Shown one piece after another: positions 1 through 64,000 of a stretch of 64,000 nucleotides of DNA. A program made the position numbers and the translations under genes. Under the pieces are notes generated by a model. That model saw only the letters and a list, made by a program, of their open reading frames with translations. It had not been told where the DNA came from and did no database searches. The stretch comes from a virus (lineage: Duplodnaviria > Caudoviricetes), in IMG/VR virus record IMGVR_UViG_3300031857_000001. One strand, written 5' to 3'. The first letter of the stretch is position 1. Each line of letters starts with the position of its first letter.

Positions 1-1
1 A

Positions 2-358
2 ATCTTTGATGACTTGGAATATTTCCACGTTTCAAATGCGTCTCCTGAGCAAGACCAATACAACATGGGTATTGAAAGAGTGGGTACTTTGGCTGGTCGT
101 TACCAGGTTTATCGTGACCCATACTTCCCACCAAACCAAGTATTGATTGGTCACAAAGGTACATCGTTACTTGACACTGGTTACATTTACGCACCGTATG
201 TACCACTTCAATTAACTCCAACCATGTACAATCCATTCAACTTCACACCAATCAAAGGTATCATGACTCGTTACGCCAAAAAAATGGTAAATAACAGGTT
301 CTATGCCAGAATTACAGTTGATGGTGTTCGTACATTTGATTTAAGAGAATTGAGATAA
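2..358 (+). CDS. gp23: Major capsid protein, T4 gp23-like, C-terminal part (5' truncated by window edge)
   Basis: Frame is open from base 2 (IFDDLEYFH...). It carries the gp23-family motifs 'VGTLAGRYQVYRDPY', 'GYIYAPYVPL' and 'GIMTRYAK'. Confidence 0.9.
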   Translation: MFDDLEYFHVSNASPEQDQYNMGIERVGTLAGRYQVYRDPYFPPNQVLIGHKGTSLLDTGYIYAPYVPLQLTPTMYNPFNFTPIKGIMTRYAKKMVNNRFYARITVDGVRTFDLRELR

Positions 359-377
359 TTAATATCTTAGTAATATT

Positions 378-408
378 AAAAAGGTCAGAGAAATCTGACC
401 TTTTTTTT
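378..408 (+). terminator. Rho-independent terminator after the capsid gene
   Basis: AAAAAGGTCAGA-GAAA-TCTGACCTTTTTTTT: perfect stem, GNRA loop, T-run. Confidence 0.85.
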
Positions 409-448
409 ACGTTTTGTTTAAACAAAAGATTTATAATATTTATACAAT

Positions 449-859
449 ATGAATCTTAGAGAAAGTATAAAAAAACATCTTATCCTTGAAAAAAGAATTG
501 GTCAAATTGCAACCAATTTTGAGGTTACTTTTGGTTTTGATGTCATAACCACAAAACATTCAAATTACAGAAGTGGCGGAAGAGATTTAGATGATTATAA
601 TCAAAGACCTGTATCTAATGCGGAAATTGTCGAATTTATCCAAAATTTTAAAAGAGATATTGCGGAAAAAATACTGACAGGTGAAATTCAACAAAGTGAA
701 CCATTTGTTCTTGTTTCTAACAGATGGGAACTTGCTATGGCTGTTTCGGCTGAGAGAGAATCTGGTACTTATTGGAAACTTGTTGTAATAACTGTATTCA
801 GACAATCGGACCTTTATAAGTTCAAAGTAGGTAAAGACCAAGTTGTGATAGAAAAATAG
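449..859 (+). CDS. Hypothetical protein, weak DUF4258-like (BECR-fold) pattern
   Basis: 136-aa ORF with TATTTATA at 437-444. Pattern 'TKHSNYR...R.VSNAEIVEFI...LVVITVF'. Confidence 0.65.
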   Translation: MNLRESIKKHLILEKRIGQIATNFEVTFGFDVITTKHSNYRSGGRDLDDYNQRPVSNAEIVEFIQNFKRDIAEKILTGEIQQSEPFVLVSNRWELAMAVSAERESGTYWKLVVITVFRQSDLYKFKVGKDQVVIEK

Positions 860-922
860 ACGAAAATGGTAATTTTAACGACGTAAACCTATTTTGGATA
901 AAGGTCATTAAACTTAAATAAA

Positions 923-932
923 GATATTTATA
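923..932 (+). promoter_or_regulatory. Putative phage late promoter motif GATATTTATA
   Basis: The same motif recurs just upstream of many genes on both strands (see findings). Confidence 0.6.
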
Positions 933-950
933 TGTAAATGTTTTTTACAT

Positions 951-1526
951 ATGAAGTTTTTCTTTTTATTGTTTTTTCTACCATTACTATCAAATGCACA
1001 ACTTAGAGATTCGGTTTATGTAACGACACCTATTTTCAATGTGGTGTATTCTGAAAAGTTACAACAACCAAAATGGGTTGAATATAAGGTATTATGTACC
1101 GACGGTACAATATCACGTAAAGGTCTTGATTTTTATCCTGTAAAAGGAATTGTCACCTCAAATGAGGAAGACTATGAAAATAATGTATACGATAAAGGTC
1201 ATTTGGCCCCGGCTGCTGACTTTAATTGTGATAAAGAAAATTTAAAACAAACTTTCTCATATCTTAATTGTACGCTCCAACATGAGAAACTAAATCGAGG
1301 TACGTGGAGACTTCTTGAGGTTCACGAGAGAGAACTCGCAAAAACTAATACAGTCTCAGTTCAAATCAGGATGAATTATAGTAAAAATTCAAAAGTATTA
1401 TCGACAGGGGCAACTGTACCTGACTCATTTACAAAAATAATAACTTATGGAAATAAGAAAGAAAAATATTTCTTCAAAAATGAAGAGCCGAAATCGTCTG
1501 ACTACAACATTTACAAGGTCAAATGA
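951..1526 (+). CDS. DNA/RNA non-specific endonuclease (beta-beta-alpha-Me, NucA/EndA-like) with signal peptide
   Basis: DRGH-type motif 'YDKGHLAPAAD', downstream 'LNRGTWRLLE', and N-terminal 'MKFFFLLFFLPLLSNA|Q'. Confidence 0.9.
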   Translation: MKFFFLLFFLPLLSNAQLRDSVYVTTPIFNVVYSEKLQQPKWVEYKVLCTDGTISRKGLDFYPVKGIVTSNEEDYENNVYDKGHLAPAADFNCDKENLKQTFSYLNCTLQHEKLNRGTWRLLEVHERELAKTNTVSVQIRMNYSKNSKVLSTGATVPDSFTKIITYGNKKEKYFFKNEEPKSSDYNIYKVK

Positions 1527-1552
1527 TAATAAACAATTAAACCAATAAAAAA

Positions 1553-3880
1553 ATGAAAAAAATCGTTTTATTACTCACACTTTGTCTATCCTTTATTCTC
1601 GGATATGGTCAATATGACTTATCCAAGAATATTGACAGACAAGTAATGGTGGTTCCACAAAAAGGTATGGAATCCCAAACTCAGGCGTTTATTCAGAGAA
1701 GTAACGCTCAGATTGTTGCTAATTTTGAGCAACTTGGATGGTATGTTGTATTACTACCTGAAAATTTAACTCAAGATTCATTCGTTAGGTCTTCCAAAGA
1801 CTTACCGTTTATTAAAGAGGTCTATAAAGACCAAAAGGTTGAAATGAAACTTGATTATATTCCAAATGATGTGGAATTTAATCAATGTTGGCACTTACGT
1901 CAAACGAGTGACAAAGACATTGATGCTGATGAAGCTTGGGATTTAGTTCCGGCAACTAATCCAACTGTTAGTGTTGCAATGTTTGATGGAGGTCTTGATT
2001 TAACTATTCCTGATTTGGCCGGTAACACAACAAATCCGTTTAATGCCGTTAACAGTACTACGAACATTCCTTATGTAAATGCCGAAGATAAACACGGAAC
2101 AACCTGTTCAGGTACTATCGCTGCAGTTACAAACAACAGTATTGGAGTTAGTAGTGTTGGTAATAATAAGGTTAAGGTAATGCCTGTTAACATTATGTCT
2201 CAGGTTTTTGCTGGAGGTAGTTTTTCTACTTCAGATGTGATTCAAATTAATGGCGTTAATGCGGCTATGGCTAATCCAACTTGTGTTGCAATTGCAATGT
2301 CATATGGTGGTTCATCTTATTCATCGGCCCTTGACGCAGCTTTCCAAGCGGCAAGAACAACGGCAAGAGGTGGAAAAGGAATGGTTGTGGTTGCCTCATC
2401 AGGTAATGGTTCTTCAGGAACTGCAAATCAATACCCCGCTAATTATAGTGGAGTTTGGGGTATCGGAGCAACATCATCAACTGACCTTAAAGCTAGTTTT
2501 TCTAACTTTGGTCAAATTTGTGATATATCCGCCCCTGGCACACAAATTAGAACTGTCGATAGACCAGGAACTGCAGGATATAGTACAGGTGATTATACCT
2601 CAATAAGTGGAACATCATTCTCTTGCCCGATATTTGCGGCTTCTGCTGCGTTTTGTTTTTACAAGAATTGGGAATTAACTGATGACCAAGTTTTACAAAT
2701 ACTTGCAACAACGGCTGAAAAAGTTGGGGGATATAGTTACACAAATAACTCAACTTGGCCACTGTCAACAAGAAGTAATGAACTTGGTTATGGTAGAATT
2801 AATTTAAGAGATGCTATTATTGCAACACCAAATCCAGGAGGAATTGTTCCACCACCACCACCACCACCAACTTTGGTTCATAACTTTTTAATTAACACTT
2901 TAACTGTAAATCCCGCAACTGTTACAGTTGGCTCTAATATTACAATTTCAGCAACAATTGCAACACAGAACCCAACGTATCCGGCAGTTGAAGTAATGAC
3001 TCAGCATAGATTATCAACTAATACAACTTGGGGTGACTCTGATGATATTATCATAGGTACCACAAGTGGTACATTAGGTGGTGGTGTAGCAACAGATGTC
3101 GAGACAATAACTTATAATGTTGGTAACATTACGGGGCTCAGATATATTATCAGTAGGGCTAATTTTATGGGAACTATTTCAGAAACTAATCCAAATGATA
3201 ATACAAGACAAGCAAGTTTCAACGTTACCCAACCAAGTGCCGCTGGTGCCGACCTATCAGTATCATTAACTATACCATCAACACCTTCGACCACAATTTC
3301 ACCAACTCAAACCACAGTTACTTTTCAGTGGAAAGTTACAAATACAGGAACAGTTCCAATTACATCATTTACTTGGGACAGAATGTGGGTGAATATTCCT
3401 GAAGCAACCAGAACTTGGCCTATACCCCCAAATGGTGCTTTTCCAGGTTCTTGGCAAGGTCCATTACTTCCGGGCCAGTGGATTTATCTACCGGGTGGAG
3501 GAACACCAACTAATCGAGTAAGTGTATCTTATTTATCGGCATCCGCGTGTTTTAGTGCGAACAGTTGTGCTTTACCACTCGGTTCAACAAACACTTTCAG
3601 ATTAAGAATTCTTACTGTAAATGGGGGAACAGGTGATAGTAACCTTGCAAATAACCAAGTTGAATGTACTGTAACAAGACTTGCAACTGCGGTTAACAAT
3701 GGAGATGTTATTGATACACCTGAAGTTAAATTTGTTGAGGTTAGACAGTTTAGTAATTTATATGAAAAACCAATTAGATACGGTAGCATTGATGAAGCGA
3801 TACTTGAAAAGGGACTTAATATAATTCATATCCATTACTCAGATGGAACAGTAGAAATCAGAAAGATTTCGGTAAATTAA
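1553..3880 (+). CDS. Secreted S8 subtilisin-like serine protease with prodomain, poly-Pro linker, CARDB/Ig-like domains and T9SS-like C-terminal tail
   Basis: Catalytic triad D ('MFDGGLD'), H ('HGTTCSG') and S ('GTSFSCP'); oxyanion 'SSGN'; signal peptide 'MKKIVLLLTLCLSFILGYG|Q'. Confidence 0.92.
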   Translation: MKKIVLLLTLCLSFILGYGQYDLSKNIDRQVMVVPQKGMESQTQAFIQRSNAQIVANFEQLGWYVVLLPENLTQDSFVRSSKDLPFIKEVYKDQKVEMKLDYIPNDVEFNQCWHLRQTSDKDIDADEAWDLVPATNPTVSVAMFDGGLDLTIPDLAGNTTNPFNAVNSTTNIPYVNAEDKHGTTCSGTIAAVTNNSIGVSSVGNNKVKVMPVNIMSQVFAGGSFSTSDVIQINGVNAAMANPTCVAIAMSYGGSSYSSALDAAFQAARTTARGGKGMVVVASSGNGSSGTANQYPANYSGVWGIGATSSTDLKASFSNFGQICDISAPGTQIRTVDRPGTAGYSTGDYTSISGTSFSCPIFAASAAFCFYKNWELTDDQVLQILATTAEKVGGYSYTNNSTWPLSTRSNELGYGRINLRDAIIATPNPGGIVPPPPPPPTLVHNFLINTLTVNPATVTVGSNITISATIATQNPTYPAVEVMTQHRLSTNTTWGDSDDIIIGTTSGTLGGGVATDVETITYNVGNITGLRYIISRANFMGTISETNPNDNTRQASFNVTQPSAAGADLSVSLTIPSTPSTTISPTQTTVTFQWKVTNTGTVPITSFTWDRMWVNIPEATRTWPIPPNGAFPGSWQGPLLPGQWIYLPGGGTPTNRVSVSYLSASACFSANSCALPLGSTNTFRLRILTVNGGTGDSNLANNQVECTVTRLATAVNNGDVIDTPEVKFVEVRQFSNLYEKPIRYGSIDEAILEKGLNIIHIHYSDGTVEIRKISVN

Positions 3881-3903
3881 AAAATAAATTTTATATATAA
3901 AGG

Positions 3904-3925
3904 GGAGGCGAGAGCCTCCTTTTTT
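3904..3925 (+). terminator. Rho-independent terminator
   Basis: GGAGGC-GAGA-GCCTCC-TTTTTT. Confidence 0.85.
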
Positions 3926-3933
3926 ATTTTATG

Positions 3934-3943
3934 GATATTTATA
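3934..3943 (+). promoter_or_regulatory. Putative late promoter GATATTTATA
   Basis: Lies immediately after the terminator, 16 nt before the ATG at 3960. Confidence 0.6.
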
Positions 3944-3959
3944 AAGAAAATTAATCAAC

Positions 3960-6900
3960 ATGGCATTTAATTATTATTATGATTTTGAGGACTGTACACA
4001 AATAGACCTCACAGGTAACCCAATAAACTATGTTGTAGGTTCTAATTATGTTTTAAATGAAGGTGAATATTACACTATTTTTAACGTATCGAGTCCAAAT
4101 CAACGAGTTTGTGGGGTAAATCTTACAGCATCAACCTCAACCGCTGCGACATATTATACTGAAGCTATTTATGAATATTCATCATGCACAACATGTTTAA
4201 GCGCTATAACCAACATAATATCCGTTTCAGGTTTAACTCCATTAAGTAGCGGAAATACGTTAACCTTAGTTGCTGATAGTAGATATATCAAAGGTGATAT
4301 AATCCATATAGATATTGTATACGACTCGTCTGGGGATTTAGTATTCATTAATACACCTGCATTAATAACTGGTATATCAGGATATACAGAGACTGGATGG
4401 ACAGTACCTAATATAATAGAATATGTACCTTATAAATCTTTTAAACAAGTTATTGAATCTAAGGGTGTTTATTATTTAATTTCGGATTGTTCTGGTGGTA
4501 CCGAAAGTATAATTTTAAGTAAGCAAGAGTTGTTATATCAAAATGCGGTTATTAACCTACCTTATGGTAATTCTCCTTGTAAGGTTATTTTAACCGCTTT
4601 AACTGAGGGAAATTATTCGGATATTTCTGGAGTTACAACTGTTTTAAATAGTTCTGTAATATATTCAAAGTGTGACCAATGTTTATCAAGTTTAGAATCG
4701 GCAGTTGTTGATGATGAGTTTGAACAAAATACCTACGACGCTCTTACGATTAGTGAATTGAAACAATTAACTGATGGGTCTATAGTGGTAGGAGGTTCAG
4801 AATTACAAACAGTGGATAATGGAGACTTATTTAATTTTGGTAATATTCTTAAGTTAAATCAAGATGGAAGCCCCAATTTAACTTTTAATCCAAATAGTCA
4901 AGGTTCATTAAATTTGAATGGAAGTACTTTTATATACTCAAATTATTCTGAAGATTTTAATTTAACTGGTAATTTTTCAATTGAATTTTGGTTTAAATTA
5001 GGTAATCACGGTACAGATGGTGGTATTATTTCATTTAAAGACGGTGATGATAATGGATGGGAGATTAGATTCGAAGGAGATGATAATTTCATAACATTTG
5101 ACTATAATGGTAATTTATTAACATCAACAACTGAACTGAATGCCAATGAGTGGTATAATATTGCGGTTGTGAATGATTGTGGTACAGATAATTTAATTAT
5201 GTACATTAATGGTAGTGATGATGTTACTACAGGATGTACAAGTGGATTAACCGCAAGTACTGAAACTATATTTAAAGTTGGGGTTAATAAATCCCTTAAT
5301 TCTTATGTTTCAGGTTTAATTACAAATGTTAGAATTGTTAATGGTGACGATAATTTTGCATATGACGGAACCTTTACCCCCCAAACTTCTCCATTAAGAA
5401 ATAGACAGAATGGTTATGGTAACGTTAGGAGTATTAGTCCTAGCGAAGTTGTTCTATTATTGAATTTTGAGGATAAATACAGGACACTTTTTGATACTAG
5501 TGTTTATAAAAAACCATTCTATGTTAAGAATCCGTCGGTACTTAAGATTGCTGAAAAATGTCGTTGTGTGAGATTTAGAAACACCGGTACAACTGTTCAA
5601 AATTTAACATGGCAAAAATGTTTTGAACCAGGTTTTGGACAAAATTCTTTGGTGACAGTTCCTATATTACCAGGAGAAACATTACCGTATACATGTGTAC
5701 AACAAGGAATTCTTTATCCAAGTAATTTTAATTATCCAGGAATAATAGCTGAAATTGGTATACTTTCTGATGGAAATTGTGTTCAAATAAGTAATACGGA
5801 ATTCCTTTGTCCCGGCCGTTGTAATTGCTATTCAGTTAAAAATAATACATCTGATGTCATTGAACTACAATATTATGATTGTAACAGAGATTTAATTACT
5901 GATATTTTTATAGCTCCTAATGACCCTGAAATATTAGTTTGTTCATTATATTTTATACCTTCTAATCTAACAATAGTAGACCAAAATTATCAATGTAGTG
6001 CGACAACTCAAACTTATCCTTTTGGATGGCAATGCGCTCCTCCGGTTGACCCAAGATGTGCTCCAATATATGTTGATTATTGTTATAACCAGTTTGCACC
6101 AAATAATAACGGAACTCAACCAGGACCAATAACCGCTTGGTATTCAACAGGTTTATTAGGTAATACTCAATTGAATTTAAATTTACCTTCTACAATAACT
6201 GTTAACCACAATGTCGGTGCTCGTTATCAAATAGATATTACTCATACTTTAAGCTATACTACAAATACGGGTAGACTATGGATTTTACACACTAATAGTA
6301 ACGCATATGTTTCTACTGTAGCGGCACCTTATTTAATCGATGAATGGTTTTTATTCTTTACTCAAGGAGTTGGATTTACTGTTACGTATAATAGAAGAAT
6401 AACTATCGGAGCCGCGTTAATGACCGGAACTATAAATTGGGGACCTGGTAGTGGTATGGCGGCTAGAGATAATACCACGTTAATTGTTAGTAGATATAGT
6501 CAGGTGTCAAGTACCTTTGCAACACCTACAAGTATTGTACAACTTAATATTGCCGCAGGTAATAACATTACCCTAACAACCGCACAGGTGACAACATTAT
6601 TCTCATTACCCGCCAATGGCTCTGTTATTACACTTAATGATGCACCTATTGATGGAATCAATAACCCAATTAATATTAGTTCAAAAATAGTAGTGTCAGG
6701 AGGTATGACATTAACGGATAACAATAGATTAATTATCAAGTGTAAGTTAGGTGCTAACCCTAGTGGTAATGTTGACCAAATATTATTACAATATACTTTG
6801 GCCGGAACATTAGAACATGCTCGTCGTTTGGACCCAATCGGACTTTCAAATCCAATTAATAGTGCTGTATTCTCATATGACAACCGAGTATTAATACAAT

Positions 6901-7118
6901 CAACAGCGGGAGCAAATCCTGTCGGATGGTCAGTACTTAGATATAATGGTACACCTACTGCAATGACTACATCACTGAGTAATCAAACGGTTCCTCTTCT
7001 TTTCCCTGGTCAATACACATTAACAGGACCAATGGGGGCTTCATCACCAAGAAGGGTTAGTATTGCTAATGCATGTCCAACTGTTGATTTACCTATAAAT
7101 GTTACAAGTATAAGTTAA
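3960..7118 (+). CDS. Large modular putative virion protein: YxxCxxC modules, one delta-60-like blade, LamG/concanavalin-like domain, Cys-rich modules, C-terminal propeller-like domain
   Basis: LamG-like 'FSIEFWFK...NEWYNIAVV...MYING...SGLITNVRI'; delta-60-like 'QLTDGSIVVGG...ILKLNQDGSPNLTF'; no signal peptide. Confidence 0.75.
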   Translation: MAFNYYYDFEDCTQIDLTGNPINYVVGSNYVLNEGEYYTIFNVSSPNQRVCGVNLTASTSTAATYYTEAIYEYSSCTTCLSAITNIISVSGLTPLSSGNTLTLVADSRYIKGDIIHIDIVYDSSGDLVFINTPALITGISGYTETGWTVPNIIEYVPYKSFKQVIESKGVYYLISDCSGGTESIILSKQELLYQNAVINLPYGNSPCKVILTALTEGNYSDISGVTTVLNSSVIYSKCDQCLSSLESAVVDDEFEQNTYDALTISELKQLTDGSIVVGGSELQTVDNGDLFNFGNILKLNQDGSPNLTFNPNSQGSLNLNGSTFIYSNYSEDFNLTGNFSIEFWFKLGNHGTDGGIISFKDGDDNGWEIRFEGDDNFITFDYNGNLLTSTTELNANEWYNIAVVNDCGTDNLIMYINGSDDVTTGCTSGLTASTETIFKVGVNKSLNSYVSGLITNVRIVNGDDNFAYDGTFTPQTSPLRNRQNGYGNVRSISPSEVVLLLNFEDKYRTLFDTSVYKKPFYVKNPSVLKIAEKCRCVRFRNTGTTVQNLTWQKCFEPGFGQNSLVTVPILPGETLPYTCVQQGILYPSNFNYPGIIAEIGILSDGNCVQISNTEFLCPGRCNCYSVKNNTSDVIELQYYDCNRDLITDIFIAPNDPEILVCSLYFIPSNLTIVDQNYQCSATTQTYPFGWQCAPPVDPRCAPIYVDYCYNQFAPNNNGTQPGPITAWYSTGLLGNTQLNLNLPSTITVNHNVGARYQIDITHTLSYTTNTGRLWILHTNSNAYVSTVAAPYLIDEWFLFFTQGVGFTVTYNRRITIGAALMTGTINWGPGSGMAARDNTTLIVSRYSQVSSTFATPTSIVQLNIAAGNNITLTTAQVTTLFSLPANGSVITLNDAPIDGINNPINISSKIVVSGGMTLTDNNRLIIKCKLGANPSGNVDQILLQYTLAGTLEHARRLDPIGLSNPINSAVFSYDNRVLIQSTAGANPVGWSVLRYNGTPTAMTTSLSNQTVPLLFPGQYTLTGPMGASSPRRVSIANACPTVDLPINVTSIS

Positions 7119-7134
7119 TTATTAATTATTACAT

Positions 7135-7193
7135 AAAAAAAGGAGGCCACTTAGACCTCCTTTTTTATTTTATAGATATTTATAAAGAAAAAT
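7135..7193 (+). repeat. 59-bp terminator+promoter cassette, copy A
   Basis: 58/59 identical to 11189-11247. Contains an AGGAGG..CCTCCT hairpin, a T-run and GATATTTATA. Confidence 0.9.
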
Positions 7194-7199
7194 TAAAAT

Positions 7200-10100
7200 A
7201 TGAATTATAGCGGAGCGCCAACTGGAAATACCTTCTCGATTGATTTACCTGAAGGTTTTAAATTTAATTTTTATGGTAAAGAATATGATACCGTATATGT
7301 TAACGCAAATTCTTACCTGACTTTGGACCAAGGGTCCGAATCAGGAGGTCTCATTTTACCCGACCAAATACCTTCTGAAATTGATTCTTCAGGTGTTTTT
7401 ATGTCAACTTATGGGGATTCAAACAACGATAACCAAACATATATAACCAGTGTAACCACAGGTTTAACAGATGATGACAATACTTTCACTGTAACAGTAC
7501 AAGGGGGTTATCAAAAATTAGGTGGTGGTAACCAGTGTTATTGTTACACAGTACTTTATAATCCCCCTCTTGATTCGCCTAATTATGACCAATTTTCATA
7601 TATATGGCCACCTAATACACCTCAACAAGTTATTCCATATCCCGAAACCATCTCATTGAGATATTTCGATTGTAAGAATGTTGGGGTGTGTGCCACAGGC
7701 ATCAACGCATTAGGAACTCAGTCTGTTACTTTAACCGCAGGAGTTCCACAACAGATATGTTCGTATCCCAGTTATTTAACCAGTCAGGTGTTCGTTAATA
7801 CCACCACTGGTCAGTACGAACAACCATCCCCTGGAGTTTGTGGTTGGATGACATTTTTACCGAATGACGTACCTGGTGTTGCAACTACTGATTTCAATAA
7901 TCCCCCCAATAGTTTTATTACATTTACACCGGTTTTATCACAAGGACTACAATCTCTATGTGTTAGTTCAGATGGTTTAACAAGTTTGGACTCTCAGTTT
8001 TATATTAATGCCGCAACCGCTGTTTGTCAAATACAACCACCACCAACTAATTGCCAGTGTTACATGATATACAATTCGGCGGGTTCACAGAGACAGGCAT
8101 TTTTCACAGCTTGTTCTTCATTAAATCCAAATTCTGTAACATTGAACCCACAAGGTAGTGCTAGAGTATGTGTTAATGCGACTACAAATTTCACATTTAA
8201 TGGAGCGGGTGTTGTGGTATCACCTTTGGGGCCTGACGGAGTACAGTCATGTGTTAATAATAATAGTTGTGCAGGACCAAATTGTTTTTGTTTTAGTGCA
8301 TATAATGAAGATAACCAAACTGGTGAAATAACCGGAATTGTTGATTGTGCAACAGGAAACGCACTTCAACCATTTCCAATGTTCCCATCATTTGGTTATA
8401 CTCAGACAAGTCCTGTAAAAATATGTTCTAGAACTTTTCCTAGTTCATCAAGTAATGTAACAATAGCTTCTACATTTTCAGCTTGTACTGGACCTTATAC
8501 CATAAATAATGGGGCTCAAGAATATAATTGTCCTCCATGGGAAGAACCACCATTACCTTGTTATTGTGTACAAGTTTCAAATAATGCACCTGTTTTCAAT
8601 AACACAGTTTCAGTAACTGGTGGTTGGGGTCGATTAAGATATAGAGATTGTAGTGGTGATATTGTAAATGAAGCTTATGACCTAAATGTACCACCTAGAA
8701 GTAGATTTAGGTTATGTATCCAAGAAATATTGGATGTTAGTCCGTCTCCTTCGTCGTTTAATAATTCTCAAGGAGTAAGTATCAGAAATGACCAGATTTT
8801 GTGTCAAACAAATAATGACGGAGATACTGTTTGTCCATGTCAATGCGTTCGGGCGACGAGAATCAATACAGTTCCGGGTTCCATTGGCGGATATAGGTAT
8901 AAAGTTTGTCAATTACCCAACAGTAACGCTTCAGAAATTATAGGAATATTATCGGATGGAAACCCGCAAGATTTTGTTTGTACTGAAATGTACGGGACTT
9001 CGGCAATTACAGTCAATTTCATAAATAACACATCATTTACTTTTTTAGGTACCTCATGTAATTCTTTATTCTCTTTTTGCGAACCAACACCAACTCCAAC
9101 ACCTACTAAGACTAAAACACCAACTCCTACAAGAACTAGAACTCCGACCGTAACAAGGACTCCGACCCAAACAAGGACTCCGACCCAAACAAGGACTCAA
9201 ACTCCAACTGTAACTAGAACTCAAACTCAAACTAGAACTCAAACTCAAACTAGAACTCAAACTCCAACTGTAACAAGAACTCCAACCCAAACTAGAACTC
9301 AAACTCCAACTATAACAAGAACTCAAACTCAAACTAGAACTCAAACTCCAACAATGACATCAACTATGACTAGAACACCTTCACAAACACCTTTACCACC
9401 TTTACCACCTTGTTCAGTTTTAATTAATTCGACAAATACAAATAGTTTATGGGCATATAATGTAACAAATAATACAGTTATACCGTTATTCTTACCTGGA
9501 GTATTTACAACCCCATATACTGATGTTGCCGCGTCTCAAGACAACAATATACTTGTTTTAGGTTACAATTTATTTACCGCGAATCCAACAATCCAATACT
9601 GGGGTATCGATTTTGTTGCCGGAAGTATTATTTCGGGACCAACTACCACAACATTCAATGTAACGGGTATTGGCGAAGGTTTAGGGTTGAACTTGACAGG
9701 AGACAGAATCTATGTATCAAGAACGGTTAATGGAACCCAAAGTATTTTAATATCAAACTACACAGTTAACCCAATAACTAGTAATACATTATTAACTTTA
9801 CAAGCAGGAAGAACTGTTTCAGGTGATATCCTTAGAACAACAACAGGTAAATTAATATTCACAAGTAGAGATAATACTAGCTTGTACATTGAGCAATGGT
9901 CTACCGATGATGTTACGGCGACATTTGATGGTGATTTTAATTTAACGGGATTAAATATGTTGTTTAATATTAATGTTGAATCTGATATATTCATACAAGA
10001 TGGTGTGTTTTATATAACTAGAGGTGCTGGTACTAGTGAGAGTGTTTGGACTTTAAGTCAGGACGGAGGTACTTTACAAGAAATTTATACACAAATGCCA

Positions 10101-11174
10101 ACAAATGGTCTAATAAGAGGGGCCACATCGTTCCCTGAATGTAACGATTGGGAATTCACATTTGTTGACCCTAGATGCAGACCACTTGTAATATTTGCAC
10201 CATGTCTTAATGACTCTCCAGTGGCGGGAAATATTTTTAGTATTTACGCTTTAAATCCGGCAGGTAATAGCTTACAACAAATTAATTTCACACCAGGTAT
10301 TTCATGGGCTGGAGGTACTGGTAATAGATACAGTATGGATATAGCTCACACTCTAAATTACGATAGTAACACTGGTAAAATGTGGATTTCACTCAGACAG
10401 ATAACTAGTTCTAATCCTCAATATAACATTTTTGAATATAATTTGAGTGTTACTTTAGATGGAATATTCGGTGTAACTTATGTTAGACGAATTAATTTAC
10501 CTTTAGGTTTTATTATAGGTAAAGGTCTAGCAGTTAGAAATAATAATACTCTTATTACAAGTAGAGAACCTGCTGGAGTAACAAACCATGTCGAAATAGT
10601 TGAGTTGGATATTAGTAATCCTGCAGACCCATTAAATTTGACAAATGCTCAAGTTACTGAAATTCTTACATTACCTATTGGAGGTGATACATTTGTAACC
10701 ACAGGAACTCAAGGAATTATTACAATGATTGCCAATAGAAGAGTAGTAGTTACTGGTGACATGGTATTAACAGATGAAGGAAATTTAATTATAATGGGTA
10801 TGCAAATGCTGGCAACTGAAGGATGGGGTCAAACTGATAACGCTAAATGTTTGTTACAATATGATTACGCGTCAGGCGTTATAAACTTTATAAGAACTTA
10901 TCCTTGGAATGGTGTGGGTCATCAGTTTAGTCCTGTTATTTATAACGATAGTCTATTTGGTATAGGGTCAGGGGCAAATGATTGTAATATTCCATTCGCA
11001 TATCGACCGATAAATATAACTAATGGAAATTATGCTGGTACTTCATATAACGTTCCAGCACCTACTAATTTTGTTAACATAGGTCCTTATGGTGCGTCAT
11101 CACCTAGATTTATAGGAGGTACAAATCCTTGTATAACAACAAATGGTAATTTGATACCAAACATTGTAAATTAA
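7200..11174 (+). CDS. Large modular putative virion protein: N-terminal NIDO-like segment, several CxC Cys-rich modules, Thr/Pro stalk, two propeller-like domains
   Basis: 'IDLPEGFKFNFYGKEYDTVYVNANSYLT' at the N-terminus, a (TR/TQ/TP)n tract, and domains shared with neighbouring genes. Confidence 0.75.
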   Translation: MNYSGAPTGNTFSIDLPEGFKFNFYGKEYDTVYVNANSYLTLDQGSESGGLILPDQIPSEIDSSGVFMSTYGDSNNDNQTYITSVTTGLTDDDNTFTVTVQGGYQKLGGGNQCYCYTVLYNPPLDSPNYDQFSYIWPPNTPQQVIPYPETISLRYFDCKNVGVCATGINALGTQSVTLTAGVPQQICSYPSYLTSQVFVNTTTGQYEQPSPGVCGWMTFLPNDVPGVATTDFNNPPNSFITFTPVLSQGLQSLCVSSDGLTSLDSQFYINAATAVCQIQPPPTNCQCYMIYNSAGSQRQAFFTACSSLNPNSVTLNPQGSARVCVNATTNFTFNGAGVVVSPLGPDGVQSCVNNNSCAGPNCFCFSAYNEDNQTGEITGIVDCATGNALQPFPMFPSFGYTQTSPVKICSRTFPSSSSNVTIASTFSACTGPYTINNGAQEYNCPPWEEPPLPCYCVQVSNNAPVFNNTVSVTGGWGRLRYRDCSGDIVNEAYDLNVPPRSRFRLCIQEILDVSPSPSSFNNSQGVSIRNDQILCQTNNDGDTVCPCQCVRATRINTVPGSIGGYRYKVCQLPNSNASEIIGILSDGNPQDFVCTEMYGTSAITVNFINNTSFTFLGTSCNSLFSFCEPTPTPTPTKTKTPTPTRTRTPTVTRTPTQTRTPTQTRTQTPTVTRTQTQTRTQTQTRTQTPTVTRTPTQTRTQTPTITRTQTQTRTQTPTMTSTMTRTPSQTPLPPLPPCSVLINSTNTNSLWAYNVTNNTVIPLFLPGVFTTPYTDVAASQDNNILVLGYNLFTANPTIQYWGIDFVAGSIISGPTTTTFNVTGIGEGLGLNLTGDRIYVSRTVNGTQSILISNYTVNPITSNTLLTLQAGRTVSGDILRTTTGKLIFTSRDNTSLYIEQWSTDDVTATFDGDFNLTGLNMLFNINVESDIFIQDGVFYITRGAGTSESVWTLSQDGGTLQEIYTQMPTNGLIRGATSFPECNDWEFTFVDPRCRPLVIFAPCLNDSPVAGNIFSIYALNPAGNSLQQINFTPGISWAGGTGNRYSMDIAHTLNYDSNTGKMWISLRQITSSNPQYNIFEYNLSVTLDGIFGVTYVRRINLPLGFIIGKGLAVRNNNTLITSREPAGVTNHVEIVELDISNPADPLNLTNAQVTEILTLPIGGDTFVTTGTQGIITMIANRRVVVTGDMVLTDEGNLIIMGMQMLATEGWGQTDNAKCLLQYDYASGVINFIRTYPWNGVGHQFSPVIYNDSLFGIGSGANDCNIPFAYRPINITNGNYAGTSYNVPAPTNFVNIGPYGASSPRFIGGTNPCITTNGNLIPNIVN
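9086..9400 (+). repeat. Coding 18-bp-period tandem repeats (TRTQTQ/TRTPTQ)
   Basis: Units such as GACTCCGACCCAAACAAG x2 and ACTAGAACTCAAACTCAA repeated. Confidence 0.85.
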
Positions 11175-11188
11175 AAACTATGTATTTT

Positions 11189-11247
11189 AAAAAAAGGAGG
11201 TCACTTAGACCTCCTTTTTTATTTTATAGATATTTATAAAGAAAAAT
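11189..11247 (+). repeat. 59-bp terminator+promoter cassette, copy B
   Basis: AGGAGGTC-ACTTA-GACCTCCT hairpin, T-run, GATATTTATAAAGAAAAAT. Confidence 0.9.
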
Positions 11248-11278
11248 AAAATAGTTATCACAATAAAAAAAAGATAAT

Positions 11279-14200
11279 ATGGAAATTACACCATTGAATT
11301 GTACAGAGCCATGTGTGAATATAACTCCAAGTAATTTTGTAGTTGATTCACCGACAATTAATATCACGAATGTTTCAAAATTTGTACCGTATAACGAGAA
11401 AAAACAGTGTGGCGAATTATACCTACAATTCGACCAAGTATATACTTACGATGTTGTAAATAATGTAAGTTATTCAATATTCACTTATCCGGAATACAGT
11501 AACTTTAACCAGCCAAGGTCGGTGTCTCGTACATTAGATAAGATGTTTTTAACTTGTCGAATTTCAGGTGATACGTTTATTAAAGAATATGATATTACTT
11601 ATAGTCCGCTGACTATAACATTTAATAGAGAAATTTATGCGGATTTAAATCCAAATACAGCTTGGCTCGAGGTAATGACCGCAATTGATAACAATACTTT
11701 GATAAGTTTCTCTTCTGTTTCTTACAGTGAGGTTTTTGTGATTGAAGTAAATATAGAACTACCAATTGCCGTAATAACTAGAAAATTCGATTTTATACCC
11801 GGTTCCAGCTTTATACGAGGTAATCCAATATTAACTACCGATAAAAAGTTAATTATCGCTAACTCACATAGTGGTAACACATATATAACTCAATACAATT
11901 ATATTAACGGAGAACTTGAATTGGACCTACAGGTTAACTTATTTTTAAGTCATTTGTTTATATCAAATGGAGAGCTCCATTTGGTCACTTATTTTCAAGG
12001 AGTTAATACTTTATATAAAATAAATAAGTTTCACCCTTACGATATAAGTTTTATCCGAATAATGGATATTACACCGTATATTCAACGTATGTGTCAAATA
12101 CCTCAATGTAACGATGTTTCGTTGATACCCAAAGCGCAACCAGTTAAAAAAACACAGTGTGGAGTTTTCTATCTGTCAGAAGATAAGGTGTATTCTTATA
12201 ATCCTATAAACAATACAAGGACATTAATATTTACTTACCCTGACTATTCTATAGGTAATCTACCGATTCAAATATCACGTACGCTAGATAAAATGTTTTT
12301 GTTAATCGGTACAGGCGCTGGAATTACCCCATATTTAATAAAAGAATATAATATAACATACAGTCCATTAACAATTACATATAACAGAGAAATTCAACTT
12401 GATTCTCCTCCAATCGGAGGGTGGTTTTTAAATATGACAATTATTGATGAAACCACTTTAATACTTTATTGTGGTTCATTTACTGAAGGTGTGTATGCTT
12501 TACAAGTGGACATATCACTACCTATTGCGATTTATACACCTGTAATAGAACTATTTTCAGATAGAAGACCTTTGCTCGGTTCAATATTTACCACGAATAG
12601 TAAGTTAATTGTAGTAACTAACGATATCAATGGTTCTCCCTCTTATATTAGTCAGTTTAACTATCCTAGTGGTGAACTTGAGATAGATATACCGATACCA
12701 GTCTCCGCCGGTAATCCTCTTGGTATTTTTATATCAAATAATGAACTTTATTATATGGGGGTTGGTTCTACGTCAGTACCTTTACATAAAGTTAATTTGA
12801 CTTACCCTTACACAGCCCCTGTGGTTCAATATATTGAGGGTGATTTTAATGTTTTTATAACAGGAGCTGCTCAAATACCTCAATGTTGTGATGTTTCATT
12901 TAGGACTCAAGCCGAATCTGTGAAAAATGTTTTCATTTTGGATGGTCAAAATGAAAATTATATATATGAATTAAAAATAGATGAAACGGTTAATTTAAAA
13001 TCAACATACTTTAAGTCAGGAATTATGACTTTACGTTATTCTCCAGACAGCATTGAAAATCAAGTGTGTTTGAATATAAATCCTGCTTTAAATAACTCAG
13101 GTGAGACCGTATTTGAATTGGTTGATTGTTATTATGATTTACCCCCAACAACAATATCAGGAACTTGTTCTTGTGGTACTTATGATTGTTCAGGTTTAAA
13201 TCTTTATCAAAATACAACTTGGGTTGTAACAATTCCAATAACCAAAAAGAGCGGTACCCCTTTAGTTGGACTGATTACTCCTTTGGTGTATATTGAATCA
13301 TATTTAGGTACTCCTGTTACTTTCGAATACTACTATTATGGTACATACGGTGTTGATTCTGCCGAGATATCTTTCACATTAGACCAAACTAATTATCGAT
13401 TTAACGGTGATGTTGAAAACTATAACATATATGCGGACGGTAGTGGTCCTGATAATGTGGTTATGGTGGTAACCGCCCCATACGGTGCAAAATGGAATGG
13501 AAGTATTAATTGTGCGACTGATAGTAGTTTATTGTCATATACTTATACTTTCTATAAAGAAAATCCAGGAAAAGTTGATTTAAAAGTAGATAAAAACGCA
13601 ATAGTAGGTCAAATAAACCCTTTTGGAGGTATTAGTGATGGTAGTGATACATATTCGGAGACATTCAGTAATGCGGGTACCACCGATATACCTATTGACT
13701 CCGGAGGATATTTTGATTTTGGAGTTTTTAGTTCAGATTCACCATTTTCAAACGGTAATGGACTTAGCCAAGACTTTTACAACAATGATTCTTATGTAAA
13801 ATCAATAGAAGTACAACAAGATGACAGTTTATTGGTTGGGGGTAAATTCAATTACTATAATAATGATTCAGTTTCTAATATTGCAAAAATAAAAGTTGAC
13901 GGAACAATTGATTCATCGTTCAATTTTAATTATTCATTTACGAATGTTAATACGATATCAGCACAACGTGATGGAAGTGTAGTTATTGGCGGTGAATTAC
14001 CGGTATTAGATTGTAACGAGATATCAATAACTTCGGTAACATATAATGAAGAAACTAGTAATGGTTCATCATATACTATAGGATTCACTCCATTATACAA
14101 TCCTGACACCGACTTTTTTGCGGTAGAATGGTCTGTTGATAATTTTGAAACCAGTGCTTTAGGTCAATACGTCTTAGCCCCTTTTGGTACTAGTGAATAT

Positions 14201-17200
14201 ACTTGGCTTAGTAGTTATGAATTTACCACATGGAACTTATTTTCAGGTAGTAGTTCTAATGTTTACTTTAGAATTATTAAAACTTGTCATTTAAATTTAG
14301 CCGGCGTAAGTTATTCTGACCTTGTTTATTCAAATGTATACACAGTTTCTCACACCGGTTCATCATGTCCAAGTGTTGTTTTATTTTTAAGTGGGAATGT
14401 CGGAACTGTTGCATATACCATTAGTAAGTATGACGTAACTGCACAAACAACAACGGTTTTGACTTATCATGAGTTAGGTTATGGCTCGGCAAAAAAACCA
14501 AAAAATATTGCGTACGTTTATGATAATGTGACTGAAACTGGTAAAGTTTGGGTTTCATGTTCACTATATCGATTTGACAGTCAATGTGTGGAATGTTATA
14601 GTGAATCTATAAGTGGTAATTCAGAAATACATGAATATGAAATATTGGATTCTAATTTTTCATTAAGTTATCCTCCTGTAATAAAACCAATAATATCACC
14701 AGATGGAGATTATCATAATATTATTGGGCAATCATTGGCGGTGTTCAATGAACAATATTTGGTGACTACCGTAGATTACTTTACTGTTGGGTCACCAAAT
14801 TTTGTTACAAATATTGTTGATAAATACTTTGCTTTGATTGATATAACAGCAACTGGTGATAGCTTAACTTTTGAATCATCAGTTGAAAGTGTTGGTTTTT
14901 ACGGTATAACATTCCCACAAAATATTCCATACGAAAATTGCGGAGATATTATAAAAACAAATAATGACACATTAATTTACGGATACAACAAAAAACTATA
15001 TGAGATTGATATTTTTTCAGGACTAATTTTATATGAAACTAACCAATCGTCAATGTCAAATTTTGACTTAAGAGGTATATTTGTTTATGATAACGAAATA
15101 TTTGTTAATACTAGTTTTCTTGACGTTTACAAGTTAACAGGAAATATTACGAATCCATTTTCATTATACGATTCAGGAGTTGGAGGCAGTCGAGGCTCAT
15201 CTTCAAATTATATATGTGATACGGTAAGTCTATCTGCTTATGGTGATTGTTATTGCTATAAGTTCATAAATACTGGTTTCACTAATCAACAAATCGAATA
15301 TATTGATTGCGGAGGATATACAAAAAAACTCAAAATTAGTACTGGAAAATATATAAAAAGTTGTTTAAGAAGACTAGTATCCGTTGGAACAAACGTTAAG
15401 TCAAGTATAGTCAGTTTTTGCGTAAACAATACATGTCCTCCATTTGGATATGGTGGTACTAATATAGTAAAAACTAATTCATTCGGACAATTCGATTATG
15501 ATTTCATCAATAAGGCCGGTATAGGATTAGACGGGCCTGTGAATATTATTAAAGAGTGGAAACCCGGAGTTATAATCGTTGGGGGTAAATTTACCAACTA
15601 TAACGGAACTAATGTTAGAGGTATAGTGGCATTAAATTTAGATGGAACTGTTCATTCTAATTTTAAAGGAGGATTTAACTTTGATGAATCAACGCCTAAC
15701 GTAACTGATATTATAGTTTTATCGGATAGTTCATTAATTGTATTTGGAGGAGGAGACTCTGAAAATTGGTTAATTAATTACCAAGGATTGGCGATTGCTA
15801 CAAATATTATAAAAATAAATCCAAACGGTTATAGAGTTAATTCTTTCGCGGCCGGAGATGGATTTGATGAAGGTGTAACATCGGCAACATTACAATCTGA
15901 TGGTAAAATTGTTGTTGCAGGATTATTTGATTGTTATGACGATGATAATGGTAATCATTGTGGTTTAGATTATATAATTAGATTAAACTCTGACGGAACC
16001 TACGATAGTACATTTGTAATGAATGTTGGTTTTAACAATAACGTTAACAAATTAATTAATACTTCAATTGATGATATTCTTGTAGGAGGCTCGTTTGATA
16101 CTCCAACAAGTAAATTAGTTAAACTACGTTCAGGGGGACAAATTGATTTATATAATTTTATAACTTGTGATGGAATCACTGGATTCACTTATGCTCCGTC
16201 AAATATAACCAATGGTACTGTATTATTGGCTAACATAAATGAAACTTCTACTGTTTGTGGTACTGTTGGTAATGTTGTTACATCTGGTAATACAAACATT
16301 TATTTTTCTGATGGTAAAATAACTTACTCAAGTTGTTCAGAATGTGTGGTTAATTACCAAGTAATATTGTTAGTTAGAGAAAAAGGAAAAAAAGACCAAA
16401 TTTTCCAAAAGCAAATGACAAAGGCTCAAATAGATAAAGTTTTATCTGACGGACCTATTTTCTCAACAGGAGGACCAGAAACATATGAGATTTTAGATTA
16501 TTGGTTAGGTTCATTAACTCCATCCACGGGTGTTGAGTCTTTCATTGAGGTAACCCCAACACCTAACCCTACTGTAACACCTACCATAACACCTACTAAG
16601 ACAAAAACCCCGACACCAACAAAAACTCCAACTAACACATCAACCCCAACTAAAACAGTAAACGCAACTCCTGAGCCAACCGCGACTCAAACTGCAACAC
16701 AGACTAAAACTAAAACTCAGACTAGAAGTCAAACACCTACTAATACTGCAACACAGACAAACACTCCTACTCAAACACAAACACCTAATGTAACTTCAAC
16801 TCCTAACCCAACTCCAACACCTACAAAAACTCCTACAAAAACTAAAACAATGACTATGACTCAAACACCTACTAATACTGCAACACAGACAAACACTCCT
16901 ACTCAAACACAAACACCTAATGTAACTTCAACTCCTAACCCAACTCCAACACCTACAAAAACTCCTACAAAAACTAAAACAATGACTCCTACTGTAACTA
17001 GAACGGAGAATTATGTACCACCAACACAAACTCCAACACCAAGTAACACACCAACTAGAAGCGTCACACCAACCAGAACACCAACTAAGACAAAAACACC
17101 GACTGTAACACCAACTAAGACAAAAACACCGACCGCAACAACTACTAAGACGCCAAATGTGACTCCAACAAATACAAAAACACCAACTAAAACTAAGACA

Positions 17201-17299
17201 CCAACACCAACGGCAACATCGGCGTTAGAACCACTTACAATAGTTTACACATTAACCGACCCGAATAATTTCAATTTAAAGGGTGTAATAATAAAATAA
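11279..17299 (+). CDS. Giant (2006 aa) modular putative virion protein: three propeller-like domains, delta-60 repeat propeller, Cys modules, C-terminal Thr/Pro stalk
   Basis: Delta-60-type repeats such as '[11 protein letters not shown]...[14 protein letters not shown]', tandem N-terminal domain duplication, and a TPT-rich tail. Confidence 0.8.
16729..16987 (+). repeat. Perfect direct repeat, 127 bp identical, period 132 bp (44 aa)
   Basis: 16729-16855 equals 16861-16987, encoding [42 protein letters not shown]. Confidence 0.9.
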
Positions 17300-17320
17300 A
17301 ATAAATAAAAAACAAAAAAA

Positions 17321-18193
17321 ATGTCATTACTTTATACATTTAGTACGGGTTCAACTGAGGTCTACTCATTACCTTCTTATAGTTCAGTAACTTCGGCTCA
17401 AACGGTTAGTCAGATTAATAATATAACTTCTGTAAACTCGGTTTATAATAGTACTTATCAAAAAATATTTGCAGGACCTTCAGGTGGTAGTTCAATTACC
17501 GGTTTAACCATTTATAATTCAGGCAATACTAAAACAGTAATAAACATATCGGGAACTACTTTCGGTATCGATGTTGACAATACCAATGATTTGGTTGCAA
17601 TAACTAAAACAGGTCCAGGCGAAGACGTTGTTGTAGTTGTTGATGCTTCGTCAAATACCGTTGTAAGTATAATTGATGTTGTTGAAAACGGTTCATACAA
17701 AGGAGGTATTGCATCAGACAATAATGGATATTGTTATGTGGTTGGTTCTTCAACCGTAATGACAAAAGTAGATATTATAAATGGAGTTACGGCGGATACA
17801 ATAAATATAGGAGGAAGTGGTGAAATCAATAAAAGAGTACTTTTTGATGGTGTAAATAATTTTATATATGTTTTGATTCCGGAATCAGGAATAAAGTCTT
17901 TTGACGCCAGCGATAATAGTCCACTTGACACACTTAGTATAACCGCAAATACAGATTTTTTTGTATTTAATCCTGATAAGGAATATATTTATCTTGGTAT
18001 TGTAACAGGAGGAACTAATGATTTTACCATTACAACAATGGATAAAAATTTATCAATAATTAGTGAAACATTCATTTATTCAGGAGCAACAACAGCTTAT
18101 GACCAATCTGTTTTTGCATTTTATTCACCTGACACCCAATATTTATATGTAGGTGATGTAAACTCGGATAGTATTTTAGTGTTAACAACATAA
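17321..18193 (+). CDS. YncE/YVTN-like beta-propeller protein
   Basis: About 40-aa repeats, e.g. 'VVVVDASSNTVVSII', 'YLYVGDVNSDSILVL'. Confidence 0.6.
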   Translation: MSLLYTFSTGSTEVYSLPSYSSVTSAQTVSQINNITSVNSVYNSTYQKIFAGPSGGSSITGLTIYNSGNTKTVINISGTTFGIDVDNTNDLVAITKTGPGEDVVVVVDASSNTVVSIIDVVENGSYKGGIASDNNGYCYVVGSSTVMTKVDIINGVTADTINIGGSGEINKRVLFDGVNNFIYVLIPESGIKSFDASDNSPLDTLSITANTDFFVFNPDKEYIYLGIVTGGTNDFTITTMDKNLSIISETFIYSGATTAYDQSVFAFYSPDTQYLYVGDVNSDSILVLTT

Positions 18194-18214
18194 AAATTAA
18201 AATAAAAAAATAAA

Positions 18215-18430
18215 ATGGCAGACATTAATCCAATATATTATTACGGTGACATAGCCGGAGCAAACGCTCCTCTATCGGCTGGAACCCCAAATGAAGTTTG
18301 TATCGCACTATGTGACCAAAGTGTGGTTACAGTTGCTCCTCCTCATCCTGTATGGACTAACTTAGGTGGAAAAGCGGTTGTTGAGTTAAATATGGTTGCA
18401 CTCGGAGGTACATTTGGTTTAAACGGATAA
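18215..18430 (+). CDS. Small hypothetical protein
   Basis: 71-aa ORF with A-rich leader, tightly packed; 'PPHPVWTNLGGKAVVELNMVALGG'. Confidence 0.7.
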   Translation: MADINPIYYYGDIAGANAPLSAGTPNEVCIALCDQSVVTVAPPHPVWTNLGGKAVVELNMVALGGTFGLNG

Positions 18431-18436
18431 TTAATT

Positions 18437-18940
18437 ATGAAGAAAGTAGTAAGATTAACAGAATCAGAATTAATTAACGTTATCCAACGTATTATAAAAG
18501 AAGGTCAATCCGAAATTGATTCAATTTTGGATAAGATAAACCGTGTTGGTTTTGATGGATTAACTCCAAAAGAACAATCATATCTCAGACATTATTCTGA
18601 AACAGGAGAATATAAAGATGATGAGGAACTTGTAACAAGGTCTCAATCATTTGACTATGAACATAGGTTTTCAGATAACATAGGTGGAGTTGATATGACA
18701 TTTAAATACGAATCAACTGAGGATACTCCTGATGAGATGATTCACAGTGGTTATTTGGAAATTAATAACGATGAGTTCTATGGTGAAATTTATTGTGACA
18801 CAGATGGAACTTACTCAACATGTAATTTTGAGGATGGTGACGGTGTAAATTTATTTGAAAAATATGAAGGTTTGGAACATGAAGTTGAGAATTTTTTAGA
18901 TAACGTATGTGAAGAAATAAAAGGAAACGAAGCGGTTTAA
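18437..18940 (+). CDS. Acidic hypothetical protein with 'RLTESEL..IIKE' leader and DUF6576-like helix
   Basis: 'IDSILDKINRVGFDGLTPKEQSYL'. Confidence 0.7.
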   Translation: MKKVVRLTESELINVIQRIIKEGQSEIDSILDKINRVGFDGLTPKEQSYLRHYSETGEYKDDEELVTRSQSFDYEHRFSDNIGGVDMTFKYESTEDTPDEMIHSGYLEINNDEFYGEIYCDTDGTYSTCNFEDGDGVNLFEKYEGLEHEVENFLDNVCEEIKGNEAV

Positions 18941-18941
18941 A

Positions 18942-19403
18942 ATGAAAGACAACAAACTACAAAATCTAATTAAAAAAGTTTTAGAAGAGCAAACTTCTGA
19001 TAGATACATGTTCTTTTCTAATTTAGAACAAATGAGAAGACAATGTGATATATTGTTAAGTAAAAATAGAGATGAAATTGATTCTATTTTGGACAACGGT
19101 CACGATTGGGCTCAAGACCATATTGCTGAAGCGAAGAATAATATGGACCAAGTATTTGATTTTTTAATGAATGAAACCACCGATGAAGGTGATTTAGATG
19201 ACCAATCAGATGAAGAAGAAATGGTTATGATGGAGTCAGAAATATCTGAAAAAGCAAAAAAAAATGTACCCACTAACCCTTCGTTATGGAAAAAATCATT
19301 AGATTGGGCAAGAGCTAGATATAAAGTTTGCCCAAGTGCATATTGTAATGGAGCTGCTGCGAAACATTACAAAAGTAAAGGTGGTAAGTGGAGGAGAAAA
19401 TAG
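18942..19403 (+). CDS. Hypothetical protein with acidic middle and basic C-terminal 'PSAYxNG' domain
   Basis: C-terminus 'WARARYKVCPSAYCNGAAAKHYKSKGGKWRRK'. Confidence 0.7.
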   Translation: MKDNKLQNLIKKVLEEQTSDRYMFFSNLEQMRRQCDILLSKNRDEIDSILDNGHDWAQDHIAEAKNNMDQVFDFLMNETTDEGDLDDQSDEEEMVMMESEISEKAKKNVPTNPSLWKKSLDWARARYKVCPSAYCNGAAAKHYKSKGGKWRRK

Positions 19404-19441
19404 TCTCTTGAATTTTAACAAATTATCCTTATTATTAGATA

Positions 19442-19870
19442 ATGAATAAGAGTAAATTAAAGGATTACATCTTTATTTTTGCCATTATATTACTTTTGGC
19501 ATATATTTTCTTTTTGAAAGATAATTTTAAACATGAAGTTGAGTCAACTAAGGAGGTTAATACATCACATCAAATTAACCAATTAAGAGATTCTATTAGT
19601 ATATTAAGATTATCAAATAGAGAATTATTACTTTCATTTTTACAAAGAGAACGTGATTATCAAGATGAAACTATAATAAATTATGAGACAAATATTACAA
19701 AAGTCACTCCTTCTTTTGGTACTTATGTTGACCATGATAGGGATAAACTTTGGTCAGACCATACGTCCCAAGAGGATAGTGTTCCAAGGGGACACTGGGA
19801 TATTCTTAACCAAAAGACAGGAGGGAGAAGTATTAAAGAGATTAGCGTTGAGGGATTCTTACAAAAGTGA
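19442..19870 (+). CDS. N-terminally anchored membrane protein, i-spanin(Rz)-like
   Basis: One N-terminal TM helix followed by a heptad-like segment; overlapped by the next gene. Confidence 0.55.
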   Translation: MNKSKLKDYIFIFAIILLLAYIFFLKDNFKHEVESTKEVNTSHQINQLRDSISILRLSNRELLLSFLQRERDYQDETIINYETNITKVTPSFGTYVDHDRDKLWSDHTSQEDSVPRGHWDILNQKTGGRSIKEISVEGFLQK

Positions 19871-20210
19871 GATAGACTCAATTTTTAAATACTCAAGTGA
19901 TTGTACTGATGCTCTCTTATTATCAAGAGAAGCATTTTTTGGTTTATTTGATAATTACAAAGATTTGGAGGAAGAGGCCATGAATTCTGCATTAAAAAAT
20001 CAGAATTTAGAAAGTCAATTAGAGCAGGCTCAAGAAAAAATATCACAAGAACAAAAAAAGAAAGTTAGGTGGAAAAGAGCAACTGTTGGTACTAGTATTG
20101 TCGCAGTTGGAGCTGTGGCTGCGGTTGTTACAGGGGTATGGTTACCTGCTTTAGCAGTTGGTGCCGTAGTAGAATTGGGGTATATTTTAACACCTAAAAA
20201 GAATAAATAA
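19683..20210 (+). CDS. Signal-peptide protein with coiled coil and C-terminal hydrophobic segment; overlapping spanin-like partner
   Basis: Starts inside the previous gene in the +1 frame; signal peptide without lipobox Cys; C-terminal 'IVAVGAVAAVVTGVWLPALAVGAVV'. Confidence 0.55.
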   Translation: MRQILQKSLLLLVLMLTMIGINFGQTIRPKRIVFQGDTGIFLTKRQEGEVLKRLALRDSYKSEIDSIFKYSSDCTDALLLSREAFFGLFDNYKDLEEEAMNSALKNQNLESQLEQAQEKISQEQKKKVRWKRATVGTSIVAVGAVAAVVTGVWLPALAVGAVVELGYILTPKKNK

Positions 20211-20212
20211 TT

Positions 20213-20243
20213 TTTGTGGGATTAGAGTTTTGTCGTATATTTG
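20213..20243 (+). promoter_or_regulatory. Bacteroidota housekeeping sigma promoter
   Basis: TTTG (20213-16), 19-nt spacer, TATATTTG (20236-43), matching the TTTG-N19-21-TAnnTTTG consensus. Confidence 0.7.
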
Positions 20244-20261
20244 TACCACAAAACACCTAAT

Positions 20262-20684
20262 ATGTTAAAAAAGTTAATAATCCGCTACAAGTTATTCCTT
20301 AGAAAAATTAATAAATTTACTTCTATGGAATCTGAGTTATCAAAAGTTAACACAAGTCAATGTACCTTTATTTGTCGTAAATTAATTCATGACAAAAATT
20401 CAGAATTGTTGATTGCTCCAATCTCTGAAAAAATGTACATTAAAAATCAAGAATTAGGTATATTCATAACTAAAGACGGACATGAGGTAACAATTACTAA
20501 CCATACGTATAGTTATTTTATTAAACTCAGCCCAAATCAATCTGAAAAACTAAATAATTTCTTTTTTAAAGAAATGGAAATTAGGGCTAAGATTATGGAA
20601 CGTGAGCTTGAGGGTCAAATTAAACACTCTTTAGATAAGATATTCACAACTATAAGTTCATACGAATCAGAGACCGTTGTTTAA
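20262..20684 (+). CDS. Hypothetical protein
   Basis: ATG at 20262 is preferred over the TTG at 20241, which lies inside the promoter element. Confidence 0.7.
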   Translation: MLKKLIIRYKLFLRKINKFTSMESELSKVNTSQCTFICRKLIHDKNSELLIAPISEKMYIKNQELGIFITKDGHEVTITNHTYSYFIKLSPNQSEKLNNFFFKEMEIRAKIMERELEGQIKHSLDKIFTTISSYESETVV

Positions 20685-21386
20685 AACTGTGTCGATAAGT
20701 CTCTTTATTTGACTCTCAGTAAGTTTAATCTGTTCGTTTTGTTTTTTTGGTTTGTATGAAACCATAGTTGGTGAATTACCCGTTCCTGATTTTGGGTTAC
20801 TTTTTTCAGCTCTTCTTTTTTGTTGGCAGGCGGCTCTTTTTTGAGCGTCTGTCATTTTGGAGGCAACACCTGCTGCTCTACATTTAGGATAACCTTTTGA
20901 ATCCGCCTCAGGTCTACCACAAGGAGGATGACCACCACCTTCTTTTTTTCTACATATATTAACCCATGGACCTTTTGGTTGTTTACTTCCCTTAGGTTTC
21001 TTTTTAGTACCAAACCAAACACCTAAATCCTCTAATACAGTACTTTCAGTAATCTCAATCCATTCATTAAGTTTACCAGGTGTTGGATTGATTATATCAC
21101 CGTCATCGTCACTAATTGTTGGATGATTTTTTTTATAGTTCGATATTTTATTGGATTTTTTTTCCATTTTTTTAATCTTTTTTTTAGGTTCGTCCATGTG
21201 TCCGTCTAAACTATCGTAGTTTAATTCGGCATTATTATATTTTGATACTTGAATTGAAAATGGAGATAATTGATTTTTATCAAATTTTTTTAATCCTGGT
21301 TGTATAGGAAGACTATAAGAACCTCTACTACCATTTTCAGAAGTGGCTTCGGTTAGGTATTGTATAATTTTATTTTTTAAATCCAT
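20667..21386 (-). CDS. Basic hypothetical protein ('PWVNIC...PPCGR...YPKCR' domain)
   Basis: ATG at 21386; upstream GATATTTATA on the minus strand (21415-21424). Confidence 0.7.
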   Translation of the reverse strand: MDLKNKIIQYLTEATSENGSRGSYSLPIQPGLKKFDKNQLSPFSIQVSKYNNAELNYDSLDGHMDEPKKKIKKMEKKSNKISNYKKNHPTISDDDGDIINPTPGKLNEWIEITESTVLEDLGVWFGTKKKPKGSKQPKGPWVNICRKKEGGGHPPCGRPEADSKGYPKCRAAGVASKMTDAQKRAACQQKRRAEKSNPKSGTGNSPTMVSYKPKKQNEQIKLTESQIKRLIDTVLNNGL

Positions 21387-21437
21387 TAACAAAGTCTTTT
21401 TTATTGACTATAATTATAAATATCTAATTACGGTAAA

Positions 21438-21677
21438 ATGGAAAATATCGAAAACAAAGAATTCGGCAAATTATTTAACTCAGTTTCATTAATAAGTGAA
21501 GAACATTTGGAGTTAATATTAACAACAATGTCTCAAAAAGAATCGATTTATTTATTGGTGCAAGCTGTTAAGCACGCTCATCATTTGGGTACTTATTCTA
21601 TCGGAGAAACTGAGGTAATATCTAAAGCAATCAGAGTTATCTCTAAAATAACCGATGATGAACCAAATAATATTTAA
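21438..21677 (+). CDS. Small hypothetical protein
   Basis: 79-aa ORF filling the gap between minus-strand genes. Confidence 0.6.
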   Translation: MENIENKEFGKLFNSVSLISEEHLELILTTMSQKESIYLLVQAVKHAHHLGTYSIGETEVISKAIRVISKITDDEPNNI

Positions 21678-21679
21678 AT

Positions 21680-22348
21680 TTAAGCAGTAGTTGTATTAGT
21701 TGTCTGAGTACTACCTGTTACCGGTGTTGTTTGTTTCGCGGGAAACGCACTACAACCTTCAAATACAGACTCGTCTCTAACAATAAATCCGTCAGTTATA
21801 CATCTTCTTAAAGCGTTACATAAATCTTGACTTGCAACACCTTCTTTAAACGGATTTAGAGGAGTTACCGCTCTACCAATTGTCCTACACATTTCTTTAG
21901 TTAATTTGGCCTGAGTCTTTGCCCTTTCCGCTTCCATTTTGGCTTGAGTTATTGCTAAATCCGCCAGTTCTTTTGTTTTAATATCAGCAGTTAATTGAGC
22001 TAAAGTTGAGGCGATTTTTAACTCAGGTTTTGGTGCTTCAGGTGATGAGAGTTGAGTAACTTCTTTACTTTTAATCGGAGCCAAATTAGCCGCGGCATCC
22101 TTCATTTGTTTTCTATTTTCAATTTCACCAATAGCTTGAGTAATAGCCGAATAAGTCATTTTACCAAATTTATTATCAGCACCAGTTTTACCTAACATAT
22201 CACCATAACCCAATTTAACTAATTTGTTTTGAATATCTTGTAATGTTACTGGTTTTTCGGCCGCTTGTTCTAAAACAATATTTTTTTGAGAGTATAAACT
22301 CACTATTTCATTTTTATCTTCTTCTGTTAAAATAAATCTTTTGTTCAT
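21680..22348 (-). CDS. Protein with peptidoglycan-binding-like (PG_binding_1) motif
   Basis: 'LQDIQNKLVKLGY...GADNKFGKMTYSAI'; leader 'MNKRFILTEEDKNEI'. Confidence 0.6.
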   Translation of the reverse strand: MNKRFILTEEDKNEIVSLYSQKNIVLEQAAEKPVTLQDIQNKLVKLGYGDMLGKTGADNKFGKMTYSAITQAIGEIENRKQMKDAAANLAPIKSKEVTQLSSPEAPKPELKIASTLAQLTADIKTKELADLAITQAKMEAERAKTQAKLTKEMCRTIGRAVTPLNPFKEGVASQDLCNALRRCITDGFIVRDESVFEGCSAFPAKQTTPVTGSTQTTNTTTA

Positions 22349-22358
22349 TTTTTTTATA

Positions 22359-23231
22359 TTATTGAGAGAGTTTATCCATTATCGCCTTTAACGTTTTTGG
22401 TCCTAAAATTCCATCATCTTTAACTCCTACCTTAGTTTGTAAATCTTTAATTCTTGTAACATTTGGATTTTCTTGGCCACCACTAACTACTGGTTCTGGT
22501 TTAGGTTGGACGGTTTGTAAAAATATTTTATCCTGACAACTCCAACTAGATTTTGTACCATCAGGAGATACTTTAGTACCGTCATTATAATACCAATAAT
22601 CACCAACAACATAAGCTACTTTTTCCTTATTATTACCATAATAGACTACCTCAGCTAACGGGTATTCGGTTATACAAGGATAATTTTCCTTGAATTTTTT
22701 TAATTCTGAATTTTGTTTATAAATTACATCTTCTGAAGACTTTTTAGTAGTCTTCCAAGAGTCCCATGTTCTCACAATTTCGCCGTCACGACCCCTCACT
22801 GAAATCCATTCGTTGAAAACTTTTACAGTTGTCAACCACTCTTGAATTTGAGTTTTTAACGAATTACTTTGATTAAATTTTCCTCTGAATTCTCTACCAT
22901 CAGACATTTTTATTGTTATTGTTTTTTGGTCGGTAGACCAACTTCCGGTAACAATTTTATTTTTATAATCATTTTCAACTTTAAAATCAATATAACCATT
23001 TGGGCACACATTACAAATTAAATTATCATATTGTGGACCGTCAAAAATCATAATTTCAACACATCGATTTTCGAGAATTTCTTTTTTTCCTAAACCTATA
23101 GAATCAGCTACTTTAAAAGCGTCCCCTTCCGAGGTTTGTTCATTAATTAAATAATGGTTTTTTGTTGCCGATTCATGAAGACCGAGTATTCTATTTTTCT
23201 CTTCTTCAGTTAATACAAATAAATTTTTCAT
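22359..23231 (-). CDS. Protein with C-terminal peptidoglycan-binding-like motif
   Basis: 'IKDLQTKVGVKDDGILGPKTLKAI'. Start reassigned to ATG 23231 (MKNLFVLTEEE), downstream of the motif at 23246-23255. Confidence 0.6.
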   Translation of the reverse strand: MKNLFVLTEEEKNRILGLHESATKNHYLINEQTSEGDAFKVADSIGLGKKEILENRCVEIMIFDGPQYDNLICNVCPNGYIDFKVENDYKNKIVTGSWSTDQKTITIKMSDGREFRGKFNQSNSLKTQIQEWLTTVKVFNEWISVRGRDGEIVRTWDSWKTTKKSSEDVIYKQNSELKKFKENYPCITEYPLAEVVYYGNNKEKVAYVVGDYWYYNDGTKVSPDGTKSSWSCQDKIFLQTVQPKPEPVVSGGQENPNVTRIKDLQTKVGVKDDGILGPKTLKAIMDKLSQ

Positions 23232-23253
23232 GAAAAATATTTTATTATAAATA

Positions 23254-24717
23254 TCATAAATCCTCAAAATATTTCAAATTGACTATTTGAAATTTTATGG
23301 TTCTTTTATATGTATTTATTTCCCCACTACTTTCAACTTTCATATCGATATAATATTCATTTGGTATTTTATCACGAGTATCAAATATGAAATAATATTC
23401 GTTTGGGGTTCTATTTAATTTTGTCCAATCCTGTACTTGAACTTCTGTTTGACCTTCTCTAACATATACTCTATAAAAAGCGTCAACATTAGGTAATAGT
23501 TTTTGAGTGGTATAGGCTTGTTTTATTATAACACCTACTTTTCTAATATCGGTGTTATAAATCTTTTCATCTTGTTTTAATCCATAGAAATCAAATCCGT
23601 ATAATTTAGGGTCTTGAGATTTTGGTCCGATTTGGATTGATTTTTTCATCGGATACACCGAAAAAGTGTTGGTTACATCACCAATATCAAATCCATTTAA
23701 AATTAGATTTGTCCATTTGTCAGTAAACATACATGGAGTTTTATATCCCGCCAAAGGAGGTAATGTGATTTCGTAAACACCCTTGGTTCTTCTACATGAA
23801 GTTAAACCTGTTAATCCGACAATACCTCTCCCATAAGCGTCCAAAATTGACACAGTTGGATTCACATCCAAATTTATTGGGTTTCCATTATCGAATAGAT
23901 AAAGGTATAGTTTATTAACTTTACCTAACACAAATTCATTCCTATCGTCTTCGATTAAATCATCATATGTTGTTTCCAAAAATGGTTCGTAAAAAGTTTG
24001 GGTGTGTCTTGTAAAAAATTGAGTTTCGTAAGCTTCAGTTAATCCTGCTAAATTCTCAATTTCAGGTACATATGCAATTCCCCATCCTGAAACACCACTC
24101 AACGAACCATTTAAAATTGAATTAATTTCATTGGTCATATCAAAACTAATGTTTTCATTACCAAATTGAAAATGTTGTGTGTCAATAATGGTTAAACCAC
24201 TGTAATTAACAAACCCCTGATTTTTGTTATTATAAAGTCCTGGTTCAGACCATAAATCAATAGTAGTTCTTTGATACCAATTAGTAGGTCTTACTGAGTA
24301 AGATTCGTCAAATTCACTAAATTCGTAAACCAAATCCCCGTAATCATATCCAACACCCTCATCCCAAATTTGGTTTGTTGGTATTCTAAATAATATTAAA
24401 TCAAATGACGTTGCTCTTTTTCTGTTTTGTGATGTGTTTTGGTTTAATAAGTCATCACCACCAAAAAAACCTGTGTTTGTCATTCTTAAAACATGTCTAA
24501 CACTATCATTACAATCTAATGTAATGGTCCCATAGTCGACTTTTTCCGTTAATAAAGAAAGGTCTAAATCGAAAATGAAACGACTAAATCCTTCAGGATA
24601 TTGACTAATGGTGGTTGACCCATAAAATAGTTCTGTAACAGGATTTCTTCCCGTGTTTACATAACTTCTATATATGATGGTGTCGTTTTTACTGAAATAA
24701 GAGTTATTTATTGACAT
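23254..24717 (-). CDS. Putative virion structural protein
   Basis: 487 aa, beta-rich, adjacent to the gp5-like gene, with TATTTAT upstream (24733-39). Confidence 0.5.
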   Translation of the reverse strand: MSINNSYFSKNDTIIYRSYVNTGRNPVTELFYGSTTISQYPEGFSRFIFDLDLSLLTEKVDYGTITLDCNDSVRHVLRMTNTGFFGGDDLLNQNTSQNRKRATSFDLILFRIPTNQIWDEGVGYDYGDLVYEFSEFDESYSVRPTNWYQRTTIDLWSEPGLYNNKNQGFVNYSGLTIIDTQHFQFGNENISFDMTNEINSILNGSLSGVSGWGIAYVPEIENLAGLTEAYETQFFTRHTQTFYEPFLETTYDDLIEDDRNEFVLGKVNKLYLYLFDNGNPINLDVNPTVSILDAYGRGIVGLTGLTSCRRTKGVYEITLPPLAGYKTPCMFTDKWTNLILNGFDIGDVTNTFSVYPMKKSIQIGPKSQDPKLYGFDFYGLKQDEKIYNTDIRKVGVIIKQAYTTQKLLPNVDAFYRVYVREGQTEVQVQDWTKLNRTPNEYYFIFDTRDKIPNEYYIDMKVESSGEINTYKRTIKFQIVNLKYFEDL

Positions 24718-24739
24718 TAAAATGTTTTATCAATAAATA

Positions 24740-26353
24740 TCAATTGATTCTGATTTCTTGATTCAGAATAGTATTTTCAGCGTCGGCAAGTAATTGGTCT
24801 ATTTCTAAAGTTGTCTGACCGTTACCTGATGAAACAGGAACTGGAGGACTTGGAGCAACTGGATGAACGTGACCTTTAACAAATTCAAATATCTTTCTAA
24901 GTAGTTTGATTAATTCATCACCTCTAACTGTTGGGTATGTTTTTTCTTGAATTCCGCCAGGTTTAGTGAATTCAATATCAGGTATACCGTATATTGTATT
25001 TGTTAAATCAATTCTTCCCTTAGGACCTGTAATATTGTGAGATAATAAATATAATTTTTGCCCGCCTAATACGGAATAAGTAACCGGACTAGAAAAAACA
25101 TCAATTTTAGTATCTTGTCTCCTGTTAGTTTTAGTAGAAGGTCCTATTGTAGGTATATTATTTGTGTTATTAGAAACTACAAAACAACCGGTTTGAAAAT
25201 TGTTTGATTTGACCTTTATACCTTTTTGTAATTTGAAATAATTAACACTTTCTTGAACGTCACTTGGGTCGACATGTTCTGATAATGTTAGACCTTCTTG
25301 ATATGTAATTTTAGATGGTGAAACTGCAAATGGAAACCTATCGGCATCTTGGAAATTAGACCTACTATTCACAACACTATCATTATATAATACAGTACCA
25401 TCAAATACACTATCGATAAATGTATTAAATGTATAAATTACTTCCTCAATTGTTTTATTTGAAAATCTAATACCCTCTATTTCATTTCCGTAATCGGTCC
25501 CCGAAGTTAAAGTACTAATTGACCCCAATTTAAAATTATCAGTGGTCGCACTTGTAGTCTCTAACATTCTATGGAGTGTTATACTACCTGAAAAATTATT
25601 GGCCGAGTTTCCTAATACACCACTATCAATATTCCAAATTATAATTCTTTTTAATTTAGTTATAACTTTACTAACATCAAAGTTGGTTTCAGTTTCTCCT
25701 TGGACCGTGGACGATAAAAAATTAGATAATTGCAAAAAAGCCCTACTAGTTTTTGATTTAGGATAATCTTGGGGAGTTAAATCACTAGTTACTGTTTTAC
25801 CCGCCCTTATTAGAACTTCTTCAGGTTTAACAATAACATCGGCACTACCTCTACCTAACAGAGCGTTATCACCCGGCTCGGGAAATATTCCAGAACTAAC
25901 ATCATCGTTATATACATTAAAATTATCTTTTAAATTTATACCTAATTTATATCTATCACCAGCCGATAAAATAGATTCAGATGACGGTCTCGTTTCAAAA
26001 TCAGAATTCATCGGGGACGAGAAAGGCCCTTGGATATAGAACTGATTACCAAACAAAAACTTTTTATTTTGATAAATTATATGGACATATTCCCCTTCAT
26101 CAGGGACTTGACTTATATAAAAAGGTAATAAAGGTAGAAATACAAAAATATCATTCTCACCCCACCAAAATTCTGGTTTTAAATCCCTTTCATCATCACG
26201 TAAATATGTTTTGTTAACAGATTTCAACATCTCAGAAACATACTCACTATAAATAGGTTTCGCTCTAACCCTACCTAACATTTTAGGGTCATATCTACTT
26301 ATTACTTCACCAGGAAATATTATTTGATGTTCATTATTTTTATTTATGTTCAT
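24740..26353 (-). CDS. Baseplate hub/spike protein, gp5-like
   Basis: N-terminal OB-fold-like 'GEVISRYDPKMLGRVRA...PLLP...VPDEGEYVHII' and C-terminal HxH 'GHVHP'. Confidence 0.65.
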   Translation of the reverse strand: MNINKNNEHQIIFPGEVISRYDPKMLGRVRAKPIYSEYVSEMLKSVNKTYLRDDERDLKPEFWWGENDIFVFLPLLPFYISQVPDEGEYVHIIYQNKKFLFGNQFYIQGPFSSPMNSDFETRPSSESILSAGDRYKLGINLKDNFNVYNDDVSSGIFPEPGDNALLGRGSADVIVKPEEVLIRAGKTVTSDLTPQDYPKSKTSRAFLQLSNFLSSTVQGETETNFDVSKVITKLKRIIIWNIDSGVLGNSANNFSGSITLHRMLETTSATTDNFKLGSISTLTSGTDYGNEIEGIRFSNKTIEEVIYTFNTFIDSVFDGTVLYNDSVVNSRSNFQDADRFPFAVSPSKITYQEGLTLSEHVDPSDVQESVNYFKLQKGIKVKSNNFQTGCFVVSNNTNNIPTIGPSTKTNRRQDTKIDVFSSPVTYSVLGGQKLYLLSHNITGPKGRIDLTNTIYGIPDIEFTKPGGIQEKTYPTVRGDELIKLLRKIFEFVKGHVHPVAPSPPVPVSSGNGQTTLEIDQLLADAENTILNQEIRIN

Positions 26354-26565
26354 TTTGTTTTGGTTCTATCTTGATATTCTGATAAAAGTTTGTTGTATAA
26401 AACTTCTAATTTATCTAAATGATTAGTTAAATCAATAATTCTTTCTTTAGTAAAATTAAAGTCTTTTTGAATAAAATCCATCGCAAAAGTTAAATCCTTA
26501 TTTGACGATGATTTATATTCTTTTATTATCCTACTAGTTTTTTCCGAATCTTTTATATCAATCAT
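26350..26565 (-). CDS. Small helical hypothetical protein
   Basis: 4-nt overlap coupling with the downstream gene. Confidence 0.65.
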   Translation of the reverse strand: MIDIKDSEKTSRIIKEYKSSSNKDLTFAMDFIQKDFNFTKERIIDLTNHLDKLEVLYNKLLSEYQDRTKTK

Positions 26566-26567
26566 AG

Positions 26568-28481
26568 TTATATTTTTTTACCAAATGCGGATGATGGAAC
26601 AGTTAATCCGGCCGGAGTTATTGCCAAAGAACCTATTGCTATTTGAACTTTACCATTTTCTGCCTCCTCAACTGACATGGCTTTCATTTGACCCAACATA
26701 CTTAAAACGGTTAGATTAGGACTACCATCAGGCATGGGACCAGTGGGTATCCCTAACTTTTGTAACTCCTCTATAGTTCCGATAAAGGCTCTTGTTGCCG
26801 AATAACCATCCAAAAGTCTACTAGCAAGTGCTAATGGTAAAGGAATTTCCCCACCCCATCCGGTTGTTGCTATTTGTAATAAACTAAGTAATTCATCAAC
26901 AACACTTTTACATTCTCTCCAATCCCTAATAAATTGAGCGACTACTATTAATAATTGAATCAATTTCAAAATCATTATAATTCTTTTATCCGCCTTTTCT
27001 TTGGCTAAATCCAAAATAATTTGTTGAATTAAATTTTTAATATCTTTTTTAATTATATTAAATAATTCTTTCACAAAAATGGCACCTACCTTTGAAATAA
27101 AATCGATTGCTCTACTTTTAAATTCTCTTAAAAAGTCCATCAGACTATTAATTTTATCATCAATATTATTACCTATTGATTTTAACATTATCATGATTGG
27201 GAGTAATATTTTTGGTACCATCATCCCTGAAACTAATCCTTGAGATATTAGTTGAATAAAATTAAGATTAACAGACGCTTGAATATCTCCCCTCAATCCA
27301 ATTTTTGTCCATTCAGGGTTATTAATTAAAGAATCGGTAATATTACTGGAAGCCTCTACTAAATCATCATCAGGTATGAAATTTAATTGGTCTAATGAAT
27401 CAATAATAGATGAAGCGTCCACTGGAAGTTTTACCTCAGTACAATCCAAATACTCAACAACTCCCTTTTTAACATTTTCAACCTCTTGTTCAATAGTCCT
27501 TAAATCTAAGTCAGTAAATTCAAAAAAAGATTCATCAATATTATCTAACTCACCTATTTTCGCAATTCCGCTAACATCAATCTGTTGTTTATTATCAAAA
27601 CATAACCCCAAAATCCTTTGTAATATTTTCTCGAATTTTTTTTGGTCAGTTACTTCAACAATACCGATATCGGCTTTAATACTTACGGCACCACTTAGTG
27701 AATTCATAATTTGAGCCATAGTTACATTAAAGTCAAAAATTTTAATAGACTGATAATAATCAACCATAAATTCTTTAACTTTATTTATTGATAGATTTCT
27801 ATCCTGTAAACTAACTTTAAAATATGGACCCGTCTCACCTATGGCATTAGTCTCAACATATTGAATATCAAATAAATCCTGGCCAGATGACCCTTTATAA
27901 TATGTACCATAGTCACCAAAATATGAAGACGAGCTTTGGATTCTATTCCAAAGTTCACGATTCATAGAAAATGGATATAACTGAGGAGCACTTGCCGGCT
28001 CTCTTTCATATAAAATTTTACCAGGTTTTTCTAATGGACTATAATTAAGTAAGATTTTACCAATGTCGACTGATTTAACCTTTATGTATATATCTTGAGG
28101 TGTGTATTCTTGGTCTTGGTTACATCCAACCATATTAAAACTCTCTTCCAAAAGTAACTCTTTGATTTGAGGTTCACAATTTTTTAAAGTCCTAATTAAT
28201 TGTTTTTTTAAATAATTAATTGTGTTTGACCCATATGGTGACGACAAATTATTTATGTCTAAGAGTTGAGAAAATTGGTTTTTTACTTCTCTTTGATATC
28301 GGTTAACTTGTTTTTTTACATCATTTAAAGAAGTTGTGACATCTGACTTATTTTGTTCAAAACTATCTCCTACCTTTTTTGTTAACTTATCATAATCACC
28401 CTTTAATGAGTTATACGATTTATTAGCCTTGATTTTATCTTGAACCTTTTTATAGTCAACACTTACATCAACTGACGCCAT
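26568..28481 (-). CDS. Large hypothetical protein
   Basis: 637-aa ORF in a co-directional, tightly packed run. Confidence 0.75.
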   Translation of the reverse strand: MASVDVSVDYKKVQDKIKANKSYNSLKGDYDKLTKKVGDSFEQNKSDVTTSLNDVKKQVNRYQREVKNQFSQLLDINNLSSPYGSNTINYLKKQLIRTLKNCEPQIKELLLEESFNMVGCNQDQEYTPQDIYIKVKSVDIGKILLNYSPLEKPGKILYEREPASAPQLYPFSMNRELWNRIQSSSSYFGDYGTYYKGSSGQDLFDIQYVETNAIGETGPYFKVSLQDRNLSINKVKEFMVDYYQSIKIFDFNVTMAQIMNSLSGAVSIKADIGIVEVTDQKKFEKILQRILGLCFDNKQQIDVSGIAKIGELDNIDESFFEFTDLDLRTIEQEVENVKKGVVEYLDCTEVKLPVDASSIIDSLDQLNFIPDDDLVEASSNITDSLINNPEWTKIGLRGDIQASVNLNFIQLISQGLVSGMMVPKILLPIMIMLKSIGNNIDDKINSLMDFLREFKSRAIDFISKVGAIFVKELFNIIKKDIKNLIQQIILDLAKEKADKRIIMILKLIQLLIVVAQFIRDWRECKSVVDELLSLLQIATTGWGGEIPLPLALASRLLDGYSATRAFIGTIEELQKLGIPTGPMPDGSPNLTVLSMLGQMKAMSVEEAENGKVQIAIGSLAITPAGLTVPSSAFGKKI

Positions 28482-28486
28482 AATTA

Positions 28487-28861
28487 TTATTTTTTCATTT
28501 TATATGATTCATCCATTTTGGATAAATCTTTCTCCATTAGACTTTGAATTACTTCATCATCAACATTTAAGTCAGACAGTGTAAATGATTCTTTAGACGA
28601 ATTACTTTTTTCCCAAATACTAGATTGGAGTTTTGATAAACTTAATTTTTTCTCAACACAATCATTTATGATTTTTTGTTGTTCTTTGATGATAGGACCA
28701 AGAACTGTCATGTCCTCGGTCTCTTTCATTAACGAAAGCATTTTGTTTTGAATCCTAATTGCGGTATTTCTTTGTTCAACTAATTCATTGTAGATTTCCT
28801 GCATAAGAGCAAGTATCGACTCTTGAGTTAGATTAATTTCTTTTTTTTGTGGTCTGGCCAT
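28487..28861 (-). CDS. Coiled-coil hypothetical protein
   Basis: 124 aa; GATATTTAT lies 4 nt upstream of the ATG. Confidence 0.7.
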   Translation of the reverse strand: MARPQKKEINLTQESILALMQEIYNELVEQRNTAIRIQNKMLSLMKETEDMTVLGPIIKEQQKIINDCVEKKLSLSKLQSSIWEKSNSSKESFTLSDLNVDDEVIQSLMEKDLSKMDESYKMKK

Positions 28862-28886
28862 AATAATAAATATCTAAACGCATTTT

Positions 28887-29639
28887 TTATTTTAACATAC
28901 CTTGGACCAACCCATAATAGATAACTTTATATTTTTTCATAGAGCTTCTAATTTCTTTAGTACTCAAATTAGTCATTTCTCTCAGAGATAATAAAATAAT
29001 ATTTTTATTAAACTTATTATTTGAAGTCCCTATAAATATGTCATCATAATTTTGAAAAATTTCATATAAAGCCTGTCCTAGTTTTAACTCATTTTCGTTT
29101 AATGTATCATCCTCCATTAATAACTCTATTTGAATTATAAAATTTTTAATAATTGATTCAGAATCTAGTGAATCGTTATCAATACTGTATGAAAAATCCG
29201 GATTATTTTCCAAATCAGTTGAGATGTCTTCATAAGATATTTTTCTGTTCATATCTTTTTGGTCTTTTATAATTTGACCCATAAGATAATTTTTACAGAT
29301 TGTACCAAAATACGAATAAGCCTTCTTTTCTTTAGCCGGCTTAAACTTATCTATTTTGGTCATTAAAAACGAGTGAGTGTCTATATGAATTTCGTTAAAA
29401 TCCATATCTTTTCTATATAGCTTATATCTTCTTATTATAGAAGATATCATCTTATCTAAAGGTTTTCTTAGGTAGTCGTTGTATATTTTGTTTTTTTCTT
29501 CAAAAGTACTGGCCGATAAGAATCTTATAACGGCCATTTCTTCTCTTACATCGAAATAATTTGCTTGTTTTGGTTTTCTTCCTTTCTTCTTTAACTCAAC
29601 ATTTGTATCACCACTTCCGTTGAATTCTTCAATCATCAA
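28887..29639 (-). CDS. gp55: T4 gp55-like sigma factor for late transcription
   Basis: Region-2-like 'KIDKFKPAKEKKAYSYFGTICKNYL', similar to the gp55-family 'KFDP...AFSYFT' pattern. Confidence 0.65.
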   Translation of the reverse strand: MMIEEFNGSGDTNVELKKKGRKPKQANYFDVREEMAVIRFLSASTFEEKNKIYNDYLRKPLDKMISSIIRRYKLYRKDMDFNEIHIDTHSFLMTKIDKFKPAKEKKAYSYFGTICKNYLMGQIIKDQKDMNRKISYEDISTDLENNPDFSYSIDNDSLDSESIIKNFIIQIELLMEDDTLNENELKLGQALYEIFQNYDDIFIGTSNNKFNKNIILLSLREMTNLSTKEIRSSMKKYKVIYYGLVQGMLK

Positions 29640-30439
29640 TTATTGTTTGACTCGTATTTTATGGCTCTGTCATTAATAAAGAAATATTCTTTTTTTGCCG
29701 ATTCAATCCAAAACTTAACTTCATCTTCAACCAAACTTGTCTCACCATTCTTATAGTTCCAAAATATTGAACCAGTTCTAAAATTGGTATGTTTGTATCC
29801 TATTTTAGGAATTGTCATTATTCTAACAGAATTGTATGTCATTCTTAAAAAGAATTCATACCCAAATGTTAGTTTAAACGATGATTTCATTAACCCATAG
29901 TCGATGAACGCACTTTTACGAATCACCATTCCCGATGTTTGAAAATTTTGGAATTGATGTAGAGTTTCGTTACTTAGATAACCAATTTCTGATGTCATAT
30001 TGAGAGCAAAAGTAGCTTCATTGGTAAATCCAACAAATAATCCCTTTTCATCCGTGTCAATCACCACAGGTAAAAATGCATCAACATCTTTATAAATTTC
30101 TGAATATTTTTTTACATTTTTAAACCATATAGTTGAATATTCATCATCAAATTCAAAAAGAGATATCCATTCAGACGATGAAGCTCTTACTCCATAGTTA
30201 ATTTGTTTTGCATAATTTGGTTCATCCGTCCATTTATGTTTTACAACATTTAAATCACCAAAATCAAAAGAATTCAAAAATTCAACTAGAGATGTTTCAT
30301 CAGAATGAACAATTACTAATTCATTTATTCGAACTTTTTGAGTTTTGATAGATTCAATACATTTATTGAAATACTCTTCAAACCAAGGAGCCGAAGAAGA
30401 TTTTATTGGTAAAATTACCGATACATTAAATTTTTCCAT
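29636..30439 (-). CDS. GT2/GT-A fold glycosyltransferase
   Basis: 'VSVILPI...INELVIVH...NYGV...WISLFEFDD'. Confidence 0.75.
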   Translation of the reverse strand: MEKFNVSVILPIKSSSAPWFEEYFNKCIESIKTQKVRINELVIVHSDETSLVEFLNSFDFGDLNVVKHKWTDEPNYAKQINYGVRASSSEWISLFEFDDEYSTIWFKNVKKYSEIYKDVDAFLPVVIDTDEKGLFVGFTNEATFALNMTSEIGYLSNETLHQFQNFQTSGMVIRKSAFIDYGLMKSSFKLTFGYEFFLRMTYNSVRIMTIPKIGYKHTNFRTGSIFWNYKNGETSLVEDEVKFWIESAKKEYFFINDRAIKYESNNN

Positions 30440-30449
30440 ATTTTTAAAA

Positions 30450-31511
30450 TTATTCTACTGAAACTAATTTATTTAATTGTTCTTCAAACGAGGTTAATCT
30501 TGTATTAATGTAACCTTCAAATAATGAAACTGACTTTTCTTCAAAATATTCTTTCGTTGGTAGATTTTCTACAGCCTTTAACATCTCTTCATATAATGAA
30601 TCATTAACATTATCCTCGAGCCAATTTTGTAAGAAATCTGCAACAAAATCCACCATTTGAATTTTATTATTAACCCACAAACCATTATCAGAATTCATCC
30701 ATTGTGGGACCATATTAGGAGTAAGTCCTAAAACAGGTACCCCACACTTCATAGATTCAAGAGGGAAAGTTCCATAAGAACTAGTTTCATCAATCCAAAC
30801 GGATAAGAAACAATCTTGAAAAACACTTGCAAATTCTTTTTCAGATAATCCTCTCATATCTTTGAATGTAACCCATCTATATTGTGGAAACTTTACATAA
30901 AAATTCTTAATTAAATTAATACTGTCTCTTTGTTCTCTTGAATGAATTGCGATAATTGGCTTAGGAGGAAACTGTTGTTTCTCAAAATTATTTGAGATAT
31001 ATGGAGGTAATACATCATATGAAACGTTTCTCATAACGTTTTCTAAATATTCTTTTTGAGTATCTGAAGTCGTTATACACTTGTAAAATCCAAGTTGATT
31101 CCAATTTTCTCCGGGTTGGAGAGTTTCTAAAACATGGTCGTAAGCCTGAGATAATACAATTTTACCACAAGGTAATTTTGTTATTTGACTCATAACAAAA
31201 CCAAATAGTTCAGGAACAATTATAAAATCTTCAGGAGATACCTCCAAATTTTGACCTTCAATTGATTTATGAGGTAATTTTTCATCATATTCAGAACCCA
31301 ACCAACCTGAGACTCCTGTGTAGTCCGTTTTTTCATGAAGCATAACTGGGTTGTATCCCGAATTTAAAAGAGACATTGCAAATCTGTAAATGTAAGCAAC
31401 TGATGCCTTAGCATTCCCCTTTGTGTCTTGAACAATAAAGTATATTCTTGATTTTTTATTCTTTATGTTCTCAATTGATTTTTCTAATTTTGAAATCTGT
31501 TCTTGTGTCAT
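30450..31511 (-). CDS. GT-B (GT4-like) glycosyltransferase
   Basis: C-terminal 'ETSSYGTFPLESMKCGVPVLG' matches the GT4 E-x7-E type motif. Confidence 0.7.
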   Translation of the reverse strand: MTQEQISKLEKSIENIKNKKSRIYFIVQDTKGNAKASVAYIYRFAMSLLNSGYNPVMLHEKTDYTGVSGWLGSEYDEKLPHKSIEGQNLEVSPEDFIIVPELFGFVMSQITKLPCGKIVLSQAYDHVLETLQPGENWNQLGFYKCITTSDTQKEYLENVMRNVSYDVLPPYISNNFEKQQFPPKPIIAIHSREQRDSINLIKNFYVKFPQYRWVTFKDMRGLSEKEFASVFQDCFLSVWIDETSSYGTFPLESMKCGVPVLGLTPNMVPQWMNSDNGLWVNNKIQMVDFVADFLQNWLEDNVNDSLYEEMLKAVENLPTKEYFEEKSVSLFEGYINTRLTSFEEQLNKLVSVE

Positions 31512-31512
31512 A

Positions 31513-31773
31513 TCAATATTTGTTTAATAATCCTTTATTTAATAATGTATTAAATGATAATTTGAATGGAATTGATAGGTCAGAACTCTTTGGTCCCAAT
31601 GTCTCATCAACTTCATCTTTTTCAGTTAATAATATCTCAGTCATTAACTTAACCATTTCGTACCTAACTACACTTATATGATTTTCTGAAGTACCAGTAT
31701 CATTTGGTATACTTATGTAATTATCAATTTCATCTAAATCTAGATAATAGTTTTCATTTAGTACTTTTAACAT
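31513..31773 (-). CDS. Small acidic hypothetical protein
   Basis: 86-aa ORF, translationally coupled. Confidence 0.65.
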   Translation of the reverse strand: MLKVLNENYYLDLDEIDNYISIPNDTGTSENHISVVRYEMVKLMTEILLTEKDEVDETLGPKSSDLSIPFKLSFNTLLNKGLLNKY

Positions 31774-32369
31774 TCTGTTATTTGTTTTAATGTTTTTTCG
31801 AATTCTTTTATAGAGCGTATCATATATAAGGAGTCGATGTTTTTATTATATTCGGTTTCGAATTTTATAACTATCTTTTCTTTAGGACACTCTAATAATA
31901 AAGAAGGGTTTGATGTAAGTAAAACATCAACCTCGCTCCACATTGAGCTCATAGTAATATTACTGTAAAATTTAATTTTCTCAACTAAACATCCAAATTT
32001 TGATAGAAAAAATAGAGTTGCCGGTTTTGATTTACTAATTTCATCGGAAACTATTAGTAATTCGTGGTTATCCCTTAAATTAATATAAATCTCATTTAAA
32101 TCATTAAACGTGTTATATTCTGATGATTGAGCGTGACCAAAAATTTCCATTGGAAATTCCTCATATAAAAAAGAATACATTTCATCATCATCTCTAAAAC
32201 TAAAATGTTTTTTAATTTCCAAATCTTCGACAGGATAAGTTATTTCATATTTAAAATCATTTTCATATTCAATACCTTCTGTCTTATCAATCATAAATTT
32301 TTGATAAGTCTGTTCTATTTTGTCCAAAGTATTTCTTAAAACTCCGTTTACCTCAATACCAATTCTCAT
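31767..32369 (-). CDS. HAD-superfamily 5'(3')-nucleotidase-like protein, degenerate motif I
   Basis: 'MRIGIEVNGVLRN' in place of the usual 'IGIDxDGVL'. Confidence 0.5.
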   Translation of the reverse strand: MRIGIEVNGVLRNTLDKIEQTYQKFMIDKTEGIEYENDFKYEITYPVEDLEIKKHFSFRDDDEMYSFLYEEFPMEIFGHAQSSEYNTFNDLNEIYINLRDNHELLIVSDEISKSKPATLFFLSKFGCLVEKIKFYSNITMSSMWSEVDVLLTSNPSLLLECPKEKIVIKFETEYNKNIDSLYMIRSIKEFEKTLKQITEC

Positions 32370-33088
32370 TATTCGTATCTTTTTAGAATTTTACTAATTA
32401 ATGGATTTCTAACAACATCTTTGTTATCGAATTCAAATACACCAACATCAGACAAATCTTTAAATTTTTCTATAGCGTCCCAAAGCCCCGAGTGTCTTTT
32501 ATCTTTATATCTATCAGTTTGTTCTAAATCACCTGAAATAAAAAACTTACTATTGAAACCTATTCTAGTTAATAGTAGTTTCATCTGATTTGGGGTTGAA
32601 TTCTGAGCCTCTTCGAAAATAAGAATTGAGTTGTCTATATTCATACCTCTCATATAGGCTAAAGCGAATACCTCAATTACATCTATTTGTTTTAATTTTT
32701 CACGAGCCTCCTTACCAATAATTTTATTCATTAGATAGTAAGATGGGAAAATGTAAGGGTCTAATTTTTCTTCAACATTACCAGGTAGAGAGCCAAGTTT
32801 TTCTTCGGCCTCAACTGCGGGTCTTACAATTATGATTTTTTCATATGGGGTTAATGGGTCTGATAATAAATCCAAAGCCGCTTTCATTGCGATATAACTT
32901 TTACCAACACCTGCGGGACCAGAACAAATTGTAATTTGATTATTTATTAATAAATCGTAATATTTTTTTTGATTTTCAGATAAAAATTTTTCCTTTGATT
33001 TTTTCTTTATTATTTCAGTGATTTGGTCTTTCCTACTCACATTTTTCTTCGGTTCTTCTTGAACTGAAATAGGTTTTTTTCTTGTCAT
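32369..33088 (-). CDS. phoH: PhoH-family ATPase
   Basis: 'GPAGVGKS', 'LGSLPGNVEEKLDPY', 'YMRG', 'EEAQN', 'LLTRIG', 'GDLEQTD'. Confidence 0.95.
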   Translation of the reverse strand: MTRKKPISVQEEPKKNVSRKDQITEIIKKKSKEKFLSENQKKYYDLLINNQITICSGPAGVGKSYIAMKAALDLLSDPLTPYEKIIIVRPAVEAEEKLGSLPGNVEEKLDPYIFPSYYLMNKIIGKEAREKLKQIDVIEVFALAYMRGMNIDNSILIFEEAQNSTPNQMKLLLTRIGFNSKFFISGDLEQTDRYKDKRHSGLWDAIEKFKDLSDVGVFEFDNKDVVRNPLISKILKRYE

Positions 33089-34062
33089 ATATTAATTTTA
33101 AAATAATTCATCCAATAGTCAATCATCTCGTCTAACATAGATTCGAATGTGTAATCATGTAACCATCCTGTAGATTTAATAAGTTTAGAACTATCTCCTT
33201 TTAAGTCATGTAATTCTTCAGGTCTCAAAAATTTTTCATCTTGTTTTACGTATTTTACCCAATCTAATTCTAGTTTACCAAAAACATATTCACATAATTC
33301 TCTAACTGAATGAGATACACCTGTTGCACACACAAAATCGTCAGGTTTATCTAACTGTAGAATTTCCCACATTGCCTTAACATAATCTTTAGCATGACCC
33401 CAATCCCGGGTGGCTTCCAAATTGCCTAATCTTAATTCATTTGATAGACCTAATTTAATTTTAACCGCTTCTTTACATACTTTATTTGTTACAAAGTTAG
33501 TTCCTCTTCTTGGTGATTCATGATTAAACAAAATACCGTTTGAGATAAACATTCCATAAGAATTACGATAATTCCTACAAATATTATAACTAAAAACTTT
33601 AGCACATCCATATGGTGAAACGGGATTCATCGGTGTGGTTTCCCTTTGAAATCCGTCAGAATCAATAGAATTACCAAACATTTCAGATGAAGATGCTTGA
33701 TATATTTTAGTATCAGGTTTAATTAGTTTAACGGTCTCCAATAAATTTAAAGTCCCTAATCCGGTTACATTTGCGGTATATATTGGTTGGTCAAATGAAA
33801 TTCTAACGTGAGATTGTGCGGCTAAATTGTATATCTCATCCGGCATTATTTTTTGGATGACCCCAACTAAAGAAGACATATCAGTCAAATCTGCGTATTC
33901 TAGCGTTATTTTATTATAGACATTATTTAATCTAGCAGTTTGATTTTCCGCAACGGAATTCCTTTTTAAAATTCCATATACATCATAACCTTTTTCTATT
34001 AAAAATTCGGCCAAGTATGAACCATCTTGACCATTTATACCTGTAATTAATGCTTTTTTCAT
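33085..34062 (-). CDS. gmd: GDP-mannose 4,6-dehydratase
   Basis: 'ALITGINGQDGSYLAE', 'YNLAAQSHV', 'YQASSSEMFG', 'SPYGCAK', 'LFNHESPRRG', 'RDWGHAKDYV'. Confidence 0.95.
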   Translation of the reverse strand: MKKALITGINGQDGSYLAEFLIEKGYDVYGILKRNSVAENQTARLNNVYNKITLEYADLTDMSSLVGVIQKIMPDEIYNLAAQSHVRISFDQPIYTANVTGLGTLNLLETVKLIKPDTKIYQASSSEMFGNSIDSDGFQRETTPMNPVSPYGCAKVFSYNICRNYRNSYGMFISNGILFNHESPRRGTNFVTNKVCKEAVKIKLGLSNELRLGNLEATRDWGHAKDYVKAMWEILQLDKPDDFVCATGVSHSVRELCEYVFGKLELDWVKYVKQDEKFLRPEELHDLKGDSSKLIKSTGWLHDYTFESMLDEMIDYWMNYFKINI

Positions 34063-35213
34063 AAATTTTTATTAACTATTTGAATTACTTTATTAATTTC
34101 ATCATAAGTCATTTGATGATTATTTGGAATATATATACCAAGTTCGTGTACCAATTTTGAGTTAGGCAAATTTTGTTTACCGTATCTTTCATACCAAAAT
34201 GGATGCTCGTTAATCGAACCACAAATTAAGGGCCGACATTCAATATTATTTTTGATTAACTCTTCAGTTAATGATTTGATATTTTTAGTTATAATGGGAA
34301 ATGAAAAATTTGATATAAATGAATTTTCAGGAGGGGAAATGCTCCAAAAAGTATTTTTAATTTCATTTTTATATCTTTCATAATTTTTATTTCTATTAGT
34401 TACAATAATATCTAATTTGTCTAATTGACCTAACCCGATAAAGGCTTGTAAATCTGTTGCTCTTAAATTAAACCCTGGATAATAAAAAGTATAAAGTGAC
34501 CTAAAATCATCAATATCATACTTTTTTCTTAAAGATTCTTGTTTTTCTTTAGGTAAGTCTCTGTCCCATCCGTGTGAACGTATTGATAATAAGATATGAT
34601 ATAAATCTTCATCATCAGTAGATATCATACCTCCCTCAATAGTTGATATATGATGTCCAAAATAAAATGAAAAAGTTGATAGGTCCCCAAAAGTACCCAA
34701 TAATTTATCTTCATATTTTGAGCCCATTGATTCACAAGTATCCTCAATTAACAAAATATTATTTTCTTCACATAATTTAATAATCTCATTCATATGATTT
34801 GGAAAACCTAAGACATGAACCAAAATAATTGCTGATGGACTATCATTTTTAATGATATTTTTTAGATGGTCAATGTCAAGTCCTAAATTATTCATGTCAC
34901 ATTCACACATTATTGGTTCCATACCTAATTGAATTGCTGGCGTGACGGTCGTGACCCAAGAAACCGCAGGAACCACTATTTTTTTATTCTTTAATCTACC
35001 TGATAATATTAAAGAATATATTGCAGCTAAATTAGCTGACGAACCAGAGTTAACAAATACTGAATATTTAACCCCTAACCATTTAGACCATTTTTTTTCA
35101 AACTCCTCAGTTAATTTTCCCTTAGTTAATCTTGGATTTGTCTCTAACCAATAGATTAATTTTTTTATGTCGTCAAAATTGATAGTATCTTTTACTAATG
35201 TAATTTTTTCCAT
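34059..35213 (-). CDS. colD: PLP-dependent GDP-4-keto-6-deoxymannose 3-dehydratase, ColD-like
   Basis: DegT/DnrJ fold with His in place of the Schiff-base Lys ('SFYFGHHISTIEGG'); 'SHGWDRDLP' lacks the E1 Cys cluster. Confidence 0.75.
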   Translation of the reverse strand: MEKITLVKDTINFDDIKKLIYWLETNPRLTKGKLTEEFEKKWSKWLGVKYSVFVNSGSSANLAAIYSLILSGRLKNKKIVVPAVSWVTTVTPAIQLGMEPIMCECDMNNLGLDIDHLKNIIKNDSPSAIILVHVLGFPNHMNEIIKLCEENNILLIEDTCESMGSKYEDKLLGTFGDLSTFSFYFGHHISTIEGGMISTDDEDLYHILLSIRSHGWDRDLPKEKQESLRKKYDIDDFRSLYTFYYPGFNLRATDLQAFIGLGQLDKLDIIVTNRNKNYERYKNEIKNTFWSISPPENSFISNFSFPIITKNIKSLTEELIKNNIECRPLICGSINEHPFWYERYGKQNLPNSKLVHELGIYIPNNHQMTYDEINKVIQIVNKNL

Positions 35214-35214
35214 A

Positions 35215-36141
35215 TTATTTTCTTATATTTTTATAATTTTCCTGAAACCATTTAACTGTTTTTTCTATACCATCTGATAAATCCGTAAATTCAAAATTTT
35301 CCGGTACATTAGATATTGCTGGCTTACGATATTGACCCATTGGTTTAGTATTATCGAAAATTATGTTATTAAAATCTATATCTAATTTATTACATATTAT
35401 TTTAGCAATTTCTAATATAGAATGTTCTTGTTTATTAATTGCCATAAATGGTTCATCACTTTTCCAATTATCGAGTGACCACATTATTAGCCTTGCCAAA
35501 TCTTCCGAATATATTACTTGACGTAAAGGACTACCATCTCCCCATATTACCATTTTTTCAGAGTTTTGTTTAGATAAATGAGCCCTATGTATCATAGCTG
35601 GAATCATGTGACCATCATCTAAATGAAAATTATCATTTATTCCATAAACATTTGTAGGGACAACAGATACCCAATTAGCGTTTAATACTTTTTTAATAAT
35701 ATTTGTCTGATAACCAGATAATCTTTTCGCATATGAATACCCATGATTTGAAAAGTGAGGAGGTCCTTGGTCAATTTGATTAGGGGTCAACGGAAATGTT
35801 ATGTTTTTATCAGGAAAAATACACGTTGATAATAAATTAACAAAATTAGGTATTTCATTTTTAAAACATGACTCAATAATATTATTATTGATAATAAAGT
35901 TATCAATAAAAAAACCTTTATTATTTTTCATATTGGCTTGAACTCCTCCGACCTTAGCCGCACAATGTATTACAGTGTCAATATTATTATGTTTAACATG
36001 ATATGTTATATAATCAATTGTTTTTTTATTATCTAGAAGATTTATATCTTCTTTTGTGTGATAGATTTGATTATCACCTAATATTTTTTTTAAAGCAGAC
36101 CCTACCAATCCGTTAGAACCTGTCACTAAAATTTTATTCAT
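35215..36141 (-). CDS. fcl: GDP-L-fucose/GDP-L-colitose synthase (epimerase/reductase, Fcl/ColC family)
   Basis: 'VTGSNGLVG', 'AAKVGGVQAN', 'LSTCIFP', 'YSYAK', 'PTNVYG.NDNF', 'WGDGSPLRQ'. Confidence 0.9.
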   Translation of the reverse strand: MNKILVTGSNGLVGSALKKILGDNQIYHTKEDINLLDNKKTIDYITYHVKHNNIDTVIHCAAKVGGVQANMKNNKGFFIDNFIINNNIIESCFKNEIPNFVNLLSTCIFPDKNITFPLTPNQIDQGPPHFSNHGYSYAKRLSGYQTNIIKKVLNANWVSVVPTNVYGINDNFHLDDGHMIPAMIHRAHLSKQNSEKMVIWGDGSPLRQVIYSEDLARLIMWSLDNWKSDEPFMAINKQEHSILEIAKIICNKLDIDFNNIIFDNTKPMGQYRKPAISNVPENFEFTDLSDGIEKTVKWFQENYKNIRK

Positions 36142-36923
36142 AATTTAATCCAATTTTCGCATCCTATTTCTGAAGTATCTAAAAACTGAACTCCAAACCA
36201 GTTAGATGGATATATTACTTTTTTATTATCATTATTATTTAACCAAGCTCCCCACCAACTAAAACTTGAGTTCGCAATTATATTATTCTTACACATTGAC
36301 ATTAGATATAAATCTTGATAGTCTATGTTTCCATTAATAAACGTTTTATTTTTAATAAACCCTAAATTTTCTTTACACCAATCAATGTCGTCAGAAAAAA
36401 TTAAGTAGTCCAAATCCTCACCAATTTTTGACACGGATTCTTTATAATAGTTTATAGTTTGTACCGGGTGAAAATGAGATTTTTGAACATAATTACCACG
36501 TCTAACATGTAGTGAACAAGTGTTTCCAGATAGAACATCTGAATATTTCATAGTAATAAATTCATATGTTTCAGAGTCAATCTCAAATAAATTTAAAATA
36601 TCTTGTCTTAAATTTTTAAAATATTTTTCATTTTGATAATAACCTTTTAATTTTAGATTATTTTTAGGGTTTGGTATTTCAGAATATTGTATGGGTTGAA
36701 TCGGTTCATGAGACGAATAGTTTGAGTACTCTGAAACAAATTTTATTTTTCTAAATATATTATTATAGTATAAATCAATTGGGCTATGAATTATAGATAT
36801 ATCCGAAATATCAACAACCATTTCTCTATTATCTCTAATTGATGTGTAATATGAAGCCGCTATTTGAAATATGTAGTTTCCTAACCCCCCTTTTAATTGA
36901 GGAGACACCAATAATTTTTCCAT
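36138..36923 (-). CDS. GT11 alpha-1,2-fucosyl/colitosyl-transferase
   Basis: 'GGLGNYIFQ', 'LHVRRGNY', 'IIANSSFSWWGAWL'. Confidence 0.92.
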   Translation of the reverse strand: MEKLLVSPQLKGGLGNYIFQIAASYYTSIRDNREMVVDISDISIIHSPIDLYYNNIFRKIKFVSEYSNYSSHEPIQPIQYSEIPNPKNNLKLKGYYQNEKYFKNLRQDILNLFEIDSETYEFITMKYSDVLSGNTCSLHVRRGNYVQKSHFHPVQTINYYKESVSKIGEDLDYLIFSDDIDWCKENLGFIKNKTFINGNIDYQDLYLMSMCKNNIIANSSFSWWGAWLNNNDNKKVIYPSNWFGVQFLDTSEIGCENWIKL

Positions 36924-36925
36924 AA

Positions 36926-37267
36926 TTAAAATCCCTTATAATATTTAACAGAATCTTCAATCAATGATTTATTAGTTAATATAGAATTCTCAATCATACG
37001 GTTTACCGCTTGTACATATTTAGGTCTTTTAACTTTAAAACAAATATCAATTTTACGTTTTAAATCGGCAATTTCCGAATCATTTTCCGCAACACTGATA
37101 GAGTCCTCAAGATACCACATGCGACAATGTAAAATAGCCAATTTTTCAATCACCTCTCCTATATTGTCAGTTTCAATTAAATCATCAGGAATGGTAACAT
37201 TTTTACTATTAGTTAGTATCTGATTTACTTTATTTTTAATAATTTCTTCAATTCTCTCTCCAATCAT
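36926..37267 (-). CDS. Small helical protein, DUF4254-like
   Basis: 'EKLAILHCRMWYLED...LKRKID'. Confidence 0.5.
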   Translation of the reverse strand: MIGERIEEIIKNKVNQILTNSKNVTIPDDLIETDNIGEVIEKLAILHCRMWYLEDSISVAENDSEIADLKRKIDICFKVKRPKYVQAVNRMIENSILTNKSLIEDSVKYYKGF

Positions 37268-37268
37268 T

Positions 37269-37931
37269 TTAATATATTGTTATAAATTTATTTTTACCTT
37301 GGCTATTCAATGATTCGTTGTAACCTCTGATATATTGGTGATAATAAAATGAAGGTTTTTCAAAAACATAAGAATTAATCAAACACTTAATACTTGATTC
37401 CATTATGTGTACCTCCTTTGAATTTTCAATTATTTTAAGAATATCAAAAATTCCAAATTCAATTGGATTTTCAATTATTTTTAAATCGGTTCTAATTTTA
37501 TTTTTATCCACTTTACCGTGAACAAAAATGTATTCTTCATTGTTTGGATTAACATAATTAAAGGCGTCGTCTTCTTTATTAGGGTCTCTTAAAAATAAAA
37601 ATTTAGAAAAACGATATTCAAATGGCATTTCTGATATTTTATAAAATGCCTCATCAAACTTTGTCATCGGGAATTTCATTAATTTATCAAATCCAATCTT
37701 AATTACGTCATATTGAATATTATTTTCAATAATATATCTGTTAACTTCCCAGTCTTCACCGACAGGTAATACTTTAATATCTTCGTCATCTCGGTACATA
37801 TATTTGACATTTTCATAGTTATGTGGTTTACAAAAAACTATCACTTTACCATAAATTTCTTTATAATGTCTGACCATACCATTACATATTATATGGTCAC
37901 CTAATCCTAAATGGTGATAAATATATTTCAT
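37269..37931 (-). CDS. Putative glycosyltransferase-like protein
   Basis: N-terminal 'HHLGLGDHIICNG' resembles the GT-B GxGD motif; located inside the sugar operon. Confidence 0.5.
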   Translation of the reverse strand: MKYIYHHLGLGDHIICNGMVRHYKEIYGKVIVFCKPHNYENVKYMYRDDEDIKVLPVGEDWEVNRYIIENNIQYDVIKIGFDKLMKFPMTKFDEAFYKISEMPFEYRFSKFLFLRDPNKEDDAFNYVNPNNEEYIFVHGKVDKNKIRTDLKIIENPIEFGIFDILKIIENSKEVHIMESSIKCLINSYVFEKPSFYYHQYIRGYNESLNSQGKNKFITIY

Positions 37932-38554
37932 TGTGCCCTGCTAAATAAATTATTCATGTCATTTATAGTTTTTATATAATGAAAAGTAATATAATTTGAA
38001 GTATCGTCAACAGGGATATTATAAAAACTAGGTGGTTGAGAATTAAAAAAATTATAGTCAATTGATTTTATACCTAATTCTCTTAATAATAAACCTAGTG
38101 TAACATCTGAATAACCTGTGTTTAAAATTTTTAAGTGTCTAGTTATTTTGTGTAATAATTCTGTGTGTATTAGATATCCCGCCCCTCCTGAACAATAATT
38201 AAGACTTTTATCAACAGACCAAGTACCATTAAGAACTGAGCCGTGAACTGAATCTTTATCCAAAAGGTCCACAAAATTTTCTAATTTTTTAGTATTAACA
38301 AATGTATCATCATCACAAAAGAAAAACCATTCATAATCTTTTACATTATTTGAGACATAATGTAAAACATTAATATGTTTATCTTCATTTGAATGATAAT
38401 CTTTTCTATCCGATACCTTAATTATGTTTTTTTCAGTATCTTCGTGGTCAGAATAGAACAAACAATTAACATCTTTACCCCAAGTTTTTTTAACATTAAA
38501 ATATCTATCAGGATTCATAGACCCATGTAATAATACATATAATATCTTTTTCAT
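37928..38554 (-). CDS. GT31 Fringe/C1GALT1-like beta-1,3-glycosyltransferase
   Basis: 'WFFFCDDDTFVN', 'YCSGGAGYLI', 'SDVTLG', 'ITFHY'. Confidence 0.8.
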   Translation of the reverse strand: MKKILYVLLHGSMNPDRYFNVKKTWGKDVNCLFYSDHEDTEKNIIKVSDRKDYHSNEDKHINVLHYVSNNVKDYEWFFFCDDDTFVNTKKLENFVDLLDKDSVHGSVLNGTWSVDKSLNYCSGGAGYLIHTELLHKITRHLKILNTGYSDVTLGLLLRELGIKSIDYNFFNSQPPSFYNIPVDDTSNYITFHYIKTINDMNNLFSRAQ

Positions 38555-39210
38555 ATTACCGACAAATAATCTTGACCGACAGGTTTATCAAACTCATCAA
38601 TTCTATCCCCAATAAATCTACCCATTTCTCTTTTAATCGGAAAAGGTTTTTTTTCAAAAAATTCATCATGGGTAATTTTATCATTTTCAAATAAAGAAAA
38701 AACAGTTTTTAGAAAAGTTTGGTCTGAACCGTATGATAAATTTTTATTTTTTACAAAATCGTTTATCATATCAGTTATAGATATAAAACCTTTTTTAATT
38801 CCCCACATTCCCCCTAAAATACCTAATCTATCACTCCCGAAAGGAATTCCATGGGCAGGATGGTCTCTCATAACATGTAAAGATTTTCCACTATTAATCC
38901 ATTCATCAACCGCCATTTTTTCTCTAACAGTTATTCTTGAATCGGCATCTCTAAAAACACAATATTCTGAGTCAGGTAAGTCTATTGCAAAAAATCTCCA
39001 AAACATCCCATAAAGTTTTTTTTCGGTTACATCGATTGTTAAAACTCCCAAATCGTTTAATTTATTTATAGTTTCTTTTGGTACTGTATTATCATAATAA
39101 ACGACCATTTGCCAATCTGAATATATGGTTTTCCATAATTCGGCATTTCTAATTGCCCCAACATTATATATGGGTTTATCCCCCCATAAACTAAAACTCA
39201 AATATTTCAT
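38551..39210 (-). CDS. Putative GT-A fold glycosyltransferase of an uncharacterised family
   Basis: 'SFSLWG', 'MFWRF', DxD in 'RDADSR', 'MRDHP.H', 'LGGMWG', 'DQTFL'. Confidence 0.55.
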   Translation of the reverse strand: MKYLSFSLWGDKPIYNVGAIRNAELWKTIYSDWQMVVYYDNTVPKETINKLNDLGVLTIDVTEKKLYGMFWRFFAIDLPDSEYCVFRDADSRITVREKMAVDEWINSGKSLHVMRDHPAHGIPFGSDRLGILGGMWGIKKGFISITDMINDFVKNKNLSYGSDQTFLKTVFSLFENDKITHDEFFEKKPFPIKREMGRFIGDRIDEFDKPVGQDYLSVI

Positions 39211-40625
39211 TAATTCTCAACTAATTCTTTTATATTTTTATCAAAATCAACATAATGGTCTTGAGTTCCATGTGAATTCATTTGATAATGCTTTATTAAC
39301 CCTTGAGTAATAAACGGATTATGTTTGTACATTAAACAATAAAAAGTTGTAGACCTTTCGTGTCCGTGACCTGCTGTTTTAGAGTGTTTAATTAATTCCG
39401 ACAGAGGTTCAAACCACTTCATATAATCATTAAAAAATGATACTTTCATAGTACAATTACTAGTGGTAGACCAAACCAACTTAGGGTTTTGTCTCATATA
39501 AAACCTAATTGTTTTTTCAAGGTCGACTTTATAAACCTGTTTGATTGCTCCAAATAATTCCTCAACCCAATTTTTATTATCTATAAAATGATAATTCGAA
39601 CAAGGGAATGGTATGTAACCAATCATATTTTGATTTTCATACATAAATTTATCTATGATTTGTTCTAAATTTTTATTTAAAATAACATCATACTCAAATA
39701 GATTTACATATGGAGTTTTTATTAGGTTGTTTTTCCACAACGCATACCATCCTGTGTATGCATTTATATTTGGATACTCCTCTAAATTATATGGTAAATT
39801 ACGAGCAATAATAATATTTGAATTATCCTCTATTTTATCAACAGGTCTATTACCTAAAAAGACATATCTATATTTTTTTAAATTACTAAATTTACCTGAT
39901 TTTTCGTAATCAATTATAATATCTTGGTCGTGACAAAATATGAAAGTTTCACAAACATTATTGTTAGTAATATCTAAAGGTAAATTATTTTTAAATTTTT
40001 CTGAGAAAAATATTCGATTATTTTCCCATGTATCATTTGTCATACCAACAGATAAGTGAGTAACCCTAACATCTGTAACAATTCCTATTTTAACACCATC
40101 TAAATAATTTGGAACACAAAACGACAAATCGTAAAAATGGAATCCATCGAATTCCTCATCAAATTTGTGTTTGATTTTTGTTTTATCCAAAACCATAAAT
40201 AATCCATCAATCAATACAACCTCTTCAACATTACTAATTGCTTTTGAATAAGTACTAGTCCATTTTTTTCCTTCATGTTTATGGTTTACAATACCATACA
40301 TTGTTTGAGATACTTCCCACCATTTACCTGATTCAGGTAAGTATTTAGAACCCGCGAGACCAATTACACCAAATTCAGGACTCTTATTAAAATGTTTTAT
40401 TATTTTTTTACCCCAATTATCCGTATCAAATTCTAAATCATCGTGACACAACACTACAATGTCATGTTGTGATTTTTCTAAAATTTCATTATAAGTTTTA
40501 GGTAGGGATTTTTCACCATTATTAACAACTTCAATAATTTCAACATTTTTCAATCCACAAGATTTTTTCAATATTTCAACATATTGTGGATTTGAGTTTC
40601 TTGTACTATATCCTATTGTAATCAT
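39210..40625 (-). CDS. Two-domain glycosyltransferase (Glyco_tranf_2_5-like plus a second GT-A-like domain)
   Basis: 'VLCHDDLEF', 'VIGLAG', 'IDGLFM', 'FHFYDLSFC'; second domain 'YTGWYALWKN...LFEYDV'. Confidence 0.75.
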   Translation of the reverse strand: MITIGYSTRNSNPQYVEILKKSCGLKNVEIIEVVNNGEKSLPKTYNEILEKSQHDIVVLCHDDLEFDTDNWGKKIIKHFNKSPEFGVIGLAGSKYLPESGKWWEVSQTMYGIVNHKHEGKKWTSTYSKAISNVEEVVLIDGLFMVLDKTKIKHKFDEEFDGFHFYDLSFCVPNYLDGVKIGIVTDVRVTHLSVGMTNDTWENNRIFFSEKFKNNLPLDITNNNVCETFIFCHDQDIIIDYEKSGKFSNLKKYRYVFLGNRPVDKIEDNSNIIIARNLPYNLEEYPNINAYTGWYALWKNNLIKTPYVNLFEYDVILNKNLEQIIDKFMYENQNMIGYIPFPCSNYHFIDNKNWVEELFGAIKQVYKVDLEKTIRFYMRQNPKLVWSTTSNCTMKVSFFNDYMKWFEPLSELIKHSKTAGHGHERSTTFYCLMYKHNPFITQGLIKHYQMNSHGTQDHYVDFDKNIKELVEN

Positions 40626-41218
40626 ATCCCTGTACTCCCAAAACCGTTATTACCTCTATCCTTGTTTATTTCTTCTTTGGTTTCTTGTAAATTGACCCAT
40701 TTTCCGTTAACGACTGGACACAAAACTGCTTGACCTATTTTTGTATCTTTATTTATTGTGTACGCATAACTATTTGTATTGAAAATAATAACTTGTATCT
40801 CACCGGTATATCCATTATCAACAGTTCCAGGGGAATTCATAACAAATAAACCTTGGTTTATCGCCAAACCACTTTTAGACCTAACTTGTATTTCATACCC
40901 ATCTTTAATATCGAATGATAAACCCGTTCTAACTAAACCCCTACCCAAAGGTTGAATAGTTGTGTCCTCCGTTGCGTATAAATCAAATCCAGAATCGGAT
41001 GGATAGTTGTAAAAAGGGTCCTTTGCCTCAGGGCGTAACTTCTTATAATTTAAAGTTATCTTTGGGGTATAATTCAAGATATCATTTTCAAGTTCCTTAA
41101 CATCAACCCCCGTAACTTTTAAAATCTCATCATAATCAAAATCATAACTGTTATCGGAAAGTAATTCTTTAATTTTTTCCGATTCTTCTTTTGACATTCC
41201 AAAAAAGTCTAAACTCAT
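40622..41218 (-). CDS. dut: Trimeric dUTPase with acidic N-terminal extension
   Basis: 'SGFDL', 'RSKSGLA', 'GTVDNGYTGEI', 'RGNNGFGSTG'. Confidence 0.95.
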   Translation of the reverse strand: MSLDFFGMSKEESEKIKELLSDNSYDFDYDEILKVTGVDVKELENDILNYTPKITLNYKKLRPEAKDPFYNYPSDSGFDLYATEDTTIQPLGRGLVRTGLSFDIKDGYEIQVRSKSGLAINQGLFVMNSPGTVDNGYTGEIQVIIFNTNSYAYTINKDTKIGQAVLCPVVNGKWVNLQETKEEINKDRGNNGFGSTGI

Positions 41219-41943
41219 TTTAATTCTTTTAATTTTTTTATTATATCAATCAAAACTTGAACATCACGTTCACAATATTCACTTATTTCTTTTAATTTTC
41301 TATCAATCCAATATGAATCATGAACCATATCTCCTGTTATCTCACCTTCTTTTGATGTTGGTATGTCCATACAAGAACAAAGCAAATCTAATGACCCTAT
41401 TGAACTATACGCCCCATATTGCCAAATTTCCTTGGTATCGATTGCCTTAATCTCCCAAGGCTTTGTGTCATATGAAGGTAGAATTGATGGGGGCATTAGA
41501 CCATTGATAATCATACGTTTGGCTAACATGGGTATATCAAAATTTTTAAGATTATGACCACATAAGTGAAAATCCAATTTACCACATCTGTCCAATAATT
41601 TTTGAACATCCTTTAGTAACTCTAACTCATCGTCACCTGAAAATGTTTGCATTTTCGTTTCACCCTTGTCTGTAACAAATGCAACACTAACACAAACAAT
41701 CTTTGAAAATTCTGGAACTAACGCGGCTCTTTTTGCAAATATTTTATCTCGTTTTTTTTCCTCCTGTTCTATATTACTTACCGTATTATCATCTTCAGGA
41801 AATCTTTTTAAAAACCAATCATAGTAATTTATAAATTGAGTTGCCACTTTAGGATTTAATGCCTGACATGTAGTGAAATCAGGACATCCCCCAACCGTTT
41901 CAATATCAATGAATAATATTTTGGTGATAGGGATTTTTATCAT
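41215..41943 (-). CDS. DEDDy 3'-5' exonuclease (PolB-exo-like)
   Basis: 'FIDIETV', 'GHNLKNFDIP', 'EYCERDV'. Confidence 0.88.
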   Translation of the reverse strand: MIKIPITKILFIDIETVGGCPDFTTCQALNPKVATQFINYYDWFLKRFPEDDNTVSNIEQEEKKRDKIFAKRAALVPEFSKIVCVSVAFVTDKGETKMQTFSGDDELELLKDVQKLLDRCGKLDFHLCGHNLKNFDIPMLAKRMIINGLMPPSILPSYDTKPWEIKAIDTKEIWQYGAYSSIGSLDLLCSCMDIPTSKEGEITGDMVHDSYWIDRKLKEISEYCERDVQVLIDIIKKLKELK

Positions 41944-43160
41944 TGTACCAAAGTTTTATACCATTCAGCTCTATTTTTTGTAACGTTTCTCAAATCATAA
42001 GTGTCCTTTACAGTTTCATAAAGTCGTTCACCCATGTCGGTAATCATACTTGGATTTTGAATGAGTTTCTTAATGTACTTAGACCAATCACTATGATTTT
42101 TATGTTCATCAACAAGTAAAGCGTTTCCATCAACAAAGTTACCATTTTTCAAACAATGTTTCAAATCTATGGTATATGGTCCAATCTCAGAAGCAATAAG
42201 TGCCTTTTTATAAAAACCCGCTTCGATAACCTTAAGTTGAGATTTCATTCTATTAAAGATATGGTTTTTGATTGGGGCCAACGAAATGTCCAACTTAGAG
42301 TAGTTCATTGCGTATGTAGTTACAGGTTTTGTCCAAACTCTACGATATGGTAAACTAGTTTCATTTGGGAATTCAACATCTTTAAATTCCATCAAAAATT
42401 TCTTATACTCGTCACCAACAATTTCGTACTTGTTTGTGAAAATTTCTTCATATCTAACCCAAACAGTTTCGTGAGGAAGAATATCTCTACGTTTTTCTTC
42501 TCCTGTTTTTGGATTAATTTCGGTCATTGTACCACGAGTATCAAACCCACAAATAACATACTGAACTTTATCATTTATTTCTTTCCCATTTTTCTCAACC
42601 ATTCCATCCAATAACATTAAATCATGGAGGTGTGAGGAACCACCTAGCCATCCTACTCTAATTCTTTCGGATTCTAATGTTGGTTGTCTGAATTGAGGTT
42701 CACTTGGGTCAATGGCATTTGGGAAAATAATAACATTTTTGTTTATTTTCTTGATTTCATCGGCAAAAATTGTTGTTGTGGTTGTTACGTAACTAGCCTC
42801 ACGTAGATTGGCAACAATCTTTTCGTTCAATTTATGATTAACAATTAACTGATGAATTGGATGTTCCTTTGTAGGTAACCAATAATCGTCAATATCCACA
42901 ACAACGATAATACCTAATGATTTAAGTTGTCGGATGAGTTGGGGTACAATATCGTAGTTTTGTCCTATACTTCTGTGAGCGTGAACTATTTGGTATTGTT
43001 TCCAATAATTTACATCGTTTATTCTTGGTTCATAATCTATATCAACATGAAAATCATCAGGATATAGATTTTGTAACATGACATGAGGGTCCAATGACCT
43101 AAATTTACCAACACCTGTTCTATCCGATGGTAGAACTAAAACATTAATTTTTTCTTTCAT
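41940..43160 (-). CDS. GT-B (GT4-like) glycosyltransferase
   Basis: 'VVVDIDDYW', 'RVGWLGGSSH', 'DISLAP...FNRMKSQLKVIEAG'. ATG at 43160 is preferred over the TTG at 43208. Confidence 0.8.
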   Translation of the reverse strand: MKEKINVLVLPSDRTGVGKFRSLDPHVMLQNLYPDDFHVDIDYEPRINDVNYWKQYQIVHAHRSIGQNYDIVPQLIRQLKSLGIIVVVDIDDYWLPTKEHPIHQLIVNHKLNEKIVANLREASYVTTTTTIFADEIKKINKNVIIFPNAIDPSEPQFRQPTLESERIRVGWLGGSSHLHDLMLLDGMVEKNGKEINDKVQYVICGFDTRGTMTEINPKTGEEKRRDILPHETVWVRYEEIFTNKYEIVGDEYKKFLMEFKDVEFPNETSLPYRRVWTKPVTTYAMNYSKLDISLAPIKNHIFNRMKSQLKVIEAGFYKKALIASEIGPYTIDLKHCLKNGNFVDGNALLVDEHKNHSDWSKYIKKLIQNPSMITDMGERLYETVKDTYDLRNVTKNRAEWYKTLVQ

Positions 43161-43219
43161 AATTAAAAATAATAATGAAAGTATACGACGAAAATTACAT
43201 TTTATCAACTATGATAAAT

Positions 43220-43246
43220 AAAAAAACCCCCACATTTGTGAGGGTT
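43220..43246 (-). terminator. Rho-independent terminator, followed by TATTTAT (43214-43220)
   Basis: On the minus strand AACCCTCAC-AAAT-GTGGGGGTT-TTTTT. The single non-WC pair is a U-G wobble only in this orientation. Confidence 0.8.
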
Positions 43247-43251
43247 AAAGA

Positions 43252-43839
43252 TTACTGTATTTTTTTCACTTTCGTGACTTTTCCTTCGAATATATGTTTC
43301 CCTACTTTAAATGAAAATACATCGTTAGTTTTCGAAACAGATTCCGTTATCATACCATTTTCAGATAATACTTCTTGAACAACTTCTTTAAGTAGACTTC
43401 TAAGATTTTGATTATCAAGGATATTTTCTCTATGAGAGGTTGTTTCTTTAACCACGCCTTTACCTTGATATCCGTTCCCGTCTGAACCTAAACTCATAAG
43501 ACGAGCCGCTTTATCAACAAGTTCGTTTGATAATGTTGGTCCGCCCATGTTGTTTGGTTGAGAAATTGGATGTTCAATCATTAATTTTTTAATTTCATCG
43601 GGCAATTTTGATGATAAAATCTTATCTTGTGTTACGGGTTGTTGTGGTTTTGGCTGGTATGTACTTTCTTGTACTAAATCCTGTGGTAAGTTATATTTGG
43701 CCGATGGGGCGTCATATGATTCTACCATCGGAGTGTTAACGTCAGGTAAAGCGTCCGCTCTACGTGGGATTGTATTGTGTTTTTCCATTATCTTTTTGGA
43801 AATCATCAATTTTTGTATTAAGTCGTTCTCGTTTGTCAT
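43252..43839 (-). CDS. Hypothetical protein
   Basis: 195-aa ORF in a co-directional run. Confidence 0.7.
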   Translation of the reverse strand: MTNENDLIQKLMISKKIMEKHNTIPRRADALPDVNTPMVESYDAPSAKYNLPQDLVQESTYQPKPQQPVTQDKILSSKLPDEIKKLMIEHPISQPNNMGGPTLSNELVDKAARLMSLGSDGNGYQGKGVVKETTSHRENILDNQNLRSLLKEVVQEVLSENGMITESVSKTNDVFSFKVGKHIFEGKVTKVKKIQ

Positions 43840-43848
43840 AATTTAAAC

Positions 43849-44250
43849 TTATTGGGTAAATTCACTATTATCAAATATTGCGTTAACAATGACTCTTACC
43901 ATACTTTTATCCCCATTTGGATTGTAGTTTGGCCTAGGGGTGTTGAACTTTTCGTTTGTAGGTTTGAAGGATAGAATTTTATCAACTCTAAACAATCTCC
44001 AACCAGGTAAGGGTTGTTCTCCTTTATATGCGGTATGTGAAGCTCCTTGATAATCCCAAGCTCTTAATACGGGGTTATCTGCTTTACTATAACCAAAACA
44101 AACAGGTTCAATCTCTCTAAGACCTCTACCACCTGGTTCATCACCATCGTAGTAAATAACAATCTTATTTCTTTTTTTAATAGCATCAACAATAGAGTCA
44201 ATTGACGCTATTTCTAAAATAAGAGACTTTGTAACGTTGTAAAGTTTCAT
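43849..44250 (-). CDS. Stand-alone WYL-domain protein
   Basis: 'AIKKRNKIVIYY...REIEPVCFG...VLRAW...GWRLFRVDKI'. Confidence 0.75.
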   Translation of the reverse strand: MKLYNVTKSLILEIASIDSIVDAIKKRNKIVIYYDGDEPGGRGLREIEPVCFGYSKADNPVLRAWDYQGASHTAYKGEQPLPGWRLFRVDKILSFKPTNEKFNTPRPNYNPNGDKSMVRVIVNAIFDNSEFTQ

Positions 44251-44543
44251 TACGCCGATGGAGTCGTGTATGGATTATTCGGTTGATATTCATTAACCTT
44301 TATTTCTGCTTTCCTTTCAACTATATCTTGAATTGCACCTGCTTGTTGATTATAAACATCTAAGAATATACCAGTTCCTTTACCTTGTTCATCACCATCA
44401 GCTAAAGCGTCAGGATTTACAGATGAATATTCATATTGTTTATTGAAATCATTTTTGGTTAATAATTTTTTTCTTTCAATGTCTGCAATTGACGACAACT
44501 CATTACTCGGTTGGTCAAAACTAAGTGGTTCTACGTTTGGCAT
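44250..44543 (-). CDS. Hypothetical protein
   Basis: 97-aa coupled ORF. Confidence 0.7.
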   Translation of the reverse strand: MPNVEPLSFDQPSNELSSIADIERKKLLTKNDFNKQYEYSSVNPDALADGDEQGKGTGIFLDVYNQQAGAIQDIVERKAEIKVNEYQPNNPYTTPSA

Positions 44544-44547
44544 ATTA

Positions 44548-45018
44548 TTAAATTATTTTTTTTATTAAATCGTTTATTCTTTTTAGACTTTCAGTAACTT
44601 CCAAATCATAAAATTCAACATTTGACTTATGACTTTTACTAGACCTATTTGCACTGTCCAATCCATCTTTCTCATGTGTTTGTATATATTGATTAGGTAA
44701 AACTTCAGATTTAACTTTTTTTCCCAAATCAACATCAGTTCTCATTGAGCCTAAGGTTCTATTTACCCATTCTTTAACATAATGACCTCCATTTAATATA
44801 AATGGTAAATCATTCTCACGACCATTAAAATTATCAAAGAAGTTTTTCATTCTTTTTAATTGTTGGTATGTAACTTCTTTTGAATCTCTTAATTCAATAT
44901 TCCTACGATATCCTTCGGTTGTTTCATCAGCACCTTCAGCCGCCCCGTAACATTGTTCGAGATAACCAACCACATCCTCAGGTAGAGGTACTTTATGTCC
45001 GTATAAATCCTTATTCAT
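44548..45018 (-). CDS. Hypothetical protein
   Basis: 156-aa coupled ORF. Confidence 0.7.
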   Translation of the reverse strand: MNKDLYGHKVPLPEDVVGYLEQCYGAAEGADETTEGYRRNIELRDSKEVTYQQLKRMKNFFDNFNGRENDLPFILNGGHYVKEWVNRTLGSMRTDVDLGKKVKSEVLPNQYIQTHEKDGLDSANRSSKSHKSNVEFYDLEVTESLKRINDLIKKII

Positions 45019-45844
45019 TGTTCTTTAACGCCTTCATTAATTGTGTTAAACTAATTCCTTCTTTTTCAGCAAGTTTTTTAATTGATTTTAAATTATTCAT
45101 TAATAATTTGCTAAGTGTTGAGTCTTTACCAACAACATCTGACTCATCTTTTGATTTTTTGGTGATGATATCCTCAACCATTTTAACCATTTTTTGTTTT
45201 TGGATTTCTGTCAGAGTATCTTTCTCAACGATTCTTTGTTTTAATTTACCGTTCTTCTTTTTTACGTTTTTAATTTTACCAAATTGTTTAGTTCTTTCAA
45301 CCGCATTGTCCACTCCCATATCTTTTAGAGTTTTAACACTGTCTTTGAAATCTTTATCTTTAGTTTCTTCATATCCAAACGCATCCTCCATATTAACTTC
45401 AGAAACAACATTATCATCTTTTTCCTCACTTTCACCCCAATACACACGGTAACCTCTTGTTACAGGGTCGTTTGTTACCCTTGACATTGCAATGGTTTGG
45501 TCTGTAGTTTTTTTAGGGTGTAATGTCATATCTAATGGCGGAATCTTGGAACCCAACATTGTTCCGTCCGCATCAATAATCTCATCAATCTCACCATCTT
45601 CTTCAATCGAATTTAAAGCGTTATCGACATTTTTCTTACTCAATTTTTGTTTTGAGTTTAAAATTTTCTCGATAGTTTTTTTCAACTTATTTTCGTGTTT
45701 TTTATTGAACACTTTTTTTTCATCTTTTTTTCGTGATTCTGTCAAAGTTTCTGCAATTGTATAATATAAAGAAATTGTCTCTCCTCTATCTTTCAAGAAG
45801 AAATAACGACCATTACTAAAATATTCGGTATTGTAATTAATCAT
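45011..45844 (-). CDS. Lys/Glu-rich hypothetical protein
   Basis: 277-aa ORF; first gene of the leftward block, with TATTTAT upstream. Confidence 0.7.
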   Translation of the reverse strand: MINYNTEYFSNGRYFFLKDRGETISLYYTIAETLTESRKKDEKKVFNKKHENKLKKTIEKILNSKQKLSKKNVDNALNSIEEDGEIDEIIDADGTMLGSKIPPLDMTLHPKKTTDQTIAMSRVTNDPVTRGYRVYWGESEEKDDNVVSEVNMEDAFGYEETKDKDFKDSVKTLKDMGVDNAVERTKQFGKIKNVKKKNGKLKQRIVEKDTLTEIQKQKMVKMVEDIITKKSKDESDVVGKDSTLSKLLMNNLKSIKKLAEKEGISLTQLMKALKNNE

Positions 45845-45855
45845 ATCTTTTTACA

Positions 45856-45882
45856 ATAAATACTTCGTTACAATGTATTTAT
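45856..45882. promoter_or_regulatory. Back-to-back divergent TATTTAT motifs
   Basis: ATAAATA at 45856-62 (TATTTAT on the minus strand) and TATTTAT at 45876-82, at the strand switch. Confidence 0.65.
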
Positions 45883-45894
45883 CAATAAAAAAGA

Positions 45895-48800
45895 ATGGCG
45901 GGTCAGAATATTAATCAATACGTTTACCCAAATTTAAATCCGAAGTTAGCGTTAGAGAGTTATGATATGTCCTTAACCTCAGATGAGAAAGGATTTAATA
46001 TGGAGGTGATATTTTCTCCGTATTTGATTGCTCAAACATATGGTAACAGACTTCCATTCTATTTCGATATTAATAGTTCAATAACTAACCAAAAATTTAC
46101 ATTAAATTATAAAGAATATAACAGAAATAATATTTTTGTTTCTGAAAATTATTATAACATAAATAATGAGGATTTAACTTGTTATTCGGCTCAGACATCT
46201 TGTGATATTGGGTTAACGGGTATCGACAATGGACTCGTTACGGGAATGACAGGATATTCGATTACATTTACAAAGGGTTTATTCTCAGACGGATTAAAAT
46301 TTGAGAGATTATATTTTGATAGGAGATTAAAGTTATTTCAAGTAACCGCCAATACCAACTCACCAAATATTAGATTTTCAGGATTTCCAAATACTGTTTT
46401 ATATGAAGTTGTAAGTAAATACGGTCAAACCGAAGGATTATATCACGAATTATATGGTGGTTTTTATCAAGGTTTTTATCGTTTATTTGGGTATGATTAT
46501 GATATTTTTCCTGAAAGAGTAAACAAGGGTTGGACAGTTGAATTATTATTAAGGCCAAGATTAATAAGTGAATATTTTCCAGGACCAGGTGAAACTACAT
46601 TAAATTTATTATATCCCGAAAATGCTAATACATTTTTCTATTTGGGAACAAGAGCTGAAAATAAATTTTACCACCACGCTGACGGAACTCCAAATTGTTT
46701 TACAGGATATACTAGATTTACTTCACCATTGACGGGAATATCGACTTGTGCTTGTTGTAACAGAACCGTAACAAATAGTAGGTGTATATATGTTTATCCA
46801 CCACGTTCTAAAGACGGAGTTCATGATACTCATGTTAATTATGGATGTGATAAGTGCGGTTCGGATAAAATGGTACAGGCAACGTGTGGATGTGGTTGTG
46901 ATAAAATAGCGTGTGCCACATGTGGGTGGGAATGTCAAATTCATGAATGCGCGGTTATTGTCGAAGTTACTCCAACTCCCACCCCAACACCAACCGCAAC
47001 TTTAAGTAACTGTATATTACCTCCAGTTTGTACACCGACATGTAATTCATGTTCAAATTGTACTGATTGTGTTGATTGTGTTTATACAGGATTTTCGTCA
47101 ATTGAAAATACTTGTGAGGTTGACCCAAAAATGGATGTGTTATCAAACAACATTTCATTTAGACTTTGTGGAGACCCTAAAAATCCGGGTATTGGAATAA
47201 GAGCAATTAAATTCACAGGTGGATGTGAAACAACGGGTTCTTGTGAAACTTCAGGAATTACATACACCACAGGTTATACAGTACTAGATTATTGTACTCC
47301 GCCAATTTATGAATACTGTGAAAGTATTAATTATCCGTTCATTGAACAAGAACACTGGTTCCAACTCGATGCGGTTTGGGAAAGATATACATGGTTAGAT
47401 ACATGTGATTTATGGTATAGAGGTGGATTAGGAGATATTACAAAAAAAGTATATTTAGAATCACTGGCAAATAATACAGTTTCTTTAATTGATACGTCAT
47501 ATACAAGGATGGACCCAAAGTCCACTTTGGAAATTGATATTGTAAGTTTAAACGAAAAGTGGTTACTCGAAGAAAATTTTAGAAAAGGTAGATTGAAAAT
47601 CTATATTAACGGTAAACTGTTTTATACCATTGAGGATTTTGAAGAGATAATTCCTAGAGCCCTTAATACCGATAAGGAAAAACAGGTCGGAGTTCCGTTT
47701 AACGTATCATGGGGTGGTGGAACACAAGGATTGAGGGAAAATTTAACATTTAACCCTAAGCCCGCTTGTGACATTGTATTTGGTGTTGAGATTGGTTTGT
47801 TATTAATAGGGTTGATTAGTCCAGGTTCTATAAACGCACAATACACATTAACAACTGGTTTACCTTACAAGGACGAAATACAGGTGAATTTTAGAAATAT
47901 CCTTAATAAAAAAGATGGTGGTCACTATGAAATTGATAGTAAAGTGATTATACCACCTTTTGGAATTTCCGGTGTTACATACGAAACATTAAATGAGAAT
48001 TTTGATGATTTGGATGGAACCGGATATTATCTAAATGTTGAAGTATTTCCAAAAACAATTATATCAAATTTTGAGGTGGATTCTAATATAATATTCCTAT
48101 CACCAACCCCAACACCAACTCCACCAGTCACCCCAACAATAACACCATCGCAAACTGAAACCCCTCAACCAACACCTACTCAGACCGAGACACCTCAACC
48201 AACACCTACAAATACCGAAACTCCTACACCAACACCAACCCCAACATTTACCCCAACTCCTGAACAAACAATAACTGATGCGATAATAACTAGTGAAATT
48301 GAATATATTTCAGTTGATGGATTATTCTATTTAAAATTTGTTGACCCCGAACAAGCAATAAACGATGCAATAATTGTTAATGGAAATGAATATATATCTG
48401 TTGGAGAAAACTTATATCTAAGTTTTGTTGACCCGATTATTACCACCCCAACACCTACTCCAACTAACACCAATACACCTACTCCAACTCCGACTTCTAC
48501 TATAACTCAAACACCTACTCCTACACCTACAATATCGGTTATTTGTGATACATTTACATTTACAGGTAATAATGCCACTATAACTGTAAACAGTGCAATT
48601 AAAACATCAAACGGTGGATGGGATGGCTCTGCATACTCGGTAGAATCTTATACTTCTCCTGTATCAGTATCATTCCAAGTTTCAAGTAGTAATTTATATT
48701 TGATGGGAGGATTTTCATATAATCCAAACGCAAATCCTGGTGACACATATGTGGACATTTCTTATGGACTTTATATCCAACCTAACTTCTTGGAAATATA

Positions 48801-49353
48801 TGAAAATGGAACTCAGGTTACAGTTCCAGGTGAGATGACAAATACAACGTCAGATGTGTGGAAAGTAGATTATAATGGAACGGATGTGAAATATTATAAA
48901 AACGGCGGTTTAATTTATACATCATCTAATGCGGTCACACAACCATTACATATTTATTTCCCTCTTTTAACTTTTAATGAAGGTGTTACTAATGTTTGTG
49001 TTATTGGGGACCCATTACCGTCACCTACACCAACACAGACTAACACTCAAACTCAAACTCCAACTACAACAATAACACCAACCCCAACAAAAACACCAAA
49101 TTGTGTTCGTCAAATAGTTGTTCCGACATTATGGAATGGAGCAACTAGTATAAACAGCAATACACTTCAACTAACTCAGACTTCAGAAACTTTACAAATA
49201 CAAGTGAATGATGTTATAACAGATAATATTGGGGCGACAAGTTTTGTTGGAATTGTATCTTCAGACGGAACTTATACATACGTATTTACAGGACCTGGTG
49301 GTGGGGTCGCATTTGATTGTGATTTCCCATTAACATTTTCAGGAACTTGTTAA
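45895..49353 (+). CDS. Large putative virion protein: interrupted LamG-like domain, 22-Cys cluster, Thr/Pro stalks, C-terminal beta modules
   Basis: 'GWTVELLLRPR', 'LKIYINGK', 'FNVSWGGGTQG' are LamG-like elements; the terminal LamG strands are absent. Confidence 0.7.
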   Translation: MAGQNINQYVYPNLNPKLALESYDMSLTSDEKGFNMEVIFSPYLIAQTYGNRLPFYFDINSSITNQKFTLNYKEYNRNNIFVSENYYNINNEDLTCYSAQTSCDIGLTGIDNGLVTGMTGYSITFTKGLFSDGLKFERLYFDRRLKLFQVTANTNSPNIRFSGFPNTVLYEVVSKYGQTEGLYHELYGGFYQGFYRLFGYDYDIFPERVNKGWTVELLLRPRLISEYFPGPGETTLNLLYPENANTFFYLGTRAENKFYHHADGTPNCFTGYTRFTSPLTGISTCACCNRTVTNSRCIYVYPPRSKDGVHDTHVNYGCDKCGSDKMVQATCGCGCDKIACATCGWECQIHECAVIVEVTPTPTPTPTATLSNCILPPVCTPTCNSCSNCTDCVDCVYTGFSSIENTCEVDPKMDVLSNNISFRLCGDPKNPGIGIRAIKFTGGCETTGSCETSGITYTTGYTVLDYCTPPIYEYCESINYPFIEQEHWFQLDAVWERYTWLDTCDLWYRGGLGDITKKVYLESLANNTVSLIDTSYTRMDPKSTLEIDIVSLNEKWLLEENFRKGRLKIYINGKLFYTIEDFEEIIPRALNTDKEKQVGVPFNVSWGGGTQGLRENLTFNPKPACDIVFGVEIGLLLIGLISPGSINAQYTLTTGLPYKDEIQVNFRNILNKKDGGHYEIDSKVIIPPFGISGVTYETLNENFDDLDGTGYYLNVEVFPKTIISNFEVDSNIIFLSPTPTPTPPVTPTITPSQTETPQPTPTQTETPQPTPTNTETPTPTPTPTFTPTPEQTITDAIITSEIEYISVDGLFYLKFVDPEQAINDAIIVNGNEYISVGENLYLSFVDPIITTPTPTPTNTNTPTPTPTSTITQTPTPTPTISVICDTFTFTGNNATITVNSAIKTSNGGWDGSAYSVESYTSPVSVSFQVSSSNLYLMGGFSYNPNANPGDTYVDISYGLYIQPNFLEIYENGTQVTVPGEMTNTTSDVWKVDYNGTDVKYYKNGGLIYTSSNAVTQPLHIYFPLLTFNEGVTNVCVIGDPLPSPTPTQTNTQTQTPTTTITPTPTKTPNCVRQIVVPTLWNGATSINSNTLQLTQTSETLQIQVNDVITDNIGATSFVGIVSSDGTYTYVFTGPGGGVAFDCDFPLTFSGTC

Positions 49354-49372
49354 AACAACATAATAAACTAAT

Positions 49373-49382
49373 GATATTTATA
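49373..49382 (+). promoter_or_regulatory. Putative late promoter GATATTTATA
   Basis: 11 nt upstream of the ATG at 49394. Confidence 0.6.
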
Positions 49383-49393
49383 AAATAAAAAAC

Positions 49394-51940
49394 ATGTCAC
49401 TAACAGGAAAAACCATAGGTCAATTAACCTTATTAGGAACTCCAACTGCGGATACTTTAATTCCGGTTGAATATAATGATGCAACGTATCATATTGAGTT
49501 CTCATCAATAACTTCTAATTCAACAGTTGAGGTAACTTACTCTGAACTTGTTGATAAAATTACTGGTGAGACATTAAACACGGGAAGTTATTATATTATA
49601 ACCGACTTTAGAACTTGTTATGACCAGCCAGATTATAATAATGTAAAAGACCCAATTACTACGGGAATATATAAAAGTGCCGATACCGTATCGCCTATTG
49701 TTGTGTTTGCAACATCTGCAAATACAATATCTATAGATGCGTTCCAACCTGAGTTTCCTTTTGATAAAATAAAATACGATTATAGTTTTAACGCAACTGA
49801 GCATACTGCAGGACCTGCATTTGGTAGAATTACAGAAAGAATTGATAATTTTAATAATAGAACGGACTATGACCACAGAACTATATTATTTAAGAGATAT
49901 CGTGGATATTCATATAATGAAAACAGTCCACTGGCAGGACTTGTCGGTATAAGTGGTATAACAGGAACCACAGGAATATTATATGGTAATACAGGTACAA
50001 CATTTAACTCAAACTTATTTGTAGGAGATTATATTGCGGTAAGAAATTTAAATCCTTATCTTTTCGAGATTATTTCAGTTGAGGGTGATTCTCTTGCCAC
50101 AATATCAGGCGTTACTATAAGTGAAACAACCGATTCTCCTTACTATACCGCATTCGATGATGGTATAATGAGTTATTATCAACCAAATGTAAGAGCAAAT
50201 GAAGTTTTTGAATATACAACATTTGGAGATGCATTGGTGGATAGTTCTGTAGTAAATAACTATATCGGTGACCAAGCCAATCTATATTTAGAAGATGGTA
50301 CTGGGGAGTTTTTATTAGCAAATAATGTGTTTATAAGTGGTTCATTCCTTAATAACAGAATTGGAAATGGTTCTTATAATAACACATTTAATGATGACTG
50401 TGACAGTAATCAAATTGGAGACAGATTTTATAATAACTCAACAAATGATGATTTTGATGGTAATATAATCGGAGATTTTTTCAGTAACAATTATATCACG
50501 GCTAATTTTAACAATAATAGAATTGGTAGTGATTTTGATTTTAATATTTTAATCGGAGGGTCTTTTTACCGAAACAATATTGGAAATGACTTTGCTAGTA
50601 ATGTTTGGACTAATGGTGATTTCCAAAATAATGAGATAGGAAACCAATTTAATGATAATAATATCTATGATGATTTTTATAATAATGATATTGGTAATGG
50701 ATATAATAATAATGAAAGTTATTCAGAATTTTATCGTAATTTAATTGGGAACGGATATAATAGTAACACCGTATATTCAGATTTCTATGAAAATAATATT
50801 GGACACGTTTTTGTAGATAATACCATTGGAACCAATTTAACTATTGGGACATACGATTTTTACAGAAACATAATTGGTAGTGGATTTAACAATAACGAAA
50901 TTACAAATGATTTCTATGAAAATGAAATTGGTTATGGTTTTAATGATAACACAATTAGGTCATCATTTAGTTACAATGACATTTTAAATAATTTTTATGA
51001 GAACACTATATATTCGGTTTTTGAAAAAAATAAAATAATGAATGATTTCAATACTTGTACTATAGGTAACTCTGAGGATATCGGGGATAATGACTTCATA
51101 AGTAACGATATAATGAATAATTTTAAAGGTAACGATATTCTAAATGATTTTGAGAATAACACAATTAAGACCGATTTTAAGGGAAACGAGATTTTTGCGG
51201 ATTTTAGCAATAATAACGTTGGATTTGCATGTGCGGTTAACGTTTTTAGTGGAGATGTGACAAATAATATTTTTGGTGATTTTTTCACTCTGAATACTTG
51301 TGAAGGACAGTTTAGATACAACACTATTGGAATTGGTTTTTTTAGTAATGACATAGGTGATAGTTTTGGAGTAGGAGGAGGAAACTATAGAGGTAATAGA
51401 ATTGGAAATAATTTTAGTAATAATACTATTGGTGAATATTTTTACAGTAACATAATTGAAGAAAATTTTGAGAATAATACGGTAGGTTACTATTTTCAGT
51501 CCAATGATATAAAAGTTAATTATTTAAATAATATTGATTTTACAACACTTCAAGGAAACGTATTGACAATTTCTAACACAACTCCAAGCGGGGCAACAGA
51601 TTCAACTTTTTCTGTAACGCAAACGACTACAACAGGTCACGGAATAGGTGCGGAATTCGAGGTAATTGTTTCGGGTAATATTGTAACTACTGTAACAATA
51701 TTGTCTGCAGGAACTGAATATTTAATTGGTGACCAAATTACTGTAAGTGCGGTTCAGTTCGACGGAGCAGAGGATTTAGTAATAACAGTCGATTCTGTTT
51801 CAGATGAACCGCTTGTGTATACAACAGCAAATTGTACAATTCAAACTTCAAGAGACGGATTTAATTTAATTACAACTTTAGACTGGAATACAGTTTCTTG
51901 GTATATTTCAGATGCAATAAACGGACCATATAATCCATAA
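49394..51940 (+). CDS. Tail-fibre/spike-like protein with Asn-rich 11-residue (NxIGNxF) beta-helix repeats
   Basis: Long run of repeats such as 'NNRIGSDFDFN', 'NNEIGNQFNDN', 'RNLIGNGYNSN'. Confidence 0.7.
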   Translation: MSLTGKTIGQLTLLGTPTADTLIPVEYNDATYHIEFSSITSNSTVEVTYSELVDKITGETLNTGSYYIITDFRTCYDQPDYNNVKDPITTGIYKSADTVSPIVVFATSANTISIDAFQPEFPFDKIKYDYSFNATEHTAGPAFGRITERIDNFNNRTDYDHRTILFKRYRGYSYNENSPLAGLVGISGITGTTGILYGNTGTTFNSNLFVGDYIAVRNLNPYLFEIISVEGDSLATISGVTISETTDSPYYTAFDDGIMSYYQPNVRANEVFEYTTFGDALVDSSVVNNYIGDQANLYLEDGTGEFLLANNVFISGSFLNNRIGNGSYNNTFNDDCDSNQIGDRFYNNSTNDDFDGNIIGDFFSNNYITANFNNNRIGSDFDFNILIGGSFYRNNIGNDFASNVWTNGDFQNNEIGNQFNDNNIYDDFYNNDIGNGYNNNESYSEFYRNLIGNGYNSNTVYSDFYENNIGHVFVDNTIGTNLTIGTYDFYRNIIGSGFNNNEITNDFYENEIGYGFNDNTIRSSFSYNDILNNFYENTIYSVFEKNKIMNDFNTCTIGNSEDIGDNDFISNDIMNNFKGNDILNDFENNTIKTDFKGNEIFADFSNNNVGFACAVNVFSGDVTNNIFGDFFTLNTCEGQFRYNTIGIGFFSNDIGDSFGVGGGNYRGNRIGNNFSNNTIGEYFYSNIIEENFENNTVGYYFQSNDIKVNYLNNIDFTTLQGNVLTISNTTPSGATDSTFSVTQTTTTGHGIGAEFEVIVSGNIVTTVTILSAGTEYLIGDQITVSAVQFDGAEDLVITVDSVSDEPLVYTTANCTIQTSRDGFNLITTLDWNTVSWYISDAINGPYNP

Positions 51941-51944
51941 TAAT

Positions 51945-52193
51945 ATGAGAATTAATATTTTAACAGAAAATGATAAAGTAGAACAAGTAAGAGAAGCTTG
52001 GGTTACTAAAAACGTAATGAAAATTCCAGTATCTCCAACAGGAGAAGAACCAGCAACACATTGGTTTTGTTCAATGGCTGGAGAGGAATCCAAAATGATG
52101 GAGATTTACAATAAAAAGAATTTATCTATAATGGAATTAGAAATAGGTCCAAAAGAGTTTCTTAACAAATGGGGTCTGAAGATTATAAAATAA
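51945..52193 (+). CDS. Small hypothetical protein
   Basis: 82-aa ORF coupled to the fibre gene. Confidence 0.65.
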   Translation: MRINILTENDKVEQVREAWVTKNVMKIPVSPTGEEPATHWFCSMAGEESKMMEIYNKKNLSIMELEIGPKEFLNKWGLKIIK

Positions 52194-52798
52194 TTAAAAA
52201 TTTTATAAGTCATAAAGAAGTTAATGACATATTAAAATGGATTGATACTTTAAATAATCAAGAATTTAAAGCAAATCACCATTTAGCAGAACTTTCAAAA
52301 ACCCTTAATGGTAATTCATATATTTTTGATATCTCTCAAACAGAATATACAAATTATATAACAAATTTTCAGTCGGTGGGTGAGGTCAAAAAAGACCCCG
52401 TCCCAGACTTTATTATTAATATAATAGATAGAATTTCTGAAACAATTAACTTACCAAAAGAACATATGTTCTTACAGGCGGTTGATATGAATAAGGGTGG
52501 AAAAATTGACCCACATTATGACGCATCAATACAAGGGTATATCAATTACAAATGTAATGTTAGTGTTTTATCTGAAGATTATAATCTATATGTTGATAAA
52601 ACATATGTCCCTGTTGAGCAGAGAGACCTTTATTGTTTTGAGGCATCTCTTTATAAACATTGGACAAATGAATTTAACTCAAGGAGAGTTTTTTTAAGTT
52701 TTGGTTTTATTGTCCCATATAATGTCACGGGTCGAAATGAAAATGACCCAAGAGTTAGATTAAGTCAAAGAATACAAAAGTATTTCCAACAACTTTAA
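52169..52798 (+). CDS. 2OG-Fe(II) oxygenase
   Basis: HxD...H...R set: 'PHYDAS', 'YKHWT', 'RRVFLSFG'. Confidence 0.8.
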   Translation: MGSEDYKIIKNFISHKEVNDILKWIDTLNNQEFKANHHLAELSKTLNGNSYIFDISQTEYTNYITNFQSVGEVKKDPVPDFIINIIDRISETINLPKEHMFLQAVDMNKGGKIDPHYDASIQGYINYKCNVSVLSEDYNLYVDKTYVPVEQRDLYCFEASLYKHWTNEFNSRRVFLSFGFIVPYNVTGRNENDPRVRLSQRIQKYFQQL

Positions 52799-52938
52799 TA
52801 TTTATACAATAAAGTTGTTTGATGAAAGATTTGACCTTTAAAAGTCCGTTCAATTATAAAAAAAATTCTATATTTTTTAACAATAAACGAAATCTCGAAT
52901 TTACAAAAAATTCGTTAATAAATAATTCGTAAAATTGG

Positions 52939-55900
52939 ATGGCCGTTAAAGTTAAAATAGGTAGTAATAATTATAGTGGTCAAACCGCAAATATAGTATT
53001 TTATCCTGAAACGGGTGGTACTATAAATGTAGGTCAACAAATTATACCATATGATTATGTAACAGATTATTATTTTGGTACATATGAACTTATCTTTAAT
53101 GCCGACCAATATACATGTAACTTTACAATATCATCCTCTAATCCATTTCCTGTTTACATAGAACCAACACCTGGTCCTAAAACGTACATATTGGATGGTA
53201 CCTACAAACAGGACCCTGAAAATTTACCAACCAATGATTTAACTGGCACGTCATTTAATGGATTAGAAACAAATATACTTTTAGAAAAATATTTTGCAGG
53301 AACTTTTGATGGGGGAATATCTCAATTCAGAATGTACGTTGAGCCGTTATCGGCCCCAGAAGTGAAACATAATTTCAAGTTACTGAAGGACAGGTTTAAC
53401 ATGTTTAATCCTGATTGTCCTGATTGTTTGTTACCTGAATGTGAAATTACAGGGATTACTTATCAGTTGGCAACACCTGAACCTACAAGTACAAGGACTC
53501 CGACTCCAACAAATACCAAAACTCCAAGACCAACTCAAAATCCGACAAGTACACCAACCAATACAAATAATCCAACTCAAACACCGGCCAGCACGTCATG
53601 TCCGATTGATACACCTAATGTAACCCCAACAAATACAAAAACACCAACCGTAACCAAAACTAACATACCAACAAAAACACCTACAGTTACTCAGACAAAA
53701 ACACCTGACATTACTCAAACACCAACTAAAACATCAACTCCGACTAAAACACAAACAAGAACTAATACCTCTACCCCAACACCAACAAATATTGGTACAA
53801 CAATTTATTCATCACAAACAAATTGTGATTTAACAAACAATATTACAATTGACGGCCCTTCGATTTATTATTATGAAATAGACTTAGGAAGTGATGTTGG
53901 TTTTGTTAATCTAACGTTTAATGCAACTAATATCCCTGATAGATTTAGAGTCGAATGGGATGGTAATGTGGTTATAGATACAGGATTTAGAGGAAATCCA
54001 TTATATAACACTCAATTAAATAATTTGGGTTATCCTAGTGTGTCAGGGGTTGGTAGCGGTTTTATAACATTTAATAAAACAGCACCTTCACCAACTACTG
54101 TGGTATTAATAGTCGAGTCACCGATTCAAGGGGCAATATATAGTTTTAATTTATCATGTCCTACACCTTATGTTACAACAACTCCAACAAATACTCCGAC
54201 AAAAACTGAAACTCCGACTAATACTCCGACAAAAACTGAAACAAAAACTCCTACAGTTACTAAAACTGAAACACCAACCCCTACCATTACTAAAACAGAA
54301 ACCCCAACTGTTACTAAAACACCAACTGTTACTAAAACAGAAACAAGAACTCAAACCCCAACGAAAACAGAAACACCAACGGTTACTAAGACACCAACCG
54401 TTACTAAGACGGAAACCAAAACACAAACTCCTACAAAGACACAGACGCCAACTTACACCTCAACCCCAACATCAACATATTATTCTCCAGTGAACTTATT
54501 CTTCAGCGGTTGTTGTAATCCATATTATATTTATAGAATTTTCAATGTGCCACTTGTTGTTTCTGAAACGATAGTTGACGGACAAACATATCTAATTCAA
54601 GGTGTCGGATTCTCAGGTTGTGGAACGTATTTCGAATCATTATCATCGGCCGACTTCTCATATTCTTATATTAGTTTCTCATCAGAAACTGATTGTGAAA
54701 CTTGTACAATTGGAAGTCCATGTCCTACTCCAACTCCTACCGTCACCTCAAGTAAAACTCCAACTAAAACCCCAACCACGACAAAAACACCAACACAAAC
54801 TCCAACTCCAACAAAAACGGAAACTCCGACTCCGACACAAACAAAAACACCTACTAAGACAAATACCAAAACTCCAACAGAAACACCAACTAATACTCCA
54901 ACAAATACAAATACACCGACTGAAACAGTCACACCTACAGTCACTAAAACTCCAACTAAAACAAGTACATCTACACCTACGGTCACTAAAACACAAACTC
55001 CAACAAAAACTGGAACACCAACAAATACAAAAACTCCAACTTCAACCAAAACTAATACCCCTACTAACACACCAACAAAAACTAGTACTAAAACACCAAC
55101 TTCAACTCAAACTAACACCCCAACAGTTACTCAGACACCAACCACAACACCTACAAACAGTATCACACCTTCAGTAACTAAAACTAACACACCAACAAGA
55201 AGTGTTACCCCAACAGTTACTAAAACAAATACTCCTACACAGACTTATCCTAGTGGACCTGTGGTTAGTGAATGTTCTGTATTATATAATGACAGTACCC
55301 TTGTTTATTCGTACACACCACAAACTAATACAAGTGTGTTACTTCCCGTTACGGGGGCTCAAAGTGGTAATGATATTGCCCACACTACTTCAAAATTATG
55401 GATTAATCCTTCAACAAGTCAAACCATAGATGAATGGAATATATCTTTAAATCCGTTTATTGCGGTTTATAATCAATCGATTGTATTACCTCACCCTATT
55501 GGTAATGGTTTGGCAGCGATTGATAACACAAGATTAATTTCAAGCAACATATCGGTAAATCCTAATACAATTGTTGAATTATTAATTGTTGGAGGAAACT
55601 TTGTGTCAACACCTAAAATTACACTTCCTGATGGTAGAATCGTCTCAGGTGATTTATTATTAACTACAAATAATAAGTTACTTGTAACAACAACTAATGG
55701 TGTAAATACCTTCTTGACTCAATATAATTATGACAACGGACAACCTGAAGTTGAAATTACTCTAATAATTCCATTACCATGGGGTATGTTTAGTGATAAT
55801 GGTAATTTATACATAATGAATGGTCAAACTCCTGGTGGAGTTTATAGGATTAACTTAGATTTCCCATATAATCAAACATTTATTATTAATGCCGGAAGAC

Positions 55901-56232
55901 GGATATCTGGAGCGTCCCAACTACCACAATGTGTTGATGTTAACATCAATCCATCCGGTCAAACATCTACACAAACCCCAACACCAACTGTTACCCCAAC
56001 TATAACACCAACGTTGACTGTATACCCCCAACCTTTTGCAATATTCATAGAATGTTGTGAACCATTTAGAAAGATAAGGGTATTCAATGTTCCCGCATTA
56101 GTATTAGCCGGACTAATATCTGACAATGTATACTATGTTGAAGCTATTGGTTTCTCAGGATGTGCGACATATTCGCCATTCTTGACAACTTATGACTTCA
56201 CTTATGAATATTTAAATATAACAACTCCATAA
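52939..56232 (+). CDS. Large modular putative virion protein: orphan LamG C-terminal strands, three long Thr/Pro stalks, propeller-like domain, two 'CCxP' modules
   Basis: 'FAGTFDGGISQFRMYVEPLSAPEV' and domains shared with genes 3960, 7200, 11279, 56238 and 58033. Confidence 0.78.
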   Translation: MAVKVKIGSNNYSGQTANIVFYPETGGTINVGQQIIPYDYVTDYYFGTYELIFNADQYTCNFTISSSNPFPVYIEPTPGPKTYILDGTYKQDPENLPTNDLTGTSFNGLETNILLEKYFAGTFDGGISQFRMYVEPLSAPEVKHNFKLLKDRFNMFNPDCPDCLLPECEITGITYQLATPEPTSTRTPTPTNTKTPRPTQNPTSTPTNTNNPTQTPASTSCPIDTPNVTPTNTKTPTVTKTNIPTKTPTVTQTKTPDITQTPTKTSTPTKTQTRTNTSTPTPTNIGTTIYSSQTNCDLTNNITIDGPSIYYYEIDLGSDVGFVNLTFNATNIPDRFRVEWDGNVVIDTGFRGNPLYNTQLNNLGYPSVSGVGSGFITFNKTAPSPTTVVLIVESPIQGAIYSFNLSCPTPYVTTTPTNTPTKTETPTNTPTKTETKTPTVTKTETPTPTITKTETPTVTKTPTVTKTETRTQTPTKTETPTVTKTPTVTKTETKTQTPTKTQTPTYTSTPTSTYYSPVNLFFSGCCNPYYIYRIFNVPLVVSETIVDGQTYLIQGVGFSGCGTYFESLSSADFSYSYISFSSETDCETCTIGSPCPTPTPTVTSSKTPTKTPTTTKTPTQTPTPTKTETPTPTQTKTPTKTNTKTPTETPTNTPTNTNTPTETVTPTVTKTPTKTSTSTPTVTKTQTPTKTGTPTNTKTPTSTKTNTPTNTPTKTSTKTPTSTQTNTPTVTQTPTTTPTNSITPSVTKTNTPTRSVTPTVTKTNTPTQTYPSGPVVSECSVLYNDSTLVYSYTPQTNTSVLLPVTGAQSGNDIAHTTSKLWINPSTSQTIDEWNISLNPFIAVYNQSIVLPHPIGNGLAAIDNTRLISSNISVNPNTIVELLIVGGNFVSTPKITLPDGRIVSGDLLLTTNNKLLVTTTNGVNTFLTQYNYDNGQPEVEITLIIPLPWGMFSDNGNLYIMNGQTPGGVYRINLDFPYNQTFIINAGRRISGASQLPQCVDVNINPSGQTSTQTPTPTVTPTITPTLTVYPQPFAIFIECCEPFRKIRVFNVPALVLAGLISDNVYYVEAIGFSGCATYSPFLTTYDFTYEYLNITTP
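54160..55245 (+). repeat. Coding Thr/Pro low-complexity tandem repeats (TKT/TPT units)
   Basis: 30-bp unit ACTCC(A/G)AC(A/T)AATACTCCGACAAAAACTGAA x2 at 54181, plus many degenerate 12-18 bp units. Confidence 0.8.
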
Positions 56233-56237
56233 TATTA

Positions 56238-58016
56238 ATGTTTAAAAGTGTAAATATATTAAAATCAGTTAGCCCCGAAGGAGTTTTTCAATTAAATAAA
56301 ACTTCATTTGATGACATTTTAAAAAATTCACATTCTAAAATTACATTACAGTTACCGATTGGAAATGAACTTCATAACTTAGAATTAAACAAATCAGAAT
56401 TATTTGGGTCTAATTTTTATAGAACTTATAGCTCATCTCAAATCTCACAAAGAAATTTGGGGTCTCACTATAAAGGTAAATTAAGTGGATTTGAAAATTC
56501 ATCGGTTGCTGTTTCATTCACTGAATTGGGGGTTGTAGGTTTAATTTTGGATGGTGAAAATCAATATGAAATTTCCCCATTTGGTACTGATTCATATAAA
56601 GTTTTACCAGTCGAGGGTGTACATGAATTTGAATGTGGGGCCGGTCTTTCCCCGGACTACGACGAGGAAAAAAAGAACTCGTTAGAAAACAATCTCAGGT
56701 TAAGTTCCAATGGGGATATTTTAATGAAATCCCCAACCGCAACAACAAGATGTCTTAATGTTTATTGGGAGGCGGATACGGACATATATGACACGCTAGG
56801 AGTAAACTCAGAATCATATTTAGCATCACTATTTAACGCGGTACAATTATTATTTTCTAATGATGGTATACAAATTTATTTATCTGATTTATTCGTAAAT
56901 TCAGGAACTTCATTTTACTATCCAACCATTCCATATAATCAAATTGGTACTTTGGATATGTTATATGAATTTGAGGTGGTTAGACCGACATTTAATGGGG
57001 ATGCCGCGCAACTTTTTTCATTTAACAAAGGGTATGGTGGAGGAGTTGCTTGGGTTGATGCGTTATGCGCAAGGCCATACGCTTTTTGTTGGATAACATC
57101 GTCATTCCAACAACCAATGACATATAGTTGGACCGTGGCGGCTACAACACATGAACATGGACACACGTTCGGTTCACCACACACATTTTCTTGTAGCTGG
57201 AATACGAATAATTTTCAACCTGGAGACAATCCCCGAGGTTGCTCAAGAATTGATAGTTGTAGAATTGAATGTACCGCAATTTTGAGCTCTGGTTGCACTG
57301 TGGCTCAACAAAATCCAGGATATGGAACTTGTAGTATAACATCTTCATCAAATTGTGGAGCATGTTGCGCTCCCAATTATTGTTGTGGAGTCCCTGGAAG
57401 TCCGGCTCAAGGTGGAACAATTATGAGTTATTGTCACCAAGTTTCGGTAGGTACTAATCTGAACTTAGGTTTCGGACCACAACCTAGACAAAGAATGCTC
57501 GATGCAATCAATAGCCTACCTTCAACTTGTATAGAATGTTTGGGCCCACCACCTGAAGAAACTCTAACACCAACACCAACTCTCACTAAAACACCCACCC
57601 CGACACCATCAATAGGTACCAGTCCTAATCCTACCCCAACTCAAACTATAACACCTACTAAAACAATAACTAACACACCAACTTTAACTAAAACTCCAAC
57701 ACAAACTAAAACACCAACAATAACTAAAACTTTAACACCTAGTATAACCCCAACAATAACCAGCACACAAGTCAATAATAATTGTCAGTATTGTTTGAGT
57801 TTACATCCATGTACAGTTAATAGGTTTTTTTGGCAATGTTGTGAGCCGTATGATAGTTTTAGAGTTTATCTAATACCTTTTGATGTTTCAGAGACTCTAG
57901 TAAATGGAAATACATATTATGTAGAAGCCGTTGGTTTTTCAGGATGTGCCGTGTATGATGTAACATTAACAAATGCGGATTTTTCATATGAATATATAAA
58001 CATTATAACTCCTTAA
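56238..58016 (+). CDS. Reprolysin/M12B-like zinc metalloprotease 1 (prodomain, catalytic domain, Thr/Pro stalk, CCEP module)
   Basis: HExxHxxGxxH 'HEHGHTFGSPH' (57150-82); Met-turn 'GTIMSY'; prodomain 'FECG'. Confidence 0.9.
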   Translation: MFKSVNILKSVSPEGVFQLNKTSFDDILKNSHSKITLQLPIGNELHNLELNKSELFGSNFYRTYSSSQISQRNLGSHYKGKLSGFENSSVAVSFTELGVVGLILDGENQYEISPFGTDSYKVLPVEGVHEFECGAGLSPDYDEEKKNSLENNLRLSSNGDILMKSPTATTRCLNVYWEADTDIYDTLGVNSESYLASLFNAVQLLFSNDGIQIYLSDLFVNSGTSFYYPTIPYNQIGTLDMLYEFEVVRPTFNGDAAQLFSFNKGYGGGVAWVDALCARPYAFCWITSSFQQPMTYSWTVAATTHEHGHTFGSPHTFSCSWNTNNFQPGDNPRGCSRIDSCRIECTAILSSGCTVAQQNPGYGTCSITSSSNCGACCAPNYCCGVPGSPAQGGTIMSYCHQVSVGTNLNLGFGPQPRQRMLDAINSLPSTCIECLGPPPEETLTPTPTLTKTPTPTPSIGTSPNPTPTQTITPTKTITNTPTLTKTPTQTKTPTITKTLTPSITPTITSTQVNNNCQYCLSLHPCTVNRFFWQCCEPYDSFRVYLIPFDVSETLVNGNTYYVEAVGFSGCAVYDVTLTNADFSYEYINIITP

Positions 58017-58032
58017 AAAGTATATATAAAAT

Positions 58033-60051
58033 ATGAAACATTTAAGTCTACATAAAAGTTTTACAAATGATGGTGTTTTTGAATTAAATTTAAATACAAT
58101 AACCTCACTTAAAACTCAAACTAATGAAAGAATTTATCTGTCTTTACCTATAGATGGGATTGAAAAACAAGTTGAAATATATAGAACAAATATTGGGTCC
58201 GATGATTTTAAAGTTGTAAATGAATTAGGTCAAATTTTATCGTATGATTCAGGAATTCACTACGGTGGTCGGGTCATTGGCTCTGAAAAATCATTTGTTG
58301 CATTATCTTTTAGTGATGACGGAATTATCGGAATAGTTCAAGATAATACTAAAGAGTATGGGTTTACCAAAATAGATGAAAATTTTCATAGACTTCATGA
58401 AACGATTAATGATAACGAAGGGTTTGAATGTGGATGTGAATTACTATCACATAATAATAATTTACAGGAATTAAAATTATCCCCAAAAACTTTAACGTTA
58501 CCATATGCTTCTAAATGTATTAATATACGATGGGAAGCGGATTATGATGTGATACAACAATTTGGTGGAACGGGTCCGGCCATAACATGGTTGACCGCAC
58601 TTTTTAATGCACAAAAACAACTTTATGCTAATGATAATATTCAGGTTAATTTAGCCTTATTATTCTTATGGGAAAATGGTCCTTCAGGTTTTGTTGTGGG
58701 AACAACAGATGTTATACTAGATGCCTATGTAAATTATAGAAATGCAAATGGTGGCATTGCCGAGAATTGTGGTATGCTACTGAGTTTTGGAACTTCTCCA
58801 ACAAGCAATTCAGGTGCGGGTATCGCATATGTGGGGGCTCTTTGTGGTCCCAACAAATATGGTTATACACAATTAAAAAGAGGAGATTCTACAGGAACTC
58901 CTAGTTCTACTGTATATAGTAGAAGTGTTAAAGTAGTTACTCACGAGCAAGGTCACTTATTAGGTTCAAGACATACTTTTAGATGTAATTGGAATACCGC
59001 TTGGGTATATGGAGATACTACTTTTGGTGCTGAGGCCATTGACGGGACTTCCACGGTAGAGGTACCTCCAGGAGTTCCTGCGTGTGCTCAACTACCAATA
59101 CCACCCGGATTTCAAGGAACTATAATGAGTTATGGAGACAGTGCAGGAACCGCTCCGATAAATTTCGCATTAGGGTTTGGTCCAATACCTAGACAAAGAA
59201 TGTATGACTTCATTAATAACAATTTTGCGTGTTTAACATGTCAGGCGGTTCCATTTGAAACCCCAACACCAACTCCAACAACAATTACTCAAACTCCAAC
59301 ACCAACTCCAACCAAAACACCAACACAAACCCCCACAAAAACTCCAACTAAAACAAATACACCAACTGTAACTCCAACCAAAACATCTACTCCAACACCA
59401 ACTAAAACTATAAACGCAACACCTGACCCCACTCAAACTCCAACTATAACTAAAACAGTAACAAATACAAATACTCAAACCACCACCGTAACACCCACCA
59501 ATTGTTGTAGTAGATTTACATTAACTTCAGGAGTAAACGACACTGGAGGTAGTACATTTAATGTAATTTCATGTAATGGAATCCCGCAAACAACGACTGT
59601 ACCTCAAGGAACTTCAATAGATATTAATTGCGCATCCACAGTAACATTAACTTCAGGAACAGGAACATTTGTAAGATATCCTGGTTGTGTTTGCACAAGT
59701 CCAACCCCAACTAAAACTAACACCCCTACAGTAACCCCAACTACCACGATAAATCAAAGTCCTCAACCGACCCCTACACCAACAGCAACACCAACGGCTA
59801 CACCTCTTAGGGGAGATTGTGCTTATTGTATAAGTATTTATCCTTGTTCCGTTAGTAAATATTTTACCAGTTGTTGTGAACCATTTGAAAACATTAGAAT
59901 ATTTTTAATACCAGCAAATGTCGCCGACACATTAATAGATGGTGAATCATACTATGTTGAGGCTGAAGGTTTTTCTAATTGTGCTATTTATAATGAAAGT
60001 ATAACAACCGCTCAGAATTCGTATAAATATATAAGTATAACCCCTAATTGA
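58033..60051 (+). CDS. Reprolysin/M12B-like zinc metalloprotease 2
   Basis: '[11 protein letters not shown]' (58942-74); 'GTIMSY'; 'FECG'; same architecture as paralog 1. Confidence 0.9.
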
Positions 60052-60062
60052 TGATTTAGTAT

Positions 60063-63000
60063 ATGAAACAATTGAATTTACTCAGAAATATTAATTTAGA
60101 TAATTCATTTGAAATTGATGTGTCGGAATTAAGGACTGTATCATCACAGAAATTTGATACAATGACTATGTCAATTCCGTTAGGGGGTATTAATAAAAAC
60201 GTTATTCTAAAAAAAGTTAATATATTTTCTGAGAATTTTACGGTCACTACATCTGATGGAGAAAATATCGAATGGGATTTGGGTGAACATTATAGAGGAG
60301 AAATCGAAGGAGAAGAAAATTCTTTTTGTTCTTTAAGTTTCACAAATAATGAAATATATGGACATATCGTAACGACTGGCTCAACATATGATATAAATTT
60401 TGTCTCAGGCTCAACATACAGAACATCAAGTGTAAATGAAGAAAATCCTATAAATTTTACATGTCATCATGAACCTAAAGAAGGTCAAACATATTCAAAT
60501 CCATATAACCCTTCTTTAAATACAAAAAAAAACACCGGTCTTAAAACATTAAATCCTTATGTTGCAGACCAGGCAACTAAATTGGTAAAAATAGATTGGG
60601 TAGTTGATTATGACATACGACTTTTGAAAGGTGCAAATACAGTTTCGTATATAACTTCAATTTTTAATGCAACAAAAACTTTATATGAAAACGACGGGAT
60701 TTTTGTCGTACTTAATTTTTTACACATTTTTACCACATCATATTCACCGTATAGAACAACACCTCTCACGGTACCTATCAATGACGGGTGCGGGTATGGT
60801 TCCTGTTCTATGGTTTTATTGTTGTTTAATTTCAGATATAGTTTAGGTAACGGAATTTATCCCGCAGGAACTAGCGCGGCTAATTTTTCCGGTGATTTAA
60901 AACATTTGTTAACCGCTACTTTTCCAACAACCTCTTTCTCAAATCCTGCTAATAAAATACAAGGACTGGCCGATGGTATACAGGTTTTGTGTAACCCAAT
61001 ATCTTCTGATTATACCGTAGTAATTGATGGTCAAGAATATTTGGCGACAAGTACTAATTCACCAGTATGTTTCAGTCAAATTGATGTAAATGCAACCGCT
61101 AACTCAACAACATATTCATCTACAGTACAAGTAATTACACACGAACAAGGTCATTTAATGGGTTCAAATCATACCCACGGATGTTACTGGAACACAACCA
61201 ATTTTGTACCCGGAGGTAACCCAATTGGTTGTAACAGAATTGATAGTTGTGTTACTTTTGAAACTTATACTTTTTTAGGTTGTCCATCATCAGTTCAAAC
61301 TGTTTTTGAAATTGTAAATGGTGTGTGTCCTTTTCCGGGCACCCCACCCAACAGTGGTGGTACCATAATGAGTTATTGTGGTTTAGTCGGAGGAGGAAGT
61401 CAACTTTTTACAAACGGATTCGGCCCCCAACCACAACAAAGAATTGTAAATTTCATTAATTCATTATCTTGTTTACAGTCGCTAGACACCACACCAACCC
61501 CAACTCCTACTTTAACCTTAACCCCGACCAAAACCCCGACATCTACTCCGACTAAGACAATCAATGCCACCCCAAACCCAACTCAAACTTCTACAATAAC
61601 AAAAACATCAACTGTAACTCCCACTAAATCTGTAGGAGTTAGCCCAAACCCAACCACCACACCGACAATAACTCCAACAAATACCGTTACAAGAACTAAA
61701 ACTAAAACACCAATTTCAACAAATACCACAACACCAACAATAACTCCCACTAATGGTGATGATTGTAAAAACTGTACAGACCAACACCCATGTATAACAC
61801 AAACTCCGACAGTAACTCCAACTCAGCCATGTGATACCGTGATATCACAACCATCAACAAGTCCATTATTTAATATTGGTTTATCTAAATATAATAACTC
61901 AGGGTATACTAACATTGGAACCAGATTTTACTCATACGGATTTCAATTAGGAGGAAGTGGTTCGACATATTATTTTTCAAACACAAATGATGTATGGAAA
62001 AGTACCGACAGTACAAATGGTCCCTTAAACAGAAGTGGTATTTGGTCATTATCTACATTTCCGTCTAATACTTGGTTGGGATTTTCTTTTTGTATTGATG
62101 TTGTTGATTTTGCTAATTTTTATTACGTTGGTTTTGGTGCGGATAATGCCTTTAGATTGACTATAGATGGTATCGAAACTATTAACACACTGTTGGGTGG
62201 TTATAACAATAGTACTTTGACATTTAGTAATTGGCATGTATATCAGATTCCACTATACCCTGGTCATCACGTATTGAACGTTTATGGTCTAAATCTATCA
62301 CAAACAACATCAGGTGTTTTTGGATGTGAAATTTATCAAAATACACTTGATGAATTAACAGGAGCAACCTCACCCAATAACTTAAACATTATTTTTTCGA
62401 CTAGCTCTTATTCCGAATCAAATGCCGAAATAATACAATCATCAACTGGTTTACAATTGAATAGTGGATATACTTGTCCTTCTGGTTTTGTTTATGAATC
62501 GTGTACGGGTGATTGTGTAAGATTCATATCATGTCCACAACCAACTTTGACTCCAACCACAACAAACACACCAACTAAAACTAACACAATAAATTTTGTA
62601 GGTGTTACACCCACTAAGACACCTACCCCAACTAAATGTTGTTCAACATATATACTTTCATCAAGTCCTTCAGATGTTACAGGTTCAACATTTACAATAG
62701 TACGATGCGTTGGTAATTTGTTTTTAACTCTACCAGTACCTGTTGGACAATCTCAAACTATAACATGTTCATATAATGCAACTTTAATAAATGGATTAGG
62801 TTCGATAACACAATTACCTGGTTGTGATTGTAACACGGTTACCCCAACACCAACCCCAACCACTATAGAAGATTTGGGCCCCTGCTTCAATCGTTGGATA
62901 CCAACCTATACGTTCCCTTTTAACCAAAATCAACAAACTGTATTTACCGGTTTTACACAAGGAATTTTTGTTGAGATGGTACTTTCTGGTTCGGTTGAAA

Positions 63001-64000
63001 TTGCAACCTACAACGGTAATCCTCCAAGTTGTGACGTTATTAGAAGTTTTAATCCTTATACTTTAACCGCATTAAAGCAAGTTTATGCGGGTGGAATTGG
63101 GCAAAGTATTTTTAAACAACCAACAGCCCAAAGTGCTTTTGTTATAACATTTAATTTTGGTCAACCAATTAACGAAGTTACATTAGTTATAGGAGGTTCT
63201 GGAACATACGATTTCGGAGGTGGCAACGAAGTTTTTATAATAACAACAAATACTGAAATTCCAACAATTACATCAAGTATAAATTGTTATACCACAATTA
63301 ATAACAACCAAATTCTTTCAGGTGCAAATATAGTACCACCACCTGTAGGTTCAGGTACCGGAGGTGGGTTATTCACTATAAATTGTATTACGGATTATAC
63401 AACTTTAGTAATATCTGGTGCCGGTGGGTATGATGGGTCTGAAATTTCTATTTGTGAAATTTATGTACCAGGTACAACTAGAACCCCAACCCCAACCATC
63501 ACACGTACAAAAACACCAACTATAACTCCAACCACATCTTTTGGTTTTGTCCCAACTTCTACACCCACTATAACACAAACAAAAACCAACACAAATACTT
63601 CGACACAAACAAAAACCAACACCCCGACAAAAACACAGACTAAAACACCCGGTTTACCACAAAGTCCGACTCCAACACCAACTAATTGTTGTTCTAATTT
63701 TCAAATATCACTATTACAAGGATTTAATAGTGCGATTTACAATGTCAGCTCATGTCAAGGACAATCAGGAACTTTTACATACACAGGTTTATCCTTTATA
63801 ACAATAGAATGTGCAACAAACGTTACAAATGTAAGCGGAGCGTCTATTGTTAGGTTACCAGGATGTGGATGCCCAACACCAACCCCTACTCCAACACTAA
63901 CTCCAACACCTGTTACACAATGTTCTAATTTAGTTTGGCCTGACCCAACAATAGTTGTGAATGGAATAACAATAACTGTTAATAGAACAGGAAATACTTA
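60063..64000 (+). CDS. Reprolysin/M12B-like zinc metalloprotease 3 with long modular C-terminal extension (3' truncated; absent from ORF track)
   Basis: ATG at 60063 (MKQLNLLRNINL...). In-frame 'HEQGHLMGSNH' at 61140-72, 'GGTIMSYC' and TPT tracts. The frame was in register at every point spot-checked up to base 64000. Confidence 0.88.
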   Translation, partial: MKQLNLLRNINLDNSFEIDVSELRTVSSQKFDTMTMSIPLGGINKNVILKKVNIFSENFTVTTSDGENIEWDLGEHYRGEIEGEENSFCSLSFTNNEIYGHIVTTGSTYDINFVSGSTYRTSSVNEENPINFTCHHEPKEGQTYSNPYNPSLNTKKNTGLKTLNPYVADQATKLVKIDWVVDYDIRLLKGANTVSYITSIFNATKTLYENDGIFVVLNFLHIFTTSYSPYRTTPLTVPINDGCGYGSCSMVLLLFNFRYSLGNGIYPAGTSAANFSGDLKHLLTATFPTTSFSNPANKIQGLADGIQVLCNPISSDYTVVIDGQEYLATSTNSPVCFSQIDVNATANSTTYSSTVQVITHEQGHLMGSNHTHGCYWNTTNFVPGGNPIGCNRIDSCVTFETYTFLGCPSSVQTVFEIVNGVCPFPGTPPNSGGTIMSYCGLVGGGSQLFTNGFGPQPQQRIVNFINSLSCLQSLDTTPTPTPTLTLTPTKTPTSTPTKTINATPNPTQTSTITKTSTVTPTKSVGVSPNPTTTPTITPTNTVTRTKTKTPISTNTTTPTITPTNGDDCKNCTDQHPCITQTPTVTPTQPCDTVISQPSTSPLFNIGLSKYNNSGYTNIGTRFYSYGFQLGGSGSTYYFSNTNDVWKSTDSTNGPLNRSGIWSLSTFPSNTWLGFSFCIDVVDFANFYYVGFGADNAFRLTIDGIETINTLLGGYNNSTLTFSNWHVYQIPLYPGHHVLNVYGLNLSQTTSGVFGCEIYQNTLDELTGATSPNNLNIIFSTSSYSESNAEIIQSSTGLQLNSGYTCPSGFVYESCTGDCVRFISCPQPTLTPTTTNTPTKTNTINFVGVTPTKTPTPTKCCSTYILSSSPSDVTGSTFTIVRCVGNLFLTLPVPVGQSQTITCSYNATLINGLGSITQLPGCDCNTVTPTPTPTTIEDLGPCFNRWIPTYTFPFNQNQQTVFTGFTQGIFVEMVLSGSVEIATYNGNPPSCDVIRSFNPYTLTALKQVYAGGIGQSIFKQPTAQSAFVITFNFGQPINEVTLVIGGSGTYDFGGGNEVFIITTNTEIPTITSSINCYTTINNNQILSGANIVPPPVGSGTGGGLFTINCITDYTTLVISGAGGYDGSEISICEIYVPGTTRTPTPTITRTKTPTITPTTSFGFVPTSTPTITQTKTNTNTSTQTKTNTPTKTQTKTPGLPQSPTPTPTNCCSNFQISLLQGFNSAIYNVSSCQGQSGTFTYTGLSFITIECATNVTNVSGASIVRLPGCGCPTPTPTPTLTPTPVTQCSNLVWPDPTIVVNGITITVNRTGNT

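Follow-up and report, generated by a model that had tools for sequence, protein, structure and literature searches.

The window analysed here, a stretch of 64,000 nucleotides, carried three tandem genes on the + strand that were predicted, from their sequences and from structural modelling, to encode latent zinc endopeptidases of the adamalysin/ADAM-type fold. The three open reading frames, 56238-58016 (protease 1, P0001, 592 aa), 58033-60051 (protease 2, P0002, 672 aa) and 60063-63998 (protease 3, P0003, 1312 aa), each kept an intact prodomain and catalytic domain with all catalytic residues conserved. The gene of protease 3 (60063-64000) has its 3' end beyond the window, and its product is at least 1312 aa long. 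An earlier note had described three tandem protease genes without signal peptides, and this observation was confirmed and is well supported. Both the signal peptide and the T9SS sorting domain have been lost, and the enzymes are fused via Thr/Pro stalks to lineage-specific Cys-rich beta modules. The genome belongs to a giant, T4-like phage that infects freshwater Bacteroidota; in it, the tandem protease array is old and conserved and lies beside a tail-fibre-like gene.

The motif set listed in the earlier note was found in full in these reading frames. The prodomain of P0001 (approximately aa 1-165) contained a switch-like Cys133 within FECG (nt 56628-56639), and its catalytic domain (approximately aa 166-433) contained the zinc motif at nt 57150-57185, the Met-turn at nt 57414-57431 and an internal Cys-rich insertion (aa 325-382). 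A Thr/Pro stalk (aa 434-510, nt 57537-57767) and a C-terminal beta module, designated 'CCEP' (aa 512-592, nt 57771-58013), followed. In P0002, the prodomain FECG was located at nt 58423-58434, the zinc motif at nt 58942-58977 and the Met-turn at nt 59116-59133; downstream lay a Thr/Pro stalk (aa 402-491), a second Cys-rich beta module designated 'CCS' (approximately aa 490-558), another stalk (aa 552-595) and a C-terminal CCEP module (aa 592-672). P0003 had FTCH at nt 60456-60467 and an enlarged catalytic domain (zinc motif, nt 61140-61175; Met-turn, nt 61359-61376), after which came stalks, an extra domain at approximately aa 565-850 with a weak PA14-like lead, and two CCS modules starting at aa 859 and 1209 with a further domain (approximately aa 930-1130) in between. 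FECG started at aa 131 in both P0001 and P0002 and FTCH at aa 132 in P0003, while HExxHxxGxxH, the GTIMSY Met-turn and GFGPxPxQR were present in all three proteins, HEQGHLMGSNH (zinc) and GFGPQPQQR being among the versions observed. The stalks behind the catalytic domains, 44-90 residues long with 57-66% Thr plus Pro, and the Cys-rich modules were thus present C-terminal of the catalytic domain, as had been noted before.

The three proteins scored 49.5, 44.0 and 31.3 bits against Pfam Reprolysin_5 (PF13688; E 8e-13 to 3e-7), for which the curated gathering threshold is 27 bits, and 1925 homologues were detected at E<=1e-10, so that the motif set is beyond chance. No variation was seen at C133, H305, E306, H309, H315 and M396 among the aligned homologues (71 of 71), the alignment spanning the prodomain from residue ~10 onward, and the corresponding zinc-site residues, M396 and C133 were likewise invariant in the phage clade (16 members aligned). 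The AF2 model of P0001 (pTM 0.86) matched the ADAM17 prodomain-metalloproteinase (PDB 9o54, 9o58, 8snl) across both domains of the zymogen, with Z 23.9 and rmsd 3.7 over 318 residues (model residues 13-438). Catalytic domains of snake-venom enzymes, ADAMs and ADAMTSs were matched with Z 17-18 and rmsd 2.5-3.0 over ~188 residues, the value for ADAMs and snake-venom metalloproteinases being Z ~18. A sequence search of the PDB gave no match to the protease. The scores, the invariant residues and the zymogen fold together bear out the reprolysin-like zymogen identity proposed in the earlier note.

According to the metzincin literature, adamalysins carry as their signature an Asp that immediately follows the third zinc-binding His (HExxHxxGxxHD). 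The residue in this position was Thr in all three proteins and in the family consensus; they were therefore classed as adamalysin-like and not as canonical M12B. Their identity to ADAM/adamalysin (MEROPS M12B) zymogens was ~18%, and, unlike ADAMs, they are of prokaryotic/viral source and have no disintegrin, EGF or transmembrane parts. Both groups have a Cys in the segment linking prodomain and catalytic domain, as in the cysteine switch. In the model, this segment had pLDDT 54-81; the invariant Cys may bind the zinc as such a switch. Fragilysin, in which the zinc is blocked by Asp and not by Cys, is also a Bacteroidota enzyme. Its zymogen, profragilysin-3 of the Bacteroides fragilis toxin (PDB 3p24, 7pnd), is adamalysin-like with a large N-terminal prodomain, as in P0001, and aligned with the P0001 model over both domains (Z ~18, ~275-288 residues) at an identity of ~9%. 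Unlike the phage proteins, fragilysin is exported by a signal peptide and bears no stalk or extra modules.

The closest relatives were secreted M12-like enzymes of Bacteroidota (PF13688; 'M12 family metallo-peptidase', usually with Por_Secre_tail), with 30-40% identity and E down to 1e-47. The prodomain Cys, HExxHxxGxxH-T, GTIMSYC, GFGPQP and conserved cysteines were common to both, and the homology extended over the whole prodomain and catalytic domain, which agrees with the likeness to secreted Bacteroidota proteases suggested earlier. The phage clade differed in missing ~45-95 N-terminal residues, including the signal peptide, in having no T9SS domain, FN3, PKD or FG-GAP, and in its Thr/Pro stalks, lineage-specific Cys-rich modules and tandem phage arrays. 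The absence of a signal peptide was judged by a hydropathy heuristic, the maximal 10-residue N-terminal hydropathy being 0.3-0.75 in the three proteins and >=2.0 in 205 of 253 homologues. An N-terminal extension upstream is impossible, because each reading frame starts with the earliest start codon available downstream of a stop in its frame, and each protease ATG lies 5-16 nt past the stop of the preceding gene. Low hydropathy and the want of upstream coding room thus uphold the claim of a missing signal peptide. Por_Secre_tail (PF18962), the T9SS sorting domain, was not matched in P0001 or P0002; the C-terminus of P0003 is outside the window. Signal peptides were present on the neighbouring genes at 951-1526 and 1553-3880, the latter encoding an S8 subtilase.

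Phylogenetic analysis placed 19 signal-less homologues in one clade nested within the signal-peptide-bearing Bacteroidota T9SS-type M12 enzymes, with a support of 98 (FastTree, 224 rows) and 100 (IQ-TREE). Each of the three paralogues fell in its own subclade with orthologues on other contigs, and they were only 32-33% identical to one another, indicating that the array is old. The active-site surroundings also differed, as the earlier note states, with a Cys-rich insertion of ~25 aa ahead of the Met-turn in P0001 and insertions of 20-45 aa ahead of the zinc helix in P0003. In the first-protease orthologue of the related locus L003, Gly was replaced by Asp within HExxHxxGxxH, the three His, the Glu and the Met-turn being kept. 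Another T4-like phage (G002) encoded a homologue in complete exported form, including Por_Secre_tail. No match to the protease was obtained by tblastn against INPHARED phages.

The phage setting assumed in the earlier note was substantiated by a syntenic IMG/VR contig (G001), which bears a T4 Gp23 capsid gene (E 1.8e-64); within the 64-kb window, no core structural gene was recognised. Gene order was identical in the loci L001, L002 and L003. Synteny of the tail-fibre-like gene (49394-51940, + strand, 848 aa) with the protease array extended to L002 and L003, and residues 46-175 of its product resembled two phage proteins: gp99 of Sphingomonas phage PAU and the protein annotated as tail fibre in Clostridium phage phiCT453A, the gene of which comes after those of baseplate J and XkdU. 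A PDB sequence search with this protein gave a chance-level match only (E 0.29). A conserved gene for a 209-aa protein (52169-52798, + strand) occupied the same place in L002 and L003; its product is possibly a 2OG-Fe(II) oxygenase, and as such a candidate modifier of the stalks. The more specific idea of a prolyl hydroxylase was set aside, as sequence searches, including the PDB, gave no support and the lead came from an Atlas feature only. A sugar island at about 29-45 kb is also adjacent, and the stalks might carry O-glycans or hydroxylation.

Immediately upstream of the proteases, P0004 (52939-56232, + strand) encoded a protein of 1097 aa with 34% Thr plus Pro and no protease domain. Its N-terminal domain was accompanied by long Thr/Pro stalks, by a propeller-like repeat region that recurs in 11279-17299, and by two copies of CCEP (aa 525 and 1039). 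As P0004 ends 5 nt before protease 1, the two genes probably form one transcription unit, and a terminator scan found none between P0004 and the proteases. A promoter-like motif, ATATTTATAAA, occurred in four exact copies, which preceded the genes at 3960, 7200, 11279 and 49394 by 15-50 nt, and a one-mismatch copy, ATATTTATACA, was located at 52798-52808 (+ strand), 140 nt upstream of P0004. The protease block and other giant-protein genes thus have a promoter-like motif in common. A scan for sigma-70 promoters and terminators showed no enrichment.

The stalks and the two Cys-rich beta modules belong to no known family, and both small modules recur, together with stalks, in giant proteins of this lineage. 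The C-terminal CCEP module, 80 residues long, was present in P0001, P0002 and the non-enzymatic giant protein P0004 and was confined to this gene cluster; the last protease of L002 and L003 had none. Its distribution amounted to one IMG/VR contig and 0 of ~186,000 species genomes, and tblastn against INPHARED phages gave no match to it. A region search of a set of 5.8 billion proteins with the module, with which few candidates share words, returned two proteins. Pfam, PHROGs and NCBIfam gave nothing for the modules, P0004 or the extra domains of P0003, and PDB sequence searches with the latter were without match. Matches to phrog_15511 were rejected as low-complexity Thr/Pro. Fold searches with CCEP and CCS (PDB Foldseek, AFDB clusters, ESM Atlas, VIA wide) returned noise-level rows only, the best being Ena1C (Z 5.8), an OB-fold SSB (Z ~5) and phage clusters (TM 0.3-0.6); neither module matched a capsid- or tail-binding fold in these searches.

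Since the export signals were lost and Thr/Pro stalks were fused to phage-only modules, the proteases probably act outside the cell after lysis. We propose a single capture, in which a forebear of this lineage of T4-like giant phages took the gene of a secreted M12-like protease from its Bacteroidota host, and a later triplication of the captured gene. The enzymes would be made late in the cytoplasm, where the prodomain that they have kept would hold them inactive, its invariant Cys serving as a cysteine switch on the zinc, and they would leave the cell only through lysis. On leaving it, they would most probably be held on the virion surface via the C-terminal module at the stalk end. Outside the cell, the cysteines common to the secreted homologues would oxidise and the prodomain would be displaced or cleaved off, whereupon the three enzymes, with their different substrate loops, could cut Bacteroidota cell-surface or matrix proteins and thereby ease receptor access or prevent trapping on debris. 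S-layer, adhesin or biofilm proteins are putative substrates, and the virion-borne location is equally presumptive. Taken as a whole, from capture and triplication of latent zymogens through release at lysis and tethering to the virion to cleavage of surface proteins, we judge this explanation to fall a little short of an even chance. The cysteine content of 21-41 counts against it, as these proteins would have to fold in the cytoplasm.

Tethering is the least certain step of this proposal; the gene context suggests that the proteases are perhaps attached to the phage particle. In favour of a virion location, the proteases lie in an operon-like block with the tail-fibre-like gene, have the promoter-like motif in common with giant-protein genes, and have dropped their export signals though the phage retains signal peptides on other proteins. 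The particle would then display two or three latent ADAM-like proteases on flexible, possibly modified stalks, active only extracellularly, with the 80-residue module as a docking tag common to non-enzymatic fibre proteins, a picture that we advance tentatively and consider more doubtful than the proposal itself. The order of enzyme, Pro/Thr linker and small beta module is the classic design of a free secreted enzyme with a binding module, and it fits a release of free enzymes at lysis, outside the virion, whose Cys-rich modules bind a substrate or surface in a CBM-like manner. Such enzymes might strip debris of its receptors, loosen the matrix or a biofilm, or make nutrients available near the burst. 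Lectins and CBMs were indeed among the weak fold neighbours of the modules, and no structural hallmark gene is adjacent. Free release is nearly as likely as a virion location, because the C-terminal module has no known capsid- or tail-binding match, is restricted to one cluster and does not occur on the last protease in the relatives. It is nevertheless rather unlikely in itself: the ancestral route of signal peptide and T9SS, which could have exported a free enzyme before lysis, was discarded, although signal peptides are still used by the phage and G002 keeps the exported form; moreover, the genes are co-located with the tail-fibre-like gene, possibly with a common promoter motif, and CCEP is also part of the non-enzymatic P0004.

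The remaining alternatives appeared highly improbable. The N-terminal leader M-K-x-L-N-L-L-K...F-E-L/I could be read as a capsid-targeting sequence of the T4 type that is cleaved by the prohead protease; the proteases would then be packaged inside the capsid and injected into the host, and the T4-like nature of the phage and the F-E-L or F-E-I near residue 17-19 in several clade members accord with this. The leader was rejected as a targeting sequence, since it aligns with the first prodomain strands of signal-peptide-bearing bacterial homologues (e.g., '..LLELQP..') and is modelled within the prodomain sheet (pLDDT 87-94), and the -3 residue is V, T, S, R or I, not consistently L or I, with Q in place of E in protease 1. 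Known internal proteins, moreover, do not resemble products that range from 600 to more than 2000 aa and carry long stalks and numerous cysteines; cargo within the capsid is thus very improbable. Proteases active in the cytoplasm during infection for host takeover would explain the cytoplasmic synthesis that follows from the lack of a signal peptide. This is just as hard to credit, for the inhibitory prodomain with its invariant Cys and the cysteines common to secreted homologues were retained, Thr/Pro stalks and modules of surface type serve no purpose within a cell, and literature searches turned up no precedent. The Gly-to-Asp change of the L003 first protease might hint at catalytically dead proteins that keep only the fold for structural or adhesive purposes; the three His, the Glu and the Met-turn, invariant in 16 of 16 aligned clade members and preserved in that very orthologue, leave this scarcely plausible.

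To our knowledge, phage enzymes that breach surface layers are almost all glycanases, lyases and peptidoglycan hydrolases. The proposed analogy to virion-associated depolymerases is purely functional, in that a particle-carried enzyme would clear a surface layer before adsorption; known depolymerases are mostly trimeric beta-helix glycanases or lyases, while the putative virion enzymes described here are metzincin zymogens of monomer type on a flexible stalk. Another parallel is the enhancin of baculoviruses, a viral metalloprotease that is associated with the particle, digests mucin of the insect gut and is thought to clear a proteinaceous barrier for the incoming particle, though it belongs to an unrelated protease family and a eukaryote-infecting virus and has no stalk/module layout. 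Proteinaceous surface layers of Bacteroidota comprise T9SS-anchored proteins, gliding adhesins and S-layers. Conserved and diversified true endoproteinases would mark such layers as a barrier against which phages deploy enzymes, and virion-borne enzymes would be the protein-cutting counterpart of glycan depolymerases, with a cysteine switch to restrain them while still in the cytoplasm. The locus is a clean natural case of re-targeting, a host's secreted zymogen having lost both export signals and kept its latency device, and suggests a route by which a dangerous enzyme can be produced in the cytoplasm but armed only once it has been released. A few virion-associated depolymerases cut polypeptide or lipid instead of polysaccharide (review, PMC6116005). 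Literature searches turned up no account of phage virions with reprolysin-like or M12 proteases, and the protease genes described here are not mentioned in the 'moraphage' paper on large aquatic Bacteroidota phages (PMC12619734).

About 100% of the sampled words of this phage were recovered in some lake metagenomes. Contigs matching exactly over all three protease genes occurred in two RNA libraries from lakes, both belonging to a single study; as these libraries may contain DNA, the contigs give a weak hint of transcription. The reported contig joints in the RNA libraries fell within Thr/Pro repeats and were disregarded. The phage was common in lake metagenomes from many studies.

Three closely packed open reading frames, all on the plus strand, encode the proteases P0001 (56238-58016, 592 aa), P0002 (58033-60051, 672 aa) and P0003 (60063 to the window end, at least 1312 aa). 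Pfam Reprolysin_5 matched each of them above the gathering threshold (E = 7.8e-13, 3.8e-11 and 3e-7, respectively). The motifs HExxHxxGxxH, GTIMSY and GFGPxPxQR were found at the expected positions in all three, together with FECG, FECG and FTCH, respectively, near residue 131. The reading of the earlier note, three tandem metalloproteases with these motifs, thus held far beyond chance. An exhaustive profile search retrieved 1925 homologues at E<=1e-10, and the prodomain cysteine (C133), the three zinc-binding histidines, the catalytic glutamate and the Met-turn methionine were invariant in a 71-homologue alignment. The residue after the third histidine of the zinc motif is Thr, not Asp. As Asp at this position is the adamalysin signature, the proteases are placed, as adamalysin-like proteins, in the bacterial Reprolysin_5 family and not among the canonical M12B enzymes.

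The AF2 model of P0001 residues 1-440 (pLDDT 80.8, pTM 0.86) matched solved zymogens best, with the human ADAM17 prodomain-metalloproteinase zymogen at the top (Foldseek E 4e-13). The comparison with the ADAM17 zymogen (VIA) gave Z 23.9 and rmsd 3.7 A over 318 residues (model residues 13-438). Profragilysin-3, the B. fragilis toxin, followed at Z ~18 with both domains covered, and many snake-venom, ADAM and ADAMTS catalytic domains matched at Z 17-18 and rmsd 2.5-3.0 A. As the model resembles the ADAM17 and profragilysin-3 zymogens over both prodomain and catalytic domain, the proposed zymogen character is supported by the predicted structure, in which the linker segment bearing the putative switch cysteine has pLDDT 54-81.

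The supposed lack of a signal peptide was borne out. The maximal 10-residue hydropathy at the N-termini of P0001-P0003 was 0.3-0.75, whereas it exceeded 2.0 in 205 of the 253 retrieved homologues. The bacterial homologues carry ~45-95 additional N-terminal residues, while the phage proteins begin directly in the prodomain. A hidden upstream signal peptide is impossible, because the preceding genes stop 5, 16 and 11 nt before the ATGs of P0001, P0002 and P0003. The T9SS sorting domain (Por_Secre_tail), frequent among the bacterial homologues, was not found in the window proteases by Pfam search. The loss of signal peptides is not general to the phage, because the products of 951-1526 (+), a small protein, and 1553-3880 (+), an S8 subtilase, keep typical ones. 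The subtilase (Pfam E 5e-31; phrog_3677 'protease') might conceivably activate the metalloprotease zymogens.

The comparison with bacterial enzymes that had been proposed was carried out. The leader M-K-x-L-N-L-L-K-x-x-N-x-D-x-x-F-E-L/I is common to 19 signal-less homologues, which formed a single clade with SH-like support of 98 (FastTree, 224 rows) and SH-aLRT of 100 (IQ-TREE mixture-model tree, quick search). The remaining rows were signal-peptide-bearing enzymes, the few with source names being mostly Bacteroidota. P0001, P0002 and P0003 are only 32-33% identical to one another, and each fell in a separate subclade together with orthologues of other contigs. The array therefore descends from one capture with old duplications after it. 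Paralogue number and order differ between the related contigs, P0001-like then P0003-like in L001 and P0003-like then P0002-like in L002 and L003, with at least two paralogues retained in every one. As the earlier note had observed, the loops around the active site differ, the variable segments being the one ahead of the zinc helix and the one from the third histidine to the Met-turn, where P0001 has a Cys-rich insertion of ~25 aa; this would fit different specificities of the paralogues.

The Thr/Pro stalks first noticed downstream of the catalytic domain comprise 44-90 residues with 57-66% T+P, and the accompanying Cys modules are of two small kinds, both modelled as compact beta domains (pLDDT ~90) with no known fold or family in sequence-family and structure searches. 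P0002 has one copy of the 'CCS' module (aa 490-558) and P0003 has two (aa 859-928 and 1209-1275). The 'CCEP' module is C-terminal in P0001 and P0002 and present in two copies in P0004, the Thr/Pro-rich giant protein directly preceding P0001 (52939-56232, +, 1097 aa). A pattern-based scan of limited sensitivity found CCEP in a single IMG/VR contig, the syntenic relative G001, where it is restricted to the protease gene cluster, and in none of ~186,000 species genomes. In L002 and L003, the final protease of the array has a different C-terminal ending. The structures nearest to CCS, at noise level, were the Bacillus endospore appendage subunits Ena1C (Z 5.8) and Ena2A (Z 4.1), which build disulfide-linked fibres; chains could be cross-linked through the cysteine pairs at either end of CCS. 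A ~280-aa domain of P0003 (aa 565-850; 61755-62612) gave a weak PA14-like Atlas lead (score 0.86, family on 13% of cluster members) and no match in Pfam or PDB.

Although few phage hallmarks lie inside the window itself, its relatives give good support for a giant T4-like phage. G001, a close relative (108 kb, CheckV completeness 37%), has a tail-fibre-like gene whose N-terminus is identical to that in the window, and it also encodes the T4 Gp23 major capsid protein (E 1.8e-64). The tail-fibre-like protein encoded at 49394-51940 is similar to the Clostridium phage phiCT453A tail fibre, which is encoded behind baseplate J and XkdU, and also to gp99 of phage PAU (E 5e-7). L002 and L003 keep the gene order of the window, from the tail-fibre-like gene through two small genes and the gene of a P0004-like Thr/Pro giant to the proteases. 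The 209-aa gene directly upstream of the P0004-like giant is also conserved (52169-52798, +; L002 5961-6593; L003 6132-6764). Pfam and PDB sequence searches found nothing for its product, and its nearest named ESM-Atlas cluster by feature search was 2OG-Fe(II) oxygenase (PF13640, score 0.94); it may be a protein hydroxylase of the stalks. An island of sugar-nucleotide and glycosyltransferase genes (~29600-45000, -), including DegT aminotransferase, GDP-mannose-dehydratase-like, epimerase and GT2 family enzymes, is flanked on either side by a block of Thr/Pro-rich giant proteins, and its enzymes may glycosylate the stalks.

The array represents a captured secreted zymogen from which both export signals have gone and in which selection preserved the prodomain and the active site. 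The proteases diversified and gained stalks and lineage-specific modules by fusion, and they stand in one block with the tail-fibre-like gene. The reverse case is an unrelated T4-like jumbo phage, G002 (L004; IMG/VR UViG_3300032050_000004, 222 kb, T4 Gp23 and tail sheath genes), whose M12 protease (9812-12220) has the complete bacterial design of signal peptide, three PKD_6 domains and T9SS sorting domain and clusters with bacterial sequences in the tree; this gene was captured independently and retains the host export route.

The window proteases would be made in the cytoplasm and held latent there by the prodomain, the reducing cytoplasm supplying the free thiol that a cysteine switch requires; once out of the cell through lysis, they would mature under the oxidising conditions there and cleave proteins of the surface or matrix. 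We tentatively favour tethering to the virion, because particle assembly is the simplest reason for giving up an available export route, and because the stalk, the shared end module and the gene neighbourhood all fit. Free release at lysis, with the same modules serving for binding, is a strong rival, though we consider it the less probable. Packaging as capsid-internal cargo is unlikely, as is action in the cytoplasm, where the prodomain would keep the enzymes latent. Nor are dead enzymes likely: the catalytic residues are invariant across 16 aligned members of the signal-less clade, and the first protease of L003 (9989-13687), with Gly to Asp in its zinc motif (HEQGHAFDSPH), retains all metal ligands.

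Literature searches found no account of reprolysin-like proteases that serve phages as virion or accessory enzymes, and the only structural neighbours in BFVD, both weak, were a ulilysin of Tupanvirus and the matrixin of a Maribacter phage. A review mentions no more than that polypeptide or lipid is the substrate of some virion depolymerases (PMC6116005). The array is a variation on a familiar enzyme rather than a wholly new type, because the Reprolysin_5-type family is known and abundant.

The window's four exact copies of ATATTTATAAA (3935, 7176, 11230 and 49374) all lie 15-50 nt upstream of the giant-protein genes at 3960, 7200 and 11279 and the tail-fibre-like gene at 49394, three of them behind a near-identical GGAGG...CCTCC-T8 hairpin terminator cassette. 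One-mismatch copies occur at 436 and 52798, the latter 140 nt upstream of P0004. With mismatches allowed, the motif was no more frequent than chance predicts (22 versus 17 expected); it is only where the exact copies stand that suggests a function, and ATATTTATAAA is a candidate phage, perhaps late, promoter in a repeated terminator-promoter unit. A terminator scan found no terminator-like site between P0004 and the proteases. Two lake RNA libraries from a single study contained contigs that matched portions of all three protease genes with zero mismatches, a weak hint of transcription, as RNA libraries may carry DNA. Eighteen runs belonging to 15 studies, mostly freshwater, contained the protease DNA at 91-100% of sampled words, and either the phage or the sample it came from has been widely sampled. 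The segment 56238-60051 reached ~100% of sampled words in several 2019 'fungus metagenome' runs and in freshwater and lake runs of many studies.
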